DNA from: a phage | Reading direction: 5' to 3' (one strand) | Length of the DNA: 64,000 bases | Sequence record: PQ327946.1 | Shown: piece by piece, positions 1 to 64,000 of the stretch | Layout of the letters: each line of letters opens with the position of its first letter | Numbering within the stretch: position 1 is the first letter of the stretch | Notes under the pieces: generated by a model | What the model was told of the DNA's origin: nothing | Seen by the model: only the letters and a program-made list of their open reading frames with translations | Database searches by the model: none | Position numbers and translations under genes: made by a program

Positions 1-537
1 TCTCTTTTGAGTAAATCGACTAAGGATATTGTAGACCAATACAACCCATCACCAATTAAAATGATTTTTGAACTGAGCATCTTTACTCGTTATGAAGATG
101 ATATGTTCCAAATCGTTGAGCAAATTATTCCATATTTTCAGCCGCATTTTAATACGACTATGATTGAGCAATATGGGCAGGATATTCCATTTGAAAGGGA
201 TATTAAAGTCGTATGGATGTCAGCAGCAATGGATGAACAAATAGACGGTGATAATTTATCCCGTCGACGTTTAGAGTGGTCATTAACATTTGAAGTAAAT
301 GGATGGATGTATCCTCCGGTAGGCGCAGCAGAAGGCCTTATTAAAACGACTTATCTTGATTTTCATGCTAATGAACGAGACCTTCAATCAGCCGCCAGCG
401 TTTTTGAATCAGTTGATACAGAAATTAAACCGAGAGACGTTGAAGCACAAGATTGGAATGGCGAAGTTGAACAAACTTATACTCATGATATTCCAATCCC
501 GACTCCACCAACCCCTCCTGGTCCTAGAAAACAATAA
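1..537 (+). CDS. 15: gp15 tail sheath stabiliser / tail completion protein, 5'-truncated at window edge
   Basis: C-terminal 176 aa closely match T4 gp15 as recalled (QYNPSPIKMI..ELSIFTRYEDDMFQIVEQI..LSRRR.EWSLTFEVNGWMYPP); sits immediately upstream of terminase genes. Confidence 0.75.
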   Translation, partial: SLLSKSTKDIVDQYNPSPIKMIFELSIFTRYEDDMFQIVEQIIPYFQPHFNTTMIEQYGQDIPFERDIKVVWMSAAMDEQIDGDNLSRRRLEWSLTFEVNGWMYPPVGAAEGLIKTTYLDFHANERDLQSAASVFESVDTEIKPRDVEAQDWNGEVEQTYTHDIPIPTPPTPPGPRKQ

Positions 538-2863
<2,326 letters not shown>

Positions 2864-2890
2864 AAATAAAGCAAATTAAGAGGAATTAAA

Positions 2891-4873
2891 ATGGCACTTC
2901 TCTCTCCGGGCGTTGAGCTCAAAGAAACTACCGTACAGAGTACTGTAGTTAATAACTCCACTGGTACCGCTGCCCTGGCTGGAAAATTCCAATGGGGACC
3001 TGCATTCCAGATTAAACAAATCACTGATGAAGTTGCATTGGTTGATATGTTTGGTACTCCTAATACGGATACAGCAGATTATTTCATGTCTGCTATGAAC
3101 TTCCTTCAATATGGTAATGACCTTCGTGTTGTACGCGCAGTTGATCGTGATGCTGCTAAGAACTCATCTCCTGTAGCAGGCAATATTGAATTCACAATCT
3201 CTGCTGCTGGTAGTAACTATGCAGTTGGTGATAAAATTATCGTTAAGTATTTGACCGAAACTGTTGAAGCAGATGGTTATGTCACTTCAGTTGATGTCGA
3301 TGGTAAAATTCTTAACATTTATATCCCAACCGGTAAAATTATTGCTCGTGCAAAAGAAATTAATGAATATCCGGCATTGGGTTCTAATTGGACCGCCGAA
3401 GTTGCCAGTTCTTCTTCTGGACTTTCTGGCGTTATTACAATTGGTTCTATCGTAACCGATTCAGGTATTCTGTTAACTGAAGTTGAAACTTCTGAAGAAG
3501 CTATTACTTCTCTAACTTTCCAAGAATCTATTAAAAAATACGGTGTCCCAGGCGTAGTTGCTCTTTATCCTGGTGAACTTGGCGACCAGCTCGAAATTGA
3601 AATCGTATCTAAAGCAGACTATGACAAAGGTGCTTCAGCCCAGTTAAAAATTTATCCTGATGGTGGTACTCGTGCGTCTACTGCTAAAGCAATCTTTGGA
3701 TATGGCCCACAAACTGATGACCAATATGCAATTATCGTTCGTCGTAACGATGCTGTAGTTCAGAGCGTAATTCTTTCTACTAAGCGTGGTGAACGCGATA
3801 TTTATGGTAGTAATATCTTTATTGATGATTTCTTTGCTAAAGGCGCAAGCAATTATATTTTCGCTACTGCACAAGGTTGGCCAAAAGGTTTCTCTGGCGT
3901 AATCAAACTGAGTGGTGGCTTATCATCTAATGAAACGGTTGACGCTGGTGATTTAATGGAAGCTTGGGATTTGTTTGCTGACCGTGAATCTGTTAATGCG
4001 CAGTTGTTTATTGCCGGTTCTTGTGCAGGTGAATCTTTAGAAGTTGCTTCTACAGTTCAGAAACATGTTGTAGCAATTGGTGATTCTCGCCAAGATTGTT
4101 TGGTTCTTTGCTCACCGCCACGTGCAACTATAGTCGGTATTCCTGTTAATCGTGCAGTTGATAATCTGGTCGATTGGCGTACTGCGTCAGGAACTTACAC
4201 TGATAATAACTTTAATATAAGTTCTACTTATGCTGCTATTGACGGTAACTATAAATATCAATATGACAAATATAATGACGTGAATCGTTGGGTTCCATTA
4301 GCTGCTGATATTGCTGGTCTTTGTGCTCGCACAGACAATATTTCTCAGCCTTGGATGTCTCCTGCCGGTTATAACCGTGGACAAATTCTTAACGTTATTA
4401 AGCTTGCAATTGAAACTCGCCAACCACAGCGTGATCGTTTGTATCAGGAAGCTATTAACCCTGTTACTGGTACCGGTGGTGATGGGTATGTTCTGTATGG
4501 TGATAAAACTGCCACTTCTGTTCCTTCACCATTTGACCGTATTAACGTTCGTCGTTTGTTCAATATGGTTAAAACGAACATTGGTTCAGCATCTAAATAT
4601 CGCCTGTTTGAATTGAACAACGCATTTACCCGTTCTTCTTTCCGTACAGAGACTTCTCAATATCTACAGGGTATTAAAGCTCTTGGTGGTGTATATAACT
4701 TTAAAGTTGTTTGTGATACTACCAATAACACCCCAGCAGTTATCGACCGTAATGAATTTGTAGCTACTTTCTACTTACAACCTGCCCGCTCGATAAATTA
4801 TATTACGTTGAACTTTGTAGCAACAGCAACTGGTGCCGATTTCGACGAACTAATTGGTACTGTAAGTGGCTAA
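2891..4873 (+). CDS. 18: contractile tail sheath protein gp18
   Basis: 660 aa; T4 gp18-like; preceded by TATAAATA late promoter. Confidence 0.9.
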   Translation: MALLSPGVELKETTVQSTVVNNSTGTAALAGKFQWGPAFQIKQITDEVALVDMFGTPNTDTADYFMSAMNFLQYGNDLRVVRAVDRDAAKNSSPVAGNIEFTISAAGSNYAVGDKIIVKYLTETVEADGYVTSVDVDGKILNIYIPTGKIIARAKEINEYPALGSNWTAEVASSSSGLSGVITIGSIVTDSGILLTEVETSEEAITSLTFQESIKKYGVPGVVALYPGELGDQLEIEIVSKADYDKGASAQLKIYPDGGTRASTAKAIFGYGPQTDDQYAIIVRRNDAVVQSVILSTKRGERDIYGSNIFIDDFFAKGASNYIFATAQGWPKGFSGVIKLSGGLSSNETVDAGDLMEAWDLFADRESVNAQLFIAGSCAGESLEVASTVQKHVVAIGDSRQDCLVLCSPPRATIVGIPVNRAVDNLVDWRTASGTYTDNNFNISSTYAAIDGNYKYQYDKYNDVNRWVPLAADIAGLCARTDNISQPWMSPAGYNRGQILNVIKLAIETRQPQRDRLYQEAINPVTGTGGDGYVLYGDKTATSVPSPFDRINVRRLFNMVKTNIGSASKYRLFELNNAFTRSSFRTETSQYLQGIKALGGVYNFKVVCDTTNNTPAVIDRNEFVATFYLQPARSINYITLNFVATATGADFDELIGTVSG

Positions 4874-4905
4874 TAAGACGCCTGATGGGCTATTTCGGTA
4901 GCCCA

Positions 4906-4913
4906 TATAAATA
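4906..4913 (+). promoter_or_regulatory. late promoter TATAAATA for gene 19
   Basis: TATAAATA within a conserved module CCATATAAATATAACTATA. Confidence 0.6.
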
Positions 4914-4986
4914 TAACTATATCGTTTAAAAATTAATTCTATGGGCATCTGGTTAATCCTAAGCCCATATTACTACAGAGGCTAAT

Positions 4987-5478
4987 ATGTTTGTAGATGA
5001 CGTAACTCGTGCCTTCGAATCAGGTGATTTCGCTCGCCCTAACCTGTTTGAAGTAGAAATCTCTTATCTTGGGCAAAACTTTAGCTTCCAGTGTCGTGCT
5101 ACGGCTCTTCCTGCTGCGATCGTTGAAAAGGTTCCTGTTTCTTATATGAACCGTAAAATTAACGTGGCCGGTGATCGTACATTCGATGATTGGACTATTA
5201 CAGTAATGAACGATGATGCTCATAGCATTCGTCAGAAATTTGTTGATTGGCAAGGTATTGCAGCAGGACAAGGTAATGAAATTACCGGTGGTAAACCTGC
5301 TGAATATAAAAAGACTGCTATCGTTCGTCAATTTGCTCGTGATGCTAAAACCGTCACTAAAGAAGTTGAAATTGTCGGCTTGTGGCCTACTAACGTTGGT
5401 GAAGTATCTCTTGACTGGGACAGCAATAACGAGATTGAAACGTTCGAAGTAACTCTTGCTCTTGATTGGTGGGAATAA
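4987..5478 (+). CDS. 19: tail tube protein gp19
   Basis: 163 aa; follows sheath gene; late promoter upstream. Confidence 0.9.
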   Translation: MFVDDVTRAFESGDFARPNLFEVEISYLGQNFSFQCRATALPAAIVEKVPVSYMNRKINVAGDRTFDDWTITVMNDDAHSIRQKFVDWQGIAAGQGNEITGGKPAEYKKTAIVRQFARDAKTVTKEVEIVGLWPTNVGEVSLDWDSNNEIETFEVTLALDWWE

Positions 5479-5526
5479 TCTGGTTGGGGAGAAATCCCCA
5501 GCTTCCCGTGATGACGGAGAAGTCCA

Positions 5527-5534
5527 TATAAATA
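5527..5534 (+). promoter_or_regulatory. late promoter TATAAATA for gene 20
   Basis: Same module CCATATAAATATAACTATA as upstream of gene 19. Confidence 0.6.
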
Positions 5535-5562
5535 TAACTATAATTCCCATTCGGAGAATACA

Positions 5563-7134
5563 ATGAAATTTAATATCTTAAGTTTGTTTGCTCCATGGGC
5601 AAAAATGGACGAACGTGATTACAAAGACCAAGAAAAAGAAAATTTAGAATCTATCACCGCACCAAAATTGGACGACGGCGCTAAAGAATATGAAGTATCT
5701 GAAAATGAAGCACAGCAAACATATAATGCTATGTTTCAGAGAATGTTCGGTAGTCAAGAACCAGGGCTCAAATCAACCCGTGAATTAATCGATACGTATC
5801 GAAATTTGATGACGAACTATGAAGTGGATAACGCGGTCTCTGAAATAGTTTCTGATGCTATCGTGTATGAAGATGATACAGAAGTCGTTTCTATAAATTT
5901 AGACAACACAAAATTTAGTCCAAATATCAAATCAATGATGTTGGATGAATTTAACGAAGTGTTAAATCATTTATCTTTCCAACGTAAAGGTTCAGATCAT
6001 TTTAGACGTTGGTATGTGGATTCTCGAATTTTCTTCCATAAAATTATTGACCCTAAACGCCCTAAAGAAGGTATTAAAGAGCTTCGTCGTTTAGACCCAC
6101 GTCAAGTTCAATATGTCCGTGAAGTTATTACAACCACTGAAGCCGGTGTTAAAATAGTCAAGGGTTATAAAGAATATTTCATTTATGACACATCACAAGA
6201 ATCTTATGCTTGCGATGGTCGCATATATGAAGCTGGCACAAAAATAAAAATCCCTAAAGCCGCGATTGTTTATGCCCATTCTGGTTTAGTTGATTGTTGT
6301 GGTAAAAATATCATCGGTTATTTGCATCGGGCTATTAAGCCAGCGAACCAATTAAAACTTCTTGAAGATGCCGTAGTAATTTATCGTATTACTCGTGCTC
6401 CCGATCGTCGTGTATGGTACGTTGATACAGGTAATATGCCTTCAAGAAAAGCAGCAGAACATATGCAACATGTTATGAATACGATGAAAAACCGTATTGC
6501 ATATGACGCTACTACAGGCAAGATTAAAAACCAGCAGCATATTATGTCGATGACCGAAGATTATTGGTTACAACGACGTGATGGTAAAGCAGTAACAGAA
6601 GTTGACACATTACCAGGTGCAGATAATACCGGGAATATGGAAGATGTACGTTGGTTCCGTAATGCGCTTTATATGGCTTTACGTATTCCTATTACCCGTA
6701 TTCCAAGTGACCAAGGTGGTATACAGTTTGATGCTGGTACTTCTATTACACGAGATGAATTGACATTTGGTAAATTTATTCGTGAGCTGCAACATAAATT
6801 TGAAGAGATATTCCTAGACCCGCTTAAAACTAATTTAATTCTTAAAGGAATTATTACAGAAGATGAGTGGAATGATGAAATAAATAATATTAAGATAAAA
6901 TTTCATCGGGATAGTTATTTCTCGGAATTAAAGGATGCTGAGATTCTGGAGCGTCGCATTAATATGCTTCAGATGGCCGAACCATTTATTGGTAAATATA
7001 TTTCTCACAGAACAGCTATGAAAGATATTCTTCAGATGTCTGACGAGGAAATTGAACAAGAGGCTAAGCAAATTGAAGAAGAGTCGAAAGAGGCTCGTTT
7101 CCAAGACCCCGACCAAGAACAAGAGGATTTTTAA
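5563..7134 (+). CDS. 20: portal vertex protein gp20
   Basis: 523 aa; T4 gp20-like; order 19-20-67-68-21. Confidence 0.9.
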
Positions 7135-7370
7135 TGGACGATTTAATTCAAGCTATTAAATCAAACGACCTCGTTGCTACTCGAAAGTTTTTTGAAAGTG
7201 CAATGGCAGAAAAAACGGTTCGTTTGATTGAAGCACGCAAAGCAGAAATCGCTTCTCAATTTTTGATTGAAGGCGAAGAACCTGAAGAAGAAAAGAAAGC
7301 TAAAGCTTCGGAAGACGACGCTGATGAAGGCGATGACGACGAAGACGAAGATGATGAGGACGATGAATAA
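7134..7370 (+). CDS. 67: prohead core protein gp67 with acidic C-terminal tail
   Basis: 78 aa, poly-Asp/Glu C-terminus, ATGA-type overlap with gene 20 stop; T4 position. Confidence 0.7.
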
Positions 7371-7795
7371 TGTATCTTATCCCTGAATCTTATGAATTGG
7401 TACTCGAAAATGTCGAAGCACTTATTCCTGAAGCACAGGGCCGAATCGATGCATTGTCTTCTGCTCTCGATATTGACGATATAAATACTATTATCGAGAA
7501 CATGCTTGAAACTGAAACGGATTTAGCTGTTGCAATGGCTTCCATTATTAATGAAGAACAGTTAAATGAGTTTATCGTTAAACATGTTTCTTCTCGTGGT
7601 GAAGTCACTCGCACTAAAGACCGTAAAACTCGTGAACGTAACGCGTTCCAAACAACTGGTCTTTCTAAAGCAAAACGTAGACAAATCGCTCGTAAGGTCG
7701 TTAAAGCTAAAAAAGCTAACCCTTCAGGCCAAGTTAAAGGCTTGCGTAAGCGTAAAAAAGCTCTTAAACGTCGTAAAGCATTAGGATTAAGCTAA
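7370..7795 (+). CDS. 68: prohead core protein gp68
   Basis: 141 aa; basic C-terminus; between 67 and 21 as in T4. Confidence 0.7.
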
Positions 7796-8436
7796 TGAAT
7801 AAACCCGAGTTACTTATTGAAACTTGGGGTCAACCCGGTGAGATTATTGATGGCGTTCCAATGTTGGAATCTCATGATGGAAAAGATTCTGGCTTAAAAC
7901 CAGGGCTTTATATAGAAGGTATTTTTCTTCAGGCAGAGGTTGTTAACCGAAATAAACGTTTATATCCTAAACGTGTTTTGGAAAAAGCAGTAAGTGACTA
8001 TATTAAAGAACAAGTCGAAACCAAACAAGCCCTTGGAGAATTAAACCATCCACCTCGTGCAAATGTTGACCCTATGCAAGCCGCTATCATTATTGAAGAT
8101 ATGTGGTGGAAAGGAAACGATGTATATGGACGTGCTAGAATTATTGAAGGCGACCATGGTCCCGGCGATAAATTAGCTGCTAATATACGCGCTGGTTGGA
8201 TTCCAGGTGTTTCCTCTCGTGGTCTTGGTTCTTTAACCGACACCAATAAAGGGTACCGTATCGTGAACGAAGGATTTAAATTAACCGTCGGCGTAGATGC
8301 CGTATGGGGACCTTCTGCTCCAGATGCTTGGGTTACTCCTAAACAAATATCAGAATCAGAAAATTCGGTGGAAATCACCAAAAACAGTGCTGATGAAGCA
8401 TTTAAAGCTCTCACAGAGAGTTTAAAAGCATTATAA
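7795..8436 (+). CDS. 21: prohead core protease gp21
   Basis: 213 aa; T4 gp21-like; position. Confidence 0.85.
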   Translation: MNKPELLIETWGQPGEIIDGVPMLESHDGKDSGLKPGLYIEGIFLQAEVVNRNKRLYPKRVLEKAVSDYIKEQVETKQALGELNHPPRANVDPMQAAIIIEDMWWKGNDVYGRARIIEGDHGPGDKLAANIRAGWIPGVSSRGLGSLTDTNKGYRIVNEGFKLTVGVDAVWGPSAPDAWVTPKQISESENSVEITKNSADEAFKALTESLKAL

Positions 8437-8439
8437 ATA
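8432..8439 (+). promoter_or_regulatory. late promoter TATAAATA for gene 22
   Basis: TATAAATA about 30 nt upstream of the gene 22 ATG. Confidence 0.55.
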
Positions 8440-8469
8440 ATAATGTAATCTAAACCACAGGACACTAAA

Positions 8470-9282
8470 ATGATCAAAGAACAACTTTTGAAAGAAGCTC
8501 AAAACATCGAGACTTCAGTTGCTCTTAATAGTGTTTTCGAATCAGTAGAACTGTCTCCGGACGTTAAAGCTAATTTCAGCACTGTATTCGAAGCCACCGT
8601 TAAGCAGGAAGCAGTCAAACTGGCTGAATCTCATATCAAAGCCATCGCCGAAAAAGCCGAAGAAGAAGTTGAAAAGGCTAAAGAAGATGCTGAAGAGAAA
8701 GCTGATAAAAAATTGGCTGAACAAGCTTCTAAATTCCTAGACCATCTTGCAAAAGAATGGCTCGCAGAAAACCAAATCGCAGTTGATAAAGGCATTAAAG
8801 CTGATTTGTTCGAATCCATGCTTGGTGGTCTGAAAGAACTGTTTGTTGAACATAACGTTGTTGTTCCAGAAGAATCTGTAGATGTTGTAGCAGAAATGGA
8901 AGAAGAGCTGGCCGAACATAAAGAAGAAACCGCTCGTTTGTTCGAAGAAGTTACCAAACGTGATGCATATATCAATTACGTTCAGCGTGAAACCGCTATT
9001 AATGAAAGCGTAAAAGACCTGACTGAATCTCAGAAAGAAAAAGTTATTGGCCTGGTTGAAGGTATGGATTATTCTGACGCATTTGGTACTAAGTTAACTG
9101 CTATTGTAGAAATGGTTAAAGGTTCTACTAAAGAAGAAGCCGCTATCACCGAAAGTATAAATACAGTTGACAATGACGCTGCCGGTCTTAATTTTGTTGC
9201 CGAAGCAGTTGACACTACCACAACTCAGGTAGAACAGAATTCTAATGTAAGTTTATATGCGAAAGTCGCATCTCGTTTCTAA
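8470..9282 (+). CDS. 22: prohead scaffold core protein gp22
   Basis: 270 aa, highly acidic, coiled-coil-like; late promoter upstream. Confidence 0.85.
   Translation: MIKEQLLKEAQNIETSVALNSVFESVELSPDVKANFSTVFEATVKQEAVKLAESHIKAIAEKAEEEVEKAKEDAEEKADKKLAEQASKFLDHLAKEWLAENQIAVDKGIKADLFESMLGGLKELFVEHNVVVPEESVDVVAEMEEELAEHKEETARLFEEVTKRDAYINYVQRETAINESVKDLTESQKEKVIGLVEGMDYSDAFGTKLTAIVEMVKGSTKEEAAITESINTVDNDAAGLNFVAEAVDTTTTQVEQNSNVSLYAKVASRF
9156..9163 (+). promoter_or_regulatory. candidate late promoter for gene 23, inside gene 22
   Basis: TATAAATA about 140 nt upstream of the gene 23 ATG. Confidence 0.35.
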
Positions 9283-9299
9283 TTTAAAGGTTAACACAA

Positions 9300-10868
9300 A
9301 TGACTACTATCAAAACTAAAGCTCAGCTCGTAGACAAATGGAAAGAACTGCTGGAAGGTGAAGGCCTGCCGGAAATCGCTAATAGCAAGCAGGCTATTAT
9401 CGCTAAAATCTTCGAAAACCAGGAAAAAGATTTCGAAGTATCCCCTGAATATAAAGACGAGAAAATCGCTCAGGCATTTGGTTCTTTCTTGACCGAAGCT
9501 GAAATTGGTGGGGACCACGGTTATAATGCTCAGAACATCGCAGCAGGTCAAACCTCCGGTGCAGTAACCCAGATTGGGCCGGCAGTTATGGGTATGGTTC
9601 GTCGTGCTATTCCTAATCTGATCGCTTTTGATATTTGTGGTGTTCAGCCTATGAACAGCCCTACCGGTCAGGTATTTGCTCTCCGTGCAGTATATGGTAA
9701 AGACCCTATCGCTGCTGACGCTAAAGAAGCTTTCCATCCGATGTATGCTCCAGACGCGATGTTCTCTGGTCAGGGTGCTGCTAAGAAATTCCCAGCTCTG
9801 GCTGCTAGCACACAAACCGTTGTAGGTGATATCTATACTCACTTCTTCCAGGAAACTGGTACTGTGTATCTACAAGCTTCCGCTGTAGTAACAATCGATG
9901 CTGGCGCTACCGATGCAGCTAAATTAGATGCTGAAATTAAGAAACAAATGGAAGCTGGTGTACTGGTAGAAATCGCTGAAGGTATGGCTACTTCTATCGC
10001 TGAACTTCAGGAAGGTTTCAATGGTTCTACCGACAACCCGTGGAACGAAATGGGCTTCCGTATCGACAAACAAGTTATTGAAGCTAAATCTCGTCAGCTG
10101 AAAGCAGCTTACTCCATCGAATTGGCACAAGACCTCCGTGCAGTACACGGTATGGATGCTGATGCTGAACTGAGCGGTATTCTTGCTACTGAAATTATGC
10201 TGGAAATCAACCGTGAAGTTGTTGACTGGATTAACTACTCCGCTCAGGTTGGTAAATCTGGTATGACTAATATCGTTGGTTCTAAAGCTGGTGTATTTGA
10301 CTTCCAGGACCCGATTGATATCCGTGGTGCTCGTTGGGCCGGTGAAAGCTTTAAAGCTCTGTTGTTCCAGATTGATAAAGAAGCAGTTGAAATTGCTCGT
10401 CAAACCGGTCGTGGTGAAGGTAACTTCATTATCGCTTCCCGTAACGTAGTTAACGTACTGGCTTCAGTTGATACTGGTATTTCTTACGCTGCACAGGGTC
10501 TGGCTTCTGGTTTTAATACCGACACTACTAAGTCTGTATTTGCCGGTGTACTTGGTGGTAAATACCGCGTATACATCGACCAGTATGCTAAACAGGATTA
10601 CTTCACCGTTGGTTACAAAGGCGCTAACGAAATGGATGCAGGTATTTACTATGCTCCTTACGTTGCACTTACCCCACTGCGTGGTTCCGATCCTAAGAAC
10701 TTCCAGCCGGTAATGGGCTTTAAAACTCGTTACGGTATCGGTGTTAACCCGTTTGCTGAAAGTTCCCTGCAGGCTCCAGGTGCTCGCATCCAGTCCGGTA
10801 TGCCGTCTATCCTGAACAGCCTTGGTAAGAACGCTTACTTTAGACGCGTCTACGTTAAAGGAATTTAA
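9300..10868 (+). CDS. 23: major capsid protein gp23
   Basis: 522 aa; near-identical to T4 gp23 as recalled (MTTIKTK..GGDHGYNAQNIAAGQTSGAVTQIGPAVMGMVRRAIPNLIAFDICGVQPM..). Confidence 0.95.
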   Translation: MTTIKTKAQLVDKWKELLEGEGLPEIANSKQAIIAKIFENQEKDFEVSPEYKDEKIAQAFGSFLTEAEIGGDHGYNAQNIAAGQTSGAVTQIGPAVMGMVRRAIPNLIAFDICGVQPMNSPTGQVFALRAVYGKDPIAADAKEAFHPMYAPDAMFSGQGAAKKFPALAASTQTVVGDIYTHFFQETGTVYLQASAVVTIDAGATDAAKLDAEIKKQMEAGVLVEIAEGMATSIAELQEGFNGSTDNPWNEMGFRIDKQVIEAKSRQLKAAYSIELAQDLRAVHGMDADAELSGILATEIMLEINREVVDWINYSAQVGKSGMTNIVGSKAGVFDFQDPIDIRGARWAGESFKALLFQIDKEAVEIARQTGRGEGNFIIASRNVVNVLASVDTGISYAAQGLASGFNTDTTKSVFAGVLGGKYRVYIDQYAKQDYFTVGYKGANEMDAGIYYAPYVALTPLRGSDPKNFQPVMGFKTRYGIGVNPFAESSLQAPGARIQSGMPSILNSLGKNAYFRRVYVKGI

Positions 10869-10886
10869 TGCTTTAACGTTAAAATA

Positions 10887-10915
10887 CATAACCTTATGGG
10901 AGACTCCGGTCTCCC
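10887..10915 (+). terminator. intrinsic terminator after gene 23
   Basis: Hairpin TGGGAGAC-TCCG-GTCTCCCA followed by TTCTTGTTTC. Confidence 0.65.
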
Positions 10916-10925
10916 ATTCTTGTTT

Positions 10926-11585
10926 CTATAGCTTAAAACAATCATCGCGTTCATTAATCCAATTTCTTATAGTTTTTGCGGATACGTTAAAGAATTCGGC
11001 AGCGTAATCGTAGTGGTTAAATTCATGACCTTTAATAGAAATATCCACAAATACAAATTTCTTACCTTTATTAGAATTCTTTCTAATTTTTGCTTTATGC
11101 TCTTCTGATAGTTTTCTACCTTTAAGATGAGAATCTCTATTTTTATAAAACTTTTTATTTGATATAGATTTGTTTTCTCGATGTTCTTTAGATTCTTTAG
11201 AACCTAATTTCTTTTTAGATATTTTGGCCCGAACTTCTTCAGTCATACCAGCTTTTGTCTTTTCGGATAACATCTCACGATACCCAGGTTCCTGTAAAGC
11301 TACTATAACAGGATTACCCTTGCCGCCTAAGGCGGCATTATAAGTATCTGTTCTCATGACAAAAGCCTCGTCAACTAGTTCGGCTTCCTTAGCATACATC
11401 TCTTCAGATGTTTCGAAATTGAAAAGGATTTCCTTTTTAAAATTCTCTAAGCCGTATTTCTTTATGGATTTTACTATGTTAACCCCGGAACCCATATAAG
11501 AATCGTTAACATCTGTAGTGGCATGGGCTCCAATATAAATCTTGTTATTAATGAGATTGGTTATTTTGTAAATTAAATAATTCAT
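10926..11585 (-). CDS. segD: GIY-YIG homing endonuclease (SegD-like), free-standing between genes 23 and 24
   Basis: N-terminal GIY-YIG motif (YKITNLINNKIYIGAH..YMGSG); lysine-rich C-terminal region; same position as T4 segD. Confidence 0.75.
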   Translation of the reverse strand: MNYLIYKITNLINNKIYIGAHATTDVNDSYMGSGVNIVKSIKKYGLENFKKEILFNFETSEEMYAKEAELVDEAFVMRTDTYNAALGGKGNPVIVALQEPGYREMLSEKTKAGMTEEVRAKISKKKLGSKESKEHRENKSISNKKFYKNRDSHLKGRKLSEEHKAKIRKNSNKGKKFVFVDISIKGHEFNHYDYAAEFFNVSAKTIRNWINERDDCFKL

Positions 11586-11588
11586 AAT

Positions 11589-11870
11589 TTACGCTGCTTT
11601 GACACGACGGTTGATGATATCACGGAAGTCAATACGATTTTCTTGGATTTTCAGCCAGTTACCAGATTTGTCTTTGGTATGGGTAGAATATTCACCGTTC
11701 CACCAGAAGTCGGTTTCATAAGCCAAGGCTTCGTATTTCTTAACCAATGCATTAACTGCATTACCGTTAGGATTGGTACCAAATTTTTCTACCAGAGCTT
11801 TGATGTCTTTGTCAAGGTTAGAAAGTGTGGTACGGATAAAGTTTAATTTGTTCATTTTTAATCTCCTCAT
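11589..11870 (-). CDS. hypothetical protein (93 aa; start possibly at internal Met)
   Basis: ORF downstream of an early-promoter-like motif; no recognisable domain. Confidence 0.4.
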   Translation of the reverse strand: MRRLKMNKLNFIRTTLSNLDKDIKALVEKFGTNPNGNAVNALVKKYEALAYETDFWWNGEYSTHTKDKSGNWLKIQENRIDFRDIINRRVKAA

Positions 11871-11884
11871 GTTTTGATAGGTCT

Positions 11885-11914
11885 ATAGTAACACAACGCT
11901 TTTTGTGTGTAAAC
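11885..11914 (-). promoter_or_regulatory. early (sigma70-type) promoter
   Basis: Minus strand GTTTAC-N18-TACTAT upstream of ORF 11589..11870. Confidence 0.5.
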
Positions 11915-11920
11915 CACTTT

Positions 11921-11928
11921 TATAAATA
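11921..11928 (+). promoter_or_regulatory. late promoter TATAAATA for gene 24
   Basis: TATAAATA about 30 nt upstream of the gene 24 ATG. Confidence 0.6.
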
Positions 11929-11958
11929 AAATTATATTCTCAATAAGGAAAAAATGCA

Positions 11959-13242
11959 ATGAGTAAAATCCAAAAATTATTGCGTGAATCTACAACGTCT
12001 ATTAGCAACTCAATTGGTCGCCCAAATCTCGTTGCTTTGACTCGCGCTACGACTAAACTAATATATTCTGACATTGTAGCAACACAAAGAACTAATCAAC
12101 CTGTTGCTGCTTTTTATGGTATCAAATATCTTAACCCGGATAACGAATTCACATTTAAAACTGGTGCTACTTATGCTGGCGAAGTTGGATATGTAGACCG
12201 AGAAAAAATTACTGAGCTCACAGAAGAATCAAAAGTCACACTAAATAAAGGCGATTTTTTCAAATATAATAATATCGTCTATAAAGTGTTAGAAGATACA
12301 CCATTTGCAGATATTCAAGAAAGTGATCTAGAATTAGCTCTTCAGATTGCGGTCGTTCATTTAAAGGTACGGTTATTTTCAGATGCAGCGGTAACAAGCA
12401 AATTTGAAAGCTCTGATAGCGAAATTTCTGATGCAAGATTCCAGATTAATAAATGGCAAACTTCGGTCAAATCTCGTAAACTTAAAACTGGACTCACGGT
12501 TGAATTAGCGCAAGATTTGGAAGCGAATGGATTTGATGCCCCTAACTTCTTAGAAGATTTGCTTGCTACTGAAATGGCTGATGAAATTAATAAAGATATT
12601 CTTCAGTCTTTAATTACTGTATCGAAACGTTATAAAGTTACTGGAATTACTGACACCGGATTTATTGACTTGAGCTATGCATCCGCTCCAGAAGCAGGTC
12701 GTTCATTATATCGAATGGTGTGTGAAATGGTATCACACATTCAAAAAGAGACAACTTATACTGCAACGTTTTGTGTAGCCTCAGCTCGTGCAGCTGCTAT
12801 TCTTGCTGCTTCCGGTTGGTTGAAACATAAGCCAGAAGATGACAAGTATCTTTCACAAAATGCTTATGGATTCTTGGCAAATGGATTACCTCTTTACTGC
12901 GATACCAACAGCCCGTTAGATTATGTTATTGTGGGTGTTGTAGAAAATATCGGTGAAAAAGAAATTGTAGGGTCCGTCTTTTATGCTCCATACACTGAAG
13001 GAGTAGATTTAGATGACCCGGAACATGTTGGTGCATTTAAAGTTGTAGTTGATCCAGAAAGCTTGCAACCGTCTATCGGATTATTGGTTAGATATGCTTT
13101 ATCAGCAAATCCTTACACAGTAGCAAAAGATGAAAAAGAAGCGAGAATAATTGATGGCGGGGACATGGATAAAATGGCAGGACGTTCAGACTTGTCTGTT
13201 TTACTCGGTGTTAAATTGCCTAAAATTATCATTGATGAATAA
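11959..13242 (+). CDS. 24: capsid vertex protein gp24
   Basis: 427 aa; gp23-paralog-like; late promoter at 11921. Confidence 0.9.
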   Translation: MSKIQKLLRESTTSISNSIGRPNLVALTRATTKLIYSDIVATQRTNQPVAAFYGIKYLNPDNEFTFKTGATYAGEVGYVDREKITELTEESKVTLNKGDFFKYNNIVYKVLEDTPFADIQESDLELALQIAVVHLKVRLFSDAAVTSKFESSDSEISDARFQINKWQTSVKSRKLKTGLTVELAQDLEANGFDAPNFLEDLLATEMADEINKDILQSLITVSKRYKVTGITDTGFIDLSYASAPEAGRSLYRMVCEMVSHIQKETTYTATFCVASARAAAILAASGWLKHKPEDDKYLSQNAYGFLANGLPLYCDTNSPLDYVIVGVVENIGEKEIVGSVFYAPYTEGVDLDDPEHVGAFKVVVDPESLQPSIGLLVRYALSANPYTVAKDEKEARIIDGGDMDKMAGRSDLSVLLGVKLPKIIIDE

Positions 13243-13249
13243 AAAAAAA

Positions 13250-13271
13250 GGGACCTTACGGTCCCTTTTTT
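13250..13271. terminator. bidirectional intrinsic terminator between gene 24 and rnlB
   Basis: GGGACC-TTAC-GGTCCC flanked by A9 upstream and T6 downstream. Confidence 0.7.
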
Positions 13272-13272
13272 A

Positions 13273-14280
13273 TTATGATACTAATTCAATCCATGCAGGA
13301 CGCAGAACATCTTGCACCATTCGGACCAATTCTTTCTTAACAAGATTCGGATTATCAGATGATGTTAATACAATACCTTCACGAGAAGTTTCTTCCAGAA
13401 TATCTTGAACAGTCAATCCCATCACTTTGCCAAAATCTTTTGGCGTTACAGTCCCAATCTTAGAAATCACATTATTAACACGATTTAATGTAACATAACA
13501 AGCTAGAACATTAAGCAAGTTTTTGTCAATTTCGGTTAATGGAACCTGAGTTTTAATAGGCTTATCAGACTTTTTCTTTTCACTGAATTTAGAGTTCTTG
13601 CACTTAATAGCTACACGAGTACCGTTTGGCAGCCATTTAGGGAAACAAGGCTTCAGAACATAACCTTCTGCTGTATTATCGCCAATAACATTAGCATCAA
13701 ATACACAATTATTTGCTTCGACAAGGTCTTCTGACGCAGTAGCATTATAAGCGGCTAAGACTGAATCAAGGTCATTTGGAATCATGATAAGAGAATCAAA
13801 TGTTCCACGACCAAGCATTGGTGCCATTTTAAAACCAAACGTATTACAGAAATCTTGCATTTCGTAATCACTCATATAATAAGTATCATCACTTTCCGTG
13901 TTTATGATGATATCGAACACATAAAAATCTTTTTCACCGTAGTCAACACCTTTCTGGATTCCACCACCGGCGAATTCACCAAAGACTTGATATGACACCG
14001 GCACTGAAGTTGAAATACTTTCCATAACTTCTTGAACACCTTTAATAGCTTTATCATACTTCTTGAGTACGATTTCATAGCCGTAAAAATCTTCTGCTGG
14101 AAGAATAGGGCCTGTGCGCTTGGCGCATGTGACGTTGTCACGTTCAATTATTAACGAGAAGTTGGTCCCATGGATTTTCTCACGTGCTACCCAAACACCA
14201 GTAGTCAAACCATTAGTGTAGAGTTTTTCAATAAACTTGGAGTTGTAGTGGTTTTCAAGACTGCTGTATTTCTTAAACAT
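13273..14280 (-). CDS. rnlB: RNA ligase 2 (RnlB)
   Basis: 335 aa; nucleotidyltransferase lysine motif KIHGTNF; T4 position after gene 24. Confidence 0.8.
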
Positions 14281-14371
14281 AAATCACCATTATAAATAAT
14301 AATATCAAAATAATTAGCAGAGACTCTGTCTCCGACCCAATGTTTAATTTGAATGGATAGAACCTAGATTC

Positions 14372-14398
14372 ATTATACCATCAAAAAATGTAAAGCAT
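14372..14398 (-). promoter_or_regulatory. candidate MotA-dependent middle promoter for rnlB
   Basis: Minus strand ATGCTTTA, 13 nt, TATAAT; followed by a hairpin in the rnlB leader. Confidence 0.45.
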
Positions 14399-14399
14399 A

Positions 14400-14651
14400 C
14401 TAGAACTTGATTTCTATCCAGTGCCCATCACGCTGGTCGTGATTAATTTTGTACTGAAAGCCGTTATCACGGAACCACTGGCCGATTTGCTCGGTGATAG
14501 TTAAATCATTCTTTGACGGATAGTATGTAAATTGTGTCTGGCCTTTGTCAGCGGCTTTCTCTGCCATCACAGAGAAGTTAGCAATAAAATCTTTCAACAA
14601 ATTGGCTTTAGTGGCCAGGGCCCTTTCTCTTAATTCCTGTGCAAAACTCAT
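14400..14651 (-). CDS. hypothetical protein (83 aa)
   Basis: ORF overlapping its upstream neighbour by 4 nt (coupled pair). Confidence 0.4.
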   Translation of the reverse strand: MSFAQELRERALATKANLLKDFIANFSVMAEKAADKGQTQFTYYPSKNDLTITEQIGQWFRDNGFQYKINHDQRDGHWIEIKF

Positions 14652-14842
14652 TTCTTCACCTTTCTGTTAATCAAACGTTTACGGTATACAACTTTTTCTT
14701 TTGCTTTAAACTTTGACCGAGCTGTCTCGGCTTTAGTCCATAATAATCCAACTTCTTTAGGTTGTAAACCGATTTTTTGAGCAATTTCTACGAATGAAAA
14801 TCCCGCCTCATGTAATGTATAAACTTCAACTTCAGCTCTCAT
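14648..14842 (-). CDS. hypothetical small basic protein with HTH-like segment (64 aa)
   Basis: ORF; helix-turn-helix-like stretch GFSFVEIAQKIGLQPKEVG; basic C-terminus. Confidence 0.4.
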   Translation of the reverse strand: MRAEVEVYTLHEAGFSFVEIAQKIGLQPKEVGLLWTKAETARSKFKAKEKVVYRKRLINRKVKK

Positions 14843-14908
14843 AATAAATCCCGTATTATTTGGTTTGTGCCATTATACATCAATCTCAAGATGTGTTTTG
14901 TATGCTTT

Positions 14909-14936
14909 AAAAACGAAGAAAGGGGCCGAAGCCCCT
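14909..14936 (-). terminator. intrinsic terminator after hoc
   Basis: Minus-strand hairpin with UUCG tetraloop (plus AGGGGC-CGAA-GCCCCT) followed by U-run. Confidence 0.65.
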
Positions 14937-14941
14937 TACGA

Positions 14942-16072
14942 TTATGGATAGGTATAGATGATACCAGTTTCTAAAGCAGTTTTATGAATGATGTATCCAT
15001 TACGTGATTCTTGAACATCAACTTCTGGATAGTCTTTCATCATCTTCTGAAGGGTGTAACGATGCAAGTAGTACTTACTATCTGGGTCGTCAGTTTTCCA
15101 ATCTTTACCTTCTTCAGTCATTTTTTGGATTTCATCCATAACCCACCAACCGCACCAGATATAAGCTGAAGTACGATGTGGAAGAGGATGAACATAAGGT
15201 AATTCACCTTCTGGTTCCGGAGCAACTTTATCAGTTACCTGAACTTGACCTGTTGTTTTAACTGTTTTGCTATCATAGTCAGTTGCTGTAACGACAGCAG
15301 TAACTTCAATAGTTTGACTTCCAACAGATGAGGTATCAATAGTATATACGTTAGTTGACCCTTCTACAGGAGAAGAATCTTTCTTCCACGAGTAAGTAAT
15401 TTGTGCTGCGTCAGGTGCGCCAGTAACATTAGCAGTAAATGTAGCCGAAGCATCTTGCTGAACGTTAATAGAAGGAGGAGTCAATGCAATCTGTGGATTC
15501 ATTGTCTTCTTATTAACCGTCAATGATACTTCATTAGAAGTAACGCTCAGTGCATCATAATCTGTCGCTGTTACTTGAGCTACACACTTGATTTTTTTAA
15601 CTCCGCTTGTAGTAGGAGTGTAATTGAATGTAGCGCTAGTTGCTTCGCTCACAGGAGAACCATCTACATGCCACTGATACGTAGCAGATGCGCCTGGTGG
15701 TTGAGAAGCTAAGGCAGCAGTAAATTGAACTGGGGTTCCAATTACTCCAGCTGAAGGACTATCAGGAGTTACAGCTAAGGTAGTCGTCTGTGTCTTGTTT
15801 TGAACTGTGATAGTTGTAGTAGCTTCTGCTGTTTCAGCATCAGAATCAGGAATAGTATTTGTTGCAACTACCTTAATAGTCTTTTGACCGGCAGGTCCTT
15901 TTAATACATAATCAAAAGTTGCTTCAGCTCCATCTTGTGGAACATTATCTACAGTCCAAGCATATGTAATAGGTCCATCTCCAGTTTGACCACTGGGTGT
16001 AGCAGTAAACTGCTTGGTTTCATCAATAACTCCTGTTGGTGTTTTAGGAGTTATATCAACTGTAAAAGCCAT
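14942..16072 (-). CDS. hoc: head outer capsid protein Hoc (Ig-like repeats)
   Basis: 376 aa; repeated Ig-like segments (T..Y.W..D); T4 position. Confidence 0.8.
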   Translation of the reverse strand: MAFTVDITPKTPTGVIDETKQFTATPSGQTGDGPITYAWTVDNVPQDGAEATFDYVLKGPAGQKTIKVVATNTIPDSDAETAEATTTITVQNKTQTTTLAVTPDSPSAGVIGTPVQFTAALASQPPGASATYQWHVDGSPVSEATSATFNYTPTTSGVKKIKCVAQVTATDYDALSVTSNEVSLTVNKKTMNPQIALTPPSINVQQDASATFTANVTGAPDAAQITYSWKKDSSPVEGSTNVYTIDTSSVGSQTIEVTAVVTATDYDSKTVKTTGQVQVTDKVAPEPEGELPYVHPLPHRTSAYIWCGWWVMDEIQKMTEEGKDWKTDDPDSKYYLHRYTLQKMMKDYPEVDVQESRNGYIIHKTALETGIIYTYP

Positions 16073-16081
16073 AAGTTATCC

Positions 16082-16750
16082 TTATTTTAATGTTACGAAA
16101 GAAGAATTACGAGATTCACGAATTAGAACTGATCCATCGCGATTAATATAATAAATTAAGCTAAATAATGTTTGGTGAGCAGAAGCATGCACAAAACTAG
16201 TTGGGCGAGATTTCCAATCTGGGGTTTCGGCTATCCATTGATAAATCCACCAAGGAACAGTAACATATCCTGGGGCTTTGCCTAATTTAATGAGTGTAGG
16301 ACTAAAATTTTCAGGCAGAACAAAGTTTACTTCTTTATTTACCTCTGCCTCAGGCTCTTTTTCGGATTCAACAACCTGAGTAATTGCTTCTTCGAATTTA
16401 TCATGGTCGAATTCTTTTTCTTGTTCGACAACTTCTAATACTTCAACTTGTTCTGTTGGAGAATCAAACAACAGAATAGCTTCTTCTTTAACTTCTTCGT
16501 TGGTGAAATTAACACCGTCTACATCATCTGCGGCAGTAATTAAATCGGTGATAGATAATCCATCAGTTTCAGGTAATGGTTCATCAGCCAGTGCGTTAAG
16601 AGCTTCTTCGATATCAATAACAATATTGTCGAATGATTTTGTTTTCTTAACACTAATGCCAAATTGTTCCGCATATTCAAACAGTTTAGCTTTGGCTTCC
16701 TTTTTATCAGAAAGAGCACGTAACTCTTCAATATAGTCTTTATCGATCAT
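16082..16750 (-). CDS. inh: Inh, inhibitor of prohead protease
   Basis: 222 aa acidic protein adjacent to hoc as in T4. Confidence 0.65.
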   Translation of the reverse strand: MIDKDYIEELRALSDKKEAKAKLFEYAEQFGISVKKTKSFDNIVIDIEEALNALADEPLPETDGLSITDLITAADDVDGVNFTNEEVKEEAILLFDSPTEQVEVLEVVEQEKEFDHDKFEEAITQVVESEKEPEAEVNKEVNFVLPENFSPTLIKLGKAPGYVTVPWWIYQWIAETPDWKSRPTSFVHASAHQTLFSLIYYINRDGSVLIRESRNSSFVTLK

Positions 16751-16763
16751 GGTATTTCCTCAT

Positions 16764-16771
16764 TATAAATA
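16764..16771 (+). promoter_or_regulatory. late promoter TATAAATA for uvsW
   Basis: TATAAATATAACTATA module in the inh/uvsW divergent intergenic region. Confidence 0.55.
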
Positions 16772-16800
16772 TAACTATATTTATTACATGGTAATTTGAC

Positions 16801-18315
16801 ATGACTGACATTAAAGTACATTTTTATGATTTTAGTCACGTGCGCATTGAATGCGACGAAAGTACGTTTTACGAACTTCGTGACTTTTTTAGCTTTGAAG
16901 CTGACGGGTATAAATTTAACCCAAAATATCGCTATGGGCAATGGGATGGTAGAATTCGACTTTTAGATTACAATCGTTTGTTACCATATGGACTTGTAGG
17001 ACAAATAAAAAAGTTCTGTAACAATATGAGTTATTCTGTATGGATTGATCCTAAAATCTTTGAGACAGAAGACCTTACCAGGGAAGATTTTGACGCATGG
17101 CTTTCTAAACAAGAAATTTATTCTGGCAATTCCAAAATCGAACCACATTGGTATCAAAAAGATGCAGTATACGAAGGACTAGTTAATCGTCGTCGAATTT
17201 TAAACCTTCCGACATCAGCAGGTAAATCGCTAATCCAAGCACTTTTAGCTCGATATTATCTAGAGAACTATGAAGGTAAAATTCTCATTATCGTCCCTAC
17301 AACAGCATTGACAACCCAGATGGCTAATGATTTTGTTGATTATCGCTTGTTTAGTCATTCGATGATTAAGAAAATTGGCGGTGGTGCTGATAAAGCAGAC
17401 AGAGATAAAAACGACGCTCCAATTATTGTTGGCACATGGCAAACAGTAGTTAAGCAGCCTAAAGAATGGTTCTCTCAGTTCGGTATGATGATGAACGATG
17501 AATGCCACTTAGCAACAGGCAAAAGTATTTCTTCAATCATCTCAGGATTAAATAATTGCATGTTTAAATTCGGTTTATCTGGCTCATTAAGAGACGGAAA
17601 AGCCAATGTAATGCAGTACGTAGGTATGTTCGGCGAAATCTTCCGTCCTGTTAGCACGTCTAAATTAATGGAAGACGGACAGGTAACTGAGCTTAAGATT
17701 AATAGTATTTTCCTTCGTTATCCAGACGAATTCACTGTTAAATTAAAAGGTAAAACATACCAAGAAGAAGTTAAAATTATTACCGGACTAAAACGACGTA
17801 CAAAGTGGATTGCTCAACTTTCAGTCAAATTGGCTAAGAAAGACGAGAACGCCTTTGTAATGTTTAAACACGTTACACATGGTAAAGAAATATTTGAAGC
17901 TATTAAAGAGCTTGGATACGAAAAAGTTTATTACGTATCAGGTGAAGTTGATACTGAAACACGTAACGCGCTTAAAGTCATGGCAGAAAATGGTAAAGGC
18001 ATTATTATTGTCGCATCATATGGAGTATTCTCTACTGGTATTTCAGTCAAGAATCTTCATCATGTTATTTTCGCCCATGGTGTTAAATCAAAAATTATCG
18101 TACTTCAAACCGTAGGTCGTGTGCTTCGTAAGCATGGTTCTAAAGCTGTTGCTACAGTTTGGGATCTCATAGATGACGCAGGTGTAAAACCTAAATCATT
18201 AAATACTAAAAAGAAGTATACTCATCTTAATTACTTGTTAAAACACGGTATTGATCGTATCCAACGTTACGCTGATGAGAAATTTAACTATGTAATGAAA
18301 ACAATTAATTTATAA
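16801..18315 (+). CDS. uvsW: UvsW DNA/RNA helicase (SF2)
   Basis: 504 aa; helicase motifs (PTSAGKS Walker A, DECH box); T4 UvsW-like. Confidence 0.9.
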   Translation: MTDIKVHFYDFSHVRIECDESTFYELRDFFSFEADGYKFNPKYRYGQWDGRIRLLDYNRLLPYGLVGQIKKFCNNMSYSVWIDPKIFETEDLTREDFDAWLSKQEIYSGNSKIEPHWYQKDAVYEGLVNRRRILNLPTSAGKSLIQALLARYYLENYEGKILIIVPTTALTTQMANDFVDYRLFSHSMIKKIGGGADKADRDKNDAPIIVGTWQTVVKQPKEWFSQFGMMMNDECHLATGKSISSIISGLNNCMFKFGLSGSLRDGKANVMQYVGMFGEIFRPVSTSKLMEDGQVTELKINSIFLRYPDEFTVKLKGKTYQEEVKIITGLKRRTKWIAQLSVKLAKKDENAFVMFKHVTHGKEIFEAIKELGYEKVYYVSGEVDTETRNALKVMAENGKGIIIVASYGVFSTGISVKNLHHVIFAHGVKSKIIVLQTVGRVLRKHGSKAVATVWDLIDDAGVKPKSLNTKKKYTHLNYLLKHGIDRIQRYADEKFNYVMKTINL

Positions 18316-18329
18316 GGGCTTCGGCCCTT
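18314..18329 (+). other. intercistronic UUCG-tetraloop hairpin between uvsW and uvsW.1
   Basis: AAGGGC-TTCG-GCCCTT beginning in the uvsW stop codon and ending just before the uvsW.1 Shine-Dalgarno AGGAG; no U-tract. Confidence 0.5.
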
Positions 18330-18340
18330 AGGAGATAAAA

Positions 18341-18574
18341 ATGGTACTTGAATTTAAACAATTTTTATACGAAGCATCTATTGACGAATTCATGGGTAAA
18401 ATTGCTAGTTGTCATACCTTAGAAGGGCTTGAAGAATTGGAAGCTTATTATAAGAAACGTATAAAAGAAACGGAATTAAAAGATACAGATGATATTTCTG
18501 TCAGGGATGCCTTAGCAGGTAAGCGTGCCGAACTTGAAGGCGACGATGATGAGGATGAGGAAGAAGACTTCTAA
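18341..18574 (+). CDS. uvsW.1: UvsW.1 small acidic protein
   Basis: 77 aa ORF after uvsW with acidic C-terminus; T4 arrangement. Confidence 0.65.
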   Translation: MVLEFKQFLYEASIDEFMGKIASCHTLEGLEELEAYYKKRIKETELKDTDDISVRDALAGKRAELEGDDDEDEEEDF

Positions 18575-18583
18575 TTAAAAAAA

Positions 18584-18613
18584 GGCCCGACCTTTTTGGA
18601 AGGGCCAAAAACC
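18584..18613 (-). terminator. terminator after the uvsY operon (bidirectional candidate with uvsW.1)
   Basis: GGCCC..GGGCC stem flanked by A7 and A5 runs. Confidence 0.5.
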
Positions 18614-18641
18614 ATAGGCAAAAAGGTAACACTATAGTAAA

Positions 18642-18800
18642 AGTTGGGTTTCGTTCAATTGCTCTTCTGAACTTTCTGAAACCGGCATTTGTTGGACATA
18701 ATTATAACAAGGACCAGGATGTGCTGGACCTTTGTCTGTTTCAACAACCAATGCAGAATCGATTGGAGTTTTACAGACAACACAAATCTTATCTGACATG
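18642..18800 (-). CDS. small cysteine-containing protein (52 aa; uvsY.-2-like), not in ORF track
   Basis: ATG at about 18798-18800, stop about 18642-18644; translation MSDKICVVCKTPIDSALVVETDKGPAHPGPCYNYVQQMPVSESSEEQLNETQLLL; followed by terminator. Confidence 0.5.
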
Positions 18801-18831
18801 ATTGCCTCCTAAGTTGAAATTACATATCTAT

Positions 18832-19056
18832 TTATACCATTCGCATGCACATATCGATACCCATATCTTTTGTATAAAAATACTCGTCGATGTACCCAGC
18901 AAACTTCCCTTTAATATAAAGGACGTCTTCGCCACAAGGGTGGTCTGCCAGAATACGAATATCCTGACGACGTAGATGATACTTTTCCATTAAGAATTTA
19001 ATTTCAGTTTCAAATTCTTCATCATTATTAAAGGCATCTTCAATTGAATACCGCAT
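18832..19056 (-). CDS. hypothetical protein (uvsY.-1-like, 74 aa)
   Basis: ORF immediately downstream of uvsY with stop/start overlap. Confidence 0.55.
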   Translation of the reverse strand: MRYSIEDAFNNDEEFETEIKFLMEKYHLRRQDIRILADHPCGEDVLYIKGKFAGYIDEYFYTKDMGIDMCMRMV

Positions 19057-19469
19057 TATTGCCCCGCTTCAAATTCTCGCATATCCTGGATATGTTTAAG
19101 TGCAAAACTACGAGACTTAACTGCGTCAAGTGCACCACTACAGAACTCAAGTAAAATTCCCCAGTATTGTAAAGTAGTCTCTATTTTAAGCACATCTTTA
19201 TCTGCAGCCAGGACAGTTTTCATTTCAGATTTCTCGTATCGGTCCATACTGAATTCATCACCGTCACCTCGTCCCGAGTAGTAGTCTAATCTTGCTTTTA
19301 GAGCAGTTTTCTTCTGAGTCTCTATACGCAACATTTCTTTACGAATAAATGAGTGCTTACGTAGCCATTTGCTATATAACTTAACATTATTCGCCGTCTC
19401 ATATTGCAACTTTGTCATATCAATAGCTAAGTCTGCGTCTAACTCTTCCTGTAAATCTTCCAGCTTCAT
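19056..19469 (-). CDS. uvsY: UvsY recombination mediator
   Basis: Track ORF 19056..19550 trimmed to internal Met (MKLEDLQEEL..), giving 137 aa closely matching T4 UvsY; MotA-type middle promoter lies inside the discarded N-terminal extension. Confidence 0.9.
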   Translation of the reverse strand: MKLEDLQEELDADLAIDMTKLQYETANNVKLYSKWLRKHSFIRKEMLRIETQKKTALKARLDYYSGRGDGDEFSMDRYEKSEMKTVLAADKDVLKIETTLQYWGILLEFCSGALDAVKSRSFALKHIQDMREFEAGQ

Positions 19470-19524
19470 AATGTTCTCTCTTTTAACTAATAATCTCCCG
19501 GCTGTATCGGAAGGACCTAAAACC

Positions 19525-19550
19525 ATTATACATAGGTTGCCTTGAAGCAT
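19525..19550 (-). promoter_or_regulatory. MotA-dependent middle promoter for uvsY
   Basis: Minus strand AATGCTTCA (Mot box), 12 nt, TATAAT. Confidence 0.6.
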
Positions 19551-19948
19551 TACACTCTATTGCTTGACGCTAACTGAAGTTTAATTTGTTCAATATCGTC
19601 AGGGTTGTCTACGACCGAAAATCTAATCTCTACTATAACCGTATAGTCATCATATACTGGCGTTACACTTACAGAAAGTTTATCGATGCGTGGCTCATAG
19701 TTACGAACAGCTGCCTGTATATTACGCTCAATCGTATCGGCTGTAAGTGGTGTCATGTTCTCGAAAAGTTCGTCGACCAAATCGCATCCAAATTCAGGGT
19801 CGAAGGGGCGTGAGCCTTTTCTAGTTGTCACTATGCCAAGAAGACTATTTTTAATAGAACGAAGTCCTACAGAACGAGCAACGTCCTTGTTCCAATCCAT
19901 ACGCATTTCTGGGTCGATATCTGAATAAAGTTTATTGATATTAGACAT
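19550..19948 (-). CDS. 25: baseplate wedge protein gp25
   Basis: 132 aa; T4 order uvsY-25-26. Confidence 0.85.
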   Translation of the reverse strand: MSNINKLYSDIDPEMRMDWNKDVARSVGLRSIKNSLLGIVTTRKGSRPFDPEFGCDLVDELFENMTPLTADTIERNIQAAVRNYEPRIDKLSVSVTPVYDDYTVIVEIRFSVVDNPDDIEQIKLQLASSNRV

Positions 19949-20574
19949 TATAGTAACTCAAAGAATTCTTTGAGGCCTCGTATTGTGTGAACGTGTGACG
20001 CCCCACATTTGGGACATTTAATAGGGGTTGCCAGATAAATTGATGGCGATACTAAAAGATTTTTAATATTGATCATGTCATCTTCTGTTATAAGGCCGTA
20101 AAGGTCGTTTATTTCTGCTTCAGTTAAATCTTCAACAGGGATGGACTCTCCATTGACAAAAACGGCCTCAATACATGAAGCAATCATTAATGCGATATTT
20201 TTATCGTCAAATAATTTAGGTTGACGGAACTTAATTTTAATACCGCTGAACGAATACCAGGGATCGGCCTGTTCATCTAATTGAGTGTGCAATAAATTCA
20301 TATAGACTTGAAATGAATGCCCACAGGAACAATTCCAGGTGTGTTCTTGATTCACTTCACCTAATGAATGTGCCCACAGATTTACCAACAATAACTCGGC
20401 TTCTTGTTTAGTCAAGTTTTTAGCGTTAGAGCAATTAGTGATAATATTGTTCACTGCTGATTCAATAGTACCGGTAGCCCGCGCACCTATGAGTCCTAAA
20501 TATTCTTTTAAAGTAAAGGCTCTACAATTCACTTCTTTATCGCCTAAACGTACGGTAAATGTATATTTGTACAT
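19948..20574 (-). CDS. 26: baseplate hub protein gp26
   Basis: 208 aa; divergent from gene 51 across a shared late promoter. Confidence 0.8.
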   Translation of the reverse strand: MYKYTFTVRLGDKEVNCRAFTLKEYLGLIGARATGTIESAVNNIITNCSNAKNLTKQEAELLLVNLWAHSLGEVNQEHTWNCSCGHSFQVYMNLLHTQLDEQADPWYSFSGIKIKFRQPKLFDDKNIALMIASCIEAVFVNGESIPVEDLTEAEINDLYGLITEDDMINIKNLLVSPSIYLATPIKCPKCGASHVHTIRGLKEFFELL

Positions 20575-20592
20575 GTTAACTCCTTTATTGTG

Positions 20593-20604
20593 TATTTATA
20601 AATA
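20593..20604. promoter_or_regulatory. overlapping divergent late promoters for genes 26 (-) and 51 (+)
   Basis: Palindromic TATTTATAAATA contains TATAAATA on both strands. Confidence 0.5.
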
Positions 20605-20621
20605 ATAGAAAAGGAGTAATT

Positions 20622-21374
20622 ATGGCTAATATAATTCGTTGTAAATTACCGGATGGTGTTCATCGTTTTAAGCCGTTCACTGTGGCGGATTATAGAGACT
20701 TTTTACTAGTTAGAAATGATATCGAACATCGTTCGCCGCAAGAACAAAAAGAAATAATTGCCGATCTGATTGATGATTATTTTGGCGAGTACCCTAAAAC
20801 ATGGCAACCATTTATATTCCTGCAAGTTTTTGCAGGCTCTATAGGCAAAACAAAAGTTCCCGTTATTTTCACTTGCCCTAAATGCTCTAAAGAAAAAACT
20901 GCACCATTTGAGATATATCAAAAAGAACTAGTCGAACCTGAACTTGACGTTGCTGGTATAAAAATACGTTTTTCTTTCCCTGAAAAGTTTTATGACAATA
21001 AGGCATTAATGATAAGTGAAAACATAAAAGAAATATATTATAATGATGAATGGTACCCATGGAATGATTTGACTGAAGAGAACCAAATCCAAGTAATAGA
21101 AGCAATAGACATTGACTCACTCGAGAAGGTTATTGCTTCTATGAACCCTATTAATTTGACCCTTAGATTAGGTTGTTGCGAACGTCATGTTAAAACATAT
21201 ACTGATATCTTAGAGGTTTTTAAATTGTTAGTTAACCCTGATGAGATTTTTACATTCTATCAGATAAACCATTCACTAGTAAAGAGTCAATACACATTGG
21301 ATTCTATTATGCAAATGATTCCTGTTGAACGTGGTATTGCTTTAACATTAGTAGAAAAGGACCATAAAAAATGA
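20622..21374 (+). CDS. 51: baseplate hub assembly catalyst gp51
   Basis: 250 aa; T4 position. Confidence 0.8.
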
Positions 21375-22543
21375 CAGTATTCCAACGTCCAGGATATCCT
21401 AACTTAAGCGTTAAATTATATCAAGATTATTCGGCTTGGCAAGAAAATAGATACGTTGAACTCGCGGCAACAATAACAACTTTAACCATGCGAGATTCGC
21501 TATATGGAAGAAATGAAGGGATTCTTCAATTTTATGACACTAAAAACATCCACACTAAAATGGATGGTAGACAGATAGTCCAAATCTCTGTTTCAAATTC
21601 AAACACACCTCTCCAAGTTAGAACTCGAATTTACGGATGTAGACATTATTCTGTGTCTGTGGACTCAAAAGGTGACAATATTATTGCAATTGAGCTTGGA
21701 ACAATACATTCTATAGAGAACCTTAAATTTGGGCGACCATTCTTCTCAGACGCAGGAGAATCTATACGTGAAATGTTAGGTGTCATATATAAAGACCGTA
21801 CGTTAATTACTCCGCCAATAAACACTATTAATGCTTATGTTCCTGATATTCCTTGGACAAGCACATTTGATGATTATTTGGCATATGTCAGAGAATTAGG
21901 ACTTGCTACAGCGAGTGATAAGTTCGTATTCGTATGGCAAGATATTTTAGGCGTAAACATGATTGACTATGATACTCTTATTGGTCAGGAAGGCATTAAG
22001 ATGATTGTAGGCGAGCCAAATACTGTAGGTCAGTATATTCAAGAGCTTGAGTATCCATTAGTATGGGATTTCACCTGGATGACTAAAGCTAACCAATTTA
22101 CAAGAGACCCTATTAAAAACGCCACGGTATTCGCTCATTCATTTTTAGATACATCTATTCCGGTTATTGTTACAGGTGATGGTGATAATGCTATTCTTGT
22201 GTCAAGATCAGGTGGATATTCTGAAATGACCTATCGTAATGGATTTGAAGAAGCAAGTCGTCTTCAGACAATGGCTCAATATGACGGATATGCTAAATGC
22301 ACTACTACAGGTAATTTTAACATAACGCCTGCCACTAAAATTATATTTGTTGACCAAAAGAACCAATTCAAATCTGAATTTTACGTGGATGAAGTTATTC
22401 ATGAGTTATCAAATAACAACTCACAAACTCATCTGTACATGTTTACCAACTCAATGGTGTTAGAACCTGTTAACCCAGTTAAGGTTAAAAATGAACTTAA
22501 ATCTGATTCTACCTCTAAAGAAAATAATTCTACCACAGTCTAA
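21371..22543 (+). CDS. 27: baseplate hub protein gp27
   Basis: 390 aa; T4 gp27-like. Confidence 0.85.
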
Positions 22544-23024
22544 TAAAAAGGTAATGATTCCCAAATTAGGGCTCAAACATTATAATCTTTTAAAGGACGT
22601 TAAAGGTCCTGACGAAAACATGAAAATCTTAGCTGATTCTATTTGTAAAAATATGAGTCCCGCAGATTTTGATTTTGCATGTCTACACATATTGGAATTT
22701 AATAACAAACTTAAGTCTGAAGTTGAAAAAGATGGATTCACTTATAAACTAGATGACGTCTATGTATGCCAACGAACAGAATTCCAATTTCAAGGTAATA
22801 CTTTTTATTTTAGGCCCCCAGGCAAATTTGAACAATTCGCTACAATCAGTGAAATGCTATCAAATTGCTTAATAAAAGTTAATGACGAAGAGAAAGAAAT
22901 TTCTTTCCTTGAGATGCCTGCTTTTGTAATCAAATGGGCAGAAGACCTTTCGACAACTATTGCTATTCCAGGCCCTAATGGCCCTATTAAGGGTATAGCA
23001 GAAATTATTGGATTGCTTGAATGA
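22491..23024 (+). CDS. 28: baseplate hub distal protein gp28
   Basis: 177 aa; overlaps gene 27 end; T4 position. Confidence 0.75.
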
Positions 23025-24796
23025 AACCTGAAGAAATGAAATCCATGCGTAGAAATAAGGTCATTGCCGATAATAAACCACAAAAAGTAGCTGCAACAGC
23101 AGCTACTGATTCATTAGAAGCATTGAATGACATTTCATCAAAACTAGACGATGTCCAAGCCGCGTCTGAACTCACATCGCAAAGTGTAGAAGATAAAGGC
23201 AATGGAATTATTGAATCAATTGGAGACTTAAAGAATTCGACAGATAATACTGCTGAAGGCACAGAGCTTATCGCAGAAGTTATTGAAAAACAAACTGAAG
23301 TCACTAAAAGTATAAACGAAGTTTCTAGTGCAATAAGCTCCAAGTTAGACCGATTAGCTACATTATTAGAGCAAAAATTACAAACATCTACCGCTATTCA
23401 AAATACAGGAGGCACCTCTCTTGAAGTAATTGAGAACGCAATACCTGTTAAAGTGGTTGATAACGAAACTTATGATGAGTTGTTTAAAGCATTACCTACA
23501 CCTGAAAAGATTGATAATAAGCCAGACGAAGATTTCTTCCCAGCCCCGGTTCAAGAAAGTGCTAATTCTACTTCTTCTGATTCTAAAGGCGGAATTAGCT
23601 TTAAATTGAGCGATAAAATTGCAATGCTCACCAAAACAGTTCAAGCCGGGTTTAATAAATCAATATCAATTTCAGACAGAATTGCTGGAATGCTTTTCAA
23701 ATACACTATAACGGCTGCTATTGAAGCAGCAAAAATGGCCGCACTTATTCTTGGTATTGTTATCGGTATTGATTTATTGATAGTCCATTTCAAATATTGG
23801 ACAGACAAGTTCACTTCTGCCTGGGATTTATTTGATGAAAACTTTACTAAATTCTCCGATGAAGCTAAAGAGTGGGGTAAATTCTTAAGTGATATATTCA
23901 CTTCTATTGACTCTATAAAACAATTGTGGGAAGCTGGAGACTGGGGCGGTTTAACCGTTGCTATTGTCAAAGGTGTAGGAACAGCATTAATGAACTTAGG
24001 TGAACTAATTCAATTAGGAATGGCTAAACTCTCCGCGTCTATATTGCGTGCTATAGGTTTTGGTGATACCGCAGACGAAATAGAAGGACGTGCTTTGGAA
24101 GGATTCCAAGAAACTACTGGGAACAAATTAAAGAAAGAAGACCAAGAGAAAGTCGCTAAATATCAAATGAAGCGTGACGATGGAGAATTAGGAACCGTTT
24201 CTAAAGGTCTTGATATGTTACAACGCGGCAAAACATTCGTTACTAACTGGGTTCGTGGTAATGACAATAAAGAAGAGTTTAGTACAAGCGATGAGCGTGC
24301 TGCGGAATCAGCAAAATTAAAAGAGTTACCTGAAGAGGAGCGTAAAGAGGCGTATATAAAAGCTAATGAAACTCGTGCAGCACTGGTTAGATTTGAGGAT
24401 TATATCGATAAAATCGATATGACTAATCCAGAAAATGCTAAAAACGTCGAGAAGTCTTATGCTGATTTAAGTAAACTTATTAAAGACCCTGAACTTAATA
24501 AAACTCCTGTTGTTAAAAAGGAATTAGATGCTAGATTTGAAAAGCTAAATAATAAAATGGCTGAAGCCAAAAAGGCCCAGACAACAGTTAAGCCTGAATC
24601 TTCGACTAAATCTCCTGAAGCAAAACAAGTTCAGTCAATAGAGAAAGGACGTGCTTCTGAATCTAAACAACAGCAACCGGTAGCGGCGATTAGTAACACA
24701 AATAATGTCGTCAAAAAGAATACCGTAGTCCAGAATATGACCCCTGTAACAAGTACAACGGCTCCTGGAATTTTCCATGCCACCGGTGTTAATTAA
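23021..24796 (+). CDS. 29: tail tube tape-measure / baseplate hub protein gp29
   Basis: 591 aa; internal hydrophobic segment; T4 gp29-like. Confidence 0.85.
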   Translation: MKPEEMKSMRRNKVIADNKPQKVAATAATDSLEALNDISSKLDDVQAASELTSQSVEDKGNGIIESIGDLKNSTDNTAEGTELIAEVIEKQTEVTKSINEVSSAISSKLDRLATLLEQKLQTSTAIQNTGGTSLEVIENAIPVKVVDNETYDELFKALPTPEKIDNKPDEDFFPAPVQESANSTSSDSKGGISFKLSDKIAMLTKTVQAGFNKSISISDRIAGMLFKYTITAAIEAAKMAALILGIVIGIDLLIVHFKYWTDKFTSAWDLFDENFTKFSDEAKEWGKFLSDIFTSIDSIKQLWEAGDWGGLTVAIVKGVGTALMNLGELIQLGMAKLSASILRAIGFGDTADEIEGRALEGFQETTGNKLKKEDQEKVAKYQMKRDDGELGTVSKGLDMLQRGKTFVTNWVRGNDNKEEFSTSDERAAESAKLKELPEEERKEAYIKANETRAALVRFEDYIDKIDMTNPENAKNVEKSYADLSKLIKDPELNKTPVVKKELDARFEKLNNKMAEAKKAQTTVKPESSTKSPEAKQVQSIEKGRASESKQQQPVAAISNTNNVVKKNTVVQNMTPVTSTTAPGIFHATGVN

Positions 24797-24804
24797 GGAT
24801 TATT

Positions 24805-25914
24805 ATGATTAGTGTAAAAGAAATAGTAGTAGATGCAAAGGATTTAAATAAAGCAATCCCAGTCTCAGAAAGTGCTGGGCAAAGCACTAAAACCGAAACA
24901 ACTACTAAAACTTATGTTGCTCAATTTCCTACAGGAAGAGCAGCCGGAAATGACTCCACAGGAGACTTCCAGGTAACAGACCTTTATAAGAATGGATTAT
25001 TATTTACCGCGTACAATATGTCTGCACGCGATTCAGGATCCCTCAGGAATTTACGTCCGGCATACGCCGGCACTTCATCTAATGGTATCATATCAGATTT
25101 AACTGATAATGTGAAAGATGCAGTGACTAAATTCTCTAATGGGTTGCTTCCTGCCGGAGCTAATAAACCTACTATAAATAAAACTCCTGTTGCTAATATA
25201 CTTTTGCCACGTTCCAAATCTGACGTTGATACAACTTCACATCGTTTTAATGATGTTGGTGATAGCCTTATTACTAAAGGTGGAGGTACTGCTACGGGTG
25301 TTTTAAGTAACATTGCTTCTACTGCAGTTTTTGGTGCATTAGATTCTATTACTCAAGGGCTTATGGCTGATAATAACGAACAGATTTATACGACTTCTCG
25401 TAGTATGTATGGCGGTGCAGAGAACCGTACTAAAGTCTTTACATGGGATTTAACTCCACGTTCAACTGAAGACCTTATGGCTATTATAAACATTTACCAG
25501 TATTTTAACTATTTCTCATATGGTGAGACCGGTAAATCACAGTACGCCCAAGAGATTAAAAGTTATTTAGACGAATGGTACCGTTCAACGTTTATTGAGC
25601 CTATGACACCAGACGATGCAGTAAAAAATAAGACATTGTTTGAAAAGATTACTGCGTCATTAACAAACGTATTAGTTGTAAGCAACCCTACAATTTGGAT
25701 GGTTAAAAACTTTGGTTATACGTCTAAATTTGATGGATTAACTGACGTATTTGGCCCATGTCAAATTCAAAGCGTACGTTTTGATAAAACTCCAAATGGA
25801 CAATTTAATGGTCTTGCTGTTGCTCCTAACTTACCATCAACATTTACGTTAGAGATAACAATGCGAGAAATTATTACATTAAACCGTTCTTCACTTTATG
25901 CGGGGACTTTCTAA
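24805..25914 (+). CDS. 48: baseplate-tail tube junction protein gp48
   Basis: 369 aa; T4 order 29-48-54. Confidence 0.85.
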   Translation: MISVKEIVVDAKDLNKAIPVSESAGQSTKTETTTKTYVAQFPTGRAAGNDSTGDFQVTDLYKNGLLFTAYNMSARDSGSLRNLRPAYAGTSSNGIISDLTDNVKDAVTKFSNGLLPAGANKPTINKTPVANILLPRSKSDVDTTSHRFNDVGDSLITKGGGTATGVLSNIASTAVFGALDSITQGLMADNNEQIYTTSRSMYGGAENRTKVFTWDLTPRSTEDLMAIINIYQYFNYFSYGETGKSQYAQEIKSYLDEWYRSTFIEPMTPDDAVKNKTLFEKITASLTNVLVVSNPTIWMVKNFGYTSKFDGLTDVFGPCQIQSVRFDKTPNGQFNGLAVAPNLPSTFTLEITMREIITLNRSSLYAGTF

Positions 25915-26876
25915 TGTACTCTTTAGAAGAATTTAATAACCAAGCTATAAATGCAGATTTCCAACGAAACAATATGTTTAGTTGTGTATTTGCTACTACA
26001 CCATCGACTAAATCATCTTCACTAATTTCGTCAATTGGTAGTTTTGCTTATAATAACTTAGGGTTGGATTCAGATTGGCTAGGATTGTCTCAAGGTGATA
26101 TCAATCAGGGCGTAACAACCCTGATTACAGCAGGAACACAGAAATTAATTCGAAAATCAGGTATAAGTAAATATCTGATTGGAGCAATGAGTCAACGTAC
26201 GGTACAAAGCTTGTTAGGCGAGTTCACAGTAGGATCTTATCTGATAGACTTCTTCAATATGGCATATAATAATACAGGTTTAATGATTTATTCTGTAAAA
26301 ATGCCTGAGAACCGATTATCTTATGAAACGGATTTCAACTATAACTCCCCGAACATCCGAATTACCGGCCGTGAAATGGACCCGTTAGTAATAAGCTTTA
26401 GAATGGATTCCGAAGCATCTAACTTTAGAGCAATGCAAGACTGGGTAAACTCAGTCCAAGACCCTGTAACAGGTCTTCGTGCTTTACCACAAGACGTCGA
26501 AGCAGATATTCAGGTTAATTTACACGCACGAAATGGTTTACCACATACCGCTGTCATGTTCACAGGATGTATTCCTGTTAGTGTCTCTTCTCCTGAGTTA
26601 ACGTATGATGGTGATAATCAGATAACAGTTTTTGATGTAACATTTGCTTATCGCGTTATGCAATCAGGTGCTGTAAATAGACAGGCTGCTTTAGAATGGC
26701 TGGAATCAGGACTTATTAGTAGTGTTTCAGGAATGTTTGGAAATAATCAGAATGATTCTGGACTAGGAAGTGCAGTATCAAGACTTTCTAGATTAGGTGG
26801 GACTGCTGGTGGTGTGTCTAATATAAACACATTGACAGGTGTGGTGAATTCTGCGTCAAGAGTTTTAGGACTATAA
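25914..26876 (+). CDS. 54: baseplate-tail tube initiator gp54
   Basis: 320 aa; tail-tube-like; T4 position. Confidence 0.85.
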   Translation: MYSLEEFNNQAINADFQRNNMFSCVFATTPSTKSSSLISSIGSFAYNNLGLDSDWLGLSQGDINQGVTTLITAGTQKLIRKSGISKYLIGAMSQRTVQSLLGEFTVGSYLIDFFNMAYNNTGLMIYSVKMPENRLSYETDFNYNSPNIRITGREMDPLVISFRMDSEASNFRAMQDWVNSVQDPVTGLRALPQDVEADIQVNLHARNGLPHTAVMFTGCIPVSVSSPELTYDGDNQITVFDVTFAYRVMQSGAVNRQAALEWLESGLISSVSGMFGNNQNDSGLGSAVSRLSRLGGTAGGVSNINTLTGVVNSASRVLGL

Positions 26877-26896
26877 GAAAAAGGGAGACAACGTCT
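26871..26896. terminator. terminator between gene 54 and the alt region
   Basis: AAGGGAGAC-AAC-GTCTCCCTT hairpin with flanking A/T runs. Confidence 0.55.
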
Positions 26897-26908
26897 CCCT
26901 TTAGGGGT

Positions 26909-27202
26909 TTATTTACGGAATGAAAGGAATGCTGGTGCTCGGAATGGAGTATCATCTTTAGAGTATTTAACTAATACGACCATTGGCACCTCTGTTTCTA
27001 AATGACCTGTCACTACACCGATAAAAATTTGATCAGTGTGCTCAGGGTCACGAAAGTTTTTAAGAGGTTCCATAGCAATATGGAATGCACCTGGGAATAC
27101 TCGATTCAATTCGTCAATCACAGCTTCGTTAAAAACATCATCCGCCGGGATAACATCTTCAACTACTAGTTCTTGACCATTAAAGCGAAGCATAGATTTC
27201 AT
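26909..27202 (-). CDS. hypothetical protein (alt.-1-like), start trimmed to internal Met
   Basis: Track ORF 26909..27274 runs through an early promoter motif; Met at MKSMLRFNG.. is preceded by GAGGA. Confidence 0.4.
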   Translation of the reverse strand: MKSMLRFNGQELVVEDVIPADDVFNEAVIDELNRVFPGAFHIAMEPLKNFRDPEHTDQIFIGVVTGHLETEVPMVVLVKYSKDDTPFRAPAFLSFRK

Positions 27203-27232
27203 AACGTTTTCCTCATGTTGTTGATGGGATGA

Positions 27233-27261
27233 TAGTATCACACATTCATGTGTTTGTAAAC
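27233..27261 (-). promoter_or_regulatory. early promoter upstream of the alt.-1-like ORF
   Basis: GTTTAC-N18-TACTAT; palindrome ACACATGAATGTGT in spacer. Confidence 0.45.
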
Positions 27262-29348
27262 TATCCTTGGACAAATTTAAACGGAACTGATTCTAAATCC
27301 ATTAAAGATGCTAACAATTTCAATCCTTTAGGAGCACTAGTTTTTTCTACAAACGTGGAGAACGATACCAGCTCATCTGATTCGATTTCACCCGTCATAG
27401 CAACCACCTCGCCTGTTTCCATGAGAACATCACCGTCGTAAATGACAGCTTCGTCCAACTGGTCCGAGGACATGACTTCAGCTTGAATAAATTTAAGGTT
27501 GGATTCTAAACCTGCACCAGTGTCAGATGACGCATCTGTAATTTTATTTATCTGCAAGAGAATACCTCTAGGCAAAATAATTTCTTGCTCGTTAGGGTGA
27601 TTACTCAACTGTCCAGGATAAATCACGTTAACTTTATGGGCGCCATCAATAGCCCATCCAACGTTAACACGGATTTGGTCTGGTGCATGCATAGCTGTTC
27701 TTACTTGACTAGGAGAAATAGTAACACCTTCGTCATTATTATCAATGTTAAGCTCTTTGCGAACTTCTTCAGGAGCAAGTCCAAGGGCAACGTTCTCTTT
27801 AAACCCACCGAAAATAATAGGAGCTAGTGAAGTGGAAACATAGTTTCTGAAGTAGAATACCTTATTTTTAACCATTGCTTCGTAAATAGGCATTCTGATA
27901 GACTGGGCTCTATATAACGTTAGTCCTTCAGGTAAACGGTCTCCATTTAAAAACGCTGAATCAAGACCATCAATAGCGCGTTTAACTTCATCTTCATCTG
28001 CAACATCGTAAAAATCTGGTTTATAACGACCTAACAGCATATTATTGATATCGGTATACGCAGAAGAGGCATATTCACGAATAGCTCGTTTTTCAGCAAC
28101 AGAGTATTGATTAGGGACCCGATTCATTGTTATATTAAAGGTGCCTCTAGCCGATTCTCGTGCATAAGTATACATCACATTAGACAAGAACGCTGATTTA
28201 CGTTGTTTCCAAGTTCTTTCAGATACTTCAGCTAAAACGTCGTCGGGCAGTTGGAAATTATCACGTCTAAAATCTTCAAACCATTCGTCTTTAATAGAGT
28301 CTGCAATTTCATTTGCAGCTTCAACAAAAGCAGCTAATGCTTTAACAGATGTTGTTTTTTCAGTTTTAATTTTCTTAGCAAACTTTTCTAAAGTCGGCTT
28401 AATAACACTACCATAAGAAACTTCATCAGCAAATTTAAAGGATTCATCAATACGATTATAAATCTTATTTTCGATATCAGCAACTAAAGTGCCTTTTGCT
28501 GTGGACGATGCTTGGGCTAGTACGATTTCATATGCTTCAGGAAGTAATTCGGCTGTAGCTGGGCCACTAACTTCTTTAGCAGAATTTTCATATTTCTGGA
28601 ATAACTCACCTTCTTGGCGGTCAGCTTCTAAAGATTGACTTGCTGCAATAGCACGACGAGAAATTTTAGTACGAGCAATAACAGGCTTATCTTTACGTTT
28701 TTCTTCTACAGCAGCAATAGAACCAGCGATAGCCGTTTCTTTGGTGACCTTTTCACCAGTCTTTTTACTCACATAAACTTCGCCAACTTCAGAATCTACT
28801 TTCGTGTACAACTCTGTGTTAATGTTAGGGATGCCTTTAATATCTTCAATGTTGGCATTTTTACGAACCATCATCACATAGGTGTGTTTACCTGTGAATT
28901 GATACATTGCTGACAATACTTTAAAACGACCGCCAGTTTTAGTAGAAACTAAACGAGCAAGAAGAGTTTGAAGCTGTTGTCCACGTCCTTTCAATTTCTT
29001 GGTAGGGAATCGGAACAGAACTGCATCCATACGAAGAGCTTTAACCTGTTCATATACTGTATTGAAAATGGTGTTGATTGCATCAATAGGAGCAGGACCA
29101 AGGCCGTTTTTCAATTCAGCGAGATTACCCTTTTCAGACAGACTCATAATAACAACATGAGCGTATTTGTCGCCAAGTTTAACTTGTTTTACAGCATCGC
29201 CTTCAGAAAGGTAAGAGAATAAGCGAACTACGATGTTTGTATCAACATCACCAATTTTCCAGACTTGTGGAACTTTAGCTTTAGGGTTCAAATTGACGAC
29301 AGGAAGACTGCCTTCAGATTCAAACACTTCATTTAATTGTTCAGACAT
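27261..29348 (-). CDS. alt: Alt ADP-ribosyltransferase
   Basis: 695 aa; T4 Alt-like; position between 54 and 30. Confidence 0.85.
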   Translation of the reverse strand: MSEQLNEVFESEGSLPVVNLNPKAKVPQVWKIGDVDTNIVVRLFSYLSEGDAVKQVKLGDKYAHVVIMSLSEKGNLAELKNGLGPAPIDAINTIFNTVYEQVKALRMDAVLFRFPTKKLKGRGQQLQTLLARLVSTKTGGRFKVLSAMYQFTGKHTYVMMVRKNANIEDIKGIPNINTELYTKVDSEVGEVYVSKKTGEKVTKETAIAGSIAAVEEKRKDKPVIARTKISRRAIAASQSLEADRQEGELFQKYENSAKEVSGPATAELLPEAYEIVLAQASSTAKGTLVADIENKIYNRIDESFKFADEVSYGSVIKPTLEKFAKKIKTEKTTSVKALAAFVEAANEIADSIKDEWFEDFRRDNFQLPDDVLAEVSERTWKQRKSAFLSNVMYTYARESARGTFNITMNRVPNQYSVAEKRAIREYASSAYTDINNMLLGRYKPDFYDVADEDEVKRAIDGLDSAFLNGDRLPEGLTLYRAQSIRMPIYEAMVKNKVFYFRNYVSTSLAPIIFGGFKENVALGLAPEEVRKELNIDNNDEGVTISPSQVRTAMHAPDQIRVNVGWAIDGAHKVNVIYPGQLSNHPNEQEIILPRGILLQINKITDASSDTGAGLESNLKFIQAEVMSSDQLDEAVIYDGDVLMETGEVVAMTGEIESDELVSFSTFVEKTSAPKGLKLLASLMDLESVPFKFVQG

Positions 29349-29382
29349 AGTGTTTTCCTTTTAGTAATAATTTATATTTATG

Positions 29383-29406
29383 CCAAAAAAGAGCCCGAAG
29401 GCTCTT
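29383..29406 (-). terminator. terminator separating the gene 30 operon from alt
   Basis: Minus-strand hairpin AAGAGCC-UUCG-GGCUCUU followed by U6. Confidence 0.6.
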
Positions 29407-29593
29407 AATCCACAATCGGGAGCAAAGTACGATAAACTTCAAAATTAGGGCCTTTTTCGTACTTATCAAAATTGTCCATAAAAATACGATAGGAATCGTT
29501 ATTAGGAAAATCTAATACAATTTGGGAACAAGAGGTGGAAACATTGCGACCATCTTTATTAGCGACAACTACTGTTTCTAAATAAGCTTTCAT
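29405..29593 (-). CDS. hypothetical small protein (about 62 aa, start trimmed)
   Basis: ORF downstream of gene 30 with ATGA-type overlap; terminator hairpin at its 3' end. Confidence 0.35.
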   Translation of the reverse strand: MKAYLETVVVANKDGRNVSTSCSQIVLDFPNNDSYRIFMDNFDKYEKGPNFEVYRTLLPIVD

Positions 29594-31086
29594 TATAAAC
29601 CTGTCTGGGACCACGGTCCAAATACGTCTTCAAATGAATCCGCTTCTGTTTTATCAAAACGGAACCCTTTAATAATTGGAAGGAAAATACCTACAGTACC
29701 TTCACGGCCTTTAGAATGAACCCAACCATTACATTCACAATCAGCGATACGTCCAATTAATTTACCTTCACGGGCTTCTGTCATTAATCGTTCACGGTCT
29801 AAATCATGACGCTCGTCTAAAGGAATAAGAACCTTTACACCGTCAACTGTTTTATGAGTTGTATCTTTAAACCCTGAACCACAATCGGTTGTAATACGAC
29901 GACAACGTGATACGAGTTCGACACCACCTAATTTGTTAGGGTCTTTAGAGTGTTCATAGTATCCTACAACTTCTAAAGCGATATCAATAACTTCTTTAAA
30001 TTTAATTAGGTTCTTAGAGCGTTTGTTTTCCCAATATGAATCACGGTTTTTAAGGATAATACCTTCAAGGCCTTGGTCAACATATTTTTTATAAACCACT
30101 TTAGCTTCGTCAAGATTACGAACTAACTGGTTTTCGATAGGTTCAATTCGCTTAAAGCCTTCAGCCATATTTTCAAGAGCAGCAAAACGAACATCGTATT
30201 TCTGACCTTTAATTTTGCCATCAGAATAGACTTCATCTAAAGGAACATAGTCCCAGGCTTGAAGAACCATACCTTCCGCTTCTTTAGGAGAAATAGTCCC
30301 TTGAAGAGATTTATTTGCTAAACCATTTGAAGTGCTACGGTCTGCAACTTGTACTTCTTCGGATTCTTCATTATCACCAAATAAGAACGACAGATCATTT
30401 CCTGAGCTCACAGCCTTTTTAATATCGAATGAATGATAAACTAATTCACCGTCGATTAAAACCCCATTAGGGTGTCTTTCACGAGCTTCTTTAGTCATTT
30501 CCATTAGTTCATCCGCTAATAGAGTAAGACCATGGTATTCGTTACCGGCACGAGAAAAGAATTGAACACCACCATCGCGGACTTCAGCGAAACAACGAGC
30601 ACCATCTGCTTTTAATTGGGCAAATGCGGGCCATTTAATATTTTTAGTAATCAATTTCTCATCATATGCAGATGCTAACATCTGTGGTTGCAATTGAATA
30701 AGTCCAGGCCACACCTTATTCGCGATAGACACTGAAGCACCTACTTCAAGGTCTCGCATCATTACACGGCGTAGTACTTCAACATCATCAGGTTTACCGT
30801 CGGCGATATAACCCATGAGCTCTTTAATTGCTGCATTACCAGTGAGTTTACGAGTGGCCAATGTGAACTCAATAAAATCCAACATGTCATCTAATTCAAG
30901 AAGGCCATACGCTTGAGACCTTTCACCTGGCCCCGGCCATTTCTTAATATAATACTGAATGCCATGTGCATACGTTAAACGATATACACGTTCAAGTAAT
31001 TTGTTGTCCTTATTTTTCTTAAGGATTTCCTGTTTTGTTTTAGTAGAACCGATCGCAGCTATTTGGTTTAAAATATCTAAAATCAT
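29593..31086 (-). CDS. 30: ATP-dependent DNA ligase gp30
   Basis: 497 aa; ligase adenylation motif KADGAR; T4 gp30-like. Confidence 0.9.
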   Translation of the reverse strand: MILDILNQIAAIGSTKTKQEILKKNKDNKLLERVYRLTYAHGIQYYIKKWPGPGERSQAYGLLELDDMLDFIEFTLATRKLTGNAAIKELMGYIADGKPDDVEVLRRVMMRDLEVGASVSIANKVWPGLIQLQPQMLASAYDEKLITKNIKWPAFAQLKADGARCFAEVRDGGVQFFSRAGNEYHGLTLLADELMEMTKEARERHPNGVLIDGELVYHSFDIKKAVSSGNDLSFLFGDNEESEEVQVADRSTSNGLANKSLQGTISPKEAEGMVLQAWDYVPLDEVYSDGKIKGQKYDVRFAALENMAEGFKRIEPIENQLVRNLDEAKVVYKKYVDQGLEGIILKNRDSYWENKRSKNLIKFKEVIDIALEVVGYYEHSKDPNKLGGVELVSRCRRITTDCGSGFKDTTHKTVDGVKVLIPLDERHDLDRERLMTEAREGKLIGRIADCECNGWVHSKGREGTVGIFLPIIKGFRFDKTEADSFEDVFGPWSQTGL

Positions 31087-31352
31087 TTGATATCCTCGAT
31101 TTTGGTTACGGTTCTATTATAAGCCACTTCATCTAGAAGCGATTTCAGCGTTTTCTGATAAGTGGTAATCCATTTACCGAGTCCTTCAACATAATATTCT
31201 GAAATGTAGATGAACCCTTGTTCAACACACTCTTTAAATATTTCTGCGTCTTTTACTGAACGAAACATTGGCCAGTCTCTAAAGAACATGTTAACGTGAC
31301 CGTAGTCACGCGTTGTGTTTTTGCCATCTGTAATATCATGAACTACAAACAT
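31083..31352 (-). CDS. hypothetical protein (30.1-like, 89 aa)
   Basis: ORF, translationally coupled to gene 30. Confidence 0.4.
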   Translation of the reverse strand: MFVVHDITDGKNTTRDYGHVNMFFRDWPMFRSVKDAEIFKECVEQGFIYISEYYVEGLGKWITTYQKTLKSLLDEVAYNRTVTKIEDIK

Positions 31353-31361
31353 AATTAACCC

Positions 31362-32177
31362 TTAACAATTTATAGACCAAGTCCATTTGGACGAATCTAA
31401 AGGAAAGTTTTGAATCGTCCACCATGGCTGCATATCGGTTGGTCCTTGGTTTCGCCAGGTATACGGATTCGACGGAGTGCCAATTTGATTAGGCCATGCA
31501 CCTGGACTTGTTGCACCAGATTCTTTAAGCAAATCTGCCAATCGTTTTAAAAGGTCTTCACTATCTGAATCTGAATTATGCTCTGGCGGAACCAATCGAG
31601 ATTCAATATCATCCCACGTGTGTACACGTTGTGCAGTACGAGGAATGGCATCACGTTCACCACGAGCCAACCAATAAATCGGTACATTAAGAATTTCTGC
31701 TGCATGGTCACAGTGATGAGCTAAATCGTCAACGTAACAAATCACGTTATATTTTGTTTTAGCTAGTTCAAATAATTGTTCCTTTGAAGAATCATGACCA
31801 CACATCATTACTTCAGAGAAAGCGCCTGGGAACAAAGCATTCAAATTAAATTGTCTATTCAATCGAGCATCAATTGAATCACCTAGCGCCGTCACGGCTA
31901 CAAAATTATAGTCTTCTTTTAGTTTATTGATAACTCGAAGAGCATCAGAATAAGGCGCTAAGTAACGAATAAAATCAGAGCTATTATATTTTTCTATTAA
32001 TTGTTTACCAAGGTTATCGTCGGTATTGAACAGTTTACCAGGAGAAATAAATTTTTCGTCCTGAATCATTTTTAAAATATGTTCTAATGGAAGATTATAT
32101 TTTTGGGCAAAATAAGGAAGTCCAGATTGCCAGCTTAAACATACACCATCAATATCAGTCAAAATAGTAGGCTTCAT
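31362..32177 (-). CDS. HAD-superfamily hydrolase-like protein (30.2-like)
   Basis: 271 aa; N-terminal ILTDIDGV matches the HAD DxDG(T/V) motif. Confidence 0.5.
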   Translation of the reverse strand: MKPTILTDIDGVCLSWQSGLPYFAQKYNLPLEHILKMIQDEKFISPGKLFNTDDNLGKQLIEKYNSSDFIRYLAPYSDALRVINKLKEDYNFVAVTALGDSIDARLNRQFNLNALFPGAFSEVMMCGHDSSKEQLFELAKTKYNVICYVDDLAHHCDHAAEILNVPIYWLARGERDAIPRTAQRVHTWDDIESRLVPPEHNSDSDSEDLLKRLADLLKESGATSPGAWPNQIGTPSNPYTWRNQGPTDMQPWWTIQNFPLDSSKWTWSINC

Positions 32178-32641
32178 AAAGAGTCTCTTAATAGGTTTAA
32201 CACATCAATAAATTCGGCTTCGGTTAATATTGTATCATCTTTTGTTAGGTGGCTGGCCATGCTGTGCTTCAAAATTTTTCCTTTAGAGGCTTGTAAGGCA
32301 TCGCGAAACCCCTTGTTTTGGATCGCGGCTTCAAAATATGCATTTGTGTATAATTCTTTCCACGCTTCAGAGTATCTTGAAAATGGAACTCCTAACCAGA
32401 AGAGAGTCCCACGGTCCTGAGCTCTTGCATAAGACCTTCCAGCTTGCTGTGCGGCCAGACCTGACAGCCCAAATATACGTCTTTGTTGTTCAACATTTTT
32501 CACCTTACATCCTTGGAGAAATCCTTCAAGACCTCCGAATTGAATACCATCCATAACAAAAGGCCATTGAGCAAAGTTACTTAATGCACATGACGGCCAC
32601 TTGAAATTACTTCTTATTTCTAATTCAGACATCTTTAACAC
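32174..32641 (-). CDS. NADAR (YbiA/DUF1768)-like protein (30.3-like)
   Basis: 155 aa; N-terminal signature LSNFAQWPFVMDGIQF..LEGFLQGCK resembles the NADAR core FSNF..P...DG..F..E..FQ..K. Confidence 0.45.
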   Translation of the reverse strand: MLKMSELEIRSNFKWPSCALSNFAQWPFVMDGIQFGGLEGFLQGCKVKNVEQQRRIFGLSGLAAQQAGRSYARAQDRGTLFWLGVPFSRYSEAWKELYTNAYFEAAIQNKGFRDALQASKGKILKHSMASHLTKDDTILTEAEFIDVLNLLRDSL

Positions 32642-32837
32642 TTATAATTTCAACATCAGCCCAATGACCGTAACTAGGCAGACGGTCTTCAATGGATAAA
32701 CCACCGTCATTTTTAAGCATTTTAATTGTCTTGATATACGGTTCATCCTGTGGATGAATAGGCGAGCAGTCAGTCACACGATAAGTAACTTCGACCATTT
32801 CCGTGCCTAACAATTTCTGGATTAATTTATTCAACAT
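32625..32837 (-). CDS. hypothetical protein (70 aa)
   Basis: ORF in compact minus-strand operon. Confidence 0.3.
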   Translation of the reverse strand: MLNKLIQKLLGTEMVEVTYRVTDCSPIHPQDEPYIKTIKMLKNDGGLSIEDRLPSYGHWADVEIISVKDV

Positions 32838-33036
32838 GTTTCAACCCTTTAATAGGAGATAACTCTTTACCCATACGTATGTCAGAAGTCCAATCAACCC
32901 ATTGAACAGCATACGCTTCATTGATAATTCCAGCGGCGGTTTTAAATTCAGGGAGAACTTTAAAAATCACCCCAGGGATTCCAACACCTTTTAATTGGAC
33001 TGTTTGTGCTATTAAAAATTTCATATTTTTTTCCAC
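32827..33036 (-). CDS. hypothetical protein (69 aa)
   Basis: ORF in compact minus-strand operon. Confidence 0.3.
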   Translation of the reverse strand: MEKNMKFLIAQTVQLKGVGIPGVIFKVLPEFKTAAGIINEAYAVQWVDWTSDIRMGKELSPIKGLKHVE

Positions 33037-33080
33037 TTACTAAAGAAATCATTATACTCTAATCCGTCCTTGGATGTACA

Positions 33081-33695
33081 CTACTTAATGAAATTAATTT
33101 CTACCGGATGAACAACAGGTTGAGCAGTGATATATTGAGTAATTGCTTTCATGACTAGAGCTTCAGAACCAGGATTTTTCTCAACGAATTCACGTGCTCG
33201 GTTATGAGCTTCGAGTTCACTCAATAAACCGGAACGTTGGCATCCACGGTCTTGAGTACCCTGTTCAGATAAAAGGACTACTACATATTTTTCATCGTCG
33301 TAGGGCTTAGCCAGTTGAGCAAATGTTCCTTTACTTCCAAAAGGAGAGTTATGTCGCCACATCACGCCGTGAGGAGTTTCAACCTTCGTATATTCGTGCG
33401 GGCCATTTTTCTTAGTTTCTTGATGTGGAACTTCATAGACCTTAGGGTTAGGACATTCAATAAAATGCTCATCTAAATCGGTCGAGAATATTAAAGTAAA
33501 ACAATTACTGAATTTACCAACACCCGCCTGATAAATTTTACCTTCAGAAGTTCTAATTTCACAAACCGAGCCGGCATCAGTAACTTCTAAAACTTCAAAA
33601 GGCTCAATAAGGTCATATGAGAACATGTTTTTAAGGCGTGGAGTAATATCCCCATTTTTAAAATTCATTTTATAAAAAGTATTAACTTTAAACAT
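33081..33695 (-). CDS. hypothetical protein (about 204 aa, start trimmed to MFKVNTFYK)
   Basis: Track ORF 33081..33725 overlaps an upstream UUCG hairpin; the internal Met has a GAGGAAA Shine-Dalgarno. Confidence 0.4.
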   Translation of the reverse strand: MFKVNTFYKMNFKNGDITPRLKNMFSYDLIEPFEVLEVTDAGSVCEIRTSEGKIYQAGVGKFSNCFTLIFSTDLDEHFIECPNPKVYEVPHQETKKNGPHEYTKVETPHGVMWRHNSPFGSKGTFAQLAKPYDDEKYVVVLLSEQGTQDRGCQRSGLLSELEAHNRAREFVEKNPGSEALVMKAITQYITAQPVVHPVEINFIK

Positions 33696-33730
33696 AATTT
33701 CCTCAGTGGGAGCCGAAGCTCCCAATTAAT

Positions 33731-34096
33731 TTAGATATCAAATTCGTTAAGAACTACATCAAAGATTGCTTCGAGATGTTCAGGTTTAGCTCGGTTACTC
33801 AGGATATGACGAATCCAAGTTTTAACCAGAAGTTTACGATTAACACCATTCCAGCAAGGATGAGTACCTAAATCACGCTGACGGAAATCATCATCTAATG
33901 CAATTTTAAAATTTGAACCTTCCATCGTGATTGAAACCGTGATACCATTTTCAAATCGCATATAAACGTAATTAGGAGTCATGCACTGTTCGATTTCACA
34001 AACTGTACCATTTTCGTGTTTCCATAAGCAAATAACTTCAGAAGAACCAGCAATACCGTTAGAAACATATTTACGTTCGAAGTTGGTGTAGTTCAT
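33731..34096 (-). CDS. hypothetical protein (121 aa)
   Basis: ORF preceded by early-promoter-like motif. Confidence 0.4.
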   Translation of the reverse strand: MNYTNFERKYVSNGIAGSSEVICLWKHENGTVCEIEQCMTPNYVYMRFENGITVSITMEGSNFKIALDDDFRQRDLGTHPCWNGVNRKLLVKTWIRHILSNRAKPEHLEAIFDVVLNEFDI

Positions 34097-34137
34097 TTTA
34101 TTCTCCGGATGTTTAAGTTGTTTGTTGGTACAGGTCT

Positions 34138-34166
34138 ATAATAACATAACCTGTACCAAAGTAAAC
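34138..34166 (-). promoter_or_regulatory. early promoter
   Basis: GTTTAC-N17-TATTAT; flanked by inverted repeat GGTACAGGT/ACCTGTACC. Confidence 0.5.
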
Positions 34167-34170
34167 TGTT

Positions 34171-34539
34171 TTATGCAACTTTAATCCAATTGTCTAAATT
34201 TAAAACACCTTTGGCTTTCATTTTTTCGATCAGGTTATCTGCTGTAATGCGTCCATTTTGATACCATGTAACATCTTCAGAGTAACCAGTTTCTTCGTCA
34301 ACATATGTTTCTGAACGAATTTTACCGGTAATAATAGTTTTTAATTCGTATGTGTCACCTGTGAAAAAGTTTGCTAACACAATTTTCCAAGAGAAATCAT
34401 CTGAAGGACCTTCAGGGGTCATACAACCTACGAACTCAAATTGCTCTTTGTATAACATCCACTGGAATTCTTTAATTTCGATAGCTTTATAACCGTCTTG
34501 GTCTTTACATTTGATGTATGAGTTCAGATTGATTTTCAT
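34171..34539 (-). CDS. hypothetical protein (122 aa)
   Basis: ORF preceded by early-promoter-like motif. Confidence 0.4.
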   Translation of the reverse strand: MKINLNSYIKCKDQDGYKAIEIKEFQWMLYKEQFEFVGCMTPEGPSDDFSWKIVLANFFTGDTYELKTIITGKIRSETYVDEETGYSEDVTWYQNGRITADNLIEKMKAKGVLNLDNWIKVA

Positions 34540-34580
34540 TTTATTCTCCGATTGTTTTATTGATTAGGCGGTACAAGTCT

Positions 34581-34609
34581 ATAGTAACACATCCTACAGG
34601 AGAGTAAAC
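34581..34609 (-). promoter_or_regulatory. early promoter
   Basis: GTTTAC-N17/18-TACTAT upstream of ORF 34171..34539. Confidence 0.5.
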
Positions 34610-34639
34610 ATCTTTTTTAAACTTTTTCTGCCCTAAACG

Positions 34640-34664
34640 CACAAAAGGGAGACCGAAGTCTCCC
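34640..34664 (-). terminator. terminator after the 59-aa basic ORF
   Basis: GGGAGAC-UUCG-GUCUCCC followed by UUUUG on the minus strand. Confidence 0.65.
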
Positions 34665-34669
34665 TAAAA

Positions 34670-34849
34670 TTATGCAACAACCTTTCCAAAACGAGAAGCA
34701 TCATCTCGAAGAACTGCACGTGCTCTGCGCATGATCTTCTCAACTGTTTGATTAATACGAGAGTTCGACCCACGCTTGTATCCAGCGCGTTTAGAGGTAC
34801 CATCAACTTTCTTTTCAACTGCTTTCTTTGCTTTAGCTTGTTTTGCCAT
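34670..34849 (-). CDS. small lysine-rich basic protein (59 aa), not in ORF track
   Basis: Translation MAKQAKAKKAVEKKVDGTSKRAGYKRGSNSRINQTVEKIMRRARAVLRDDASRFGKVVA; AAAGAG upstream of ATG; stop followed at once by a GGGAGAC-UUCG-GUCUCCC terminator. Confidence 0.45.
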   Translation of the reverse strand: MAKQAKAKKAVEKKVDGTSKRAGYKRGSNSRINQTVEKIMRRARAVLRDDASRFGKVVA

Positions 34850-35111
34850 TATAAATTCTCTTTAAATGAAAATGCAGGACTTATTGACATTGCCTGCTCA
34901 AGCCCTCAAGGGGAACATAGGTTTTGGATATTTAACGACAGGATAACCATAAACCCGTCATCATACCTACCACGACTTACACAGATAACACTTTTCTGAC
35001 GCATGATAGTAACATTCAAGAGGTACACCGTAAAATTGTCGGGGCGGTACTTCTAAAACATACCGATTCGCAAATCGATAATCAGACAATTCGACGGCTC
35101 CTCGATTTAAC

Positions 35112-35360
35112 TTACTTCAGGGTAATAACAAAATGACGAACTGCTTTGCGTGCTGCAGAAGCCAGAGGCTTAGCATATTTCAATTCATCTTTAGCTTCCA
35201 GTTCAGAAGCCAGAGTAGCCTGAGCAGGATTCAGATGTTTGAAATATCGCAGGATTTCCAGTGCTTCGGCTTCAACATCAATTGACGCACCGTAGTTTTC
35301 GTGACCGTTATTCCATGCGTTTCGTTGCAGTTCAAGAGCGTGTTGTAATTGTTTAATCAT
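35112..35360 (-). CDS. rIII: rIII lysis inhibition accessory protein
   Basis: 82 aa; T4 rIII-like; late promoter upstream. Confidence 0.8.
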   Translation of the reverse strand: MIKQLQHALELQRNAWNNGHENYGASIDVEAEALEILRYFKHLNPAQATLASELEAKDELKYAKPLASAARKAVRHFVITLK

Positions 35361-35476
35361 TTTAAATTCTCAATTCGAGATAATATTTAGTAGCCACGTT
35401 CGTCTGAATTTCACCTTCTTTCGACAGGTCTCTCAGTTGTAGGCTACCGCTTAGAAGAGTGTTCTCTTCATATAGT

Positions 35477-35484
35477 TATTTATA
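35477..35484 (-). promoter_or_regulatory. late promoter TATAAATA for rIII
   Basis: TATAAATA on minus strand just downstream of gene 31 stop. Confidence 0.5.
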
Positions 35485-35817
35485 TCACTTATAAAGACAC
35501 GGAATAGCTTTATAGTGGCATGTTACGAATTTCTGTTTAATTTCTTTAGGTTGTTTAAGTCCCAAAGCCACAAATGGATGTGGAACATTTCGAATTTGTC
35601 CAACTGGTAGTGGAGTCAAATCACCGACTTCAACAAAACCTTCAGGAACATCAGGACCTACAGAATGAACTACACATAGTTCAGGAACTTCACCTTGAAC
35701 ACGTTTACCAATCACAAGTCCTGATTCTGTAACTTCTTCATCACCTGCTTGAGCGGGTTCAGAAACCAGAATGACATATTCACCAACAGCACGAATTGGG
35801 AGTTGTACTTCAGACAT
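35485..35817 (-). CDS. 31: gp31 co-chaperonin (GroES-like)
   Basis: 110 aa; T4 gp31-like; MotA-box middle promoter upstream. Confidence 0.85.
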
Positions 35818-35845
35818 CTTATTTCCTTGTTGTTTGACGATAGAT

Positions 35846-35874
35846 TAATAATACCATACTATTCGTAAAGCATA
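35846..35874 (-). promoter_or_regulatory. MotA-dependent middle promoter for gene 31
   Basis: Minus strand ATGCTTTA, 12 nt, TATTAT. Confidence 0.55.
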
Positions 35875-36183
35875 TTACATAAGAAGCAAACGCTCCGCCG
35901 GAGTACCATCAACCGAAATTACTTTATCAAGGCGGAAAGAACGCCACTGGCCTAACTTGGTATCGAATGCTCGAACTGATTCACGAGGTTCATAACGAAC
36001 TTCTGTTGCTGGATTGTTATTTTCATATTTGACTTCAAGTTCATCGCGCGAAGCAAACATAGTGCGTACCTCGCCGTTAGCCTTTTCAAATACAACACAA
36101 TGAACGCCTACAGACAGAATAGTTTTAATACGTTCACGAAGAACCATAGTTTCTTGTTCAGTTAAAATCATATTATTCACCAC
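35875..36183 (-). CDS. hypothetical protein (31.1-like, 102 aa)
   Basis: ORF between cd and 31. Confidence 0.4.
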   Translation of the reverse strand: MVNNMILTEQETMVLRERIKTILSVGVHCVVFEKANGEVRTMFASRDELEVKYENNNPATEVRYEPRESVRAFDTKLGQWRSFRLDKVISVDGTPAERLLLM

Positions 36184-36754
36184 AAAAGTTTCGGATTTGT
36201 TCCCAATTCAGAGAACGAAGATTATTACGAGAGTACTGAATTACTTCAATACCAGCTTGTTTAAGAATGTCTGCCCAATTTTCAGGAGATCGGTCATATA
36301 ATTCTGCATATACAACCTTTTTAATACCTGACTGTGTAATAGCTTTAGTGCAATCAGGACATGGAGAAAGTGTCGTATACAACGTAGCACCTTCAATAGA
36401 ATTACCTTTGCGAGCAGCAAACAAAATGGCATTCAATTCTGCATGGATTTCATTATTAGCAGACCATGCACTATGAGCGGCCCGATGTTCTTTAGCCAAA
36501 ACAAAATTATCTGCCCGTCCAAATGATGTAGTGCCTTCTTTATGCCCAGCAACGATGACCGGGCTTGGTTTATTCTTCAACCAACCGTTTTCGGATGCAT
36601 GTTCACAACAGTTAACACCACCTGCAGGTGAACCATTATATCCGGTAGAAATAATGCGTCCATCTTTTTCAATGACGGCACCAACTTTCCATGAACAACA
36701 TTTTGATTCTTGAGAAATCAGATATGCAATCTGAAGGTATGTGCTAGCTTTCAT
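36173..36754 (-). CDS. cd: dCMP deaminase
   Basis: 193 aa; zinc-binding deaminase motifs HAELNAI and SPCPDC. Confidence 0.9.
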   Translation of the reverse strand: MKASTYLQIAYLISQESKCCSWKVGAVIEKDGRIISTGYNGSPAGGVNCCEHASENGWLKNKPSPVIVAGHKEGTTSFGRADNFVLAKEHRAAHSAWSANNEIHAELNAILFAARKGNSIEGATLYTTLSPCPDCTKAITQSGIKKVVYAELYDRSPENWADILKQAGIEVIQYSRNNLRSLNWEQIRNFCGE

Positions 36755-37746
36755 TATTGAACCTTATTAATATAAGTTAACAGCTCTTTAGTTTGTTCCC
36801 AACTGATGCACGCATCGGTAATGGAAACGCCATAGGACATATTATCAGAAATTTTTTGATTTCCTTCATGTAGGAATGATTCTATCATAATTCCTTTGAC
36901 CAAATCATTAGCTGCTAAATTTTTACCAATACCAATTTGATTGCTATAATGTCCAGCAGCGTTTGCATGGCTACAGTCAACCATTACATAATGATTCAGA
37001 CCTACTGCACTTGCTTTGTTAGAAGCTTCTTGAATATCAGAAGAATGATAGTTCGGGCCGTTGGTCCCGCCACGCAATACGATATGCGTATTCTGATTAC
37101 CTTCAGCTTCAACAATGCCTACAGTACCATCGACGTCCATACCCATATACCGATGAGGCCAGGCGGCACTATACATCGCGTCTGTAGCTACTTTAATAGA
37201 ACCATTGGTTGCGTTCTTGAAGCCTACGCACATCGGTAGACCTGAAGCAATTTCACGATGTGTCTGACTTTCAGTCGTACGGGCGCCAATAGCAACCCAT
37301 GAGAAAATACCAGAAAGATACTTAATCGTGAATGGGTCTAATACTTCAGTTGCTAATGGAAGTCCCATACGTAGAAGTTTACGACACAATGTTCGTGCAA
37401 CTATAAGACCGTGGTTCATATCAAAACTTCCGTCAAGATATGGATCATTTACAAGACCTTTCCAACCTACGGTAGTTCGAGGCTTTTCAAAATAAACGCG
37501 CATCACTAACAGAACATTAGGAAGACGAGTTTGAAGTTCAGCCAGACGTTTGCCGTATTCAACAGCAGCAATAGGGTCATGAATTGAACAAGGACCTACA
37601 ACAATAAGTTTGCGTGGGTCTTCACCGTTCATAATCGAATTAACTTGTTCGCGATGAGAAGCCACTTGTGATGCGTAAGCTTCCGACAAAGGAATAATCT
37701 CAGCCAGTTCTTTTGGAGAAATAAGTTTTCTGATGACAGGTAACAT
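36754..37746 (-). CDS. 3-deoxy-D-arabino-heptulosonate-7-phosphate (DAHP) synthase, class I-alpha (AroG/AroF/AroH family)
   Basis: 330 aa with family motifs GPCSIHD, KPRTTVGWKGL, GARTTESQTHRE, DCSHAN, IESFLHEGNQ, SITDACI; stop/start fused to cd. Confidence 0.85.
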   Translation of the reverse strand: MLPVIRKLISPKELAEIIPLSEAYASQVASHREQVNSIMNGEDPRKLIVVGPCSIHDPIAAVEYGKRLAELQTRLPNVLLVMRVYFEKPRTTVGWKGLVNDPYLDGSFDMNHGLIVARTLCRKLLRMGLPLATEVLDPFTIKYLSGIFSWVAIGARTTESQTHREIASGLPMCVGFKNATNGSIKVATDAMYSAAWPHRYMGMDVDGTVGIVEAEGNQNTHIVLRGGTNGPNYHSSDIQEASNKASAVGLNHYVMVDCSHANAAGHYSNQIGIGKNLAANDLVKGIMIESFLHEGNQKISDNMSYGVSITDACISWEQTKELLTYINKVQ

Positions 37747-37866
37747 AACAATCCTTAGGAGATATAAACAGATTCTGATTCAACAATACCTTTAACCGGA
37801 TTAGACAGGCTAAGTTGGTAGTTCTCAGATTTATGACCATTCACGATAGTAATGAGATAGCTCTCA

Positions 37867-38103
37867 TTATAGTGTTCCATATACTCGAGTTGCTTCAACA
37901 AGACCATCACTGCCTAATTTAAGATTAGTAATTTGGTCACCATCTTTAGGATTAACGATTATGAGAAAAGAACGTGGAGATTCTTGAATAACTCGTAATG
38001 TTGCATCTTGGAAACGTTCAGACACTTTATTGATGAGTGCTTGAGCAAATTCTTTTACTTTAATCTGAAATTCGTGTACTGTAATTGGGTTTTCACTTAG
38101 CAT
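37867..38103 (-). CDS. hypothetical protein (78 aa)
   Basis: ORF downstream of early-promoter-like motif near 38133-38161. Confidence 0.35.
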   Translation of the reverse strand: MLSENPITVHEFQIKVKEFAQALINKVSERFQDATLRVIQESPRSFLIIVNPKDGDQITNLKLGSDGLVEATRVYGTL

Positions 38104-38132
38104 TTCTATTTCCTCATTTGTTGGTAGAGTTA

Positions 38133-38161
38133 TAGTATCACAACTCCACCATGTTGTAAAC
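38133..38161 (-). promoter_or_regulatory. early promoter for the accessory island / DAHP synthase operon
   Basis: GTTTAC-N18-TACTAT upstream of ORF 37867..38103. Confidence 0.5.
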
Positions 38162-38163
38162 CA

Positions 38164-38439
38164 TTAAATTGCTTTGCATTCAATTTTTTGTGTACCGAAA
38201 TTGATATCACATTGGATAACTAAATCGCCGTCAAGATCAAATACCACTATGACGTGTGCAGACCCAGGGAGAAGAGTAATAGCAATAGAATCTACTTGGT
38301 CTGGGAGCAAAGCATTGAGTACATGAGTTAGTTGAGCATGAACTCTGAGTTCGGCTGCATTATCAAGCACTTCAAACATATTATTAGCAATAATCTGACT
38401 GAAGACTACCTTTACAATTTCAGAATAAGTTGGGAACAT
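38164..38439 (-). CDS. hypothetical protein (91 aa)
   Basis: ORF in accessory island. Confidence 0.35.
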   Translation of the reverse strand: MFPTYSEIVKVVFSQIIANNMFEVLDNAAELRVHAQLTHVLNALLPDQVDSIAITLLPGSAHVIVVFDLDGDLVIQCDINFGTQKIECKAI

Positions 38440-38446
38440 AATTACC

Positions 38447-38671
38447 TCAGTGCACAGTATTTACTTTAACTCGAACAACAAATCGCTCGGTTGGTTCACC
38501 TACAGGAACAAACTCTACATGATATTCACCTTTGTAACGAGTATTCAGATCGTTACGAATTCCTGCGAGTTTGTTGATTAATGTAGGACTCATATTAAGT
38601 CCCACTAGTTTACGAAGCATTTTGTATGCTTCATCTTCGATTTCATGATGTTTATCGTACATAGTTTTCAT
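38447..38671 (-). CDS. hypothetical protein (74 aa)
   Basis: ORF in accessory island. Confidence 0.35.
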   Translation of the reverse strand: MKTMYDKHHEIEDEAYKMLRKLVGLNMSPTLINKLAGIRNDLNTRYKGEYHVEFVPVGEPTERFVVRVKVNTVH

Positions 38672-38852
38672 TTAACCATTCAATTGCCTGGTCGACGTTA
38701 TCAAATATACTGCCGTCCAACCATTCTTCATGTTCATAGTCCAGCACATCAATACCGAACCGTCCATTTACTAAAGGCCATACGCAGAAGAAAAAGCATT
38801 TACGTTTTTCAATTTCTTCGATTGTACGAAAAATCTTTTCGATATTATTCAT
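38652..38852 (-). CDS. hypothetical protein (66 aa)
   Basis: ORF in accessory island; overlaps neighbours. Confidence 0.3.
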   Translation of the reverse strand: MNNIEKIFRTIEEIEKRKCFFFCVWPLVNGRFGIDVLDYEHEEWLDGSIFDNVDQAIEWLNENYVR

Positions 38853-39567
38853 AGGTTTTCCATTTGCGGCCTAATTGCCAATCAGGATGGCTCAATCTAG
38901 GGTCGTTTTCATCTGTTGTAGAAGATTTCTTACCTGAAATATGGATAAGCCATTTTCTGGATTTAGCTGCTTTAGAATAGTTTTCTTTTGCCTTATCTGA
39001 ACGAATCTTACCTTTATTCGCTTCGGATATTTTATTACCCCATTCTATAATAGCTTCTTCGCTCATAAAATCTTTTACATTTTTACCGTACATAGGATTA
39101 TTTTCGCCTTCAAATGAATTACCATTTTTAAGACGACTTTCTTTAGATTTAATCCCATGCCCTGGTAATTTCTTGCCTTTAATCCATGGCACGGCACCGT
39201 TTTTATATCTCTGTTTTTGTGTTTCTGAAATTTTTAATGAAGTTTCAGGGCTGGAATTAACATTAATACGGTTTTCATTGATATAATCCCAGCCTCCTTC
39301 TCCACCAGGTTTCAAATTATAATTAGTATCCAATTTTATAAATTCTTTAGTTACTAATTCGGCTTCTAAATCATATGCTTCTTGTTTAGTTTCAAATATT
39401 TTTATGATTTCTTTATTAAAAGAATCTTTACCATATTTTGATTCGGCATTTTTAAAAGCTGTACCAGAACCTAAATAAGAATCATTTTCTTTTAAGGTCT
39501 TATGAACCCCTATATAAATTTTGTTGTTAACCAAACATGTGGTTTTATACACAGTGTACTTTTCCAT
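38845..39567 (-). CDS. GIY-YIG homing endonuclease (Seg-like), start trimmed to MEKYTVYK
   Basis: GIY-YIG motif VYKTTCLVNNKIYIGVH..YLGSG; paralogous to the SegD-like ORF at 10926..11585; GAGGTGA Shine-Dalgarno before the trimmed start. Confidence 0.7.
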   Translation of the reverse strand: MEKYTVYKTTCLVNNKIYIGVHKTLKENDSYLGSGTAFKNAESKYGKDSFNKEIIKIFETKQEAYDLEAELVTKEFIKLDTNYNLKPGGEGGWDYINENRINVNSSPETSLKISETQKQRYKNGAVPWIKGKKLPGHGIKSKESRLKNGNSFEGENNPMYGKNVKDFMSEEAIIEWGNKISEANKGKIRSDKAKENYSKAAKSRKWLIHISGKKSSTTDENDPRLSHPDWQLGRKWKTYE

Positions 39568-39614
39568 TAGAATCACCTCTATAGATATTTATACTTAACT
39601 ATGGAGATTTCTAA

Positions 39615-40701
<1,087 letters not shown>

Positions 40702-40702
<1 letters not shown>

Positions 40703-41001
40703 TATTTTATTCCTAAGAAAATTTCAAGAATACGAATGTTATGCTCGCGCCGGTCTTTATTAATTTCAGCAACGTTTTTATTAATTGACGTACTTCTAAC
40801 GTTTGAAGAAATAAATTTAATCATATGACTTTTGAGTTGTTGCAAATCCAACCCTTTTTCTTTAGCAGCTTTACGAAGAGCTTTACCTGCTTCATCTAGT
40901 GCCTTTGCTGCATCTTTGTCATAATTGCCGAGTGACATTCCACGACAGATATCAATATACTCATCAGACCGTTTGATGTAATTCTCTAGTAATGTTTTCA
41001 T
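40702..41001 (-). CDS. hypothetical protein (99 aa)
   Basis: ORF; early promoter motif upstream near 41030-41059. Confidence 0.35.
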
Positions 41002-41029
41002 TTAGATTTCCTCAATTATCCATAGGAGC

Positions 41030-41059
41030 ATTATACTCTGCTCCTGAGAGTTTGTAAAC
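41030..41059 (-). promoter_or_regulatory. early promoter
   Basis: TTTACA-N17-TATAAT; -10 hexamer lies inside inverted repeat GGAGCA/TGCTCC. Confidence 0.5.
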
Positions 41060-41283
41060 TATTTTACTAAAGATTCAATATACTCGTGAAGAGCTTTAGT
41101 CGCTACTGCCCACTTATTCTGATATTCATTTTTCAGATTAGCACGAGACTGAACTAACAATCGGTCATTAGTCGGAGGCAAAGATTCTAATCGTTGAATC
41201 TGGCGCCCATAAATCATAGCCGCCATTTCAGATTCATAGATAAGCCCTTTAATGTATTCATGTTGTTCTTTAGTCATTGGCAT
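41059..41283 (-). CDS. hypothetical protein (74 aa)
   Basis: ORF immediately downstream of spanin pair. Confidence 0.35.
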   Translation of the reverse strand: MPMTKEQHEYIKGLIYESEMAAMIYGRQIQRLESLPPTNDRLLVQSRANLKNEYQNKWAVATKALHEYIESLVK

Positions 41284-41564
41284 TTTTCCTCTTTTAAACC
41301 ACTACGATAATAACATATCATAGTCTTCTGGTCATGTACATATCTTTTTACATCGTTTAACCAGATACGAAATTCTTGAGAGTCTTCAAACGGCATTCCA
41401 ACCCACGGATTACCATCAATAACCTTTACTTGCCATTTCTGGTTATATTCAACAATAGATTCAGGCCATGGCGGATGTAAAGTTTCTTTAGGGCTTAAGG
41501 GCACATCCTGGGCACATCCAGCCAAAATACTAATAGATAATACAACTGCGGTTAATTTAATCAT
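41274..41564 (-). CDS. outer-membrane spanin (o-spanin) lipoprotein candidate
   Basis: 96 aa; signal peptide with lipobox LAGC; gene overlaps the upstream i-spanin-like gene by 4 nt. Confidence 0.6.
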   Translation of the reverse strand: MIKLTAVVLSISILAGCAQDVPLSPKETLHPPWPESIVEYNQKWQVKVIDGNPWVGMPFEDSQEFRIWLNDVKRYVHDQKTMICYYRSGLKEEKCQ

Positions 41565-41917
41565 TCTGAGAGCTTCCTGAGGTCTTCTGCAAAGGAATCG
41601 AAGGACCTGTTGATTTGTTTTTCGACCAATCCTGGTTTACTTGCCACCACGTTCTTCTTCTTCGAATCCTTACGGAGCTTTTCATTTTCGGCCTTAAGTT
41701 GGTCAACTAAAACACGGTTCTTATAAGTCATTTCTTCGATTGACTGATATTGAACCTTGAAGTCGTCTAATACTTTAGCATTGTTTTTAGCGGTCTCTTT
41801 GACAGAAGCTAATTCAGTATTCAACGAATCAACTTTGTTGTTTAAGACAACTATTGTTACCGTAGAAACTAGAGCAAAAGCTGCTACTATAGCATAAATC
41901 GGATTTACTTTAAGCAT
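41561..41917 (-). CDS. inner-membrane spanin (i-spanin) candidate
   Basis: 118 aa; N-terminal transmembrane helix followed by coiled-coil-like region; paired with downstream lipoprotein. Confidence 0.6.
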   Translation of the reverse strand: MLKVNPIYAIVAAFALVSTVTIVVLNNKVDSLNTELASVKETAKNNAKVLDDFKVQYQSIEEMTYKNRVLVDQLKAENEKLRKDSKKKNVVASKPGLVEKQINRSFDSFAEDLRKLSE

Positions 41918-42405
41918 GTTTTAATAATCTCAATGATTTCATCTCGGGATAATCCATTGATAAGAACGGTTTTCGGACCATCGCACTGGATTTTGTACGA
42001 TTCAAACAATACACACAACTCTTCTGCTGTATGATACGGACTTGAGATTCCGAGACGGTTGAATTTGTCGGTAAGAGGGTCGCAAATAATGTAGAATTTT
42101 ATACCTGCAATATGTACGTTTGGTTGACTAATATTAATGAATACATTAGCGTCATATTTAGTCAAATTGTTTTGAAGAAATTCTATCATGGCATTAACTG
42201 CTTCCGGCATCGCTTCACGTTTCTCTTCGGTGTAACGTGTTGAATATTCCTTTTGCTTTAACTTCTTTTTAGCATTTTTCGCTAGAGTAACACGTAGGTC
42301 AGTAAGATAACCAACTGGACGTCCTTTCTTAAAGACTCGGATTCCATCTGTAGAATCACCAAATGCTGCCACAACCATATCATTAGTAATCAATTGCATA
42401 TTCAT
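41905..42405 (-). CDS. alc: Alc-like protein (inhibitor of host transcription), start trimmed to MNMQLITND
   Basis: Position between spanins and rnlA as in T4; GAGGAG Shine-Dalgarno before the trimmed start; track ORF N-terminus overlaps an early promoter motif. Confidence 0.5.
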   Translation of the reverse strand: MNMQLITNDMVVAAFGDSTDGIRVFKKGRPVGYLTDLRVTLAKNAKKKLKQKEYSTRYTEEKREAMPEAVNAMIEFLQNNLTKYDANVFINISQPNVHIAGIKFYIICDPLTDKFNRLGISSPYHTAEELCVLFESYKIQCDGPKTVLINGLSRDEIIEIIKTCLK

Positions 42406-42435
42406 AATTTTCTCCTCGTGTTGTTGATAAAAACC

Positions 42436-42465
42436 ATAGTAACACCTTCCTTGGTGTTTGTAAAC
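42436..42465 (-). promoter_or_regulatory. early promoter for alc
   Basis: GTTTAC-N18-TACTAT between rnlA stop and the trimmed alc start. Confidence 0.5.
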
Positions 42466-42467
42466 CA

Positions 42468-43601
<1,134 letters not shown>

Positions 43602-43618
43602 TCAGTTAGTTTTTTTAA

Positions 43619-43648
43619 ATTGTACCACAATCCTTGTGGCATGTAAAC
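43619..43648 (-). promoter_or_regulatory. early promoter for rnlA
   Basis: GTTTAC-N18-TACAAT; palindrome CCACAAGGATTGTGG in spacer. Confidence 0.45.
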
Positions 43649-44058
43649 TACTTTTTCTTATGTTGGATATTCCAAGGCGGGTTGAACTTTTTGATAAAAA
43701 GCGGTTCTTCAAGGTCCATTGTTGCGATGGTCATTGAACCAAGTTCGTTGGTGACTGAAAGGTCAAAACATTGGCGGGCCCAGAATTCAACCTTTTTGCC
43801 TTGCATTAAGGCATCCAAAATCATAAGTGATTTTCTTGAATCTGAAGTCTGGTCTTTTCGATTTATGGCTGTTCGATAATAGTTAATGCGTTTCTTTAAA
43901 TTCTTGGTTTTACCAATATACACAAGTTCGTCATCTATAGCAATAGCGTATATGACATTTTTCTTATTAGGGACATCAACTGTTTTAATTGTTGCATCTT
44001 CTAATAGCTCCAATTCTGTATATTTAATAAAGGAATATTCGGCGGCAATATCTTTCAT
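43648..44058 (-). CDS. denA: endonuclease II (DenA)
   Basis: 136 aa; closely matches T4 DenA as recalled (EYSFIKYTELEL..VIYAIAI.DELVYIGKTKNL.KRINYYRTAINRKD). Confidence 0.85.
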   Translation of the reverse strand: MKDIAAEYSFIKYTELELLEDATIKTVDVPNKKNVIYAIAIDDELVYIGKTKNLKKRINYYRTAINRKDQTSDSRKSLMILDALMQGKKVEFWARQCFDLSVTNELGSMTIATMDLEEPLFIKKFNPPWNIQHKKK

Positions 44059-44084
44059 AATAAAGTGGGACCGAAGTCCCGTCC

Positions 44085-45275
44085 TTAGAAATATTTTTTG
44101 TATGAATTGATTACATTTTGGTCTACATCATTATCAATTTGTGCGACAAGATAAGAACTGATTTCAACTTCTTGAGGAGCTGCTTGAACTAAATCAGAGT
44201 TCAGATATTCACGAATCCAAGGATACGGATGCTTGGTCGGAGCATCAGTGATTGGGCATGGCAAACCGCACTGTTTCATACGAGACACAGTCAAGTAATC
44301 AACAAAAGCACACATACTCTGCGTATTGATACCTGGACATGTACCATCTTTAAAGAGGTGTGCAGCCCATTCCTTCTCTTGACTATTTACTTCCATAAAG
44401 ATATCTACTGCTTCTTGCTCACACTCTTTAGCAATTTGAACCCATTCATCCCCATCAACGCCAAGTTGGAGCTGTCGAATAATGTACTGAGTGCCTTTAA
44501 GGTGGAGTTGTTCGTCACGAGCGATGAACTTCATAATCTTTGCATTACCTTCCATGATTTCCATGTTCTTATGGAAGTTGAAAGTACATGCAAAAGATAC
44601 ATAAAAACGAATAGCTTCTAAGGCGTTAATAACGTGTAAGCAGAGATAAAGAGACTTCATTAATGCACGTTTACATTCTTCCACATGCATAAGACTATTT
44701 GAATATGCATCCAAATCATATTCATTTTCGGAAAAACATTTAAAAATTTCTTTAGCATTTTCCCATTCACGTGTTTTAACTAGAATATCATCATAATATT
44801 TGCCGATTGATTCCGCACGTTTCATGATTGCTTCGTCTAATACAATTTCATCAAATACCTTAGATGGATCCGTATAAAGATTTCGCATAATATGAGTATA
44901 CGAACGAGAGTGAATAGTTTCACTGAATGTCCATGTTGCAACCCACGTATCTAATGAAGGGTCGGAAATCAGTGCCATAAGTACCGCAGATGGGGCCCTG
45001 CCTTGGATAGAATCTAATAATGATTGATACTTAAGATTGTTTGTAAAGATGTCCTGTTGGAACTGAGGAAGCTTATTGAACTGCGCAGAGTCCAACATCA
45101 AGTTTACCTCTTCTGGGCGCCAAAAAAACGAGAGCTGACGTTCAATAAGTTCTTCAAAAACTTTATGACGCTGAATATCATAACGTGCGAGACCAAGACC
45201 AGAACCAAAGAACATCGGCTCATTCAAAACATCGACTTGTTGTGTGTTAAAAACTGTACTCATTATATTTCTCAC
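44085..45275 (-). CDS. nrdB: ribonucleotide reductase small subunit NrdB, uninterrupted
   Basis: 396 aa continuous ORF; no intron-sized interruption. Confidence 0.9.
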   Translation of the reverse strand: MRNIMSTVFNTQQVDVLNEPMFFGSGLGLARYDIQRHKVFEELIERQLSFFWRPEEVNLMLDSAQFNKLPQFQQDIFTNNLKYQSLLDSIQGRAPSAVLMALISDPSLDTWVATWTFSETIHSRSYTHIMRNLYTDPSKVFDEIVLDEAIMKRAESIGKYYDDILVKTREWENAKEIFKCFSENEYDLDAYSNSLMHVEECKRALMKSLYLCLHVINALEAIRFYVSFACTFNFHKNMEIMEGNAKIMKFIARDEQLHLKGTQYIIRQLQLGVDGDEWVQIAKECEQEAVDIFMEVNSQEKEWAAHLFKDGTCPGINTQSMCAFVDYLTVSRMKQCGLPCPITDAPTKHPYPWIREYLNSDLVQAAPQEVEISSYLVAQIDNDVDQNVINSYKKYF

Positions 45276-45315
45276 TTAGTTTAACTCATCCATGAGTAAA
45301 TTATAATCAAAAGTC

Positions 45316-46305
45316 TTAAAGCTTACAAGCAGAACAATCTTCAGCTTTAGGTGTTTCTAATTCATAGTCATCTGTACCTGACCCATCACGAGTGTTATGA
45401 TAGTAGAGGTTTTTTCCGCCAAAGTACCAGAAGTAAAGCAGATCGTCAAGCATTACCGACATTGGCACTTTACCTTTCTCAAATACTGCAGGGTCATAGT
45501 AAGTATTAGCAGAAGCAGATTGGCATACCCATTTCAACATGATAGCAACTTGGGTCAAATAAGGTTTATTACCTTTCTTAGCAAGTTTCCACGCATAGTC
45601 GTAAAGACTCATGTTATGTTCGATATTAGGAACAACCTGTCGGAAGTTGCCTTCTTTAGATTCTTTAATACTTACTGGACCACGTGGGGGCTCAATCCCG
45701 TTTGTAGAGTTCGATACTTGACTGCTTGACTCACAAGGCATGAGTGCAGACAACGTTGAGTTACGAATTCCGTGTTCTTTGAGTTCAGCTCGAAGTTCTT
45801 CCCAGTCACAGACGTAGTTCGGGGCTGCGATTTGGTCAATTTTTTTATTGTACCAGTCGATAGGTAATTCGCCTCTAGACCATTTAGTGTCTGAATAATA
45901 CTCACAAGGTCCTTTTTCTTTGGCGAGTTTGATTGAAGCTCGGATAAGCCCATATTGTAATCTCTCAAACAGTTCATGAGTTAAATCGTTTGCGTCTTCA
46001 TAAGAAGCAAAGTTGCTTGCTAACCATGCAGCATAGTTCGTAACACCAACACCGAGGTTTCGACGCTTTTTAGCTTTTAAAGCTTCTGGAACCGGATAAT
46101 CTTGATAGTCTAACAGGTTATCAAGTGCACGTACTTGTACTTCAGCAAGTTCATTAATTTTATCTTGGTCTTGCCAATCAAATTTATCAAGAACAAAGGC
46201 AGAAAGAGTGCAGAGGCCCACTTCACCTTTGTTTTCAATAACTTGTATTGTTGTATACTCATCATCTTCGTAAAATTCATCTACAAATTCATAATCAATA
46301 TTCAT
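45316..46305 (-). CDS. nrdA: ribonucleotide reductase large subunit, C-terminal fragment (nrdA-b)
   Basis: 329 aa; covers the NrdA region from GLCTLSAF to the C-terminal CxxC tail (NSTLSALMPCESSSQ, CSACKL). Confidence 0.85.
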   Translation of the reverse strand: MNIDYEFVDEFYEDDEYTTIQVIENKGEVGLCTLSAFVLDKFDWQDQDKINELAEVQVRALDNLLDYQDYPVPEALKAKKRRNLGVGVTNYAAWLASNFASYEDANDLTHELFERLQYGLIRASIKLAKEKGPCEYYSDTKWSRGELPIDWYNKKIDQIAAPNYVCDWEELRAELKEHGIRNSTLSALMPCESSSQVSNSTNGIEPPRGPVSIKESKEGNFRQVVPNIEHNMSLYDYAWKLAKKGNKPYLTQVAIMLKWVCQSASANTYYDPAVFEKGKVPMSVMLDDLLYFWYFGGKNLYYHNTRDGSGTDDYELETPKAEDCSACKL

Positions 46306-47005
46306 TTAATTCTTCTACCTTTTTTCGAGATATTCCTAGAGCTTTAGATGCTCGATGTATTGATTGATATTCTATACCGTTTATTTTTACAGCAATTAAG
46401 TTATGGGGTTTTAATCCCTTTGGATGAGGTTTACTGACGTATTCTTGATTATCGTTTTCAGAGATATTATCAAGCTTTCGACACTTAAAGCCTTTATGTT
46501 GAGACCTTTTGCCTTTGCATACGGCCGACATTGCCGAAGCATTGAGTGAATGTAGTTCGCAAAATTCTCTTAGGCCTTTATGGATTTCTTCATGACCGTC
46601 TGGGAAAGTAAATACCCAAGTTGTTTGAAGTTTTTCTCTATGCTCGTCAGTTACCGGAATACCTTTGTTCCAAGCTGGTTTGCCTTTATTATTTTCAGAT
46701 ACAGAAATAGCCAATTTTCTTCTAAGCCACCCATGGCGTTTATTGGTGTTCTTTCGTTCAATATTATCTTCAGAATAAACACACATCATATTAGCGGCAA
46801 ATACCAATTTATAATTATCTGGATATATCTTTACTAATAATTGATGAGCTATGTAATGCTCTTCGGGTGTCAAATCTACCAGGTTTTCCTTTGTATCAGA
46901 ACCACCAATACACAGAGGTATAATATGGTGTGATTCGGTATAGCAATCTAATTTTCTGTTCTTAGCTTTAGAAATAAGGTTATTGTAAATTTTAGAATAA
47001 TCCAT
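46295..47005 (-). CDS. HNH homing endonuclease (MobE-like) inserted within nrdA
   Basis: 236 aa; HNH motif ESHHIIPLCIGGSDTKENLVDLTPEEHYIAHQLL; lies between the two nrdA fragments. Confidence 0.8.
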   Translation of the reverse strand: MDYSKIYNNLISKAKNRKLDCYTESHHIIPLCIGGSDTKENLVDLTPEEHYIAHQLLVKIYPDNYKLVFAANMMCVYSEDNIERKNTNKRHGWLRRKLAISVSENNKGKPAWNKGIPVTDEHREKLQTTWVFTFPDGHEEIHKGLREFCELHSLNASAMSAVCKGKRSQHKGFKCRKLDNISENDNQEYVSKPHPKGLKPHNLIAVKINGIEYQSIHRASKALGISRKKVEELNEY

Positions 47006-47050
47006 AACTTTTCCTCTTGTTATGGATTATTTATTAACGGTCTGTGTACT

Positions 47051-48475
47051 TTATTTGCTTTGAATTATACCGCCAGGATTAGCTTCATAAAACTTAGCTA
47101 CATCCGACTTCTTAATTTTGATTAAACGGGTTTGTTGGCTATTCACATCATTAGTTGGAATAGCGATTTCACAACATAAGTTACTCTGACGAATTGGAGC
47201 TTTTTCACGAATAAATGGAGTGTAGTTATTCGTGTTATCAACAAACTGTGGATAAATTCGAGCAGTACCAGAACGTTCAGTCATGAACAATTCAAAGAGT
47301 TCTAGTGCTTTGATTCTTTTCTTTCTGATTGTTGGGTCTTTTTCAGCTTTCTCATAAAGCTCACGGAATTTATCTTGGTCTTCAAAGAACGAGTAGTATA
47401 GTTCGCCTGACATTTCGTGAGGGCTAAATAAAGTAATATAATCATTTTTACCAAGGCGTTCCATCATAAGGTCATTAATCTGAATTCCGTAGTCCATATG
47501 ACGAATACGGTTTTCATCCACACCTTTGTTATTTTTCAGAACTAATAGGTTCTCTACTTCTAAGTGCCACATCGGATAATACGCTGTAGCAGCACCACCA
47601 CGAATACCACCTTGAGAACAAGATTTTACTGCAGTTTGGAAATGTTTCCAGAATGGAATAACACCTGTATGTCGAACTTCACCCATACCGATCTTAGAAC
47701 CTTCTGCACGAAGCATACCAACGTTGATACCGATACCAGCTCGTTTAGAAATATATTCAATAATTGATGCTGAAGTTTTGTTAATAGATTTTAACGAATC
47801 ACCTGCTTCAATAACTACACAACTAGAGAACTGGCGAGTCGGAGTACGAGCACCTGCCATAATTGGGGTAGGCAATGAAACTTGATGAGTAGAAACGGCA
47901 TCATAAAAACGAATAATATGTTTCAAACGGTCATGAGTTTCGTCTTGGTGTAAGGCCATACCAATAGCCATGATAGCAAACTGTGGAGTTTCATAAATCT
48001 TCCCAGTTGTTTTATCTTTAACTAGATATTTTTCTTTAAGCTGCATAGCACCAGCATAAGTCAGGTCAAAATCTCGTTCATGTTTAATCTGTGAATCGAG
48101 ATAAATGATTTCTTCTGCTGAATATTGAGACAACAGCTCAGGGTCGTATTTGCCTTCATTAACACAGTAAGAAATATGGTCGATAAAAGCAGGCGGTTCA
48201 AACTGTCCGTATACATCTTTACGAAGTGCAAACATTAGCCCTTTGGCTGCGACATACTGATAATCAGGTTCTTCGACAGAAATCGAGTTAGCTGCAACTT
48301 TAATACAAATCTTCTGAATATCTTTGGTGCTCATCCCGTCGACAAGATGGGTCTTAATTTCTTCGTACAATTCATATGGGTCAATTTGTGTTCCTTCACA
48401 TTGCCAAGTTAAGACTTGAATAATTTTCTGTGCATCAAAATTTTGGGATACCCCACTGCTCTTAGTTACTTGCAT
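47051..48475 (-). CDS. nrdA: ribonucleotide reductase large subunit, N-terminal fragment (nrdA-a)
   Basis: 474 aa; ATP-cone and catalytic region through active-site motif SNLCCEI, then a 29-aa non-homologous tail and stop. Confidence 0.85.
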   Translation of the reverse strand: MQVTKSSGVSQNFDAQKIIQVLTWQCEGTQIDPYELYEEIKTHLVDGMSTKDIQKICIKVAANSISVEEPDYQYVAAKGLMFALRKDVYGQFEPPAFIDHISYCVNEGKYDPELLSQYSAEEIIYLDSQIKHERDFDLTYAGAMQLKEKYLVKDKTTGKIYETPQFAIMAIGMALHQDETHDRLKHIIRFYDAVSTHQVSLPTPIMAGARTPTRQFSSCVVIEAGDSLKSINKTSASIIEYISKRAGIGINVGMLRAEGSKIGMGEVRHTGVIPFWKHFQTAVKSCSQGGIRGGAATAYYPMWHLEVENLLVLKNNKGVDENRIRHMDYGIQINDLMMERLGKNDYITLFSPHEMSGELYYSFFEDQDKFRELYEKAEKDPTIRKKRIKALELFELFMTERSGTARIYPQFVDNTNNYTPFIREKAPIRQSNLCCEIAIPTNDVNSQQTRLIKIKKSDVAKFYEANPGGIIQSK

Positions 48476-48771
48476 ATGTCCTCTATATTAAATTCATCTT
48501 TAAAAAGTTTATTAACCACTAGAGCTATTATATCACCATGACAGGCTTTTGGTTTACATGTGCATCCTAATCGCATCCCACGTAAAGGTTCAAGATGAGC
48601 TTTTGTGATTTCTCCACTTCTAATTCTTTTAATAAAATCCTTTTTGAAAAGCTCAATAGCTTCTTCTCGAGAAGAGGCATCCTTGCCTACATAATTTCCC
48701 CAGAATGTGCCACGATGAATATTAACATCAAAATCTGATTTGTATTTATTCACTACGCGGCATATTTTCAT
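48466..48771 (-). CDS. hypothetical cysteine-motif protein (101 aa)
   Basis: ORF with GCTCKPKACHGD motif (possible metal site). Confidence 0.4.
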   Translation of the reverse strand: MKICRVVNKYKSDFDVNIHRGTFWGNYVGKDASSREEAIELFKKDFIKRIRSGEITKAHLEPLRGMRLGCTCKPKACHGDIIALVVNKLFKDEFNIEDICK

Positions 48772-48989
48772 GTTACGTCAACCTCAAACCAACAGTCATA
48801 AACATTATCCAAAAGATTATGCTTATTATATTCATACACCTTTGTAACAGAGAGAACTCTCTCTTCAAAGCCGTCAACATTAATTGTCTCAGTTTTAATA
48901 GGGAGCTCAAGAGGATTAGCATTATAAAGTTCAGCTAACACCTTTTTACTACCATGTCCTTTACGAACAATACGAATATTGATACCCAT
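48768..48989 (-). CDS. hypothetical protein (73 aa)
   Basis: ORF coupled in nrdA-td interval. Confidence 0.3.
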   Translation of the reverse strand: MGINIRIVRKGHGSKKVLAELYNANPLELPIKTETINVDGFEERVLSVTKVYEYNKHNLLDNVYDCWFEVDVT

Positions 48990-49237
48990 TAGTTACGTTC
49001 CAATTCTTCGTATTCTTTAGGTGTCAAGACTGTGATATCGAAATAAACCAACGGTTCTTTTTCTATACCGTAACCACCACAAAATTCACGATATTCATAA
49101 ATTCGTTCGTGTGAATAGCAAATGAATCGTTCACCTTTAACTGTGATTTCACTATTCGGTGAAGGGATATCCAGTTCGGTAGGATTTTTCATTTCAAAAA
49201 TTGTGGTGCCGTATGAATTAATAAAACGTAAAATCAT
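48989..49237 (-). CDS. hypothetical protein (82 aa)
   Basis: ORF coupled in nrdA-td interval. Confidence 0.3.
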   Translation of the reverse strand: MILRFINSYGTTIFEMKNPTELDIPSPNSEITVKGERFICYSHERIYEYREFCGGYGIEKEPLVYFDITVLTPKEYEELERN

Positions 49238-49238
49238 T

Positions 49239-50099
49239 TTATACCGCCATTTTAGCTTTGATAGCTGGATGTGATTCGTAATTTTTAAGAATAAAGTCTT
49301 TAGGACGAAGTTTTAATACATATTCAATTTGTTCTTCGGTTGATAGATGTCTAAATTTGTATGGTAATCCGTTAATAACTAATTCACACAGTTCTTTAGG
49401 CTCACGACGTAAAACTTCTTTGCATTGCTCTACGTGGTTGCTGTAGATATGCGTATTGCCGCCTGAGAACACTAAATCACCTGGGATAAGGTTACACATC
49501 TTCGCTACAATATGTGTCAAGGCAGCGTACGAGGCAATGTTGAACGGCAAACCCAAGAAAACATCGACACTGCGTTGATACCATTGTAAATCAAGATGAC
49601 CATTACGCACATTGAACTGATAGAACATATGGCAAGGAGGAAGTGCCATTTGATTTATTTCAGCTGGATTCCAGGCAGAAACAATTTGACGACGATCAGT
49701 TGGTAATTTTTTAATACGGTCGATTGTTTCAACTAATTGGTCTACACCGCCGAAATCACGCCATTGTTTACCATATATAGGACCAAGTTCACCGCTATGG
49801 TACCCAAGGTCTTTTGCCTGATTTTCGTAATTATCGTCCCAAATAGTTTTACCTTCAATTAGACTACCATGGGTACGAAGACGTAATTCGTTAACATTAG
49901 TAGAACCGGACATGAACCACAGTAGTTCGGCAATACAAGCTTTCCATGCTAATTTCTTAGTTGTTACTGCAGGGAATCCTTTAGTCAGGTCCCAACGTAA
50001 TTTAGTTCCGAACAGGGCAATTGTTCCTGTGCCTGTACGGTCGTCTGTTTCATAGCCGTTTTCAAGGATATTTTTAATTAAATCTTGATATTGTTTCAT
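49239..50099 (-). CDS. td: thymidylate synthase, uninterrupted
   Basis: 286 aa continuous ORF with active-site region ALPPCHMFYQF. Confidence 0.9.
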   Translation of the reverse strand: MKQYQDLIKNILENGYETDDRTGTGTIALFGTKLRWDLTKGFPAVTTKKLAWKACIAELLWFMSGSTNVNELRLRTHGSLIEGKTIWDDNYENQAKDLGYHSGELGPIYGKQWRDFGGVDQLVETIDRIKKLPTDRRQIVSAWNPAEINQMALPPCHMFYQFNVRNGHLDLQWYQRSVDVFLGLPFNIASYAALTHIVAKMCNLIPGDLVFSGGNTHIYSNHVEQCKEVLRREPKELCELVINGLPYKFRHLSTEEQIEYVLKLRPKDFILKNYESHPAIKAKMAV

Positions 50100-50112
50100 T
50101 TAGCACCTATAA

Positions 50113-51070
<958 letters not shown>

Positions 51071-51352
51071 TCAAAACCCCTTTTCAATAAACCATTCAGT
51101 GGCTTTATTAGCGTCAAAGAATAACTCTTCATATGTCTTTTCTTTGTTTTCAAAAACTGTCACACAAACACGTTGACATTCTCCGCAGTATTCTTCTGAC
51201 ATACTCAAAGCGTCAGAAAACATTTCATTAAATTCACTTAAATCGGGATTATGCAATGCGTTAAAAATTGCATAATCGAATTCGTCATTCATAAATTCAA
51301 ATACAAAAATCATATTATTTTTCCTCAAACAGACTTTTTCACAATTTTCCAA
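51071..51352 (-). CDS. hypothetical protein (frd.1-like, 93 aa)
   Basis: ORF. Confidence 0.35.
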   Translation of the reverse strand: MENCEKVCLRKNNMIFVFEFMNDEFDYAIFNALHNPDLSEFNEMFSDALSMSEEYCGECQRVCVTVFENKEKTYEELFFDANKATEWFIEKGF

Positions 51353-51582
51353 TCAGCTTTAAACGATTCAATGTCAGAGTGGTAAATCCAGAATCCTGCA
51401 CTTTCACCATCTTCATAGAGTGGACATCCATCGCATTCATCTTCCCAACCCATATCGCGTAAAAGATGTTCAGCTTTTTCAACAAGTTCAGCGTCTTTAC
51501 CGACGATGTTGAAGTACCATTTACCTCTAACTTCAGAATCTTTGATGCTCTGGCGTTGCAATCTCATTTTATTCTCCTTCAC
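51325..51582 (-). CDS. hypothetical protein (frd.2-like, 85 aa)
   Basis: ORF. Confidence 0.35.
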   Translation of the reverse strand: MKENKMRLQRQSIKDSEVRGKWYFNIVGKDAELVEKAEHLLRDMGWEDECDGCPLYEDGESAGFWIYHSDIESFKADWKIVKKSV

Positions 51583-51628
51583 TTTTATTTGATAGGGCTA
51601 CTATAACATAGCCCTATCTTGTTATAAA

Positions 51629-52021
51629 CTACTTTTTAAAAGTTTTTTGCAAAAGTTTGATGATTTCGTCGACGTTGGTTTCGTCTACGATACAATGGAT
51701 TTTTGTTACACCTAAAGTTATACCTTCGTTAGTAGGTTGAGGCTTTACTAAATCTACCTCAATAAAGTATTTGAACTCGTCAGGATAAATCTCAAAATAA
51801 GTTTCAATTCCACCACCGGCAGAACATACAGTACCATCTTCCATAGTTACACTTACTACGTTTGACGTATCGCTATCATAATCAGGTTCCATTCCGTTTA
51901 CAACAAAACTAGGCCCGTGGAGTTCAATTAATTTTAACATCTTAGCGTTATTGTGTGGTGCTTCTTGAACAAAGTCGTCTTTAAATAAAGGGTTAATGAT
52001 ATAAGATTTTCCGATTTCCAT
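51629..52021 (-). CDS. hypothetical protein (frd.3-like, 130 aa)
   Basis: ORF with early promoter motif upstream. Confidence 0.4.
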   Translation of the reverse strand: MEIGKSYIINPLFKDDFVQEAPHNNAKMLKLIELHGPSFVVNGMEPDYDSDTSNVVSVTMEDGTVCSAGGGIETYFEIYPDEFKYFIEVDLVKPQPTNEGITLGVTKIHCIVDETNVDEIIKLLQKTFKK

Positions 52022-52049
52022 TTTGATTTCCTCATGTTGTTGATAAGTC

Positions 52050-52078
52050 TATAGTATCATGTTTAAAGGAAAAGTAAA
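52050..52078 (-). promoter_or_regulatory. early promoter for the frd.3-like operon
   Basis: GTTTAC-N17-TACTAT just downstream of the gene 32 terminator. Confidence 0.5.
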
Positions 52079-52103
52079 CAACTTTTTCGGTAATTTACAG
52101 ATA

Positions 52104-52128
52104 CTCAAAAGGGAGACCGAAGTCTCCC
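52104..52128 (-). terminator. terminator after gene 32
   Basis: Identical hairpin GGGAGAC-UUCG-GUCUCCC followed by UUUUG. Confidence 0.65.
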
Positions 52129-52134
52129 AATTTA

Positions 52135-53037
52135 TTATAGACCAGCTAACAGGTCGTCGAGGTCGCCATCATCAGAGGATGAGGTAGAGCTCATGAAGTC
52201 ATCTTCAGTTTTTGCAGAACTAAAGGCTTCCATATCTTTATCAAAATCGTCAAGGTCAGAAGCAACTTTATCTGCAACAGAAGCTGCTGCGGCTGCTGCA
52301 CCACCAAGAGCGGCAGTACCAAGAACCTTAGCGAAAGATTCATTTAATTTTTCAAAGGATTTGAACTGGTCTTTAGCCGTCAAAGTAGTAAGGTCTACCA
52401 TCTGGTCATACAGTTCTTTCTGGAATGCTTCGTCATTAATACGAGGAATTTCAGATTGACCCAAGAATTTAGATTCGTCATAGTTGCTAAAACCTGAAAC
52501 CTGCTTAGCTTTCAGAACAAAGTTAGCACCTTCAAACGGACAAGTAACATCAACTGGAGTTTCACCCATTTCGGTATCAACTGCAATCATTGCATTGATT
52601 TTGTCCCAAATCTTTTTACCGAAACGATATTTAAATACTTTACCTTCGTTATCTGGAGCTTGAGGGTCTTTAACAACCAGAATATTAGCCCAATAAGAAG
52701 TTTTACGTTTCAGTTGAGAATATTCAGTTTTGTTGGTATTGTACAGGTCATTTTTACTAATGTACTGACATACAGGACAAGAGTCGTAATCACCATGTGT
52801 AGAAGAGCAATTTTCAATATACCATTTACCATTTTTCTTGAAACCGTGGTTAACGAGAATTGCAAATGGTAGTGCATCATCAGTTTTTGCTGGCAAGAAA
52901 CGAATTACCGCTTGACCATTACCGGATGCATCTAGCTTCAGCTTCCATTCGCCTTTATCTTCTGAAGAGAAACCTTTGTTACCATTCAGTTTAGCCATTT
53001 GAGCAGCGAGGTCAGCAGTAGATTTACGTTTAAACAT
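52135..53037 (-). CDS. 32: single-stranded DNA-binding protein gp32
   Basis: 300 aa; near-identical to T4 gp32 as recalled; acidic C-terminus. Confidence 0.95.
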
Positions 53038-53155
53038 GGATTATTACCTTTTATTTAGATTATTTAATTTATTTACAGTTGGTTGCTACGACACTTATAC
53101 CTCGTAGCTGGTATGATTTATTTATAAAGTAATTTTAACACACAAGAAATAAAGC
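53038..53155 (-). promoter_or_regulatory. gene 32 leader / candidate translational operator
   Basis: 118-nt leader with stem GCTACGA..TCGTAGC followed by an A/U-rich unstructured tract before the ATG; minus-strand TATAAATA also present. Confidence 0.4.
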
Positions 53156-53809
53156 TTAATACTTACATGATTTGATTGTTTCTATGAACAATTTCTTAGC
53201 AGCATTTCCATCGATTTGAAGTATTTTTCGATATGCCTTTAATTTGGTAGAATAATTTTGCCAGACTAAGTTATCGGTGAGTTCGTCGTGCTTATCTATA
53301 ATATTCAAAAATGAGTCCAACAATAAGAAAGTCTCAAATGAAATTATATTGCTTTGTAGCAATTTGAATATGTAGCTCGACTGAACGTTGTTATTATAAT
53401 CAAATATCTCTTGAAGCGCACTAACTTCAACTTTCTTACTGAAATAGTAGATGTTACGTACATCTTCAGCAAACGTCTCCTTGGCTTGTTTGAGACGTCC
53501 AATATATTCCCTATAGAAAACTAATGCATCAGCGTCTGATATCTCACCAATCCATGCGTCTTGGTTAGCAACTAAGTTGCTTATGAATATCAAGGTGAGT
53601 TCCTTCAATTTATATTTCTCTGATAGTTTTTCAAAGAAATATTTATCTCGGCGTTTTTGATACGCATTATCAGAAACACGCATGCACCAGTTATATTTGA
53701 TTACGTCATACCGACCACCAAAATGGTTTTTGCACATCAAGTATAGTTTATATACCGATTTTCCATTAATATAACGTTCTCCATCAGGAGGCATGCGTAT
53801 TTTAATCAT
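53156..53809 (-). CDS. 59: helicase loader gp59
   Basis: 217 aa; T4 order 32-59-33. Confidence 0.85.
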   Translation of the reverse strand: MIKIRMPPDGERYINGKSVYKLYLMCKNHFGGRYDVIKYNWCMRVSDNAYQKRRDKYFFEKLSEKYKLKELTLIFISNLVANQDAWIGEISDADALVFYREYIGRLKQAKETFAEDVRNIYYFSKKVEVSALQEIFDYNNNVQSSYIFKLLQSNIISFETFLLLDSFLNIIDKHDELTDNLVWQNYSTKLKAYRKILQIDGNAAKKLFIETIKSCKY

Positions 53810-54144
53810 AATAAGAAATCTAACGTATTAGTTTTTTCGCCACGAGCAACTGATGGGCGAAGCATGTTTTCGTCAATTGCTTCGCTTGTAATTTTTTCAA
53901 CAATTCCTGTAGGAATAAATTTAGCAAATTGTGTTTCTGGAATAGAATTTTCTTCCAAGAAAGCAGTTGTTGCTTCTAAATAAGACATACCAAATTGTTC
54001 AACCATGGATTCGATAATGAATCCGTTTTCTTGTCGGTCAAGCAATTTAGCGATATCATCTTTATCGTGTTTTACTGCTAATTCTTGTTCAGATAAACCG
54101 GCCTCATCAACCGGTTTAATATCACTTAGTGAAAACTGTGTCAT
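53806..54144 (-). CDS. 33: late transcription co-activator gp33
   Basis: 112 aa; T4 position. Confidence 0.8.
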   Translation of the reverse strand: MTQFSLSDIKPVDEAGLSEQELAVKHDKDDIAKLLDRQENGFIIESMVEQFGMSYLEATTAFLEENSIPETQFAKFIPTGIVEKITSEAIDENMLRPSVARGEKTNTLDFLL

Positions 54145-54409
54145 AAAGCTCGACTACCTCTTCGTTTTCAGCTTCAAATTGGTCACGTGCGTCTTTATGA
54201 TAAAGAGCTAACAAACGATTAAACATTTTTCCATCGACGCCAAGCTCTTCTTTAGCACGAGTACGAATGTCTTTAATCAGTTCATTATAACCAGAAATTT
54301 TAAGTTTGTTATCGGAAGCTTCCTTGACTAGTTTAGCCAGTTCTTCACCATGCACATCTTGATTAAATTCAACTGCTTCTTTCTTAGCCATGTTTACCTC
54401 AGAATTCAT
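54122..54409 (-). CDS. dsbA: dsDNA-binding protein DsbA (start probably at internal Met MAKKEAVEF)
   Basis: Small ORF between rnh and 33 as in T4. Confidence 0.65.
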   Translation of the reverse strand: MNSEVNMAKKEAVEFNQDVHGEELAKLVKEASDNKLKISGYNELIKDIRTRAKEELGVDGKMFNRLLALYHKDARDQFEAENEEVVELYDTVFTK

Positions 54410-55316
54410 TAATTACACTTGTTAATTTAGAAAGACCAGATTTTACAAAGTATGAATAAATCTTGCCTTTAGGTTGTGGTTTATATGAGTTATAATACTC
54501 TATAATGGTTGAAGCAATATTATCAGGGATATAATCAAAATCAATGAGAACCAAATTTTCTTGGTACCGTTTATATTCTTCTGCACTTAATAATACTTCA
54601 GCTTGAGAACGGTCATTGGCAATTGCTTCAATAATCGTTGTTTTCATGCTCGGAGTTCGTTCACCATCAACTCTGGTAAACCAGAAGTCGCCACGAACTC
54701 GAACAGATGCAACCCCGTCTTTACGGTCACCTTTAAGAATTTTAGTCATGCAATCAATTTCAGCAGAACCGTTCTTAATTTTAACCCATTTTTTCTGTGG
54801 TGGTGACCACTGTTTAACGTTAGGATATTTGTGTAATTGTGTAAAGTCACCGTCTGATGCAACAATACATACCTTATGTCCAGCTAATGACAAATATTTA
54901 GTTAATACACCGATATGGTCATCCGCTTCATATTTGTCAATATCCATTACAACGTATGGCATGTATTTCTTAATCTCATCAACAACTTGACGGAGCGCAG
55001 TAAAATATCCTTCCCAATCCCACTTTGAAGCTTCACGATCGGTTTTACGATTTTTCTTGTAGTAGTAAGCAAAGTCACGACGCCAATAACCTGAAGTAGC
55101 ATTATCCATACACAATACAAATTTTGTATAGCCTTGCTTACGGAACATCACCACGTTTTTACGAATTGAATTCAAGATTACATGGCGAACCATCGGAACA
55201 GTAATTTTATCACCGTCTTCAAAGTTGTTTAATGCAGCTGCCAATGCAATGTTACTAAAGTCGGCAAGTGCAATACCTTCTTTGTAATCTTCATCCAACA
55301 TCATTTCTAAATCCAT
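54399..55316 (-). CDS. rnh: RNase H / 5'-3' flap exonuclease
   Basis: 305 aa; T4 Rnh-like; position before gene 34. Confidence 0.85.
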   Translation of the reverse strand: MDLEMMLDEDYKEGIALADFSNIALAAALNNFEDGDKITVPMVRHVILNSIRKNVVMFRKQGYTKFVLCMDNATSGYWRRDFAYYYKKNRKTDREASKWDWEGYFTALRQVVDEIKKYMPYVVMDIDKYEADDHIGVLTKYLSLAGHKVCIVASDGDFTQLHKYPNVKQWSPPQKKWVKIKNGSAEIDCMTKILKGDRKDGVASVRVRGDFWFTRVDGERTPSMKTTIIEAIANDRSQAEVLLSAEEYKRYQENLVLIDFDYIPDNIASTIIEYYNSYKPQPKGKIYSYFVKSGLSKLTSVINEF

Positions 55317-55348
55317 ATGAACCTCTTGTTCAGTTAGTCAACTTGACT

Positions 55349-55378
55349 ATAGTAACATACTCATTTGAAAGCGTAAAC
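55349..55378 (-). promoter_or_regulatory. early promoter for rnh
   Basis: GTTTAC-N18-TACTAT in the rnh/gene 34 divergent region. Confidence 0.5.
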
Positions 55379-55381
55379 TGG

Positions 55382-55389
55382 TATAAATA
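55382..55389 (+). promoter_or_regulatory. late promoter TATAAATA for gene 34
   Basis: TATAAATA about 30 nt upstream of the gene 34 ATG. Confidence 0.6.
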
Positions 55390-55419
55390 AGTATTATTGA
55401 AACAATAAAGGAAAAACGA

Positions 55420-58400
55420 ATGGCCGACATCAAACGTAAGTTCAGAGCCGAAGACGGTCTGGACGCCGGTGGCGACAAGATTGTTAACGTAGCATTAGCC
55501 GACCGTACAGTAGGTACTGATGGCGTAAACGTTGACTTCCTGGTACAAGAAAACACCGTTCAAGTATATGATTCTACGCGTGGATATAACAAAGGATTTG
55601 TTGTTCTTTATGACAACCGTTTATATCAAGCAATAAATGATATCGTGTCTCCTTCCGGGGCATTTAACCTTTTACAATGGCGTGCAGTTCGTACCGATGC
55701 ACAATGGATAACTGTCGCTTCTGGGGCTTATCAACTTTCTTCAGGCGAATCGATTTCGGTTAACACTGGCGCCGGCAATGATATGGTTTTCACGTTGCCA
55801 AATGCGCCGGTTGATGGTGATACTGTTGTTTTGGCTGATATTGGTGGAAGAACCGGGACAGTTAAAGTACAGATTAACGCGTCTGTGCAGAGTATTTTAA
55901 ACTTTAGAGGTGAACAAGTTCGTTCAGTTTTAATGACGCGACCACGTTCACAACTAGTGTTTGTGTTTAGTAATCGTTTGTGGCAGATGTATATCATTGA
56001 TTACGGTAAAGAATCAATCACTGTTACACCTGCGGCACCATATCAAGCACAAGCAAATGATTTTATCGTTCGTCGTTTTACTAGTGCAGCACCAATCAAC
56101 ATTACACTTCCACGTAATGCTAACAATGGTGATATAATCAGCCTAGTTGATTTAGATAAATTAAACCCACTGTATCATACAATTGTTAAAACATTTGATG
56201 ATACAACGTCTATCGGTGAAGTCGGGACTCATATTGCCGAAGGCAGAAATGACTCTGACGCGTTTTTTGTTTTTGATGCTGCAAATAGTTTATGGCGTAT
56301 ATGGGAAGGCGACCAGAAATCGCGTCTTCGTATTATCCGCGCGGATTCAAATATTCGTCCAAATGAAGAAGTTCTTATTTTTGGCACAAATAACGCTACA
56401 ACCGGAACTATTAATCTTACGCTGCCTACCGGAATTTTGAGTGGTGACACTGTTAAAATTTCAATGAACTACATGCGTAAAGGCCAAACAGTAAAAATTA
56501 AAGCTGCCGAAGGTGATACAATTGCTTCTTCTGTTGCGTTGCTTCAGTTCCCTAAACGTTCTGAATATCCACCTGATGCTCAATGGGTCTCTGTTACTGA
56601 ACTAGAATTCAATGGCACTACTTCATATGTTCCTGTATTAGAATTATCGTATATCGAAGACACCGTTGCTGGTACACGTTATTGGGTTGTGCAACAGAGT
56701 GTCCCAACTGTAGAACGTGTTGATGCTGGAACTGATGCTACACGAGCTCGTTTAGGTGTTATTGCTCTTGCTACTCAAGCGCAAGCAAATGTTGATTTAG
56801 AGAATACTCCAGCTAAAGAAGTTGCTATTACTCCTGAAACGTTGGCAAATCGTACAGCAACTGAAGCTCGACGTGGTATCGCTAAAATTGCTACAACAGC
56901 ACAAGTTAACCAGAATTCCACAGCATCATTTGTGGACGATACTATTGTTACGCCTAAAAAACTAAATGAGCGTACAGCAACTGAAACTCGTCGAGGTCTT
57001 GCTGAAATTGCTACTCAGGCTGAAACCGATGCTGGTCTTGATGACACAACGATTATTACGCCTAAGAAATTACAGGCACGTCAGGGTTCCGAAACACTAT
57101 CGGGTATAGTTAAATATGTATCGACTACTTCTGCTACTCCTGCTGAAACTCGTGGGGCCGCAGGCACTAACGTTTATAATAAAACCGTAAATAATTTAAC
57201 TATTTCTCCTAAAGCCCTTGACCAATATAAAGCAACTTATGCTCAACAAGGCGCAGTAATTTTAGCTATTGATAGTGAAGTAATTGCTGGTCAATCTCAG
57301 TCTGGATACTCTCACGCTGTAGTAACTCCTGAAACACTACATAAGAAAACTTCTACTGATGGACGTATTGGTTTAATTGAAATTGCTACGCAAGCAGAAA
57401 CTAATGCTGGGACTGATTATACACGTGCAGTAACGCCTAAGACGTTAAATGATAGGAGAGCGACGGAAGGATTATCCGGCATAGCCGAAATTGCTACGCA
57501 AGTTGAATTTGATACTGGAACTGATGATACTCGTATCTCGACTCCACTGAAAATTAAAACTCATTTTGATTCTTCTGGCCGTACCAGTGTTAATTCTGAT
57601 TCCGGACTTATTGAAGAAGGAACCTTGTGGAACCATTATACTCTTGATATTTCTAAAGCAAATGAAACACAACGTGGTACACTTCGCGTAGCGACCCAGG
57701 CAGAATCTAAAGCAGGAACTTTAGATGATGTTCTTATTACTCCTAAAAAGCTTTTAGGGACTAAGTCCACTGAAACGTCTGAAGGCGTAATTAAGGTTGC
57801 TACTCAAGCTGAAACTGTAACAGGAACTTCTGCTAATACTGCTGTATCTCCTAAGAATTTAAAATGGATTGTCCAGAGTGAACCAACATGGGCTGCTACT
57901 ACAGCAATTCGTGGATTCGTTAAAACTTCATCTGGTTCAATTACATTCGTTGGTAATGATACAGTCGGTTCTACACAGAACTTAGAGCTATACGAGAAAA
58001 ATAGCTATGCAGTATCACCGTATGAATTAAACCGTGTATTAGCAAATTACTTGCCATTAAAAGCAAAAGCTGCTGACACGAATTTATTGGATGGCCTAGA
58101 TTCATCTCAGTTCATTCGTAGGGACATTGCACAGACGGTTAATGGTTCACTAACCTTAACCCAACAAACGAATCTGAGTGCCCCTCTTGTATCATCTAGT
58201 ACTGCTACGTTTGGTGGTTCAGTTTCGGCAAATAGTACATTAACTATTTCTAACTCTGGAACAGCAACTCGTCTGATTTTTGAGAAAGGACCTCAAACTG
58301 GAACTAACCCAGCACAGACGATGACTATTAGAGTTTGGGGAAATCAGTTTGGTGGCGGTTCAGATACAAGTCGTTCTACGATATTTGAAGTTGGTGATGA

Positions 58401-59295
58401 AACGTCTAATCACTTTTATTCTCAACGTAATAAAGCTGGGAATATAACATTTAGTATCAATGGTACTGTAATGCCAATAAATGTTAATGCTTCGGGTTCT
58501 TTGAATGCGAACGGCGTTGCAACATTTGGTAGCTCAGTTACTGCTAATGGTGAATTCATCAGCAAGTCTGCAAACGCATTTAGAGCTATTAGTGGTAATT
58601 ACGGATTCTTAATTCGTAATGATGGTTCTAATACCTATTTTCTGCTAACTAATTCAGGTGAACAGACAGGTGGTTTTAATGGATTACGTCCTATCGCGAT
58701 AAATAATGCCTCCGGTTTAGTATCTATTGCCGAAGGATTAATTATTGCTAAAGGTGCTACTATAAATTCAGGTGGTTTAACTGTTAACTCTAGAATTCGT
58801 TCTCAGGGCACTAAAACATCTGACTTATATACCAGTGCTCCTACTGCTGATACAGTCGGATTCTGGTCAATCGATATTAACGATTCAGCCACTTATAACC
58901 AGTTCCCGGGTTATTTTAAAATGGTTGAAAAAACTAATGAAGTGACTGGACTTCCATACTTAGAACGTGGCGAAGAAGTTAAATCTCCTGGTACACTGAC
59001 TCAGTTTGGTAACACACTTGATTCGCTTTACCAAGATTGGATTACTTATCCAACAACTCCAGAAGCACGTACAACCCGTTGGACACGTACATGGCAGAAA
59101 ACTAAAAATTCTTGGTCGAGTTTTGTTCAGGTATTTGATGGTGGAAACCCTCCTCAACCTTCTGATATTGGCGCTTTACCTTCTGATAATGCAACAATCG
59201 GAAACTTGACAATAAGGGATTTCTTAAGGATTGGTAATGTTCGCATTATTCCAGACCCTGTGAATAAATCTGTTAAATTCGAGTGGATTGAATAA
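55420..59295 (+). CDS. 34: long tail fibre proximal subunit gp34
   Basis: 1291 aa; internal repeated motif (R.G.AEIATQAE..G); late promoter upstream. Confidence 0.9.
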   Translation: MADIKRKFRAEDGLDAGGDKIVNVALADRTVGTDGVNVDFLVQENTVQVYDSTRGYNKGFVVLYDNRLYQAINDIVSPSGAFNLLQWRAVRTDAQWITVASGAYQLSSGESISVNTGAGNDMVFTLPNAPVDGDTVVLADIGGRTGTVKVQINASVQSILNFRGEQVRSVLMTRPRSQLVFVFSNRLWQMYIIDYGKESITVTPAAPYQAQANDFIVRRFTSAAPINITLPRNANNGDIISLVDLDKLNPLYHTIVKTFDDTTSIGEVGTHIAEGRNDSDAFFVFDAANSLWRIWEGDQKSRLRIIRADSNIRPNEEVLIFGTNNATTGTINLTLPTGILSGDTVKISMNYMRKGQTVKIKAAEGDTIASSVALLQFPKRSEYPPDAQWVSVTELEFNGTTSYVPVLELSYIEDTVAGTRYWVVQQSVPTVERVDAGTDATRARLGVIALATQAQANVDLENTPAKEVAITPETLANRTATEARRGIAKIATTAQVNQNSTASFVDDTIVTPKKLNERTATETRRGLAEIATQAETDAGLDDTTIITPKKLQARQGSETLSGIVKYVSTTSATPAETRGAAGTNVYNKTVNNLTISPKALDQYKATYAQQGAVILAIDSEVIAGQSQSGYSHAVVTPETLHKKTSTDGRIGLIEIATQAETNAGTDYTRAVTPKTLNDRRATEGLSGIAEIATQVEFDTGTDDTRISTPLKIKTHFDSSGRTSVNSDSGLIEEGTLWNHYTLDISKANETQRGTLRVATQAESKAGTLDDVLITPKKLLGTKSTETSEGVIKVATQAETVTGTSANTAVSPKNLKWIVQSEPTWAATTAIRGFVKTSSGSITFVGNDTVGSTQNLELYEKNSYAVSPYELNRVLANYLPLKAKAADTNLLDGLDSSQFIRRDIAQTVNGSLTLTQQTNLSAPLVSSSTATFGGSVSANSTLTISNSGTATRLIFEKGPQTGTNPAQTMTIRVWGNQFGGGSDTSRSTIFEVGDETSNHFYSQRNKAGNITFSINGTVMPINVNASGSLNANGVATFGSSVTANGEFISKSANAFRAISGNYGFLIRNDGSNTYFLLTNSGEQTGGFNGLRPIAINNASGLVSIAEGLIIAKGATINSGGLTVNSRIRSQGTKTSDLYTSAPTADTVGFWSIDINDSATYNQFPGYFKMVEKTNEVTGLPYLERGEEVKSPGTLTQFGNTLDSLYQDWITYPTTPEARTTRWTRTWQKTKNSWSSFVQVFDGGNPPQPSDIGALPSDNATIGNLTIRDFLRIGNVRIIPDPVNKSVKFEWIE

Positions 59296-59303
59296 GAGGT
59301 ATT

Positions 59304-60431
59304 ATGGAAAAATTTATGGCTAAGTTTGGACAAGGATACGTCCAAACGCCATTTTTATCGGAAAGCAATTCAGTACGATTTAAATTAAGCATAGCGGGCT
59401 CTTGCCCGCTATCAACATCTCCTGCTTATATTAAGTTCCAAGATAATCCACTTGGGTCCCAGGTTTTTTCCGTTGGATTAAACGTTCGTGTAATAAATCC
59501 TACAACAGGTGCAGTAGTTGAATCTAAGTCATATAATTTCTCTACTGAAAACGACGCCACGTCAAGTGCATTTGTTACTTTCATGGACACATACGCTTCT
59601 AATTTTATATTTGCTCTTGTTACTAACGCTAAAACAAACTTTCCGCCAGAAGTTCTTGCCTGGTTTACTAAAGTTGGGAGTTCTGCTATTCCATTAGCTC
59701 AACAAGTTTTAAATATAGTGGACATTTCTTATTCGGCATTTTATATTTCTGGTAAGAATGCTATAGCACTAGAGCATATTAAGTATAGTAATAAGAAAAC
59801 TTCAACCGACTATAGTACACCACTTGATGTTGTGTACGACACGATTAATGATATTGGTGCTACCGGCTTCCCTAGTCGTACGTACGAATCGACAGACACA
59901 TTTTTATCCGCTGTTGGAGGTACTAATAATGAAATTAAAAGGATGCCTACAACGTCCCTTATTACACCTCTCGCTGGGTATAAATTGAAGGCTGGAGATT
60001 TCCTTTATATGAAATTCCAACTAATGGCCGATGCTGATTTGTTAGCACAAGGGACGACACGACTTTCTATTCGGTTCTTTAAATCTCCTTCTACTTCACC
60101 TATTTCATTTAAGGATATAAACTTTGATGGGGGTGCAGGTGAATGGAAGATATATGAAGACTACATAGAAATTCCTGCCGGTGCTGACGGGTTCACGATT
60201 TATTGTTATCGTACAGCTCCAGTCGGGCAAGGTGGATTAAGAAACGTTATATTCACTGAAGTATCATGTAATGGAAGCGTTTCAAAACCTGCCGAGTTTG
60301 GTATAAACGGTATTCGTGTAAATTATGTTTCAGAATCTTTAAGTGCCCCAGACATAATGACATTACCTACTCAATCTTCAACTGATACTGGTAAGGTATT
60401 TGGACAAGAATTTAAAGAAGCGTCAGAATAA
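59304..60431 (+). CDS. 35: long tail fibre hinge protein gp35
   Basis: 375 aa; T4 order 34-35-36-37. Confidence 0.85.
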   Translation: MEKFMAKFGQGYVQTPFLSESNSVRFKLSIAGSCPLSTSPAYIKFQDNPLGSQVFSVGLNVRVINPTTGAVVESKSYNFSTENDATSSAFVTFMDTYASNFIFALVTNAKTNFPPEVLAWFTKVGSSAIPLAQQVLNIVDISYSAFYISGKNAIALEHIKYSNKKTSTDYSTPLDVVYDTINDIGATGFPSRTYESTDTFLSAVGGTNNEIKRMPTTSLITPLAGYKLKAGDFLYMKFQLMADADLLAQGTTRLSIRFFKSPSTSPISFKDINFDGGAGEWKIYEDYIEIPAGADGFTIYCYRTAPVGQGGLRNVIFTEVSCNGSVSKPAEFGINGIRVNYVSESLSAPDIMTLPTQSSTDTGKVFGQEFKEASE

Positions 60432-60436
60432 ATTTA

Positions 60437-60460
60437 GGGAGCCTTCGGGCTCCCATTTTT
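60437..60460 (+). terminator. terminator after gene 35
   Basis: GGGAGCC-TTCG-GGCTCCC followed by ATTTTTG. Confidence 0.65.
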
Positions 60461-60461
60461 G

Positions 60462-60469
60462 TATAAATA
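60462..60469 (+). promoter_or_regulatory. late promoter TATAAATA for gene 36
   Basis: TATAAATA immediately after the gene 35 terminator hairpin. Confidence 0.6.
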
Positions 60470-60493
60470 TGGTATACATATAAGGAGACAACT

Positions 60494-61159
60494 ATGGCCG
60501 ATTTAAAAGCTGGTAGTACAACTGGCGGTGCCGTTATATGGCATCAAGGTAATTTCCCTTTAATGCCAGCAGGTGATGACGTCCTGTATAAAACGTTTAA
60601 ACTCTATTCAGAATATAATAAACCACAGGCAGCTGATAACGATTTTGTTTCTAAAGCTAATGGTGGTACGTATGCCGCTCGAGTAACATTTAATAATGGT
60701 GTGCAAGTACCTTATGCCGTAAATAACACAAATCAAAGTGGTATTTATCCTGGCAATGGCGATGCTGCTACTTTTGATACAGCAAATATTGATATTGTTT
60801 CATGGTATGGCATTGGTTTTAAATCATCACAAGGATCTGCAGGTAGAACTGTTGTTGTTAACACTCGTACTGGTGATATCAGCACTAAAGGTGGTATTTA
60901 TGCAACTGGTCCTGTCCGTTCTAACGCTACTGCTCCGGTTGCAGCAAATGATCTCACAAGAAAAGATTATGTTGATGGACGAATAAATATTGTTACGGAT
61001 AACGCAAATTCCCGTGTATTGCGTAAAGGCGATACCATGACTGGTACTTTAACAGCACCAAACTTTTTCTCACAGAATCCGGCGTCTGAGGCTAATCATG
61101 TTCCTCGTTTCGACCAGATTGTAATTAAAGATTCTGTTCAAGATTTCGGCTATTATTAA
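60494..61159 (+). CDS. 36: long tail fibre distal connector gp36
   Basis: 221 aa; late promoter upstream. Confidence 0.85.
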
Positions 61160-61167
61160 GAGGACTT

Positions 61168-64000
61168 ATGGCTACATTAAAACAGATACAATTTAAAAGA
61201 AGCAAAGTAGCAGGAGTTAATCCTACTGCAGCACAATTAGCCGAAGGCGAATTAGCGATAAACTTAAAAGATCGAACTCTTTTTACTAAAGATGACCTCG
61301 GTAATATTATTAGCCTAGGCTTTGCTAAGGGTGGGGATATTAACGGTAATGTAACTCAAACTGGCGATTATTTACAAAACGGCACGTATAATCTCAATGG
61401 AAATCAGTTTGTTTATGCAGGAAAATACATTGAATTTTTACCTAAAACCACTGGAAATGGCGCTTGGGCTAACCAACATTCGAATAAAGCCCCTATCTTT
61501 ACAGATTTAAGTTCAACTACTTCTGTTTCAGAATACCATCCACTGATTAAACAACGCTATAAAGATGGAACTTTTTCTGCTGGTACATTAGTAAACGAAG
61601 GTAGTTTTAAATTCCATTATATTGATGAAACCGGGACTTCAAAATACTGGACTTTTAATCGAAACGGTAATTTTCAAGTTGATTCCGGAAGTTTATTAGT
61701 ATCTAATGGATATTTAGTTACTCAAAGTAATATTGAAACTAAAGCTGGTTCTTTAATTGGTCCTAAAGTTATTACCAAAAATATCAATGTGAGCACTAAA
61801 TCTTGGGACACTAATATTGATACTGCATATGATTTAGTTTCATTACCGACTTGGCAGTATACTCCAACCGAAACGGATTTAGATACTAATGGTATAAACT
61901 ACCTTCGTAAATTCCGCGGACATGTTTCTTCTGCTATTTTCCATGAAGTTGCTGATGCTCGTTCAGGTAAACCACAGAATATTTCGTATTGGACGGGACG
62001 TAATGCTGAAGTTTATCAATGGTCTTATACCACAGATGGGCGTATGTCTGTTGCTAATTCGATAGGTATAGGTCTTGCTGATGTTGGTGACCAAGGACGT
62101 TATCCATTGGTTTCGTTTGGTAAAGGTATTGCAATTGGTGACAATGATACTGGTATTAAATGGGTTCGTGACGGGGTTATCGATTTAGTTGCGAATGGTA
62201 TTTCTGCCGGCACTATTCTTAATAACGGTATTAACAGTACTAAAAAATTGATGGTTGGTTATAGTCGAGATTCTGGTTCTACTTGGGATTACCCAAATAA
62301 CAACCAAGCAATGTTTACTGCGCGTACCGATGTTGATGGTAATAATAACGGTGACGGTCAGACTCATATCGGTTATAGCAGCAATTCTAAAATGTATCAC
62401 TATTTCCGTGGTACAGGTCGTATGTCCGTTAATATGGTCGGTGGGCTTATTGTTGAGCCGGGTATTTTAGATATTAAAACAGGTTCAAATACATTAAGTT
62501 TGCGTGCTGATGGTACCGTCGCTTCTGTTCAAACATTAAAGCTTAATAATGGATTATATTTTAATAGTGATGGAACTAACGCTTCTCTAATTTTTAAAGC
62601 AGCTTCAGGTATTGATGGTACTAAGCAAATTTTGTGGGAAGGCGGTACCCGAGCGGGCCAGAATAAGAGTTATGTAACTGTTAAAGCATGGGGTAATTCA
62701 TTTAACGCCACCGGCGATAAAGCTCGCGAAACGGTTTTTGAAGTAGCTGATGGTCAAGGTTATTATTTTTATTCTCAACGCGTAGCTCCGAGCGGTTCCG
62801 AAACTACTGGTCCTGTTGTAACCCAGTTTGCGGGAGCTGTTAACGCTAGAGGAAGTATTATTACTGACGGAAGTTTTAAAGTTAATGGATTAAGCACTTT
62901 AGTCGGCAATGTTACCATGTCTAATGGTTTGTTTGTCCAAGGTGGTTCTTCTATTACAGGCCAAGTAAAAATTGGTGGAACAGCAGATGCATTGAGAATT
63001 TGGAACGCCGAATATGGCGCTATTTTCCGCCGTTCTGAAGATAAGCTTTATATTATTCCAACCCCGCAGAATGCTGGTGAATCAGGTGGTATTTCTAATT
63101 TACGTCCGTTCTATATTGCATTAAGTAATGGTAAAGTTTCCATGGATCATGATGTAGATATCGGTGGCGGTAGATTTAAAGTAGAAGTGGCTGGAACAAC
63201 ATCAGGGCAACGTATTACAGTTAATATGGCATCAGATGCTATTAGAATAAATGCTCCAACGCAAGAGTCTTCTAACTTCATCCAAGGACGTAAAGCAGAT
63301 GTTCCGAAATGGTATTTAGGTATTGGCGATGGCAGCAACGTCGTTCGTATGCACAGTTACACCTACTCCCACGGTATTGCATTAAACTCTGATACTGTCA
63401 ATATTACTAAACCTCTTAGAATAGGTTCAGCTCAATTAGGTACTGATGGTAATATTACTGGTGGTTCTGGTAATTTTGATAACTTGAATACCACAATAAA
63501 TAACCTTAAGACAGATATTGTCTCAAGTTATCCAATTGGTGCTCCGATTCCTTGGCCTACTGATACACCTCCTGAAGGTTATGCCATAATGGAAGGTCAA
63601 ACATTTGATGCTGACTTGTATCCTAAGTTAGCTGCGGTGTATCCTTCCGGCGCTCTGCCTGATATGCGTGGTCAAACTATCAAGGGTAAACCATCTGGGC
63701 GTGCTGTATTAAGTACAGAAGAAGACGGTGTTAAGTCACATAGCCATAGTGCAAGTGCATCAAGCACGGATTTAGGTACTAAGACCACTTCTAGTTTTGA
63801 TTACGGTAGCAAAACGACTTCAAGCTTTGATTATGGTACTAAGACCAGTAATACCACTGGCAACCATAACCATACAGTGAGTGGTAATACTAGTTCCGCT
63901 GGTGCGCACCAACACGCGCGTTCAGGCCCTCAGATGCAAGGCGGCGTACCCACTAGCATATTCCGTGATGGATACAATAGTGCGGGTCCAAACGGCAACG
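61168..64000 (+). CDS. 37: long tail fibre distal subunit gp37, 3'-truncated at window edge
   Basis: ATG at 61168 ([21 protein letters not shown]..); open to end of window; His-containing tip motifs ([19 protein letters not shown]) near the end. Confidence 0.85.

Follow-up and report, generated by a model that had tools for sequence, protein, structure and literature searches.

Gene 30.3 lies on the minus strand of the 64,000-nt stretch of phage DNA analyzed here (the window), within the 30.x cluster. From alt upstream, the minus-strand order is alt, alt.1, the ligase gene (gene 30), 30.1 (DUF3045), 30.2, 30.3 and 30.4, continuing past 30.4 with a 30.5-like ORF, a 214-aa ORF, 30.7, 30.8, 30.9, rIII and gene 31. 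The alt gene, encoding an ADP-ribosyltransferase, occupies positions 27261-29348 (minus strand; PF03496, E = 4e-28; phrog_802), five genes away from 30.3, in agreement with the initial annotation of this DNA, which had noted Alt nearby. Between alt and the ligase gene, alt.1 (29405-29614, minus strand) has a match, beginning at residue 8, to the Pfam family PF24647 'Phage blade protein' (E = 5e-29). The ORF is listed from a GTG that overlaps the 3' end of the ligase gene. The 214-aa ORF (33081-33725, minus strand; phrog_17531, no Pfam match), situated between the 30.5-like ORF and 30.7, occupies the slot of 30.6 in T4 and RB69. By tblastn it is present in phage 348Ecol098PP and absent from the T4 and RB69 loci, which indicates a variable slot in the 30.x cluster.

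No tRNA genes or Rfam families were found across the whole window. A promoter and terminator scan of positions 29000-36500 gave 25 sites compared with 22.6 in shuffled sequence, and thus no excess. A sigma-70-like site, TGTACA-18-TATAAT at 33080-33051 (minus strand), is located upstream of the 30.5-like ORF as a consensus match only.

The 30.3 region shares 99.3% identity with Escherichia phage ST0 and 97% with several further T-even phages, among them 348Ecol098PP, which is classified as a Mosigvirus and annotates 30.3 as "ybiA-like protein". Compared with RB69, identity is 98.8% for the window ligase and 97.8% for gp30.2, whereas against T4 the two proteins reach only 63% and 75%, respectively, so that the backbone is RB69-like (Mosigvirus). 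Along positions 29593-34539, identity to T4 is highest for gp30.3 (97%) and gp30.7 (93%), and it falls to 58% for gp30.1, 46% for gp30.4 and 37% for gp30.8. At the DNA level, 30.3 and 30.7 are 88-89% identical to T4 with a dS of ~0.6, which indicates strong purifying selection rather than recent exchange.

Reading frame and start codon of gene 30.3

The six-frame ORF list contains a minus-strand ORF at 32174-32641, 155 aa counted from a GTG codon, that includes LSNFAQWPFVMDGIQFGGLEGFLQGCK. The initial annotation had described this ORF, and it is real and matches the list exactly, but its start is to be moved by 9 nt. Sequence comparison indicates that the conserved start of gp30.3 is the ATG at 32632 and not the GTG at 32641, giving a coding sequence of 152 aa plus stop at 32174-32632. 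First, the T4 annotation gives gene 30.3 a length of 459 nt (152 aa). Second, in the alignment T4 keeps the ATG, nine bases downstream, whereas the GTG is absent. Third, the published numbering of the catalytic residues E36 and K43 works from the ATG alone. The in-frame codons GTG-TTA-AAG ahead of the ATG (32633-32641, minus strand) fall within the 3' end of gene 30.4 and are probably not translated as part of gp30.3.

With this start, gene 30.3 begins inside the end of gene 30.4, and the two have 8 nt in common, including the 30.4 stop (ATGTCTGA, 32625-32632, minus strand); the T4 annotation has an identical overlap, a configuration suggestive of translational coupling. At the other end, the stop codon of 30.3 and the start codon of 30.2 share an ATGA (32174-32177, minus strand), as read from the ORF list and the sequence. 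The out-of-frame internal gene 30.3' of T4 (75 aa) is represented here by separate 34-aa and 24-aa ORFs (32269-32496, minus strand), and this split argues against 30.3' as a conserved gene.

Orthology to T4 gene 30.3

The window protein matches the Pfam family PF08010 (Phage_30_3) with E = 1.9e-69 and 232 bits, far above the gathering cut-off of 36 and over the full model (positions 1-138 of 138). It also matches phrog_652 (E = 7e-52), and tblastn retrieved relatives in 1511 phage records. Compared with T4 gp30.3, 147 of 152 residues are identical (97%). The five substitutions are K11R, E89P, I120V, M125I and H128G, and all of them fall at positions that vary among 66 aligned gp30.3 relatives (35-88% identity, T4 row left out). 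The two genes differ at 49 nucleotides, with 37 synonymous and 5 nonsynonymous codon changes, corresponding to a dN/dS of 0.043. Together, the PF08010 and phrog_652 matches, the 1511 records and the low dN/dS show that the gene is not a chance ORF. The order 30.4-30.3-30.2-30.1-30 (ligase)-alt.1-alt is common to the window and T4. Based on the sequence of gp30.3 and on a gene order as in T4 and RB69, we identify the window gene as the orthologue of T4 gene 30.3 (adfN), encoding a predicted phage-type NADAR ADP-ribosylglycohydrolase.

Several searches with the window protein by itself gave no match: NCBIfam, phmmer against PDB sequences (0 matches at E <= 10), the PADLOC defense models, and the Pfam NADAR family PF08719 (E <= 1). 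The profile search suggested by the initial annotation would thus look negative if made with the single sequence and not with the family or with structures. Accordingly, gp30.3 is assigned to PF08010, within the NADAR superfamily as a member of its phage branch, and not to PF08719.

NADAR fold and catalytic residues

The initial annotation had proposed a NADAR/YbiA-like protein from an N-terminal motif, and this proposal holds at the level of the family. A profile of the gp30.3 family finds E. coli YbiA (2b3w) at E = 0.0059, and the profile alignment pairs the motif with FSNFAAWP...E..FQAQK of YbiA. Whereas PF08719 does not detect the window protein, it is matched individually by 25 of 67 family members, with a best E-value of 1.5e-7. 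An AlphaFold2 model of gp30.3, built on the 66-relative alignment, has a mean pLDDT of 93.3 and a pTM of 0.88, and it shows the alpha+beta fold of NADAR proteins, a helical core flanked by small beta-hairpins. In a Foldseek search against the PDB, the top three matches of the model were YbiA (2b3w, E = 5e-5), Phytophthora PnNADAR-ADPr (8bau) and the Geobacter lovleyi NADAR (8bat), and above noise only NADAR structures were matched. As the single-sequence searches of PF08719, the PDB and PADLOC were empty, the NADAR link of gp30.3 rests on family profiles and predicted structure.

In the structure of PnNADAR-ADPr, E43 and E125 hold the distal ribose, and the counterpart of K50 in the E. coli C7 NADAR, K95, is essential, which points to a role in phosphate coordination (PMC11543638). 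The E36 and K43 residues of gp30.3 are spaced seven residues apart, as are E43 and K50 of PnNADAR, and they align to the corresponding Glu and Lys of YbiA. The position of PnNADAR E125 is occupied by Glu in YbiA-type proteins, by Asp in DarT1-linked or DarG1-type NADARs, and by His in phage NADARs (PMC11543638, PMC11125620). In the model of the window protein, the final beta-strand (residues 120-123) contains the phage-branch marker, H123. All three residues are invariant among the 66 relatives. Read from the sequence (minus strand), the codons are GAA at 32525-32527 for Glu36, which is predicted to coordinate ribose (corresponding to PnNADAR E43), AAG at 32504-32506 for Lys43, predicted to coordinate phosphate (corresponding to PnNADAR K50 and E. 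coli C7 NADAR K95), and CAC at 32264-32266 for His123.

The C-terminal helix and the RB69 frameshift

RB69 encodes a truncated AdfN, which renders it sensitive to DarTG1 (PMC11825919). A three-way DNA alignment of the window, T4 and RB69 revealed that a single extra T shifts the frame of the last 15 residues of RB69 adfN. This extra T is found in RB69 only, and the window frame reaches the T4-type stop. Over residues 1-137, the window and RB69 proteins are 97% identical. The C-terminal helix, residues 138-151 in the AlphaFold2 model (32177-32222, minus strand), is lost in RB69 and, given the absence of an RB69-type T insertion, intact in the window. From the intact frame, the 97% identity to the T4 protein and the conserved catalytic residues, we infer that the window allele is functional and that the phage is resistant to DarTG1.

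With the last 53 residues as tblastn query, coverage was below 80% in approximately 3 of 1102 phage records, so that a truncation of the RB69 type looks rare. An apparent second truncated class in Tequatrovirus records (residues 1-45 of the 53-residue query) was rejected as a local-alignment artefact, because two of these records end at the normal position over the start of 30.2 and the record of a T4 clone annotates the gene with all 459 nt. In the complete T-even genomes of SV76, UGJNEcP4, vB_Eco_NR1 and RPN226, gp30.3 is annotated as fragments of 86-109 aa only; these may be natural adfN pseudogenes or sequencing or annotation errors.

Gene 30.2

The HAD-like hydrolase that the initial annotation had noted next to gene 30.3 is gp30.2 (31362-32177, minus strand), which adjoins 30.3 downstream. 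According to its AlphaFold2 model (pLDDT 84 for residues 1-220, beyond which the chain is disordered) and Foldseek, gp30.2 has the fold of a HAD hydrolase resembling 5'(3')-deoxyribonucleotidases. The best PDB matches, 2jao, 3bwv and 2i7d, are all enzymes of this type (E ~1e-7), and residues D8, D10 and G11 of the DxDGV motif are invariant. Pfam support is weak (HAD_2, E = 0.013), and no Pfam family covers gp30.2. The C-terminal tail of ~45 residues is Trp/Pro-rich and predicted to be disordered, and its length varies between phages.

A 30.2 homologue adjoins 30.3 in T4, RB69 and an Acinetobacter Lazarusvirus, and in Klebsiella phage KP15 two small ORFs separate the homologue from 30.3. By tblastn, no 30.2 homologue was found within 5-6 kb of 30.3 in Aeromonas, Vibrio, Krischvirus, Rhizobium, Brevundimonas or Ralstonia phages.

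Distribution of gp30.3-family genes and the link to alt

Proteins of the gp30.3 family are also present in Ackermannviridae, Pootjesviridae and Dolichocephalovirinae phages. In Aeromonas phage SW69-9, Brevundimonas phage Kabachok and Ralstonia phage RSP15, they are encoded inside tRNA clusters or beside RNA ligase or helicase genes. At the loci examined in Aeromonas, Vibrio, Rhizobium, Brevundimonas and Ralstonia phages carrying the gene, the link to alt is lost. The gene has moved widely and is tied neither to alt nor to DNA ligase, and the closeness of 30.3 to alt in the window is conserved T4-type gene order.

Discussion

The gp30.3 proteins were recognized in 2012 as a phage branch of the NADAR superfamily (de Souza and Aravind, as cited in PMC11125620 and PMC11543638). 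T4 gp30.3 hydrolyzes guanine-linked, but not thymine-linked, ADP-ribose on DNA (PMC11125620, Toxins 2024). It also accepts G-ADPr RNA, less efficiently than a DarT1-linked NADAR does (PMC11833690), and it is absent from the NADARs listed as reversing cytidine-ADPr (PMC12945103). Using RB69 chimeras, Johannesman et al. [quoted passage not shown] In the same work, the E36A and K43A variants and a C-terminal truncation of AdfN-T4 were impaired, and purified AdfN stripped ADP-ribose from DarT1-modified DNA (PMC11825919). In an independent transposon screen of T4, insertions in adfN were lost on a DarTG1 host (bioRxiv 10.1101/2025.11.20.689424). Reversal of DarT-type guanine ADP-ribosylation as an antidefense function, one of the roles suggested initially for the window gene, is thus established for the T4 protein (PMC11125620, PMC11825919, bioRxiv 10.1101/2025.11.20.689424).

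Drawing on the orthology, fold, catalytic-residue conservation, intact allele and purifying selection found for this phage, we conclude with a probability of roughly 0.93 that the window gene encodes AdfN, a minimal NADAR-fold N-glycosidase that counters DarTG1. The hydrolase activity and the anti-DarTG1 phenotype would carry over from the 97%-identical T4 protein. According to the proposed mechanism, AdfN would be made from the 30.x transcription unit as a single NADAR domain. Upon infection of a DarTG1-carrying host, DarT1 would modify guanine bases of the phage DNA with ADP-ribose at N2 and block replication. AdfN would then bind the ADP-ribose, with Lys43 contacting the pyrophosphate and Glu36 and His123 flanking the distal ribose, and would hydrolyze the bond between ribose and guanine, releasing ADP-ribose and leaving the DNA unmodified again. 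The repaired phage DNA could then replicate in DarTG1-carrying E. coli. As the gene is the orthologue of a characterized T4 protein, it is already known: the mechanism, the structure class and the phenotype of AdfN have been published, and nothing here is new to biology.

The initial annotation had further proposed to test whether expression rescues from DarT toxicity. For T4 gp30.3 the published outcome of such a test is negative, as uninfected E. coli was not rescued from DarT1, and phages T5 and Bas25 were barely helped (PMC11125620), although the phenotype at the level of the phage is clear. A free-standing hydrolase is therefore not the whole picture, and a T-even-specific factor or context appears to be needed; AdfN-T4 is fully active only during T-even infection, for which the authors proposed a requirement for a T-even factor. 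An obvious candidate for such a partner, encoded in the same operon, is gp30.2, because the start of its gene overlaps the adfN stop and the two genes are linked in Tevenvirinae, Acinetobacter Lazarusvirus and Slopekvirus. We dropped an obligatory syntenic partnership with gp30.2 as a general rule, given that the genes are unlinked in six distant lineages. In addition, the text of the transposon screen names adfN alone as lost on DarTG1 (bioRxiv 10.1101/2025.11.20.689424). In light of both observations, we regard gp30.2 as a very unlikely partner. The full rescue of RB69, which has an intact 30.2 of its own, by adfN alone fits either view.

Among the other functions to be weighed, gp30.3 could act mainly on soluble low-molecular-weight ADP-ribose derivatives that serve as immune signals or arise as by-products in RNA repair, or on riboflavin intermediates as a YbiA-like N-glycosidase, and not on ADP-ribosylated DNA. 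The authors of a comparative-genomics survey argued for soluble ADPr derivatives as the targets of most phage NADARs (PMC9503650). Distant phages carry the gene among tRNA genes or by genes for RNA ligase or helicase, and the structures closest in fold include YbiA. The prediction of the survey predates the direct demonstration of G-ADPr DNA hydrolysis and of the adfN-dependent DarTG1 phenotype, and the last-strand Glu of YbiA-type proteins is replaced by His in gp30.3. In view of the existing DarTG1 genetics, a role of this kind is at most secondary, and we consider it highly improbable as the main one.

Modulation of the phage's own ADP-ribosylation, also raised by the initial annotation, found no support. 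AdfN might strip host proteins or RNA of ADP-ribose and in this way tune the Alt, ModA and ModB program of the phage, which would explain its position near alt. In T4-like phages, NADARs are expressed early, along with the ADP-ribosyltransferases of the phage (PMC9503650), and the alt-ligase-30.2-30.3 arrangement recurs in an Acinetobacter phage. But the proximity to alt reflects T4-type gene order and is lost in the five groups of distant phages named above, the NADARs tested act on base-linked ADPr (G, and some C) and not on ADPr at RNA phosphate ends (PMC12945103, PMC11833690), and adfN is dispensable on hosts lacking DarTG1 (PMC11825919, bioRxiv 10.1101/2025.11.20.689424); such a role is hardly credible. 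It is just as implausible that the window allele is inactive and gives no protection, as might be feared from its RB69-like backbone, RB69 being the type species of the same genus with a frameshifted, nonfunctional adfN, and from the short gp30.3 fragments encoded by several phage genomes, since the window lacks the T insertion, is open to the T4-type stop and retains all invariant residues, and low coverage of the C-terminal third is confined to ~3 of 1102 records.

For annotation, the reading of the gene as adfN implies that it should be labeled as such (anti-DarT factor, NADAR ADP-ribosylglycohydrolase) and not as "hypothetical protein", the designation still used by nearly all phage records among the matches listed. 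It also predicts that E. coli carrying DarTG1 should allow plating of this RB69-like phage, in contrast to RB69 itself, which would be useful in choosing phages for therapy or typing.

Comparison with known systems

The closest known system is AdfN of T4, which the window protein resembles in sequence (97% identity), length, the overlaps with 30.4 and 30.2, the position in the cluster, the residues E36, K43 and H123, and the C-terminal helix. It differs from T4 AdfN by five conservative or peripheral substitutions, by the RB69-like backbone, and in that 30.3' is not preserved. With RB69 gp30.3, the window gene shares the genus-level backbone and the locus, but RB69 is without the terminal helix, which is intact here.

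By comparison to DarG1 and the DarT1-linked NADARs (E. coli C7, G. lovleyi 8bat), the phage protein is a bare core without the N-terminal DNA-binding extension, and it has His in place of the DarG1-type Asp in the last strand. Unlike DarG1, it is an orphan: it has no darT neighbor and no match to the PADLOC models, its neighbors being the phage genes 30.4 and 30.2. Moreover, phage gp30.3, as published for T4, is no substitute for DarG1 in uninfected cells. Thus, gp30.3 works like DarG1 but belongs to no toxin-antitoxin pair. YbiA (2b3w) and the Phytophthora NADAR (8bau) are more distant, with 18-21% identity to the window protein. The His typical of the phage branch is Glu in YbiA-type proteins, and the physiological role of YbiA is the detoxification of riboflavin intermediates (PMC11125620, PMC11543638).

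Other phage-encoded orphans likewise resemble antitoxins and reverse DNA ADP-ribosylation by DarT, namely AdfN-Bas32 (T5-like), AdfN-Bas60 (Vequintavirinae) and AdfM, the macrodomain protein encoded by T4 tk.4. AdfN-Bas32 and AdfN-Bas60 come from other NADAR branches and are active without T-even infection, whereas AdfM differs in fold and counters DarTG2, which modifies thymine.

What the first reader, a model, noticed from the sequence alone, without database searches (positions are those of the whole stretch)
34670..34849. Unlisted 59-aa lysine-rich basic ORF with its own terminator
In a different frame from the 61-aa track ORF (34633..34818) there is a 59-codon ORF encoding MAKQAKAKKAVEKKVDGTSKRAGYKRGSNSRINQTVEKIMRRARAVLRDDASRFGKVVA. 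It has an SD-like AAAGAG upstream and ends immediately before a strong GGGAGAC-UUCG-GUCUCCC hairpin with a U-tract, whereas the track ORF reads through that hairpin. The composition suggests a nucleic-acid-binding protein.
Basis: seen in the sequence. Interest (0 to 1): 0.4.

Follow-up and report, generated by a model that had tools for sequence, protein, structure and literature searches.

The report
Phage T4 gene 30.9 orthologue
The 59-codon reading frame is a real gene, the counterpart of the long-annotated but still uncharacterised early gene 30.9 of phage T4, so the finding is correct but not new.

Summary
ORF 34670-34849 (- strand), its AAAGAG Shine-Dalgarno-like site and the GGGAGAC-UUCG-GUCUCCC hairpin 4 nt after the stop codon are all present. 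The window is a T4-like phage (Mosigvirus, 99% to HX01/JS09).

The ORF is the orthologue of T4 gene 30.9. It is 58 aa in T4 RefSeq, belongs to phrog_1427 (unknown function), and is annotated in relatives with the same terminator. It was probably "unlisted" because it falls one codon short of a 60-aa ORF cutoff.

- **Coding frame:** across 36 relatives pN/pS is 0.42 in this frame against 1.26 and 1.36 in the others. The rival 61-aa frame carries stop codons in 27 of 35 relatives and scores badly on codon usage.
- **Terminator:** it recurs in 35 of 36 relatives with compensatory stem changes.
- **Function:** unknown. The protein is 6.6 kDa, pI 11.4, net charge +13, with an invariant SKRAxYKR core motif and an amphipathic helix. 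It has no Pfam, NCBIfam, PDB or fold match. In T4 it is transcribed early and is dispensable in a knockdown screen. Nucleic-acid binding is plausible but untested.
- **By-catch:** a conserved candidate pseudoknot lies in the rIII-30.9 spacer (34920-34959). A ~140-nt structured RNA occupies the same spacer in about 400 related phages. Neither is in Rfam.

The parts
34670..34849 (-). Protein-coding gene, orthologue of T4 gene 30.9 (59 aa plus stop codon)
   Evidence: ORF and translation. phrog_1427 E = 2.4e-31. Annotated as similar to T4 gp30.9 in PhAPEC2, and as 30.9 in T4 itself. pN/pS is 0.42 in this frame against 1.26 and 1.36 in the other two. Codon-position entropy is 0.49/0.39/0.92. Codon-usage score is +0.445 bits per codon, within the range of real genes in the window.
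34858..34863 (-). Shine-Dalgarno-like purine tract AAAGAG, 8 nt upstream of the ATG
   Evidence: Sequence. Relatives carry AAGAG or GGAAGA at the same position.
34646..34665 (-). Intrinsic-terminator hairpin AGGGAGAC-UUCG-GUCUCCCU
   Evidence: Fold and z-score. A perfect 8-10 bp GC-rich hairpin lies 3-11 nt after the stop codon in 35 of 36 relatives. There are 20 distinct hairpin sequences, and the stems differ by compensatory changes. The equivalent hairpin is annotated as a terminator in NC_024794.
34635..34645 (-). Interrupted U-tract UUUGUGCGUUU after the hairpin
   Evidence: Sequence. It is weaker than in relatives, most of which have 7-8 U in the first 9 nt.
34581..34609 (-). T4-early-type promoter of the next unit (gene 30.8): GTTTAC-N17-TACTAT. 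Together with the terminator it forms a PeSL-type composite.
   Evidence: Pattern present in the window and in 23 of 36 sequences overall, 41-60 nt after the stop codon. It fits the PST/T4 PeSL consensus TTTACW-N17-TAYWAT quoted in PMC4122927. Promoter activity was not tested.
34920..34959 (-). Candidate H-type pseudoknot in the rIII-30.9 spacer. P1 pairs 34954-34959 with 34937-34942. P2 pairs 34945-34948 with 34920-34923. Loop 3 is the conserved GUUAAAUAUCCAA.
   Evidence: Alignment A3 of 31 relatives. 81.9% of cells are paired against 37-57% when partners are slid, and the covariation score is 0.371 against at most 0.127. Pairs 13-35, 14-34 and 24-53 switch on both sides and are never broken. 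RNAalifold recovers the P1 core unaided. Own-versus-cross helix lengths are 5.3 vs 3.7 for P1 and 5.8 vs 4.6 for P2. There is a single copy in the window and no Rfam match. P2 is only 4-5 bp in the window itself.
34903..34912 (-). Small hairpin CCC-UUGA-GGG in the leader (low confidence)
   Evidence: Variants seen by eye in the spacer alignment: CCCUUCGAGGG, CCCCUUAGGGG, GCCUUCGAGGC. Not formally tested.
34874..34897 (-). Hairpin GCAGG-N14-CCUGC just upstream of the ribosome-binding site (low confidence)
   Evidence: Present in the centroid fold. L027 and L036 have CUGG/CCAG at the same place. Not formally tested.
35061..35080 (-). AU-rich hairpin UAUCGAUU-UGCG-AAUCGGUA about 30 nt after the rIII stop codon, followed by GUUUUA
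   Evidence: Sequence. T4-type relatives have UAAUGAUU-UGCG-AAUCAUUA, with two compensated positions. Any terminator or processing role is inferred only.

Best explanation
The 59-codon ORF is a genuine protein-coding gene and the orthologue of bacteriophage T4 early gene 30.9.

Shown:
- This frame is the one under purifying selection.
- The M-A/S-K start and the purine-rich ribosome-binding site are conserved.
- The gene sits in the conserved order gp31 - rIII - structured spacer - 30.9.
- It is followed within a few nucleotides by a conserved intrinsic terminator. In most relatives an early-type promoter for the next genes follows, giving a PeSL-type terminator/promoter composite.

Inferred from published T4 data:
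- The gene is transcribed early. This probably happens largely by read-through from the promoters upstream of rIII.
- It is dispensable under laboratory conditions.

Product: a 6.6-kDa protein with pI 11.4 and net charge +13. It has a variable Lys/Ala-rich N-terminus, a core motif S-K-R-A-x-Y-K-R (invariant apart from x, which is Gly in over 90%) followed by x-S-N-x-R, and a predicted amphipathic helix (residues 30-52).

Most likely mode of action (inference only, about 0.55 in total): it binds a nucleic acid through the basic motif and helix. RNA (about 0.35) is somewhat more likely than DNA (about 0.2). On this reading it acts as a non-essential accessory factor of early infection. One concrete possibility is that it recognises the conserved structured RNA in its own upstream spacer.

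The confidence given (0.85) refers to the gene identity and the expression architecture, not to the functional guess.
For: Identity:
- phrog_1427 E = 2.4e-31.
- 90% identity to the T4-type protein.
- Annotated as 30.9 in T4 RefSeq at 130364-130540, 58 aa, and as gp30.9-like with an adjacent terminator in PhAPEC2.
- tblastn finds it in 1007 phage records of Tevenvirinae.

Coding:
- pN/pS is 0.42 against 1.26 and 1.36.
- Third-position entropy is twice that of positions 1 and 2.
- Codon-usage score is +0.445 against -0.39 for the rival frame.
- The rival frame is interrupted in 27 of 35 relatives.
- Upstream extensions are not conserved.

Terminator.
Synteny.
PeSL fit.

Expression and dispensability in T4:
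- The transcript is classed 'early' in PMC9697503 Table S2.
- The CRISPRi-ART knockdown is scored 'Not Fit', score 0.04, p = 0.26, in the PMC11879866 supplement.

Protein features:
- pI 11.35 and net +13. The helix hydrophobic moment is 1.6 against 0.65 +/- 0.32 for shuffles.
- AlphaFold2 predicts a helix at 30-52 with pLDDT 81-87.
- Invariant columns are listed.
Against: - No direct evidence of the protein. It was not detected in the T4 time-resolved proteome (Class_P = NA). A 59-aa protein with 18 Lys/Arg would, however, give few usable tryptic peptides.
- Nothing ties it to nucleic-acid binding beyond charge. There is no Pfam, NCBIfam or PADLOC family and no fold match in PDB or BFVD. The only solved-structure hit is a non-significant one (E = 0.18).
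- The structure model is of modest confidence (mean pLDDT 66).
- The window's U-tract is weaker than those of relatives.
- Promoter assignments are pattern matches only. The promoter-like site in the spacer is not conserved.
Confidence: 0.85

Rival explanations
1. The 61-aa ORF in the +1 frame (34633-34818) is the real gene and the 59-aa frame is incidental.
For: It is slightly longer, and it is open in the window and its closest relatives.
Against: It has no family hit. pN/pS is 1.26 in that frame. It carries 1-7 stop codons in 27 of 35 relatives. Its codon-usage score of -0.39 is below every in-frame window of real genes. It uses a TTG start without a ribosome-binding site and runs through the conserved terminator hairpin.
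Confidence: 0.01
2. The protein is a longer, N-terminally extended product, as in the UniProt entry for T4 (P17310, 97 aa, '11.1 kDa protein in Gp30-rIII intergenic region').
For: In T4 and several relatives the frame stays open for 10-50 codons upstream of the conserved ATG.
Against: In this window 59 aa is the longest ORF from any ATG/GTG/TTG start in this frame, and in the near-identical locus L004 the frame is open for only 4 codons upstream of the ATG. The extensions differ completely in length and sequence between relatives, whereas every sequence aligns from M-A/S-K onward. T4 RefSeq itself annotates the 58-aa form. The extension region holds conserved RNA structure, not conserved codons.
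Confidence: 0.02
3. gp30.9 is translated but acts by binding a host or phage protein (host take-over or counter-defence factor) rather than a nucleic acid. The amphipathic helix would be the interaction surface.
For: It is small, early and dispensable in the laboratory, like many T4 take-over and anti-defence proteins. It has a strongly amphipathic helix with a heptad-like hydrophobic stripe. Its alleles are distributed as a mosaic relative to the neighbouring genes.
Against: No similarity to any known inhibitor or defence-related family. A net charge of +13 in 59 residues is more typical of nucleic-acid binders. There is no direct test either way.
Confidence: 0.3
4. The region is not translated. 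It is only the 3' untranslated part of the rIII transcript, and the conservation reflects RNA function.
For: The protein was not detected in the T4 proteome. The upstream spacer is clearly structured RNA.
Against: The substitution pattern is that of a protein: excess third-position variation, pN/pS of 0.42, and the reading frame kept open in all 36 sequences despite up to 50% amino-acid divergence. The start codon and ribosome-binding site are conserved.
Confidence: 0.03

Closest known systems
Bacteriophage T4 gene 30.9 (NP_049823.1; UniProt P17310; PHROG 1427)
   Same: Same family (E = 2.4e-31), about 90% identical, and the same length. It occupies the same position between rIII and 30.8 and is followed by the same kind of terminator.
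   Different: The C-terminus is ...GKVVA instead of ...GKQKA, and there is one extra residue (Asp16). The terminator stem is GGGAGAC instead of GGACUCC. The window's spacer is 265 nt against 248 nt in the T4-type locus L005 (which is missing a ~45-nt block that the window has).
PeSL (promoter-early stem-loop) terminator/promoter composites of T4-like phages (Arbiol 2010; Comeau 2014, PMC4122927)
   Same: A stem-loop terminator is followed by an early promoter that fits TTTACW-N17-TAYWAT. It sits at the edge of a plastic block, since genes 30.8 and 30.7 vary or are absent in relatives.
   Different: Only the downstream side of 30.9 shows a convincing PeSL. The upstream promoter-like site is not conserved. 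No recombination event was demonstrated here beyond discordant allele identities.
Autogenously regulated small basic RNA-binding proteins with pseudoknotted leaders (T4 gp32 mRNA pseudoknot; E. coli ribosomal protein S15 leader)
   Same: A very basic small protein is encoded downstream of a conserved H-type pseudoknot in its own upstream RNA. This is a functional analogy only.
   Different: There is no sequence or fold relation to gp32 or to ribosomal proteins. The pseudoknot matches no Rfam family. Its distance to the start codon varies from 77 to 353 nt among relatives, which argues against simple occlusion of the ribosome-binding site. No binding was tested.
Arginine-rich-motif peptides (lambda N, HIV Tat/Rev type)
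   Same: A short basic segment plus a helix, with no globular fold.
   Different: This is a resemblance from general knowledge only. There is no homology, no known RNA target, and it was not tested.

Membership tests
T4 gp30.9 family (PHROG 1427) | Significant sequence match to the family profile and to the T4 protein | tested here: met
   phrog_1427 E = 2.4e-31 over residues 1-57. Identity to homologues including T4 P0005 is 86-98%.
T4 gp30.9 family (PHROG 1427) | Conserved genomic position: downstream of gp31 and rIII, same strand | tested here: met
   gp31 and rIII lie upstream in 34 of 35 related loci and in the window.
T4 gp30.9 family (PHROG 1427) | Short product (about 53-60 aa) starting at the conserved M-A/S-K | tested here: met
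   59 aa. In the near-identical locus L004 the frame is open for only 4 codons upstream of the ATG, and the extensions seen elsewhere are not conserved.
T4 gp30.9 family (PHROG 1427) | Early transcription during infection | not testable with these tools
   The T4 transcript is classed 'early' in PMC9697503 Table S2. There are no expression data for this phage.
Rho-independent (intrinsic) terminator | GC-rich stem-loop immediately downstream of the gene | tested here: met
   8-bp stem with 6 G-C pairs, UUCG loop, -14.1 kcal/mol. Conserved with compensatory changes in 35 of 36 relatives.
Rho-independent (intrinsic) terminator | Uninterrupted U-tract directly after the stem | tested here: inconclusive
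   The window has UUUUGUGCGUUU: 4 U (one shared with the stem), then an interruption. The simple scan did not list it. Relatives have 7-8 U in 9 nt.
Rho-independent (intrinsic) terminator | Transcripts actually end there | not testable with these tools
   Needs 3'-end mapping.
PeSL terminator/promoter composite | Stem-loop followed by an early promoter fitting TTTACW-N17-TAYWAT | tested here: met
   GTTTACT ... TACTAT at 34581-34609, 60 nt after the stop codon. The pattern is found in 23 of 36 sequences including the window. The consensus is taken from PMC4122927.
Known nucleic-acid-binding or ribosomal protein families (Pfam, NCBIfam) | Profile match above the curated threshold | tested here: not met
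   Best Pfam hits have E = 0.14-0.15, far below the cutoffs. The best NCBIfam hit scores 13.9 bits against a cutoff of 153.
SlmA / TetR-family nucleoid occlusion factor | TetR-type helix-turn-helix domain and a full-length match | tested here: not met
   Only a 25-residue helix (RINQ..E.I....R.VLR....R.G) aligns to SlmA 122-146, at E = 0.18. The RINQ part is not conserved in distant family members.
Anti-phage defence or counter-defence protein families (PADLOC) | Profile match | tested here: not met
   No hits at E <= 1.
H-type RNA pseudoknot (for the spacer element 34920-34959) | Two helices in crossing topology, each kept by compensatory substitutions | tested here: met
   three P1 pairs and four P2 pairs change on both sides, and 81.9% of cells are paired against at most 56.6% when slid. 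Caveat: the structure was derived by eye from the same sequences. RNAalifold independently gives only the P1 core.
Any Rfam family (for the spacer element and for the 140-nt RNA of relatives) | Covariance-model match | tested here: not met
   No match over these elements at E <= 1 to 5. The only hits are to the terminator hairpin.

The most novel reading that the evidence does not exclude
The rIII-30.9 spacer encodes undescribed cis-acting RNA, and gp30.9 is its RNA-binding partner. The RNA consists of an H-type pseudoknot present in the window and in about 780 phage genomes, and in about 400 related genomes also a 140-nt multi-helix RNA with a kissing-loop interaction. gp30.9 is a +13-charged 59-aa protein with an Arg/Lys-rich motif and one helix. 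Together they would form an autogenous translational or stability control loop of the gp32 or ribosomal-protein type.
Probability: 0.1. Interest if true: 0.55.

Novelty: already known. Interest (0 to 1): 0.2.

Why it matters
As a gene call it matters little. The ORF has been annotated in T4 since the genome was assembled, and it is annotated in the closest relatives of this window. The check is still useful for three reasons:

- It shows that a 60-aa ORF cutoff hides a real, widely conserved gene and promotes a spurious overlapping one.
- It shows that the 97-aa UniProt form of the T4 protein is an over-extension.
- It documents that gp30.9 remains one of the conserved Tevenvirinae early proteins with no assigned function.

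The more interesting material is the conserved structured RNA in the spacer upstream of the gene, which appears to be undescribed. If it is linked to gp30.9, it would give a testable entry point to the protein's function.

Tried and rejected
- **Alternative 61-aa frame:** rejected.
- **Long 97-aa form:** rejected.
- **Family and fold searches for function:** nothing usable.
  - Pfam, NCBIfam and PADLOC gave nothing.
  - The PDB sequence profile gave only the SlmA helix at E = 0.18, judged a chance match.
  - Foldseek against PDB and BFVD gave no matches.
  - An HMM search of 1.8 billion representatives found 18 hits. Apart from fragments and one spurious low-complexity 617-aa sequence, they are short basic proteins sharing the same core motif.
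- **'30.9 is more conserved than its neighbours':** an early impression, withdrawn after measurement. Mean identity is 71% against 79% for rIII and 74% for gp31.
- **Early promoter inside the spacer:** TTTACG-N17-TACTAT at 35006-35034 is present in the window but in only 3 of 36 relatives, so it is not relied on.
- **The conserved TATGATG as a -10 element or as the start of a leader peptide:** rejected. No conserved -35 element is present, and the reading frame to the downstream TAA is not kept in relatives (reading).
- **Whole-leader thermodynamic stability:** not different from shuffles (z = 0.2).
- **The 140-nt RNA of relatives as a relative of T4 rnaC or rnaD, or as a second copy in the window:** no match.
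- **Literature:** no functional study of gp30.9 was found in the searchable library. Only a citation to Driukas and Nivinskas 2003 (Biologija) on expression of rIII and 30.9 turned up, and that paper is not held.

Full report
**What the window is.** The genes around the finding lie on the - strand. They translate to the T4 co-chaperonin gp31 (35485-35817), the lysis-inhibition protein rIII (35112-35360), and the homologues of T4 30.8 (34171-34539) and 30.7 (33731-34096). A 501-nt query around the finding matches 741 phage records. The best are the Mosigvirus phages HX01 and JS09 at 99%.

**The observation.**
- The ORF runs from ATG at 34849 to TAA at 34670-34672 and gives the quoted 59-aa protein.
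- AAAGAG lies at 34858-34863, 8 nt before the ATG.
- Four nucleotides after the stop codon comes AGGGAGAC-UUCG-GUCUCCCU (34646-34665). The centroid hairpin is -14.1 kcal/mol, and the 61-nt context has z = -3.07 against shuffles.
- An interrupted U-tract, UUUGUGCGUUU, follows. Because of the interruption the simple consensus scan did not list it.
- The 61-aa ORF (34633-34818) is in the +1 frame and reads through the hairpin.

**Identity.** The 59-aa protein hits phrog_1427 (unknown function) at E = 2.4e-31, and the 61-aa protein hits nothing. In PhAPEC2 the same ORF is annotated 'similar to gp30.9 ... from Enterobacteria phage T4', with an ARNold-predicted terminator right after it. HX01 also annotates it. 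T4 RefSeq and GenBank annotate gene 30.9 at 130364-130540, 58 aa, between rIII and 30.8. The most likely reason is that it has 59 codons while the mechanical ORF list defaults to 60.

**Which frame codes.** I fetched 40 related loci, which with the window give 36 distinct nucleotide sequences, and built a codon alignment.
- Mean column entropy is 0.49, 0.39 and 0.92 for codon positions 1, 2 and 3.
- Pooled pairwise pN/pS is 0.42 in the 59-aa frame, against 1.26 and 1.36 in the other two forward frames.
- The +1 frame of the 61-aa ORF carries stop codons in 27 of the 35 relatives.
- A codon-usage log-odds score, trained on the 38 ORFs of at least 200 aa in the window, gives +0.445 bits per codon for the 59-aa frame. 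Real genes average 0.369 (sd 0.150), and no off-frame window reaches +0.445. The 61-aa frame scores -0.39, below every in-frame window.
- All homologues align from M-A/S-K onward. The N-terminal extensions possible in some genomes, including the 97-aa UniProt form of T4 (P17310), differ completely in length and sequence. In the near-identical locus L004 the frame is open for only 4 codons upstream of the ATG.

**Terminator and transcription unit.** A perfect 8-10 bp GC-rich hairpin lies 3-11 nt after the stop codon in 35 of 36 relatives, followed by a U-run.
- There are 20 distinct hairpin sequences. The stems differ by compensatory changes: GGGAGAC/GUCUCCC, GGGACUCC/GGAGUCCC, GGGAACC/GGUUCCC and GGGGCUCC/GGAGCCCC.
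- In 23 of 36 sequences, including the window (34581-34609), GTTTAC-N17/18-TAnnnT follows 41-60 nt after the stop codon. With the hairpin, this fits the PeSL terminator/promoter composites described for T4-like phages, whose PST/T4 consensus is TTTACW-N17-TAYWAT (PMC4122927).
- Upstream, a promoter-like TTTACG-N17-TACTAT exists in the window's spacer (35006-35034) but in only 3 of 36 relatives.
- I therefore infer that 30.9 is mostly read through from the promoters upstream of rIII. PMC9409239 states that rIII has early, middle and late promoters. On this view the hairpin terminates that unit rather than a private 30.9 transcript.
- Gene order gp31 - rIII - spacer - 30.9 holds in 34 of 35 related loci.

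**What is known about the T4 gene.** The T4 multi-omics study classes the 30.9 transcript as 'early' and did not detect the protein (PMC9697503 Table S2). A protein this small and this rich in Lys/Arg would yield few usable tryptic peptides (my inference). The genome-wide dCas13d knockdown of T4 scores 30.9 as 'Not Fit' (score 0.04, p = 0.26), meaning no measurable fitness cost in the laboratory host, and lists its function as unknown (PMC11879866 supplement). The only dedicated study I could trace is Driukas and Nivinskas 2003 (Biologija), cited in PMC9409239. It is not in the library.

**The protein.**
- It is 6563 Da, pI 11.35, with 18 Lys/Arg against 5 Asp/Glu.
- Invariant or nearly invariant residues are S19 K20 R21 A22 (G23) Y24 K25 R26, S28 N29, R31 I32, R42 A43 R44, V46, F54 G55.
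- Distant members keep SKRAGYKR-x-SN-x-R-[IV]-[ND] followed by a helix ending in R-x-A-R-K-A-[LI].
- AlphaFold2 gives mean pLDDT 66, with a confident helix at 30-52. That helix is strongly amphipathic, with a hydrophobic moment of 1.6 against 0.65 +/- 0.32 for shuffles.
- The family is small and confined to T4-like phages. It has 65 clusters at 90% identity, 18 representatives among 1.8 billion and 1007 phage records.
- There is no Pfam, NCBIfam or PADLOC match and no Foldseek match in PDB or BFVD.
- The single solved-structure hit is a 25-residue helix of SlmA at E = 0.18, which I regard as chance.
- Mean identity to the window's protein is 71%, against 79% for rIII and 74% for gp31. The gene is therefore conserved about as well as its neighbours, not better.
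- Allele identities are discordant. In L022-L024 and L030-L033, rIII is 88-94% identical but 30.9 only 61-66%. This suggests recombination within the spacer.

**Mechanism.** Function cannot be read from homology. The composition, the basic motif plus single amphipathic helix, and the lack of a globular fold favour binding to a polyanion. I put nucleic-acid binding at about 0.55 (RNA 0.35, DNA 0.2) and a purely protein-directed role at about 0.3. These are inferences, and nothing here tests them.

**By-catch in the spacer.** The rIII-30.9 spacer (265 nt here, 123-419 nt in relatives) is not junk.
- **Pseudoknot.** A 40-nt element at 34920-34959 (- strand) is conserved in 34 of 35 related loci and can form an H-type pseudoknot.
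  - P1 is GACGGG/CCUGUC and P2 is GGUU/AACC. The loops are conserved: UU, AU and the A-rich GUUAAAUAUCCAA.
  - On a 31-sequence alignment, 81.9% of cells pair, against 37-57% when partners are slid. The covariation score is 0.371 against at most 0.127. Three pairs switch on both sides without ever breaking.
  - RNAalifold recovers the P1 core on its own. Helices are longer within a sequence than between sequences with different arms.
  - G-U pairs place the structure on the gene's strand.
  - It occurs once in the window and once per genome in 777 phage records. It matches no Rfam family.
  - Caveats: I derived the structure by eye from these sequences, P2 is only 4-5 bp in the window, and the whole leader is not unusually stable.
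- **140-nt RNA in relatives.** In 20 of the 36 distinct sequences, but not in the window or T4, the same spacer also carries a ~140-nt element.
  - RNAalifold predicts 45 pairs for it, 21 of which show compensatory changes, including a closing helix formed by its two ends.
  - A loop-loop pairing (CGAUGG/CCAUCG, which becomes CAAUGA/UCAUUG) covaries as well, from my reading.
  - It lies upstream of the pseudoknot in some phages and downstream of it in others.
  - It is 95-99% identical across phages of different host genera and occurs once per genome in 404 records.
  - It has no Rfam match. It has no copy in the window, in the T4 rnaC/rnaD region or in the T4 rIII region.

**Verdict.** The gene is already known as T4 30.9. 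Its function is still unknown, and the nucleic-acid-binding idea remains an untested guess. The undescribed structured RNA next to it is the part that would repay further work.

Noticed in passing
window 34920-34959 (- strand): Conserved candidate H-type pseudoknot in the rIII-30.9 spacer. Both stems show compensatory changes and the A-rich loop is conserved. It occurs once per genome in 777 phage records and is not in Rfam.
   Followed up: yes
L009 1245-1393, L039 1163-1311, L014 1266-1414 and 17 other related loci; absent from the window and from T4: A ~140-nt multi-helix structured RNA in the same spacer. It has 45 predicted pairs, 21 with compensatory changes, plus a covarying loop-loop contact. 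It is 95-99% identical across phages of Klebsiella, Escherichia, Enterobacter and Citrobacter (404 records). It lies on either side of the pseudoknot in different phages. There is no Rfam match and no relation to T4 rnaC or rnaD.
   Followed up: partly
T4 130364-130540 (L003 3365-3541) versus UniProt P17310: UniProt lists the T4 protein as a 97-aa '11.1 kDa protein', while RefSeq gives 58 aa. The extension is not conserved, and in the near-identical locus L004 the frame is open for only 4 codons upstream of the ATG, so the long form is an over-extension that reads across the pseudoknot region.
   Followed up: yes
gp30.9 residues 31-55 (window about 34685-34759): A 25-residue stretch, RINQTVEKIMRRARAVLRDDASRFG, is 12/25 identical to a helix of the E. 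coli nucleoid occlusion factor SlmA (residues 122-146). The profile E-value is 0.18. It is probably chance, because the RINQ part is not kept in distant family members.
   Followed up: partly
related loci L022-L024, L030-L033 versus the window: Discordant identities. rIII is 88-94% identical to the window's protein but 30.9 only 61-66%, and the reverse holds in L018 and L019 (30.9 at 92%, rIII at 68%). This suggests recombination breakpoints inside the structured spacer.
   Followed up: partly
window 35098-35103 and 34967-35089 (- strand): GAGGAG (a RegB-type GGAG motif, and also Shine-Dalgarno-like) lies directly after the rIII stop codon. A TTG-started 40-aa ORF begins 8 nt later. The ORF is closed after 3 codons in T4-type relatives, so it is not a conserved gene. 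The GGAG itself is conserved in the T4/Mosigvirus group.
   Followed up: partly
window 35061-35080 (- strand): AU-rich hairpin UAUCGAUU-UGCG-AAUCGGUA followed by GUUUUA, about 30 nt after rIII. Two positions are compensated in T4-type relatives. It could be a weak terminator or a processing site between rIII and 30.9.
   Followed up: no
window 33701-33724 (both strands): Terminator-like hairpin TGGGAGCCGAAGCTCCCA at the junction between the 30.7 homologue and the next ORF (33081-33725). The scan reported it on both strands.
   Followed up: no
protein P0052 (75 aa, labelled Shigella flexneri): A database entry that follows gp30.9 for 46 residues and then switches into the +1 frame (...FFEMMLLVL...). 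It looks like a frameshift or assembly error in a phage sequence filed under a bacterial name.
   Followed up: no
L001 (HX01 RefSeq) 2569-2947: The HX01 RefSeq record carries several 20-26-aa 'hypothetical protein' CDSs overlapping 30.9 and its spacer on both strands. These look like over-annotation.
   Followed up: no

Follow-up and report, generated by a model that had tools for sequence, protein, structure and literature searches.

The gene 32 leader of phages T2, T4, T6 and RB69 contains an H-type pseudoknot, which lies in untranslated sequence ahead of a small gene of the nucleic-acid-binding type. A 2010 review described it as possibly the only viral pseudoknot that serves translational autoregulation and did not mention rIII or 30.9 (PMC3014915). 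Other structured phage RNAs lie in tRNA arrays: T4 rnaC and rnaD are non-tRNA RNAs encoded on the tRNA strand and presumably matured by tRNA-processing enzymes. GOLLD and ROOL are large ncRNAs found beside phage tRNA genes. The small non-tRNA RNAs of tRNA clusters have been a loose end since rnaC and rnaD. HDV-like theta ribozymes are pseudoknotted RNAs of ~50-60 nt, found in sense orientation by phage tRNA genes or at isolated noncoding sites (PMC10879173). In pistol ribozymes (RF02679) and preQ1-I riboswitches (RF00522), both compact, a hairpin loop pairs downstream across an A-rich linker. PeSLs are dispersed, multi-copy promoter/terminator units. In T4-type phages these cassettes are short stem-loop noncoding modules shuffled between related genomes with sharp boundaries (PMC2839356, PMC4122927).

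The spacer between rIII, a phage lysis-timing gene, and 30.9 resembles each of these systems in part. The gene 32 leader pseudoknot is its nearest functional analogue in T4. Both are H-type pseudoknots in the 5' leader of a small gene in the same phage family, with an A/U-rich tract (UUAAA) after the first stem. However, the two share no sequence similarity, and the rIII/30.9 element lies at no fixed distance from the ribosome-binding site, is followed by stable hairpins instead of an unstructured AU-rich tract, and also occurs outside mRNA leaders, in tRNA arrays; a protein partner is known for gene 32 only. Compared with rnaC/rnaD, GOLLD and ROOL, the pseudoknot is far smaller (~50 nt), has another fold and is missing from the T4 tRNA region. 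The spacer is not described in any paper that we found on rIII, on 30.9, on small RNAs of T4 or on its transcription start sites; rIII/30.9 expression was treated by Driukas and Nivinskas 2003 (Biologija), as far as the citation in PMC9409239 indicates.

A conserved noncoding spacer between rIII and 30.9

The window, the whole 64,000-nt stretch of phage DNA that was analysed (PQ327946.1), belongs to a T4-type phage of the genus Mosigvirus, and its spacer was 98.9% identical to that of Mosigvirus HX01 by BLAST. Every gene around the spacer is encoded on the minus strand, and the spacer extends exactly from the rIII stop to the 30.9 start (Table 1). The homologous interval of T4 is 244 nt long (130541-130784). 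T4 is among the best-annotated genomes, yet its reference record holds nothing between rIII and 30.9.

Table 1. Features of the rIII/30.9 locus in the window and of related elements in other genomes.
Feature	Location	Strand	Description
cd	36173-36754	minus	
31.1	35875-36183	minus	
31	35485-35817	minus	
rIII	35112-35360	minus	
rIII/30.9 spacer	34850-35111		262 nt
Module D	35020-35103	minus	long irregular stem, GAGG/CCUC, GCCGU/ACGGU, GAAUUGUC/GACAAUUU
Module D inner hairpin	35061-35081	minus	7-8 bp, UGCG loop
Module M hairpin	34964-35011	minus	CUAUCAUG...CGUGGUAG with inner CAGA/UCUG stem
Core H-type pseudoknot	34916-34961	minus	~48 nt; covariance model and covariation
S1 5' strand	34954-34961	minus	AUGACGGG
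S2 5' strand	34945-34951	minus	UAUGGUU, in 11-nt loop
S1 3' strand	34935-34942	minus	CCUGUCGU
L3	34924-34934	minus	A-rich, UAAAUAUCCAA
S2 3' strand	34916-34923	minus	AACCUAUG
P2	34903-34913	minus	small GC hairpin CCCCUUGAGGG, then CUUG
P3	34874-34897	minus	hairpin GCAGG/CCUGC, conserved 14-nt loop CAAUGUCAAUAAGU
Possible weak hairpin	34856-34872	minus	UUUUC/GAGAA over Shine-Dalgarno AAGAG; read from sequence
Ribosome-binding region of 30.9	34847-34872	minus	AUG 34847-34849; read from sequence
30.9	34670-34849	minus	59 aa
Intrinsic terminator after 30.9	34636-34669	minus	GGGAGAC-UUCG-GUCUCCC-UUUU; read from sequence
30.8	34171-34539	minus	
Pseudoknot, L092	6792-6852		fills 58-nt tRNA-Asp/tRNA-Pro gap; 60.9 bits
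Pseudoknots, L132 (381-kb contig)	4997-5121		two tandem copies fill tRNA-Ala/tRNA-Pro gap
Pseudoknots, L155, L174 (genome collection), L207, L222 (metagenomic)			tandem copies as in the related L132
Pseudoknot, L134			directly after tRNA-Met
Pseudoknot, L229			directly before tRNA-Met
Pseudoknot, L175			between tRNA-Gly and tRNA-Thr, 230 nt past tRNA-Gly
phi92 insert	L091:1414-1840 = NC_023693.1 ~53397-53823; L086/L087 ~690-1023		
473-aa protein gene, L092	8939-10357	minus	adjoins the tRNA array of the pseudoknot
30.9 fusion, L127	~11700-11915	minus	
Hairpin GGAGAUUCACUGCCUUAGUGUGAGCU, T4	L001:1713-1741		after rIII stop
Hairpin GGAGAUUCACUGCCUUAGUGUGAGCU, further entries	L009 ~957-985; L014		
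~135-nt module	L005:707-871	minus	CGGCAAGUGCAUGC...GCUAACGGUGUGCAACAGAUAAGAG
~135-nt module, further entries	L011, L021-L023, L025, L026, L029, L030, L032-L034, L039, L044, L046, L048, L050-L052		

The first-pass annotation of this DNA had singled out the interval as an unusually long gap holding no ORF of more than about 30 codons. The gap was indeed the fifth-longest in the window, against a median of 56 nt, in a ranking based on a crude gene call (ATG-only, 45-codon). The limit on ORF length did not hold on the mechanical ORF list, where two 40-codon ORFs with GTG/TTG starts lie inside the spacer and a plus-strand 83-codon TTG ORF overlaps it. The mechanical ORFs of the spacer are not conserved: in relatives they are interrupted by indels of one base and by the loss of whole modules. 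The supposed GC enrichment was not seen either, as the spacer (40.1%) falls below rIII (42.6%) and 30.9 (42.8%) and exceeds only the window mean (37.9%). Further long ORF-free gaps in the window, at 61160-61921 (762 nt), 22544-23020 (477 nt), 62368-62774 (407 nt) and 54145-54398 (254 nt), may reflect small genes, non-ATG starts or more noncoding elements.

The spacer sample consisted of 14 sequences (the window and 13 GenBank phages) and 37 IMG/VR loci collected via gp30.9. All 51 of the T-even-type spacers measured were noncoding and 120-416 nt long, with rIII upstream and 30.9 downstream. The spacer is conserved in at least six Tevenvirinae genera, with compensatory changes in its helices. 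BLAST against GenBank phages gave 774 records for the spacer and 784 for the proximal 121 nt alone. The proximal 116 nt were 87-89% identical to those of VR7, SP18 and QL01, whereas 30.9 was 64-70% identical at the nucleotide level. The proximal 116 nt are better conserved than the flanking genes. The pattern indicates purifying selection on noncoding sequence, and the RNA structure held by the interval is under stronger constraint than the neighbouring genes. The suggestion of a degenerate coding remnant fails on the same comparison, since conservation of the noncoding core exceeds that of the flanking genes and both 1-nt indels and pairwise compensatory changes have occurred in it.

Downstream of the spacer, gp30.9 is a strongly basic protein of 53-59 aa, for which searches of Pfam, PDB and PHROG gave no Pfam family, no PDB relative and a PHROG without an assigned function. 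The rIII-spacer-30.9 transcription unit probably ends at the terminator after 30.9. This terminator is of textbook form, with a UUCG tetraloop, and was missed by the pattern scan; Rfam gave weak partial matches to sRNA terminator hairpins, aligned there only.

Known RNA families did not account for the spacer. Rfam 15 (4227 models) gave no match in the spacer, and none over the element in T-even relatives or tRNA-array copies. A 107-nt slice searched against Rfam with E up to 10 gave chance snoRNA and lncRNA matches only, and ARAGORN detected no tRNA or tmRNA in the whole window. The single-sequence folding energy of the spacer was ordinary (z = -1.0 on the sense strand and -0.5 on the antisense strand). 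The evidence for a predicted spacer structure is the comparison with relatives, not thermodynamics.

A covarying pseudoknot at the core of the spacer

The most important feature of the spacer, which was absent from the first-pass annotation, is the core H-type pseudoknot. In the consensus, S1 has a bulged purine among its 8-9 bp, the loops L1 and L2 are UU and AU, L3 is A-rich with 11-13 nt, and S2 comprises 4-9 bp with an invariant GUU/AAC end. The invariant junction nucleotides are G-UU, GUUAUC, CGU-AA and AAAC, and most copies have a conserved C and then AAA ahead of the S2 3' strand. S2 forms 5-9 contiguous pairs in divergent lineages (GAAAGUU/AACUUUC, CAAGGUU/AACCUUG, UUGGUAG/CUACUAA and UUGUGAG/CUCACAA). 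In the window and T4 it is weak, with a 4-bp GGUU/AACC helix of -4.0 kcal/mol and possibly 3 bp more past a bulged U, and the 7-9 bp S2 of other lineages is much stronger.

The covariance model R1 was built on S1 alone, with S2 left out. It matched the window at 70.4 bits (E ~1e-15), the sole match in 64 kb, and gave exactly one match in each of 52 rIII/30.9 spacers, all on the sense strand. In a hand-seeded alignment, 86% of the cells were paired compared with 28-48% with slid partners; its seed was picked by eye, and model-fitted alignments are biased towards the structure of the model. Of the cells in 36 distinct sequences, 84% were paired (29-47% for slid partners), and covariation scored 0.341 compared with at most 0.106; T-even sequences are close kin, so cell counts overstate the number of independent events. 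S2 in those 36 sequences was 80% paired, and in four of its pairs both sides had changed. Distinct sequences from outside the T-even phages, 16 in number, formed an independent set that was 82% paired (37-47% with slid partners), with a covariation score of 0.451 compared with at most 0.179. The S2 pair beside GUU/AAC was found in all four Watson-Crick combinations. Both predicted helices are thus supported by covariation, and we regard the structural claim as strong.

U-G pairs are frequent in the pseudoknot, and U8-G34 occurs in 29 of the 36 sequences. Because of these G-U pairs, the functional strand is the minus (sense) strand. The pseudoknot lies 28-310 nt from the rIII stop and ~60 to ~300 nt from the 30.9 AUG, with other modules, including stable hairpins, between. 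Since these distances vary so widely, it has no fixed register with either gene.

Stem-loop modules around the core and the promoter motif

Shuffled stem-loop modules on the sense strand make up the spacer as a mosaic, for which the best reading is a modular structured RNA, not a protein gene and not a promoter. Module D, which adjoins rIII, and module M each occur in some genomes and are missing from others, with sharp boundaries, and the proximal part is nearly invariant. Module D is optional, being missing from LF82-3, RB33, KMB19 and SEA1. RNAalifold analysis of 14 distinct sequences gave 25 pairs for it, 7 of which changed on both sides, compared with 0-1 such pairs when partners were slid; 99.1% of the cells were paired compared with 25-62%. 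Module M is missing from T4, RB33 and KMB19, and RNAalifold gave 15 pairs with 2 compensatory changes (CAGA/UCUG to CAGC/GCUG) in 7 sequences.

P2 adjoins the pseudoknot, before or after it, in most lineages; its CCC/GGG pairs are invariant, so covariation is uninformative about P2 either way. P3 contains one compensatory pair, A-U to U-A, in three Gelderlandvirus sequences (stem GAACUGG/CCAGUUC) in which the loop sequence is kept, and other lineages have different stable hairpins at its position. Both hairpins named in the first-pass annotation, CGATT/AATCG at 35064-35077 and the GCAGG/CCTGC hairpin P3, are real and are kept in relatives by compensatory changes. Dispersed copies were not found: each module, including P2, occurs once in the 64-kb window.

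The spacer had also been credited with an early promoter, and the minus-strand hexamers are present, TTTTAC at 35030-35035 and TACTAT at 35006-35011, separated by 18 nt and with TG at -15/-14. However, the -35 hexamer sits in the 3' strand of a covarying module D helix, and the -10 hexamer is the 5' strand of hairpin M. A T4 early (sigma-70) promoter with a conserved 16-18 nt spacing was not found at orthologous positions: T4 wholly lacks the -10 TACTAT, a 6-nt insertion breaks the spacing in RB69, VR7 and QL01, and the -35 region is missing from LF82-3 and RB33. A promoter/terminator consensus scan did not call the site and found nothing in the spacer beyond chance. The promoter motif is not the conserved feature, and it may at most have weak activity in this one phage. 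The hairpin modules are shuffled between genomes much like the PeSL cassettes (PMC2839356). Unlike PeSLs, they are single-copy, confined to one intergenic site and have no conserved promoter.

Pseudoknot copies outside T-even spacers

Candidates outside T-even spacers were collected with a degenerate DNA pattern derived from the motif itself and then evaluated with the covariance model, which rejected chance pattern matches in L100, L106-L108, L111, L114 and L117. The accepted copies included several in tRNA arrays, where the pseudoknot fills the gap between two tRNA genes or lies directly beside one (Table 1), and others at further intergenic sites of unrelated contigs. S1 begins 5-11 nt past the tRNA end in L092, L132 and L134, and the next tRNA follows 2-10 nt after S2 in L092 and L132. 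No consistent protein-coding neighbour was seen around the non-T-even copies. When these pseudoknots were compared by BLAST with GenBank phages, they gave no match or matched T-even pseudoknots only. The core pseudoknot of the spacer also occurs in tRNA arrays of unrelated and jumbo phages and matches no Rfam family.

Single or tandem pseudoknots lie immediately upstream of tRNA-Pro(UGG) in L132, L155, L174, L207, L222 and L092, which hints at a specific association with this tRNA. The tRNA array of L092 is adjoined by a gene for a 473-aa protein with DUF2828 and DUF7788, assigned to PHROG 850 ('RNA-binding protein'), which could be relevant to the small-RNA biology of that phage.

Phages of the phi92 type (Stephanstirmvirinae), which belong to another family, have the entire T4 spacer inside their tRNA array and lack 30.9. 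This copy is 97.7-99% identical to T4, and its 30.9 AUG is joined to the final 27 rIII codons, so that it represents a circularly permuted T4 fragment, and the insert is flanked by a 13-nt direct repeat, TTTATTGGAGATT. The gene annotated as 'rIII' in a phi92-type phage, gene_113, is this spacer-rIII fusion.

Every T-even phage found to have 30.9 also had the pseudoknot. The T4-type L127 has no 30.9 core motif within ~900 nt downstream, and its pseudoknot is kept (56.9 bits). In L127 only the first 14 codons of 30.9 can still be recognised, fused to an unrelated ORF of ~200 aa, and the spacer is intact. Four phages that carry rIII and lack 30.9 (L083, L088-L090) have no pseudoknot.

Proposed role and alternative explanations

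We infer a function from the distribution of the element, whose conservation, structure, strand and single-copy status are observed. The pseudoknot would be an autonomous structured RNA domain, probably processed out of its transcript, that acts in trans by binding a protein or a small ligand; this is the reading that we favour, and we hold its chances to be evenly balanced. It is considered autonomous because its fold is kept, it has no fixed register with its neighbours, it persists without 30.9 and it fills inter-tRNA gaps. In T-even phages the spacer would be co-transcribed with rIII and 30.9 from the minus strand, and the domain would be carried on the rIII/30.9 transcript. In tRNA arrays, an RNA of ~55-60 nt would be set free once RNase P has cut the downstream tRNA at its 5' end and the upstream tRNA has been trimmed at its 3' end. 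The domain in T-even phages would work at the RNA level as a decoy or aptamer, its target being a small ligand or a protein of the host or the phage, and modules D, M, P2 and P3 may be swappable stabilising or processing modules.

Several observations weigh against this autonomous domain. S2 in the window and T4 has only 4 bp (plus 3 after the bulge), and the spacer as a whole has no unusual folding energy. tRNA arrays tolerate insertions, so adjacency need not mean co-processing, and the tRNA-array copies were retrieved with a DNA pattern derived from the motif. The co-occurrence of pseudoknot and 30.9 among T-even phages also fits a role in cis for 30.9.

A broader and more tentative proposal is that the element founds an undescribed class of small phage RNAs, freed by tRNA enzymes in arrays and by mRNA processing in T-even phages, and acting in trans as a decoy or aptamer or as a minimal ribozyme. 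The host factor might, for example, be an RNase or a ribosomal protein or, among defence components, a nuclease that targets tRNA or a signalling molecule. If this is true, T4 bears an unrecognised functional RNA at 130,602-130,661. The interval itself offers, in T4 and RB69, a concrete and tractable target for genetics on the role of small non-tRNA RNAs in phage tRNA clusters.

In the main rival reading, gene 30.9 would be controlled in cis by the spacer as its leader or translational operator: gp30.9 or another protein would bind the pseudoknot and control the translation or stability of its own mRNA. We consider this somewhat unlikely. In its favour, the pseudoknot lies upstream of 30.9 in 52 of 52 spacers and is absent from the four phages with rIII and without 30.9; gp30.9 is small and strongly basic, and the terminator after 30.9 would make the spacer its 5' leader. 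The gene 32 leader pseudoknot bound by gp32 provides a precedent (PMC3014915). However, the distance to the AUG ranges from ~60 to ~300 nt with modules between, the pseudoknot is kept in L127 and in phi92-type phages, and the tRNA-array copies have no nearby 30.9 homologue. Shine-Dalgarno pairing is divided between lineages: in those with CUCC...GGAAG it is predicted to exceed that of controls, a modest effect, whereas in the window's clade it is predicted at 0.47 compared with 0.48 with shuffled upstream sequence, which does not support sequestration there. The autonomous domain and the leader are not exclusive, as the copy in T-even phages could have one role in cis and another once processed.

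The first-pass annotation had proposed either a small RNA or a regulated leader for 30.9. The structured RNA common to both stood, with conserved noncoding structure, compensatory changes and a sense strand given by the G-U pairs.

It is improbable that the pseudoknot is a ligand-sensing aptamer of preQ1-I/SAM-II-like architecture that tunes 30.9 or serves as a ligand sponge. A compact, self-contained H-type pseudoknot of riboswitch-aptamer size, whose 3' loop is A-rich and whose junction nucleotides do not vary, would suit such a role. However, no riboswitch model matched, including RF00522, there is no recognisable expression platform and no queuosine-gene context (the neighbours are rIII, 30.9 or tRNA genes), the distance to the ribosome-binding site varies, and an inter-tRNA location is atypical for a cis riboswitch.

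Little more can be said for a small self-cleaving ribozyme, or part of one, of theta- or pistol-like type that processes the transcript, which we judge quite improbable. The motif CGUUAAAUA follows the hairpin here and occurs in the env25 pistol ribozyme, and the conserved C and AAA ahead of the S2 3' strand are found in most copies. The tRNA adjacency is like that of theta ribozymes (PMC10879173), and the hairpin-plus-pseudoknot layout is like that of pistol (PMC4604425). However, no Rfam HDV-like, pistol, hatchet, twister or hammerhead model matched the 107-nt slice with E up to 10, or the tRNA-array copies. An HDV-like nested double pseudoknot was not found: in nearly all sequences the 2 nt AU separate the S2 5' and S1 3' strands, which leaves no room for P3, L3 and P1.1. 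The 5' end of the element is not within 5 nt of a tRNA 3' end as in theta ribozymes, since it lies 5-11 nt past the tRNA in L092, L132 and L134, 230 nt past it in L175 and upstream of the tRNA in L229. The P1-hairpin-loop pseudoknot of pistol is present; P2, P3 and the GU / 2-nt cleavage junction are absent. Copies set between tRNA genes leave no space for P2 and P3, and the window has no L3-complementary segment after its own P2 hairpin.

That the spacer is an early promoter with stem-loops, in the manner of a PeSL-like promoter-terminator cassette, or a decayed coding remnant is very improbable, given the helical position and poor conservation of the hexamers, the single-copy modules and the constraint on the noncoding core.

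Further modules in related spacers

Relatives of the window phage carry two more structured elements in this interval. The hairpin GGAGAUUCACUGCCUUAGUGUGAGCU follows the rIII stop in T4, T6, VR7, SP18 and CF-SP2 and lies downstream of the pseudoknot in KMB19 and SEA1. It is a further shuffled module and shows a compensatory change of CAC/GUG to CGC/GCG. It contains GGAG, which is the cleavage motif of RegB.

A second structured module, of ~135 nt, occurs in the rIII/30.9 spacer of many T-even-type phages and is absent from the window. Rfam gave no match to it. Work on the interval may point to a function for this module and for the orphan gene 30.9. RNAalifold predicted 40 pairs in the ~135-nt module, 11 of them with compensatory changes.

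Follow-up and report, generated by a model that had tools for sequence, protein, structure and literature searches.

The window, a 64,000-nucleotide stretch of DNA from a T4-like coliphage (PQ327946.1), carries a gene for a type I-alpha 3-deoxy-7-phosphoheptulonate (DAHP) synthase directly upstream of cd, within a tight run of minus-strand genes. The features of this region, in the direction of transcription, are the following:

38132..38160, minus strand: early-type promoter-like site, GGTTTACA-17-TACTAT (with TG), between cd.3 and cd.2 (consensus scan)
37867..38103, minus strand: cd.2 homologue, 78 aa, DUF7320, the first gene past the promoter-like site (Pfam DUF7320, E=1.5e-35; phrog_1504)
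37755..37910, minus strand: small ORF, 51 aa from a GTG, directly upstream of the synthase (phrog_15876, E=2.9e-30)
37752..37757, minus strand: Shine-Dalgarno-like TAAGGA, ending 5 nt before the synthase ATG (read from the sequence)
36754..37746, minus strand: DAHP synthase, 330 aa, type I-alpha (ORF, profile matches and AlphaFold model)
36752..36756, minus strand: TAATG junction, synthase stop (36756..36754) and cd start (36754..36752) overlapping by one base (sequence and ORF coordinates)
36173..36754, minus strand: cd, dCMP deaminase, 193 aa, directly downstream (Pfam dCMP_cyt_deam_1, E=1.5e-26; annotated cd in Mizar and T4)

According to the ORF list, the synthase frame opens with an ATG at 37746 and closes with a TAA at 36756..36754. 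The initial annotation had placed a 330-residue ORF at 36754-37746; it lies there, on the minus strand, and all the motifs quoted from it (GPCSIHD, KPRTTVGWKGL, GARTTESQTHRE, DCSHAN, IESFLHEGNQ and SITDACI) are present in the translation. Position 37746 is the earliest start codon past the in-frame upstream stop, which rules out a longer N-terminus through an earlier start; the short N-terminus of the synthase is therefore not an annotation artefact. The same annotation described the synthase as fused to cd, its start overlapping the cd stop, but the arrangement is the reverse: the synthase lies upstream, and its stop overlaps the cd start (minus strand ...CAA TAA TGA AAG, with TAA as the synthase stop and ATG as the cd start). 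These are two ORFs in different frames with the stop codon between them, and no single reading frame runs through both domains. The TAATG junction is arranged identically in phage Mizar, and in the uncultured T4-like contig L013 the synthase and cd overlap by 4 nt. Such a stop/start overlap suggests that translation of the two genes is coupled.

The TAA within TAAGGA also terminates the small upstream ORF (whose Mizar homologue is annotated as a hypothetical protein of 50 aa), and the Mizar record has a ribosome-binding site annotated at the matching place. Since promoter-like sites overall were no commoner in the consensus scan than in shuffles, the only one relied upon is that at 38132..38160, which by position and sequence is the homologue of the T4 early promoter between cd.2 and cd.3 (T4 sequence aatGGTTTACtttacggtagagttgtgaTATTAT; the T4 record notes early promoter Pe133295). 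A scan from this site to cd found no terminator-like site on the minus strand, and the cd.2 homologue holds the same position as cd.2 of T4 and RB69. On these signals the site is predicted to be an active promoter, the synthase is probably transcribed early from this T4-type promoter upstream of cd.2, and cd.2, the small ORF, the synthase and cd, in that order, would form one tightly packed unit.

The proposed membership in the class I-alpha DAHP synthases holds far beyond chance. More specifically, the protein matches PF00793 (DAHP_synth_1; E=6e-75, 252.1 bits against a cutoff of 25.5), the NCBIfam models TIGR00034 aroFGH (427.9 bits, cutoff 173.2) and NF009395 (455.7, cutoff 343), the E. coli AroF structure 6agm (E=1.6e-104 in the PDB search) and phrog_5045 (E=6.5e-182, aligning residues 1-330 with positions 8-337 of the 341 in the profile). 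The AlphaFold model (pLDDT 92.1, pTM 0.92) shows a (beta/alpha)8 barrel with an N-terminal extension, here 7-9 residues shorter, and an inserted two-stranded beta-hairpin, the regulatory hairpin being kept as strands 198-203 and 209-214; in Foldseek the model superposes on AroG and on N. meningitidis DAH7PS with TM 0.93-0.95 and rmsd 1.6-1.9 A. The narrower label 'AroG-type' did not hold: identity is 51% to AroF, 48% to AroG and 45% to AroH, the tree distances from the phage clade are 0.81 to AroF and 0.87 and 0.99 to AroG and AroH, and, like AroF, the window protein has Gly at the position that sets Phe/Tyr selectivity (AroG S211). The score against the AroG-specific equivalog NF006723 (365.6 bits) stays below its cutoff of 568, as does that against the AroH (Trp-sensitive) model NF009396 (386.4, cutoff 463).

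The active site, which looked intact at first reading, bears out that impression in the alignment with AroG. The metal ligands C61, H268, E302 and D326 correspond to C53, H260, E289 and D311 of the window protein, the PEP-binding residues R92, K97, R165, K186 and R234 to R83, K88, R156, K177 and R225, and the E4P-binding KPRT motif to K88-P89-R90-T91. Each metal ligand, each PEP residue (including E143 and A164) and each E4P residue (P98, R99, T100) is kept in 29/29 phage-clade sequences. The synthase is thus expected to be catalytically competent, forming DAHP from PEP and erythrose-4-phosphate (E4P).

The gene as such is already known, contrary to the novelty that the initial annotation implied. 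It occurs in 213 phage records, many of which annotate it as DAHP synthase, PHROGs classes phrog_5045 as 'auxiliary metabolic gene', and PMC11845039 (2025) treats the homologue of KLB31 (Kanagawavirus) as an auxiliary metabolic gene serving aromatic amino acids, so that the aromatic amino-acid hypothesis is in print as well. Its presence alone is therefore not news; what is added here is the clade structure and the rewriting of the inhibitor site. Literature searches turned up only PMC11845039, where the gene is mentioned descriptively, and a gut-virome paper that deals with other genes of the shikimate pathway; no experimental study of any phage DAHP synthase (assay, expression or mutant) was found in the searchable literature.

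The phage copies are monophyletic in 200/200 bootstraps, and their distance to any bacterial sequence is about 0.75 substitutions per site. Between genera dN/dS is 0.12-0.21, with dS saturated. The clade, a phage-specific one of the Straboviridae, is old and under purifying selection. A recent capture from a host is ruled out, the nearest bacterial sequences being 50-55% identical and from assorted phyla, with E. coli AroF no closer.

The synthase occupies the position between pseT and cd in Mosigvirus, Kanagawavirus, Marfavirus, Winklervirus, Bragavirus and the uncultured T4-like contig. In T4 this interval contains nothing but the small ORFs cd.1 to cd.5, and RB69 has neither the synthase nor cd.1; the earlier remark that T4 lacks the gene, and that it stands in place of cd.x ORFs, agrees with this synteny comparison. 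Since T4 and RB69 manage without the gene, any benefit from it would be conditional. Embedding in a nucleotide-metabolism operon, which had been brought forward as an argument, is a weak one, as the synthase and cd are not adjacent in Winklervirus, Bragavirus and Marfavirus, where a cd.1 homologue or an HNH-like ORF lies between them. Pfam gave no matches for the ORFs between the two genes in the other genera except weak HNH/NUMOD3 matches in MY02, and the cd-pseT interval is variable, with unrelated small ORFs and homing endonucleases.

The phage enzymes have been rewritten at the inhibitor pocket. Only five of 125 columns conserved in bacteria (at least 90% identical in 98 bacterial sequences) have been re-fixed in phages, namely Q151K, D155G, S180P, F209Y and T223A in AroG numbering, and four of the five fall within the nine-residue inhibitor site published for AroG (M147, Q151, D155, L179, S180, F209, S211, V212 and K214; PMC9529685), with a hypergeometric P=1.8e-5. 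These four changes are found in 28-29 of the 29 phage sequences, the AroG residues being invariant or nearly so in the 98 bacterial ones, and P150I also belongs to the pocket changes of the clade. All homologues at least 56% identical carry the string '--PIKPYG' at AroG positions 6, 7, 147, 150, 151, 180, 209 and 211, apart from two single-residue variants (P0020 with R at 151, P0022 with P at 150); all bacterial matches inspected read 'xxP[P/V]Q[S/T]FG' there. The segment corresponding to AroG 2-8 is deleted in 29/29 phage-clade sequences. The N-terminus is indeed shorter than that of AroG, as initially noted, the catalytic Cys being preceded by 52 residues, compared with 60 in AroG, 61 in AroF and 59 in AroH. 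In the AroG-Phe structure this segment gives the polar/acidic pair D6/D7 to the pocket of the neighbouring subunit. The phage protein thus has no intact feedback-inhibitor pocket of the AroF/AroG/AroH type complete with a partner-subunit D6/D7. A literature search on N-terminal AroF mutants (N8K) gave nothing useful.

Published mutants indicate what such changes can do. In AroG, P150L, S180F and F209A/S are feedback-resistant, and Q151 and S180 contact the main chain of the inhibitor; in C. glutamicum AroF, Q159A and S188F, the counterparts of AroG Q151A and S180F, abolish Tyr inhibition, and these variants are unstable or poorly active (PMC9529685), so that the phage changes may come at a cost, with other substitutions compensating. 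With the pocket rewritten and the N-terminal segment deleted, shut-off by Tyr, Phe or Trp is most likely lost, and the phage enzyme probably escapes host end-product control. Feedback insensitivity had been proposed from the short N-terminus; the four replaced inhibitor-site residues, together with the loss of AroG 2-8, make a stronger sequence-based argument than the short N-terminus alone. That the pocket residues have been re-fixed and have not drifted fits a new constraint as well as it fits a simple loss of inhibition.

DAHP synthase catalyses the committed step of the shikimate pathway, which also controls its flux, the other common-pathway enzymes of E. coli being largely constitutive, and T4-type Alc and the degradation of host DNA halt host transcription. 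On this background we consider it rather probable, from sequence evidence, that the phage gene supplies an early-expressed, deregulated DAHP synthase which maintains the carbon input to the shikimate pathway once the host is shut off. Specifically, with host transcription blocked, aroF, aroG and aroH would not be inducible after infection and the existing host isoenzymes would stay feedback-inhibited, whereas a single deregulated phage enzyme might be sufficient to sustain carbon flow to chorismate, and from there to aromatic amino acids and, secondarily, to pABA/folate and quinones. In line with a demand for aromatic residues, Tyr and Phe make up 3.97% and 4.25% of the residues in the window ORFs; the corresponding values for 50 kb of E. 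coli are 2.55% and 3.64%, and the samples are small. The data above establish the family, the conserved residues, the clade, its purifying selection and the shared locus; activity of the enzyme, its release from feedback, its early expression and its benefit to the phage are deduced from them.

The enzyme might instead be an ordinary Tyr-sensitive, AroF-like isoenzyme that supplies extra DAHP synthase capacity once the host is shut off, with its feedback control intact. AroF is indeed its closest relative by identity and by tree distance, the regulatory hairpin is present in the AlphaFold model, and the Gly at AroG 211 and the Pro at 147 are Tyr-type states, so that some residual Tyr sensitivity is possible. 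We nevertheless regard retained control as unlikely, because Q151, D155, S180 and F209, near-invariant in the 98 bacterial homologues, are all replaced in the phages, two of them being the residues that touch the inhibitor main chain, and the segment that completes the pocket is deleted. Slightly less likely again is a pocket re-purposed as a conserved regulatory site for a different, probably anionic effector (e.g. chorismate/prephenate or a nucleotide), which would couple entry into the shikimate pathway to phage metabolism. Such a site would consist of Lys151, Gly155, Pro180, Tyr209, Ile150 and Ala223 without the N-terminal lid; it would be more positively charged, having lost Asp155 and the N-terminal polar/acidic pair and gained a Lys at 151, and the conserved R127 has lost its partner in the phage clade. 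The near-invariance of the substituted residues and the almost frozen AroG 143-158 segment among phages suit this idea, as does the recurrence of the gene immediately before cd, whose product is an allosteric enzyme, but packing that locks the active state would explain the invariance equally well and the adjacency to cd is broken in several genera.

Cyanophages carry auxiliary pentose-phosphate pathway genes such as talC, and the synthase lies among nucleotide-metabolism genes and is probably co-transcribed with cd. Consumption of E4P and PEP could, on this analogy, pull the non-oxidative pentose-phosphate pathway or shift PEP-dependent processes, and so aid nucleotide synthesis. This appears improbable: position says little in so variable an interval, one PEP is spent per E4P, and the changes at a site for amino-acid inhibitors suggest that it is the shikimate role that was selected. 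A decaying or neutral passenger captured from a host would account for an accessory gene that T4 and RB69 do without, yet the low dN/dS, the catalytic residues kept in 29/29 sequences and the distance of the clade from bacteria effectively refute it, and a pseudogene is ruled out on the first two of these grounds. The deregulated synthase feeding the shikimate pathway is therefore the reading we prefer.

The gene shows that auxiliary metabolic genes acting where aromatic biosynthesis is controlled occur in enteric T4-like phages, besides marine ones. A naturally feedback-insensitive clade would be a stable product of evolution that could stand in for the engineered aroG(fbr)/aroF(fbr) alleles in the production of aromatic compounds. 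RB69 (without the gene) and JS09-like Mosigvirus (with it) would make a ready comparison from nature for learning under which conditions phage yield is limited by the supply of aromatics.

Among known systems, the closest are the proteins named 'phospho-2-dehydro-3-deoxyheptonate aldolase' in GenBank from Mosigvirus JS09, HX01, ATK47 and Mizar, from Kanagawavirus KLB31 and from others (phrog_5045), which are 98-99% identical, lie at the same locus and are already annotated; the window gene is one among them, with no substantive difference. T4 shares with the window phage the genomic slot and the early promoter upstream of cd.2, but in T4 cd is adjoined by the 112-aa cd.1, which the window phage has lost. 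The synthase and a cd.1 homologue occur together in Winklervirus X20 and Bragavirus phiP4-3, in the order synthase, cd.1 homologue, cd.

The Tyr-sensitive AroF of E. coli (PDB 6AGM/6AGL) aligns with the phage enzyme over the full length and shares its metal, PEP and E4P residues, the Gly at the Phe/Tyr selectivity position and the Pro at 148. The phage enzyme differs from it by Q152->K, S181->P, D156->G, F210->Y and P151->I (AroF numbering), by the missing N-terminal segment (AroG 2-8, aligned with AroF N7/N8), by a clade-wide deletion of three residues at AroG 290-292 (five residues in the window phage) and by a shorter C-terminus. The fold agrees closely with that of the Phe-sensitive E. coli AroG (PDB 1KFL, 1GG1, 8E0x; TM 0.94-0.95, rmsd about 1.8 A), although the phage enzyme, less than half identical to it, fails the AroG-specific NCBIfam model. 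Finally, the positions altered in engineered AroG alleles (P150L, S180F, F209A/S and Q151 variants; PMC9529685) are those at which the phage enzyme is naturally substituted, but the phage residues I, P, Y and K differ from the laboratory substitutions, and several of them are combined in one protein.

The 330-aa ORF at window positions 36754..37746 (minus strand) is unambiguously a DAHP synthase: profile searches match it to Pfam DAHP_synth_1 (E=6e-75) and to the NCBIfam equivalog TIGR00034 'aroFGH' (427.9 bits, cutoff 173.2), and structural comparison agrees. Among solved structures the protein best matches E. coli AroF (6agm, E=1.6e-104). An AlphaFold model built from a 51-sequence alignment (mean pLDDT 92.1, pTM 0.92) keeps the regulatory beta-hairpin scaffold and fits the structures of AroG and Neisseria DAH7PS with TM 0.93-0.95 and rmsd 1.6-1.9 A. 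The family and all motifs quoted in the initial annotation are thus borne out, but its label 'AroG-type' is not, as the protein is closer to AroF (51% identity) than to AroG (48%) or AroH (45%), does not reach the AroG- and AroH-specific NCBIfam cutoffs, and carries Gly at the position of AroG-S211, as AroF does.

Residues were compared across 29 phage-clade sequences and 98 bacterial homologues (positions in AroG numbering). The metal ligands C61, H268, E302 and D326, which the initial annotation had rightly read as retained, are identical across 29/29 phage sequences and the bacterial homologues, as are the PEP residues R92, K97, R165, K186, R234, E143 and A164 and the E4P residues P98, R99 and T100. 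The enzyme is very probably active.

At the inhibitor site, phages and bacteria diverge markedly. Positions 6, 7, 147, 150, 151, 180, 209 and 211 read '--PIKPYG' throughout the phage clade, with two single-residue variants only, and 'xxP[P/V]Q[S/T]FG' in every bacterial match inspected. AroG 2-8 and 290-292 are deleted clade-wide, and the lost N-terminal segment includes D6/D7, which complete the neighbouring subunit's pocket in the AroG-Phe structure. In support, a blind scan of the 125 columns that are at least 90% conserved among the 98 bacterial sequences found the phage clade fixed to another residue at only five: Q151K, D155G, S180P, F209Y and T223A. The inhibitor-binding site listed for the C. 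glutamicum enzyme (PMC9529685) maps to AroG M147, Q151, D155, L179, S180, F209, S211, V212 and K214; this list takes in four of the five changes specific to phages (hypergeometric probability 1.8e-5, with 7/9 listed residues belonging to the 125 columns). Q151 and S180 contact the inhibitor main chain, a salt bridge of D155 stabilises the site, AroG P150L, S180F and F209A/S are feedback-resistant, and Tyr inhibition is lost in the corresponding C. glutamicum variants Q159A and S188F (PMC9529685). The same paper pairs D155/D156 in the salt bridge with K127 (AroG) or K128 (AroF); in our alignment AroG 127 is an invariant basic residue, but an Arg (equivalent to C. glutamicum R135), with Lys at 128, so that K127 may reflect a numbering slip of one position or a misprint, and the conclusion is unaffected.

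The substituted pocket residues are themselves nearly invariant among phages. Window residues 134-149 (AroG 143-158; E-V-L-D-P-F-T-I-K-Y-L-S-G-I-F-S) hardly vary across the 29 sequences, including several positions that are variable in bacteria (V144, L153, I156, F157), a constraint tighter than expected if the binding site had simply been lost. The phage clade has selectively rebuilt its feedback site around a frozen active site, and no prior description of this was found in the literature searched.

The phage copies make up a single, old clade that is under selection. In a large protein database, matches down to 56% identity were phage or phage-like, and those at 54% or less were bacterial, from assorted phyla. 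A neighbour-joining tree (127 sequences) recovered the 29 from phages as a monophyletic group in 200/200 bootstraps; dN/dS between genera is 0.12-0.21, with dS saturated. Recent capture from the host was considered and is ruled out by the tree distances, since even the closest bacterial sequences are about 0.75 substitutions per site distant and the E. coli isoenzymes further still (AroF 0.81, AroG 0.87, AroH 0.99).

The window phage belongs to the genus Mosigvirus and, over 34000-41000, is most closely related to Escherichia phage PNJ-9 (97.9% identity). The gene order of the locus is as follows.

Minus-strand features around the synthase gene
39615..40514, minus: pseT, first in the order
38845..39576, minus: SegD-like ORF (243 aa, GIY-YIG and NUMOD3, SegD/SegE-like homing endonuclease), between pseT and the cd.x ORFs
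Between the SegD-like ORF and the cd.3 homologue, minus: small ORFs
38164..38439, minus: cd.3 homologue
38160..38132, minus: promoter-like site GGTTTACA-17-TACTAT, between the cd.3 and cd.2 homologues
37867..38103, minus: cd.2 homologue
Between the cd.2 homologue and the synthase, minus: 51-aa ORF
36754..37746, minus: synthase, ATG at 37746, TAA at 36756..36754
36173..36754, minus: cd (dCMP deaminase), directly downstream of the synthase
35875..36183, minus: 31.1 homologue (WYL_2, E=2.2e-9)
After the 31.1 homologue, minus: gene 31

The synthase and cd are separate ORFs in different frames and therefore not fused, contrary to the initial annotation; the reported overlap of the synthase start with the cd stop is in fact reversed, the upstream synthase stop overlapping the cd start by one base (TAATG). 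Early co-transcription of the two genes is likely, because the promoter-like site is nearly identical to a T4 counterpart at the same position (GGTTTACT-17-TATTAT), where the T4 record annotates an early promoter, a minus-strand scan from this site to cd found no terminator-like site, and TAAGGA lies 5 nt ahead of the synthase ATG. Further downstream, cd and the 31.1 homologue overlap by 11 nt, and a counterpart of T4 gene 31.2 is absent. The SegD-like ORF also occurs in PNJ-9 and WFbE185, but since most close relatives cover only 88% of the 7-kb stretch, it has the look of a mobile insertion. ARAGORN found no tRNA genes in the whole window (1..64000).

Comparison with relatives shows the synthase to be an accessory gene, inserted into a variable interval with cd.2 on one side and cd.1 on the other. 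T4 lacks it, in line with the initial annotation, and has cd.1 adjoining cd (L005, 4119..5035); RB69, the type Mosigvirus, has neither synthase nor cd.1, and cd.2 directly precedes cd (L010, 7743..8503). In Winklervirus X20 and Bragavirus phiP4-3 the order is synthase, cd.1 homologue (BLASTP E=2e-10 and 1e-7), cd, and an uncultured T4-like contig (L013) with a 57%-identical clade member shows the order pseT, small ORF, synthase, cd. The gene is thus a presence/absence polymorphism within Mosigvirus. In Klebsiella phage MY02 (L007, 4010..4549), synthase and cd are separated by a 179-aa ORF that weakly matches HNH and NUMOD3 (E about 3e-3), possibly a further homing endonuclease of this variable slot. 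Some neighbouring genes are mis-annotated in the public records KP869101, KP869104, KP869111 and ON630910, with cd called 'ribD riboflavin biosynthesis protein' or 'tRNA-specific adenosine deaminase' and pseT 'zeta toxin' or 'AAA family ATPase'.

DAHPS controls how carbon enters the shikimate pathway, the later enzymes of the common pathway are largely constitutive, and host transcription is stopped by T4-type phages, so that one deregulated enzyme could be enough to keep chorismate supplied. We lean towards such a role, in which an active, early-expressed synthase would maintain chorismate in the infected cell while the host isoenzymes are repressed or inhibited; the folate idea of the initial annotation is a sub-case of this increased supply. 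Amino-acid composition lends modest support: Tyr and Phe are more frequent in the long window ORFs than in a 50-kb E. coli sample (3.97% vs 2.55% and 4.25% vs 3.64%), and the AT-rich phage therefore needs relatively more of both, with Trp equal at about 1.3%.

Insensitivity to Tyr, Phe and Trp, which is part of this reading, is probable given the rewritten pocket, and a Tyr-sensitive supplement that adds capacity with feedback control kept is unlikely. The re-fixed pocket residues and their shift to positive charge would also suit a re-purposed pocket responding to a new effector, which we regard as a rather slim prospect. That the enzyme acts as an E4P/PEP sink serving nucleotide metabolism seems quite improbable, and a decaying passenger gene is effectively excluded by the residues conserved in 29/29 sequences, the dN/dS of 0.12-0.21 and the tree distances.

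By tblastn the gene occurs in 213 phage records, with identity ≥95% in 140, 60-80% in 47 and <60% in 26; many of these records already annotate it as DAHP synthase, aroF or AroG. In PHROGs v4 it falls under phrog_5045 (E=6.5e-182), labelled 'moron, auxiliary metabolic gene and host takeover'. DAHP synthase homologues of only 35-47% identity in Acinetobacter phage MD-2021a contigs and fecal 'Bacteriophage sp.' records (H82-H85), on short or binned contigs, fall outside the Straboviridae clade and may stem from contaminating bacterial DNA or have been acquired independently. No enzymology, genetics or metabolomics of any phage copy was found in the literature searched. With an active site that is frozen and a feedback site that has been rebuilt, the hypothesis of feedback insensitivity becomes specific and easily testable. 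The gene and its annotation have been public before, and so has the physiological hypothesis: the homologue of Kanagawavirus KLB31 has been described as an auxiliary metabolic gene proposed to aid aromatic amino acid synthesis (PMC11845039, 2025), the same proposal as the aromatic hypothesis of the initial annotation.

Follow-up and report, generated by a model that had tools for sequence, protein, structure and literature searches.

The interval between pseT and cd in this phage (PQ327946.1, of which a window of 64,000 nucleotides was analyzed) very likely brings together two unrelated things: a mobile cassette coding for a homing endonuclease, whose cleavage, homing and late-only translation we infer, and a set of ancestral early genes of the T-even phages. 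We document here the anatomy of this interval, the homology and distribution of its genes, its mosaic flanks and the purifying selection acting within it. It is a clear but unsurprising instance of an established type of phage element, namely a selfish endonuclease lodged at the boundary between pseT and a run of small genes. What it adds is an uncharacterized Seg-type lineage that occupies one constant site, the pseT/cd.4 junction, across at least five T4-like genera. Further, the end-points of recombination are visible at nucleotide resolution, making this a convenient natural system for the study of cross-genus homing and co-conversion.

In the direction of transcription, along the minus strand, the order is pseT, a gene for a 240-aa GIY-YIG/NUMOD3 endonuclease, four small ORFs, a DAHP synthase gene and cd (Table 1). 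All the ORFs that the initial annotation had listed between pseT and the DAHP synthase gene are indeed present on this strand, but where it placed the endonuclease after the small ORFs, the endonuclease is transcribed first, right after pseT. Its gene begins with the ATG at 39567, the GTG at 39576 falling within the Shine-Dalgarno sequence, and its stop is overlapped by 8 nt by the start of cd.4 (ATGAATAA). A search of the 64-kb window with Rfam recovered zero RNA families, tRNA included, and a search of the region for repeats found none of note, with no tandem duplication around the locus in the window.

Table 1. Features of the pseT-to-cd interval (window coordinates) and the evidence for their assignment
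Feature	Coordinates	Strand	Evidence
pseT (polynucleotide kinase/phosphatase), upstream flank	39615-40514	-	Pfam HAD_PNKP 1e-58 and AAA_33
Endonuclease cassette leader	39566-39615	-	Left-end motif, late promoter, Shine-Dalgarno, predicted hairpin
Putative free-standing SegB-like GIY-YIG homing endonuclease gene, 240 aa	38845-39567	-	Pfam, PHROG, SegB alignment
Putatively co-converted 5' end of cd.4	38784-38852	-	cd.4 alignment
cd.4 ortholog, 66 aa, phrog_2360	38652-38852	-	T4 Cd.4 identity and synteny
74-aa ORF (71 aa from ATG at 38662), phrog_3609	38447-38671	-	PHROG match
cd.3 ortholog, 91 aa, DUF7355	38164-38439	-	T4 Cd.3 identity, Pfam
Plausible early promoter, homologous to T4 Pe133295	38132-38160	-	Scan, T4 annotation, alignment
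cd.2 ortholog, 78 aa, DUF7320	37867-38103	-	T4 Cd.2 identity, Pfam
Possible fifth small ORF, 41 aa, between cd.2 and DAHP synthase gene; coding status uncertain	37755-37880	-	
DAHP synthase gene	36754-37746	-	
cd	36173-36754	-	

The endonuclease combines an N-terminal GIY-YIG domain (Pfam PF01541, 30.0 bits against a cutoff of 22.6; SegE_GIY-YIG, PF19835, 26.8 bits against 25) with a NUMOD3 motif at residues 144-165 (PF07460, 26.2 bits against 20.4) and a C-terminal ...DWQLGRKWK tail, and it belongs with the PHROG family labeled ‘homing endonuclease’ (phrog_314, 7e-44). The protein is complete and can be aligned over its whole length with homologs from four genera; across an alignment with T4 SegB and four homologs, Y4, Y7, Y18, G20, E68, N84 and the C-terminal GRK.K are invariant. 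An equivalent of the catalytic Arg27 of I-TevI could not be located: no Arg is invariant in this alignment from the YIG motif to E68, and no solved structure, I-TevI included, was matched at the sequence level. The best match in the T4 genome is segB (identity 34% in a local and 37% in a full-length global alignment); the copies compared are all intact, with dN/dS at 0.08-0.12. We assign the gene to the accessory, free-standing Seg-type homing endonucleases, in agreement with the initial annotation, and regard it as SegB-like but not SegB itself. Orthology with T4 SegB was rejected given that the gene adjoins pseT, that no tRNA family is present in the window, that the core of the SegB motif is not enriched and that identity is only 34-37%. 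The annotation in the databases also calls for correction: the gene is SegB-like, rather than an ‘intron endonuclease’ or the SegD of the PNJ-9 and P896 records, as its best match within T4 falls on segB. The SegB cleavage motif RAWTSGAAC was considered as a target at the 5' end of cd.4; however, its core occurs at 0.64/kb in the window and is also retained in the seg-carrying WFbE185, and hence offers no target signal. No cleavage site could be inferred for the endonuclease.

The cassette measures approximately 770 bp (38845-39614) and sits exactly at the pseT/cd.4 junction, which reads ...TTTTTAATG... in seg-less genomes, where the stop of pseT and the following start overlap, and ...TTTTTAGTTAGAAATC... 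in those carrying the endonuclease. Among full-length Mosigvirus-type records of the region only PNJ-9 and WFbE185 possess it (2 of 138), so that close relatives differ at one exact position in having or lacking the cassette. The identical junction is occupied in five genera, Mosigvirus, Gaprivervirus, Karamvirus, Bragavirus and Marfavirus; every Bragavirus-type record matched has the endonuclease, and the Marfavirus copy, in Klebsiella phage EI, is broken into fragments. Across genera the endonuclease surpasses pseT in conservation in each of three comparisons, and cd in all but the one with PM2: its identity is 91.6% to P896 (pseT 76.6%, cd 73.1%), 74.9% to KMB20 (pseT 59.3%, cd 66.5%) and 61.4% to PM2 (pseT 45.1%, cd 65.0%). 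Within Mosigvirus, by contrast, its identity falls below that of cd (92.5% vs 97.9%).

The flanks of the cassette are mosaic on both sides. On the cd.4 side, the gene is chimeric, with the first ~69 nt of the Dhakavirus/Gaprivervirus type and the remainder of the Mosigvirus type. These ~69 nt differ by 1 base from the Gaprivervirus (P896) allele and by 3 from the Dhakavirus (VR5) allele, and are not alignable with the seg-less Mosigvirus allele, the alignment to the seg-less S143_2 ending at 38783; in WFbE185 the crossover point in cd.4 is different and earlier. On the pseT side, a mismatch map against the seg-less SF and SQ17 shows that the last ~18 nt of the gene (39616-39633) represent a seg-linked, donor-type allele ending in ...VASGDF with a TAG stop, as opposed to the usual Mosigvirus ...VNHGDF with a TAA stop overlapping the next ATG. 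At the level of sequence, these flanks and the cross-genus identities together bear the marks of co-conversion and of a phylogeny incongruent with that of the host genomes. We posit that in a mixed infection the enzyme would cut the seg-less allele near the pseT/cd.4 junction, and that recombinational repair would then copy the endonuclease gene from the seg-carrying genome together with part of its surroundings. P896 itself is not the direct donor, because the 5' flank in cd.4 is near-identical to its allele yet the endonuclease gene is only ~90% so. A divergent Tequatrovirus-like block further inside pseT (39696-39873) was considered as another co-conversion tract, but it is also found in the seg-less Mosigvirus genomes SF, SQ17 and TH58 and therefore cannot be counted as a tract of the cassette.

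The leader of the cassette carries several predicted regulatory elements. All five genera retain a left-end motif, GTTAGAAATC, which is predicted to pair with the Shine-Dalgarno sequence (GAGG at 39579-39576) and the start codon in a hairpin, the loop of which holds a perfect T4-type late promoter (TATAAATA at 39593-39586), a sequence with only 5 minus-strand copies in the 64 kb. The fold is weak in the window (-13.1 kcal/mol, z -1.8, with 13 of 200 shuffles folding equally well), where the stem has two mismatches relative to P896; the homologous hairpin of this Gaprivervirus reaches -25.2 kcal/mol (z -6.1). The promoter-in-hairpin design recurs in four other genera, with TATAAATA in P896 and PM2 and AATAAATA in KMB20 and EI. 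A scheme of this kind has been described for I-TevI/II/III and Aeh1 mobE and predicted for segB (PMC2988022, PMC2330249). By analogy, expression of the endonuclease would be late only: early transcripts reading through from upstream would fold the hairpin and hide the ribosome-binding site and AUG, while those begun at the late promoter would be translatable because they lack its 5' arm.

Comparison with characterized systems helps place the cassette. With T4 SegB, the activity of which has been verified experimentally (PMC2330249), it shares the N-terminal GIY-YIG block, the NUMOD3 motif, the C-terminal W..GRK.K tail and an upstream hairpin occluding the ribosome-binding site. However, SegB resides in the tRNA gene cluster and the endonuclease studied here at the pseT/cd.4 junction, and with a different insertion site the target presumably differs too. 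SegB recognizes the tRNA T-psi-C motif (PMC2330249), no signal of which type was found here. The cassette also has a perfect late promoter in the hairpin, whereas for segB the sources differ, the original study finding none nearby (PMC2330249) and a review marking a predicted late one (PMC2988022). I-TevI of the td intron has the same arrangement of a GIY-YIG domain, linker and DNA-binding module, and a late promoter within or next to the hairpin, as predicted here; its hairpin masks the ribosome-binding site of transcripts that read through in the early and middle periods, confining translation to late infection (PMC2988022). Unlike the intron-encoded I-TevI, the present gene is free-standing and has no sequence match to the solved I-TevI structures. 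SegE, SegF and SegG are comparably intergenic and sporadic, with mosaic flanks of the sort that co-conversion during double-strand-break repair should leave (PMC2988022, PMC2330249), but for them cleavage sites have been mapped and homing shown in crosses, both of which we can only deduce for the cassette.

The small ORFs have a distinct history. Three of them are orthologs of T4 genes and lie, in the order of the T4 record, between pseT and cd: the 66-aa ORF corresponds to Cd.4 (61% identity, BLASTP E 4.5e-30; phrog_2360 at 5.6e-38), the 91-aa ORF to Cd.3 (79%, 1.8e-52; Pfam DUF7355 at 6.5e-35) and the 78-aa ORF to Cd.2 (65%, 5.5e-34; Pfam DUF7320 at 1.5e-35), by which names they should now be annotated. 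The 74-aa ORF (phrog_3609 at 3.5e-41) is without a counterpart in the T4 cd-pseT interval. The phrog_3609 slot is shared by Gaprivervirus (P896), Karamvirus (KMB20) and Marfavirus (EI), with a same-sized ORF there in Dhakavirus VR5, and the ORF also matches one beside the polynucleotide kinase gene of Citrobacter phage Moon (Moon-type); a search of 1.84 billion representatives gave it only 5 matches with E<=0.001, of which 4 had E<=1e-10. The claim that these ORFs have no recognizable domains survives only insofar as none has a known function, since DUF7320 and DUF7355 are detected at E ~1e-35 and all four fall in PHROG families that lack an assigned function (phrog_1504, phrog_1695, phrog_2360, phrog_3609). 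AlphaFold2 predicts an alpha2-beta2 protein for the 74-aa ORF (pLDDT 86), for which a fold search gave no significant match, and two helices against a four-stranded sheet for the cd.3 ortholog (pLDDT 89.7), for which such searches gave generic matches only. An origin of cd.2, cd.3 and the 74-aa ORF as paralogs was rejected at profile-profile probabilities of 9.7%, 0.1% and 0.4%. The products are probably non-enzymatic, single-domain alpha/beta proteins, and we tentatively suggest that in early infection they might bind proteins of the host or of the phage, the likeliest of the roles open to them though short of an even chance. The searchable literature yielded nothing on cd.2-cd.4, on DUF7320/DUF7355 or on any seg gene located at pseT. 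A possible fifth ORF, of 41 aa, is annotated in PNJ-9, SF and LF82-9; it has zero family matches, and the only two nucleotide differences among relatives are both nonsynonymous.

The orthologs also share with T4 an early promoter between cd.3 and cd.2. Although a consensus scan by itself is uninformative (17 sites against 15.8 expected), the site on the minus strand at 38160-38132 (TTTACA-17-TACTAT with an upstream TG, i.e. GTTTAC ... TG..TACTAT) aligns base for base with the T4 cd.3-cd.2 spacer, annotated there as Pe133295, as well as with P896 and S143_2. By this homology an early promoter, as originally proposed at ~38133-38161, is plausible. Its position between cd.3 and cd.2 means that within the cluster it would serve cd.2 alone, together with the DAHP synthase gene and cd, and the proposal that the entire cluster is co-transcribed with these two genes fails, three of the four ORFs lying upstream. 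The T4 interval differs in having cd.5 and cd.1, the latter slot being taken by the DAHP synthase gene in the window, and in lacking the additional 71-74-aa ORF between cd.4 and cd.3.

An alternative, advanced by the initial annotation, is that the whole interval constitutes one variable accessory island, with the small ORFs as host-takeover or anti-defense cargo co-transcribed from the promoter at ~38150. The ORFs are indeed small early genes with no known function, seemingly confined to T4-like phages, and the interval does vary by genus, with the DAHP synthase gene replacing cd.1, cd.5 being present in T4 and an extra 175-184-aa ORF occurring between cd.3 and cd.2 in PP01, P896 and VR5. Yet cd.4, cd.3 and cd.2 retain their order and position in ~1000 records across genera, the same four ORFs are found in seg-less and seg-carrying genomes alike, and the promoter is downstream of three of them. 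When the four proteins were joined into one query for a translated search, 1003 phage records matched, 236 of them with all four, and the Tequatrovirus records among those listed have three of the four; this distribution contradicts a presence that varies among otherwise close relatives. Because ~1000 phage records thus have at least part of the set, we regard the small ORFs, on comparative grounds, as conserved early genes in ordinary positions rather than variable cargo, albeit outside the essential T4 core set, and they merit no priority as such cargo. This largely matches the outcome that the initial annotation had itself named as a refutation. Similarly, the suggested link to host takeover or anti-defense could not be demonstrated by family comparison or fold searches: the ORFs have no similarity to known anti-defense or defense-related families, and no homology or fold of a characterized inhibitor was found. 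A single island is accordingly unlikely, and cd.4, the 71-74-aa ORF, cd.3 and cd.2 would instead represent an ancestral T-even early transcription unit running from pseT to cd.

The endonuclease might alternatively have been domesticated, being retained for the benefit of the phage too if its cuts promoted segmental amplification or preferential inheritance of pseT, with its role in tRNA repair, or of the small ORFs. The precedent is T6, where SegB, the closest T4 homolog of the enzyme, drives amplification of anti-defense loci (PMC13096335); the strong purifying selection, the cross-genus conservation in excess of pseT and mostly of cd, and the consistent presence in Bragavirus could be read likewise. 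Against this, its rarity in Mosigvirus and the broken copy in EI are what one sees with a selfish element that is gained and lost in cycles, and neither a tandem duplication near the locus nor a signal for the T6 SegB motif is seen in the window, leaving domestication quite unlikely. We consider it very unlikely that such cuts amplify or favor pseT and the cd.x genes with at least one of the small proteins additionally acting as an inhibitor of a defense or host factor. Were SegB-like amplification near pseT nevertheless real, seg-carrying phages would gain fast escape from anticodon-nuclease or other defenses. At the other extreme, the gene could be a dead remnant that has lost both cleavage and mobility, as might be surmised from the hairpin stem degraded relative to P896, the rarity of the cassette and the fragmentation of the related EI copy; but the intact ORF with its end-to-end alignments, the low dN/dS and the preserved GIY-YIG residues make this highly improbable. 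The reading we favor therefore remains that of a selfish endonuclease cassette beside ancestral early genes.

We also considered whether T4 cd.5 is a decayed remnant of the endonuclease, and rejected this as the T4 and PP01 spacers, translated in all six frames, gave nothing but negative scores against the family profile. T4 and PP01 do have 19-20 nt (ATGGAAAACTTATGAATAA) in common with the stretch where the seg gene ends and cd.4 starts; these bases probably correspond to the translation-initiation region of cd.4.

Sequence comparison assigns the window to a T4-like Mosigvirus phage: over the 4.5 kb surrounding the locus, identity is 98.6% with Escherichia phage PNJ-9 and 94-98% with many other genomes of that genus. 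All genes of the region are coded on the minus strand. ORF calls, with Pfam and PHROG matches for the endonuclease, recovered every object that the initial annotation had placed here. While this observation is confirmed, the reading of small ORFs and endonuclease as one accessory island of variable, possibly anti-defence or host-takeover cargo is supported in part: the ~770 bp cassette (38845-39614) is a rare mobile SegB-like homing endonuclease of a known kind, beside four conserved T4-type early genes.

Genes of the pseT-cd interval, and extra ORFs in the cd.3-cd.2 gap of other phage loci (own coordinates)
Feature	Coordinates	Strand	Remark
pseT	39615-40514	-	first in transcription order
GIY-YIG ORF	38845-39567	-	directly after pseT
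66-aa ORF (cd.4)	38652-38852	-	
74-aa ORF	38447-38671	-	
91-aa ORF (cd.3)	38164-38439	-	
78-aa ORF (cd.2)	37867-38103	-	
41-aa ORF (putative)	37755-37880	-	overlaps cd.2 end, spans gap up to DAHP synthase gene
DAHP synthase gene	36754-37746	-	class I, phrog_5045; in slot of T4 cd.1
cd	36173-36754	-	
Extra ORF, PP01 (L011)	1224-1751		
Extra ORF, P896 (L004)	1648-2190		
Extra ORF, VR5 (L014)	2117-2671		

On sequence evidence, the small ORFs are conserved, syntenic early genes of unassigned function rather than variable cargo. The T4 record holds cd.5, cd.4, cd.3, cd.2 and cd.1 from pseT to cd, and three of these have orthologues here in the T4 order (3/3), with the 66-aa protein 61% identical to T4 Cd.4, the 91-aa protein 79% to Cd.3 and the 78-aa protein 65% to Cd.2. 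The latter two match DUF7355 and DUF7320 of Pfam, respectively; the description of these ORFs as lacking recognisable domains is accurate insofar as no functional family was matched. The 74-aa ORF, which more probably starts at its second ATG to give 71 aa, belongs to phrog_3609 and has no partner within the T4 pseT-cd interval. In Gaprivervirus P896, Karamvirus KMB20 and Marfavirus EI it fills the equivalent slot, and an ORF of equal size lies there in Dhakavirus VR5. The family is tiny: 1.84 billion representatives clustered at 50% identity include five matches at E<=0.001, of which four reach E<=1e-10. When the four proteins were joined end to end, a translated search matched 1003 phage records, 236 of which have all four ORFs; the Tequatrovirus records among the matches listed have three. 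Exactly these four are also present in relatives that lack the cassette (seg-less), such as S143_2.

Confident AlphaFold models of Cd.3 (pLDDT 89.7; a four-stranded sheet carrying two helices) and of the 74-aa protein (pLDDT 86.1; two strands and two helices) found no match in the PDB at E<=0.001 with Foldseek, paralogy was undetectable among the three small-protein families tested, and the small proteins matched no defence-related or curated families. Our working guess is that they might be early, non-enzymatic protein-binding factors. Further downstream, the DAHP synthase gene has counterparts at the equivalent place in Klebsiella phage EI and Proteus phage PM2 (Bragavirus), and is absent from that place in T4, P896, VR5 and KMB20. 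The 41-aa ORF is annotated in PNJ-9, SF and LF82-9; its DNA is nearly invariant across Mosigvirus, both differences seen (2/2) are nonsynonymous, and we treat it as putatively coding only.

That the endonuclease gene is accessory was borne out. Coverage of 80% or more of the 4.5-kb query is reached by 138 records; the gene is present in the two with 100% coverage, PNJ-9 and WFbE185, and the remaining matches listed reach 81-82%, with ~770 bp missing. Its product matches GIY-YIG, SegE_GIY-YIG and NUMOD3 in Pfam, all above cutoff, and phrog_314 'homing endonuclease' (7e-44). Homologues at 67-90% DNA identity occur in only 13 records, and lie immediately downstream of pseT in 4/4 loci examined (P896, KMB20, PM2 and EI), from which the locus context is taken; Ent31, EnC07, two Providencia phages and MP1 also gave DNA matches. 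The EI homologue (locus L005, 610-1148) is split in two fragments, and MobE-like HNH endonuclease fragments lie between the DAHP synthase gene and cd of EI (3083-3677), making two decaying homing endonuclease genes within one short interval. Against a T4 genome the top match is segB, at 34% identity across 98% of the length (37% when aligned globally, with motifs common to both at the N- and C-terminal ends), and the GenBank labels 'SegD' and 'intron endonuclease' are therefore imprecise. Orthology with SegB was nevertheless rejected: unlike SegB, whose neighbourhood is the tRNA cluster, this endonuclease has no tRNA genes around it, and the target motif of SegB gave no signal here. A pseT-junction site for such a cassette is not described in the literature searched.

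Conservation across genera is incongruent with that of the neighbouring genes. Identities for the endonuclease, pseT and cd, respectively, are 91.6%, 76.6% and 73.1% with P896, 74.9%, 59.3% and 66.5% with KMB20, and 61.4%, 45.1% and 65.0% with PM2, the endonuclease exceeding pseT in all three comparisons and cd in two; in the comparison inside Mosigvirus its identity is below that of cd (WFbE185: 92.5%, 91.3% and 97.9%). Horizontal movement would give such a pattern. The ORF is intact in every copy compared, with dN/dS of 0.08-0.12, so the protein it encodes is a working one. The seg-less junction reads ...GA(T/C)TTTTTAATG..., so that the stop codon of pseT shares bases with the start codon that follows, and all seg-carrying genomes compared read ...TTTTAGTTAGAAATC... 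On the cd.4 side, the alignment with S143_2 ends at 38783, and cd.4 is chimeric in the window: the first ~69 nt are one base off the P896 allele and three off that of seg-less VR5, and the ~130 nt that remain match the Mosigvirus allele exactly (in WFbE185 the crossover comes earlier, at ~nt 36). The last 18 nt of pseT are a non-Mosigvirus allele, with VASGDF and TAG in place of VNHGDF and TAA. A chimeric cd.4 and a foreign pseT end are what co-conversion during double-strand-break repair would be expected to leave behind, a process established for SegE, SegF, SegG and SegB (PMC2988022; PMC2330249). Amplification or preferential transmission of the adjacent tRNA-repair and small-ORF genes, for which SegB offers a precedent (PMC13096335), strikes us as a very improbable further role.

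A separate, larger block, ~180 nt of pseT (39696-39873), is ~34% divergent from most Mosigvirus and 92-94% identical to Tequatrovirus (PP01, EcNP1). We do not credit it to the cassette because seg-less SF, SQ17 and TH58 have it too; it resembles a patch left in the phosphatase domain by older recombination between genera. In T4, the last ~19 nt of cd.5 (L008, 8806-9033) with the cd.4 start read ATGGAAAACTTATGAATAA, nearly identical to the endonuclease 3' end and cd.4 start of the window (38845-38860); the idea of cd.5 as an endonuclease relic found no support in a profile search.

The 38-nt leader holds a perfect T4 late promoter, TATAAATA (39593-39586, minus strand), a sequence that occurs just five times on the minus strand of the 64-kb window. 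In the predicted fold it lies in the loop of an RNA hairpin (39615-39566) in which the Shine-Dalgarno GAGG and the AUG are base-paired to the conserved left-end motif GUUAGAAAUCUC. This hairpin is weak in the window (-13.1 kcal/mol, z -1.8, two mismatches relative to P896) and strong in P896 (-25.2 kcal/mol, z -6.1); KMB20, EI and PM2 have other stems of equal design, whose 3' arm holds the Shine-Dalgarno and whose 5' arm or loop holds a promoter-like element. The same arrangement has been described for I-TevI, I-TevII, I-TevIII, segB and Aeh1 mobE: early read-through RNA is untranslated and late RNA begins within the hairpin (PMC2988022). By analogy we infer late-only expression of the endonuclease: early read-through transcripts would be translationally silent, and late ones would start inside the hairpin. 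Where the cassette is absent, pseT ends and cd.4 begins within one TAATG (seg-less locus L003, 4244), suggesting translational coupling of the two genes; with the cassette inserted, the endonuclease stop overlaps the cd.4 start (ATGAATAA, 38845-38852). If the endonuclease is translated late only, early cd.4 expression may be altered.

The early promoter proposed at about 38133-38161 corresponds to TTTACA-17-TACTAT with an upstream TG at 38160-38132 (minus strand). The consensus scan found 17 sites against 15.8 expected, so this one is not significant by consensus alone; it aligns with the T4 cd.3-cd.2 spacer, annotated there as early promoter Pe133295. Both T4 and the Mosigvirus phages keep the GTTTAC element and the -10 region; P896 keeps the former, its -10 region being not clearly aligned. 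Lying between cd.3 and cd.2, the promoter can serve only cd.2 within the cluster, contrary to the proposed cluster-wide co-transcription; it would further serve the possible 41-aa ORF, the DAHP synthase gene and cd. Genes lying upstream of it must rely on promoters further up, such as TTTACA-17-TATAAT at 41058-41030 (minus strand), the region's best sigma-70-like match (11/12). Located upstream of a 99-aa ORF (40702-41001), this is a candidate early promoter for that ORF, a 63-aa ORF, pseT, seg, cd.4 and cd.3. An additional ORF of 175-184 aa lies in the cd.3-cd.2 gap, at or beside the early-promoter spacer, in several genomes of Tequatrovirus, Gaprivervirus and Dhakavirus; this gap, empty in the window, is the real insertion hot spot of the interval.
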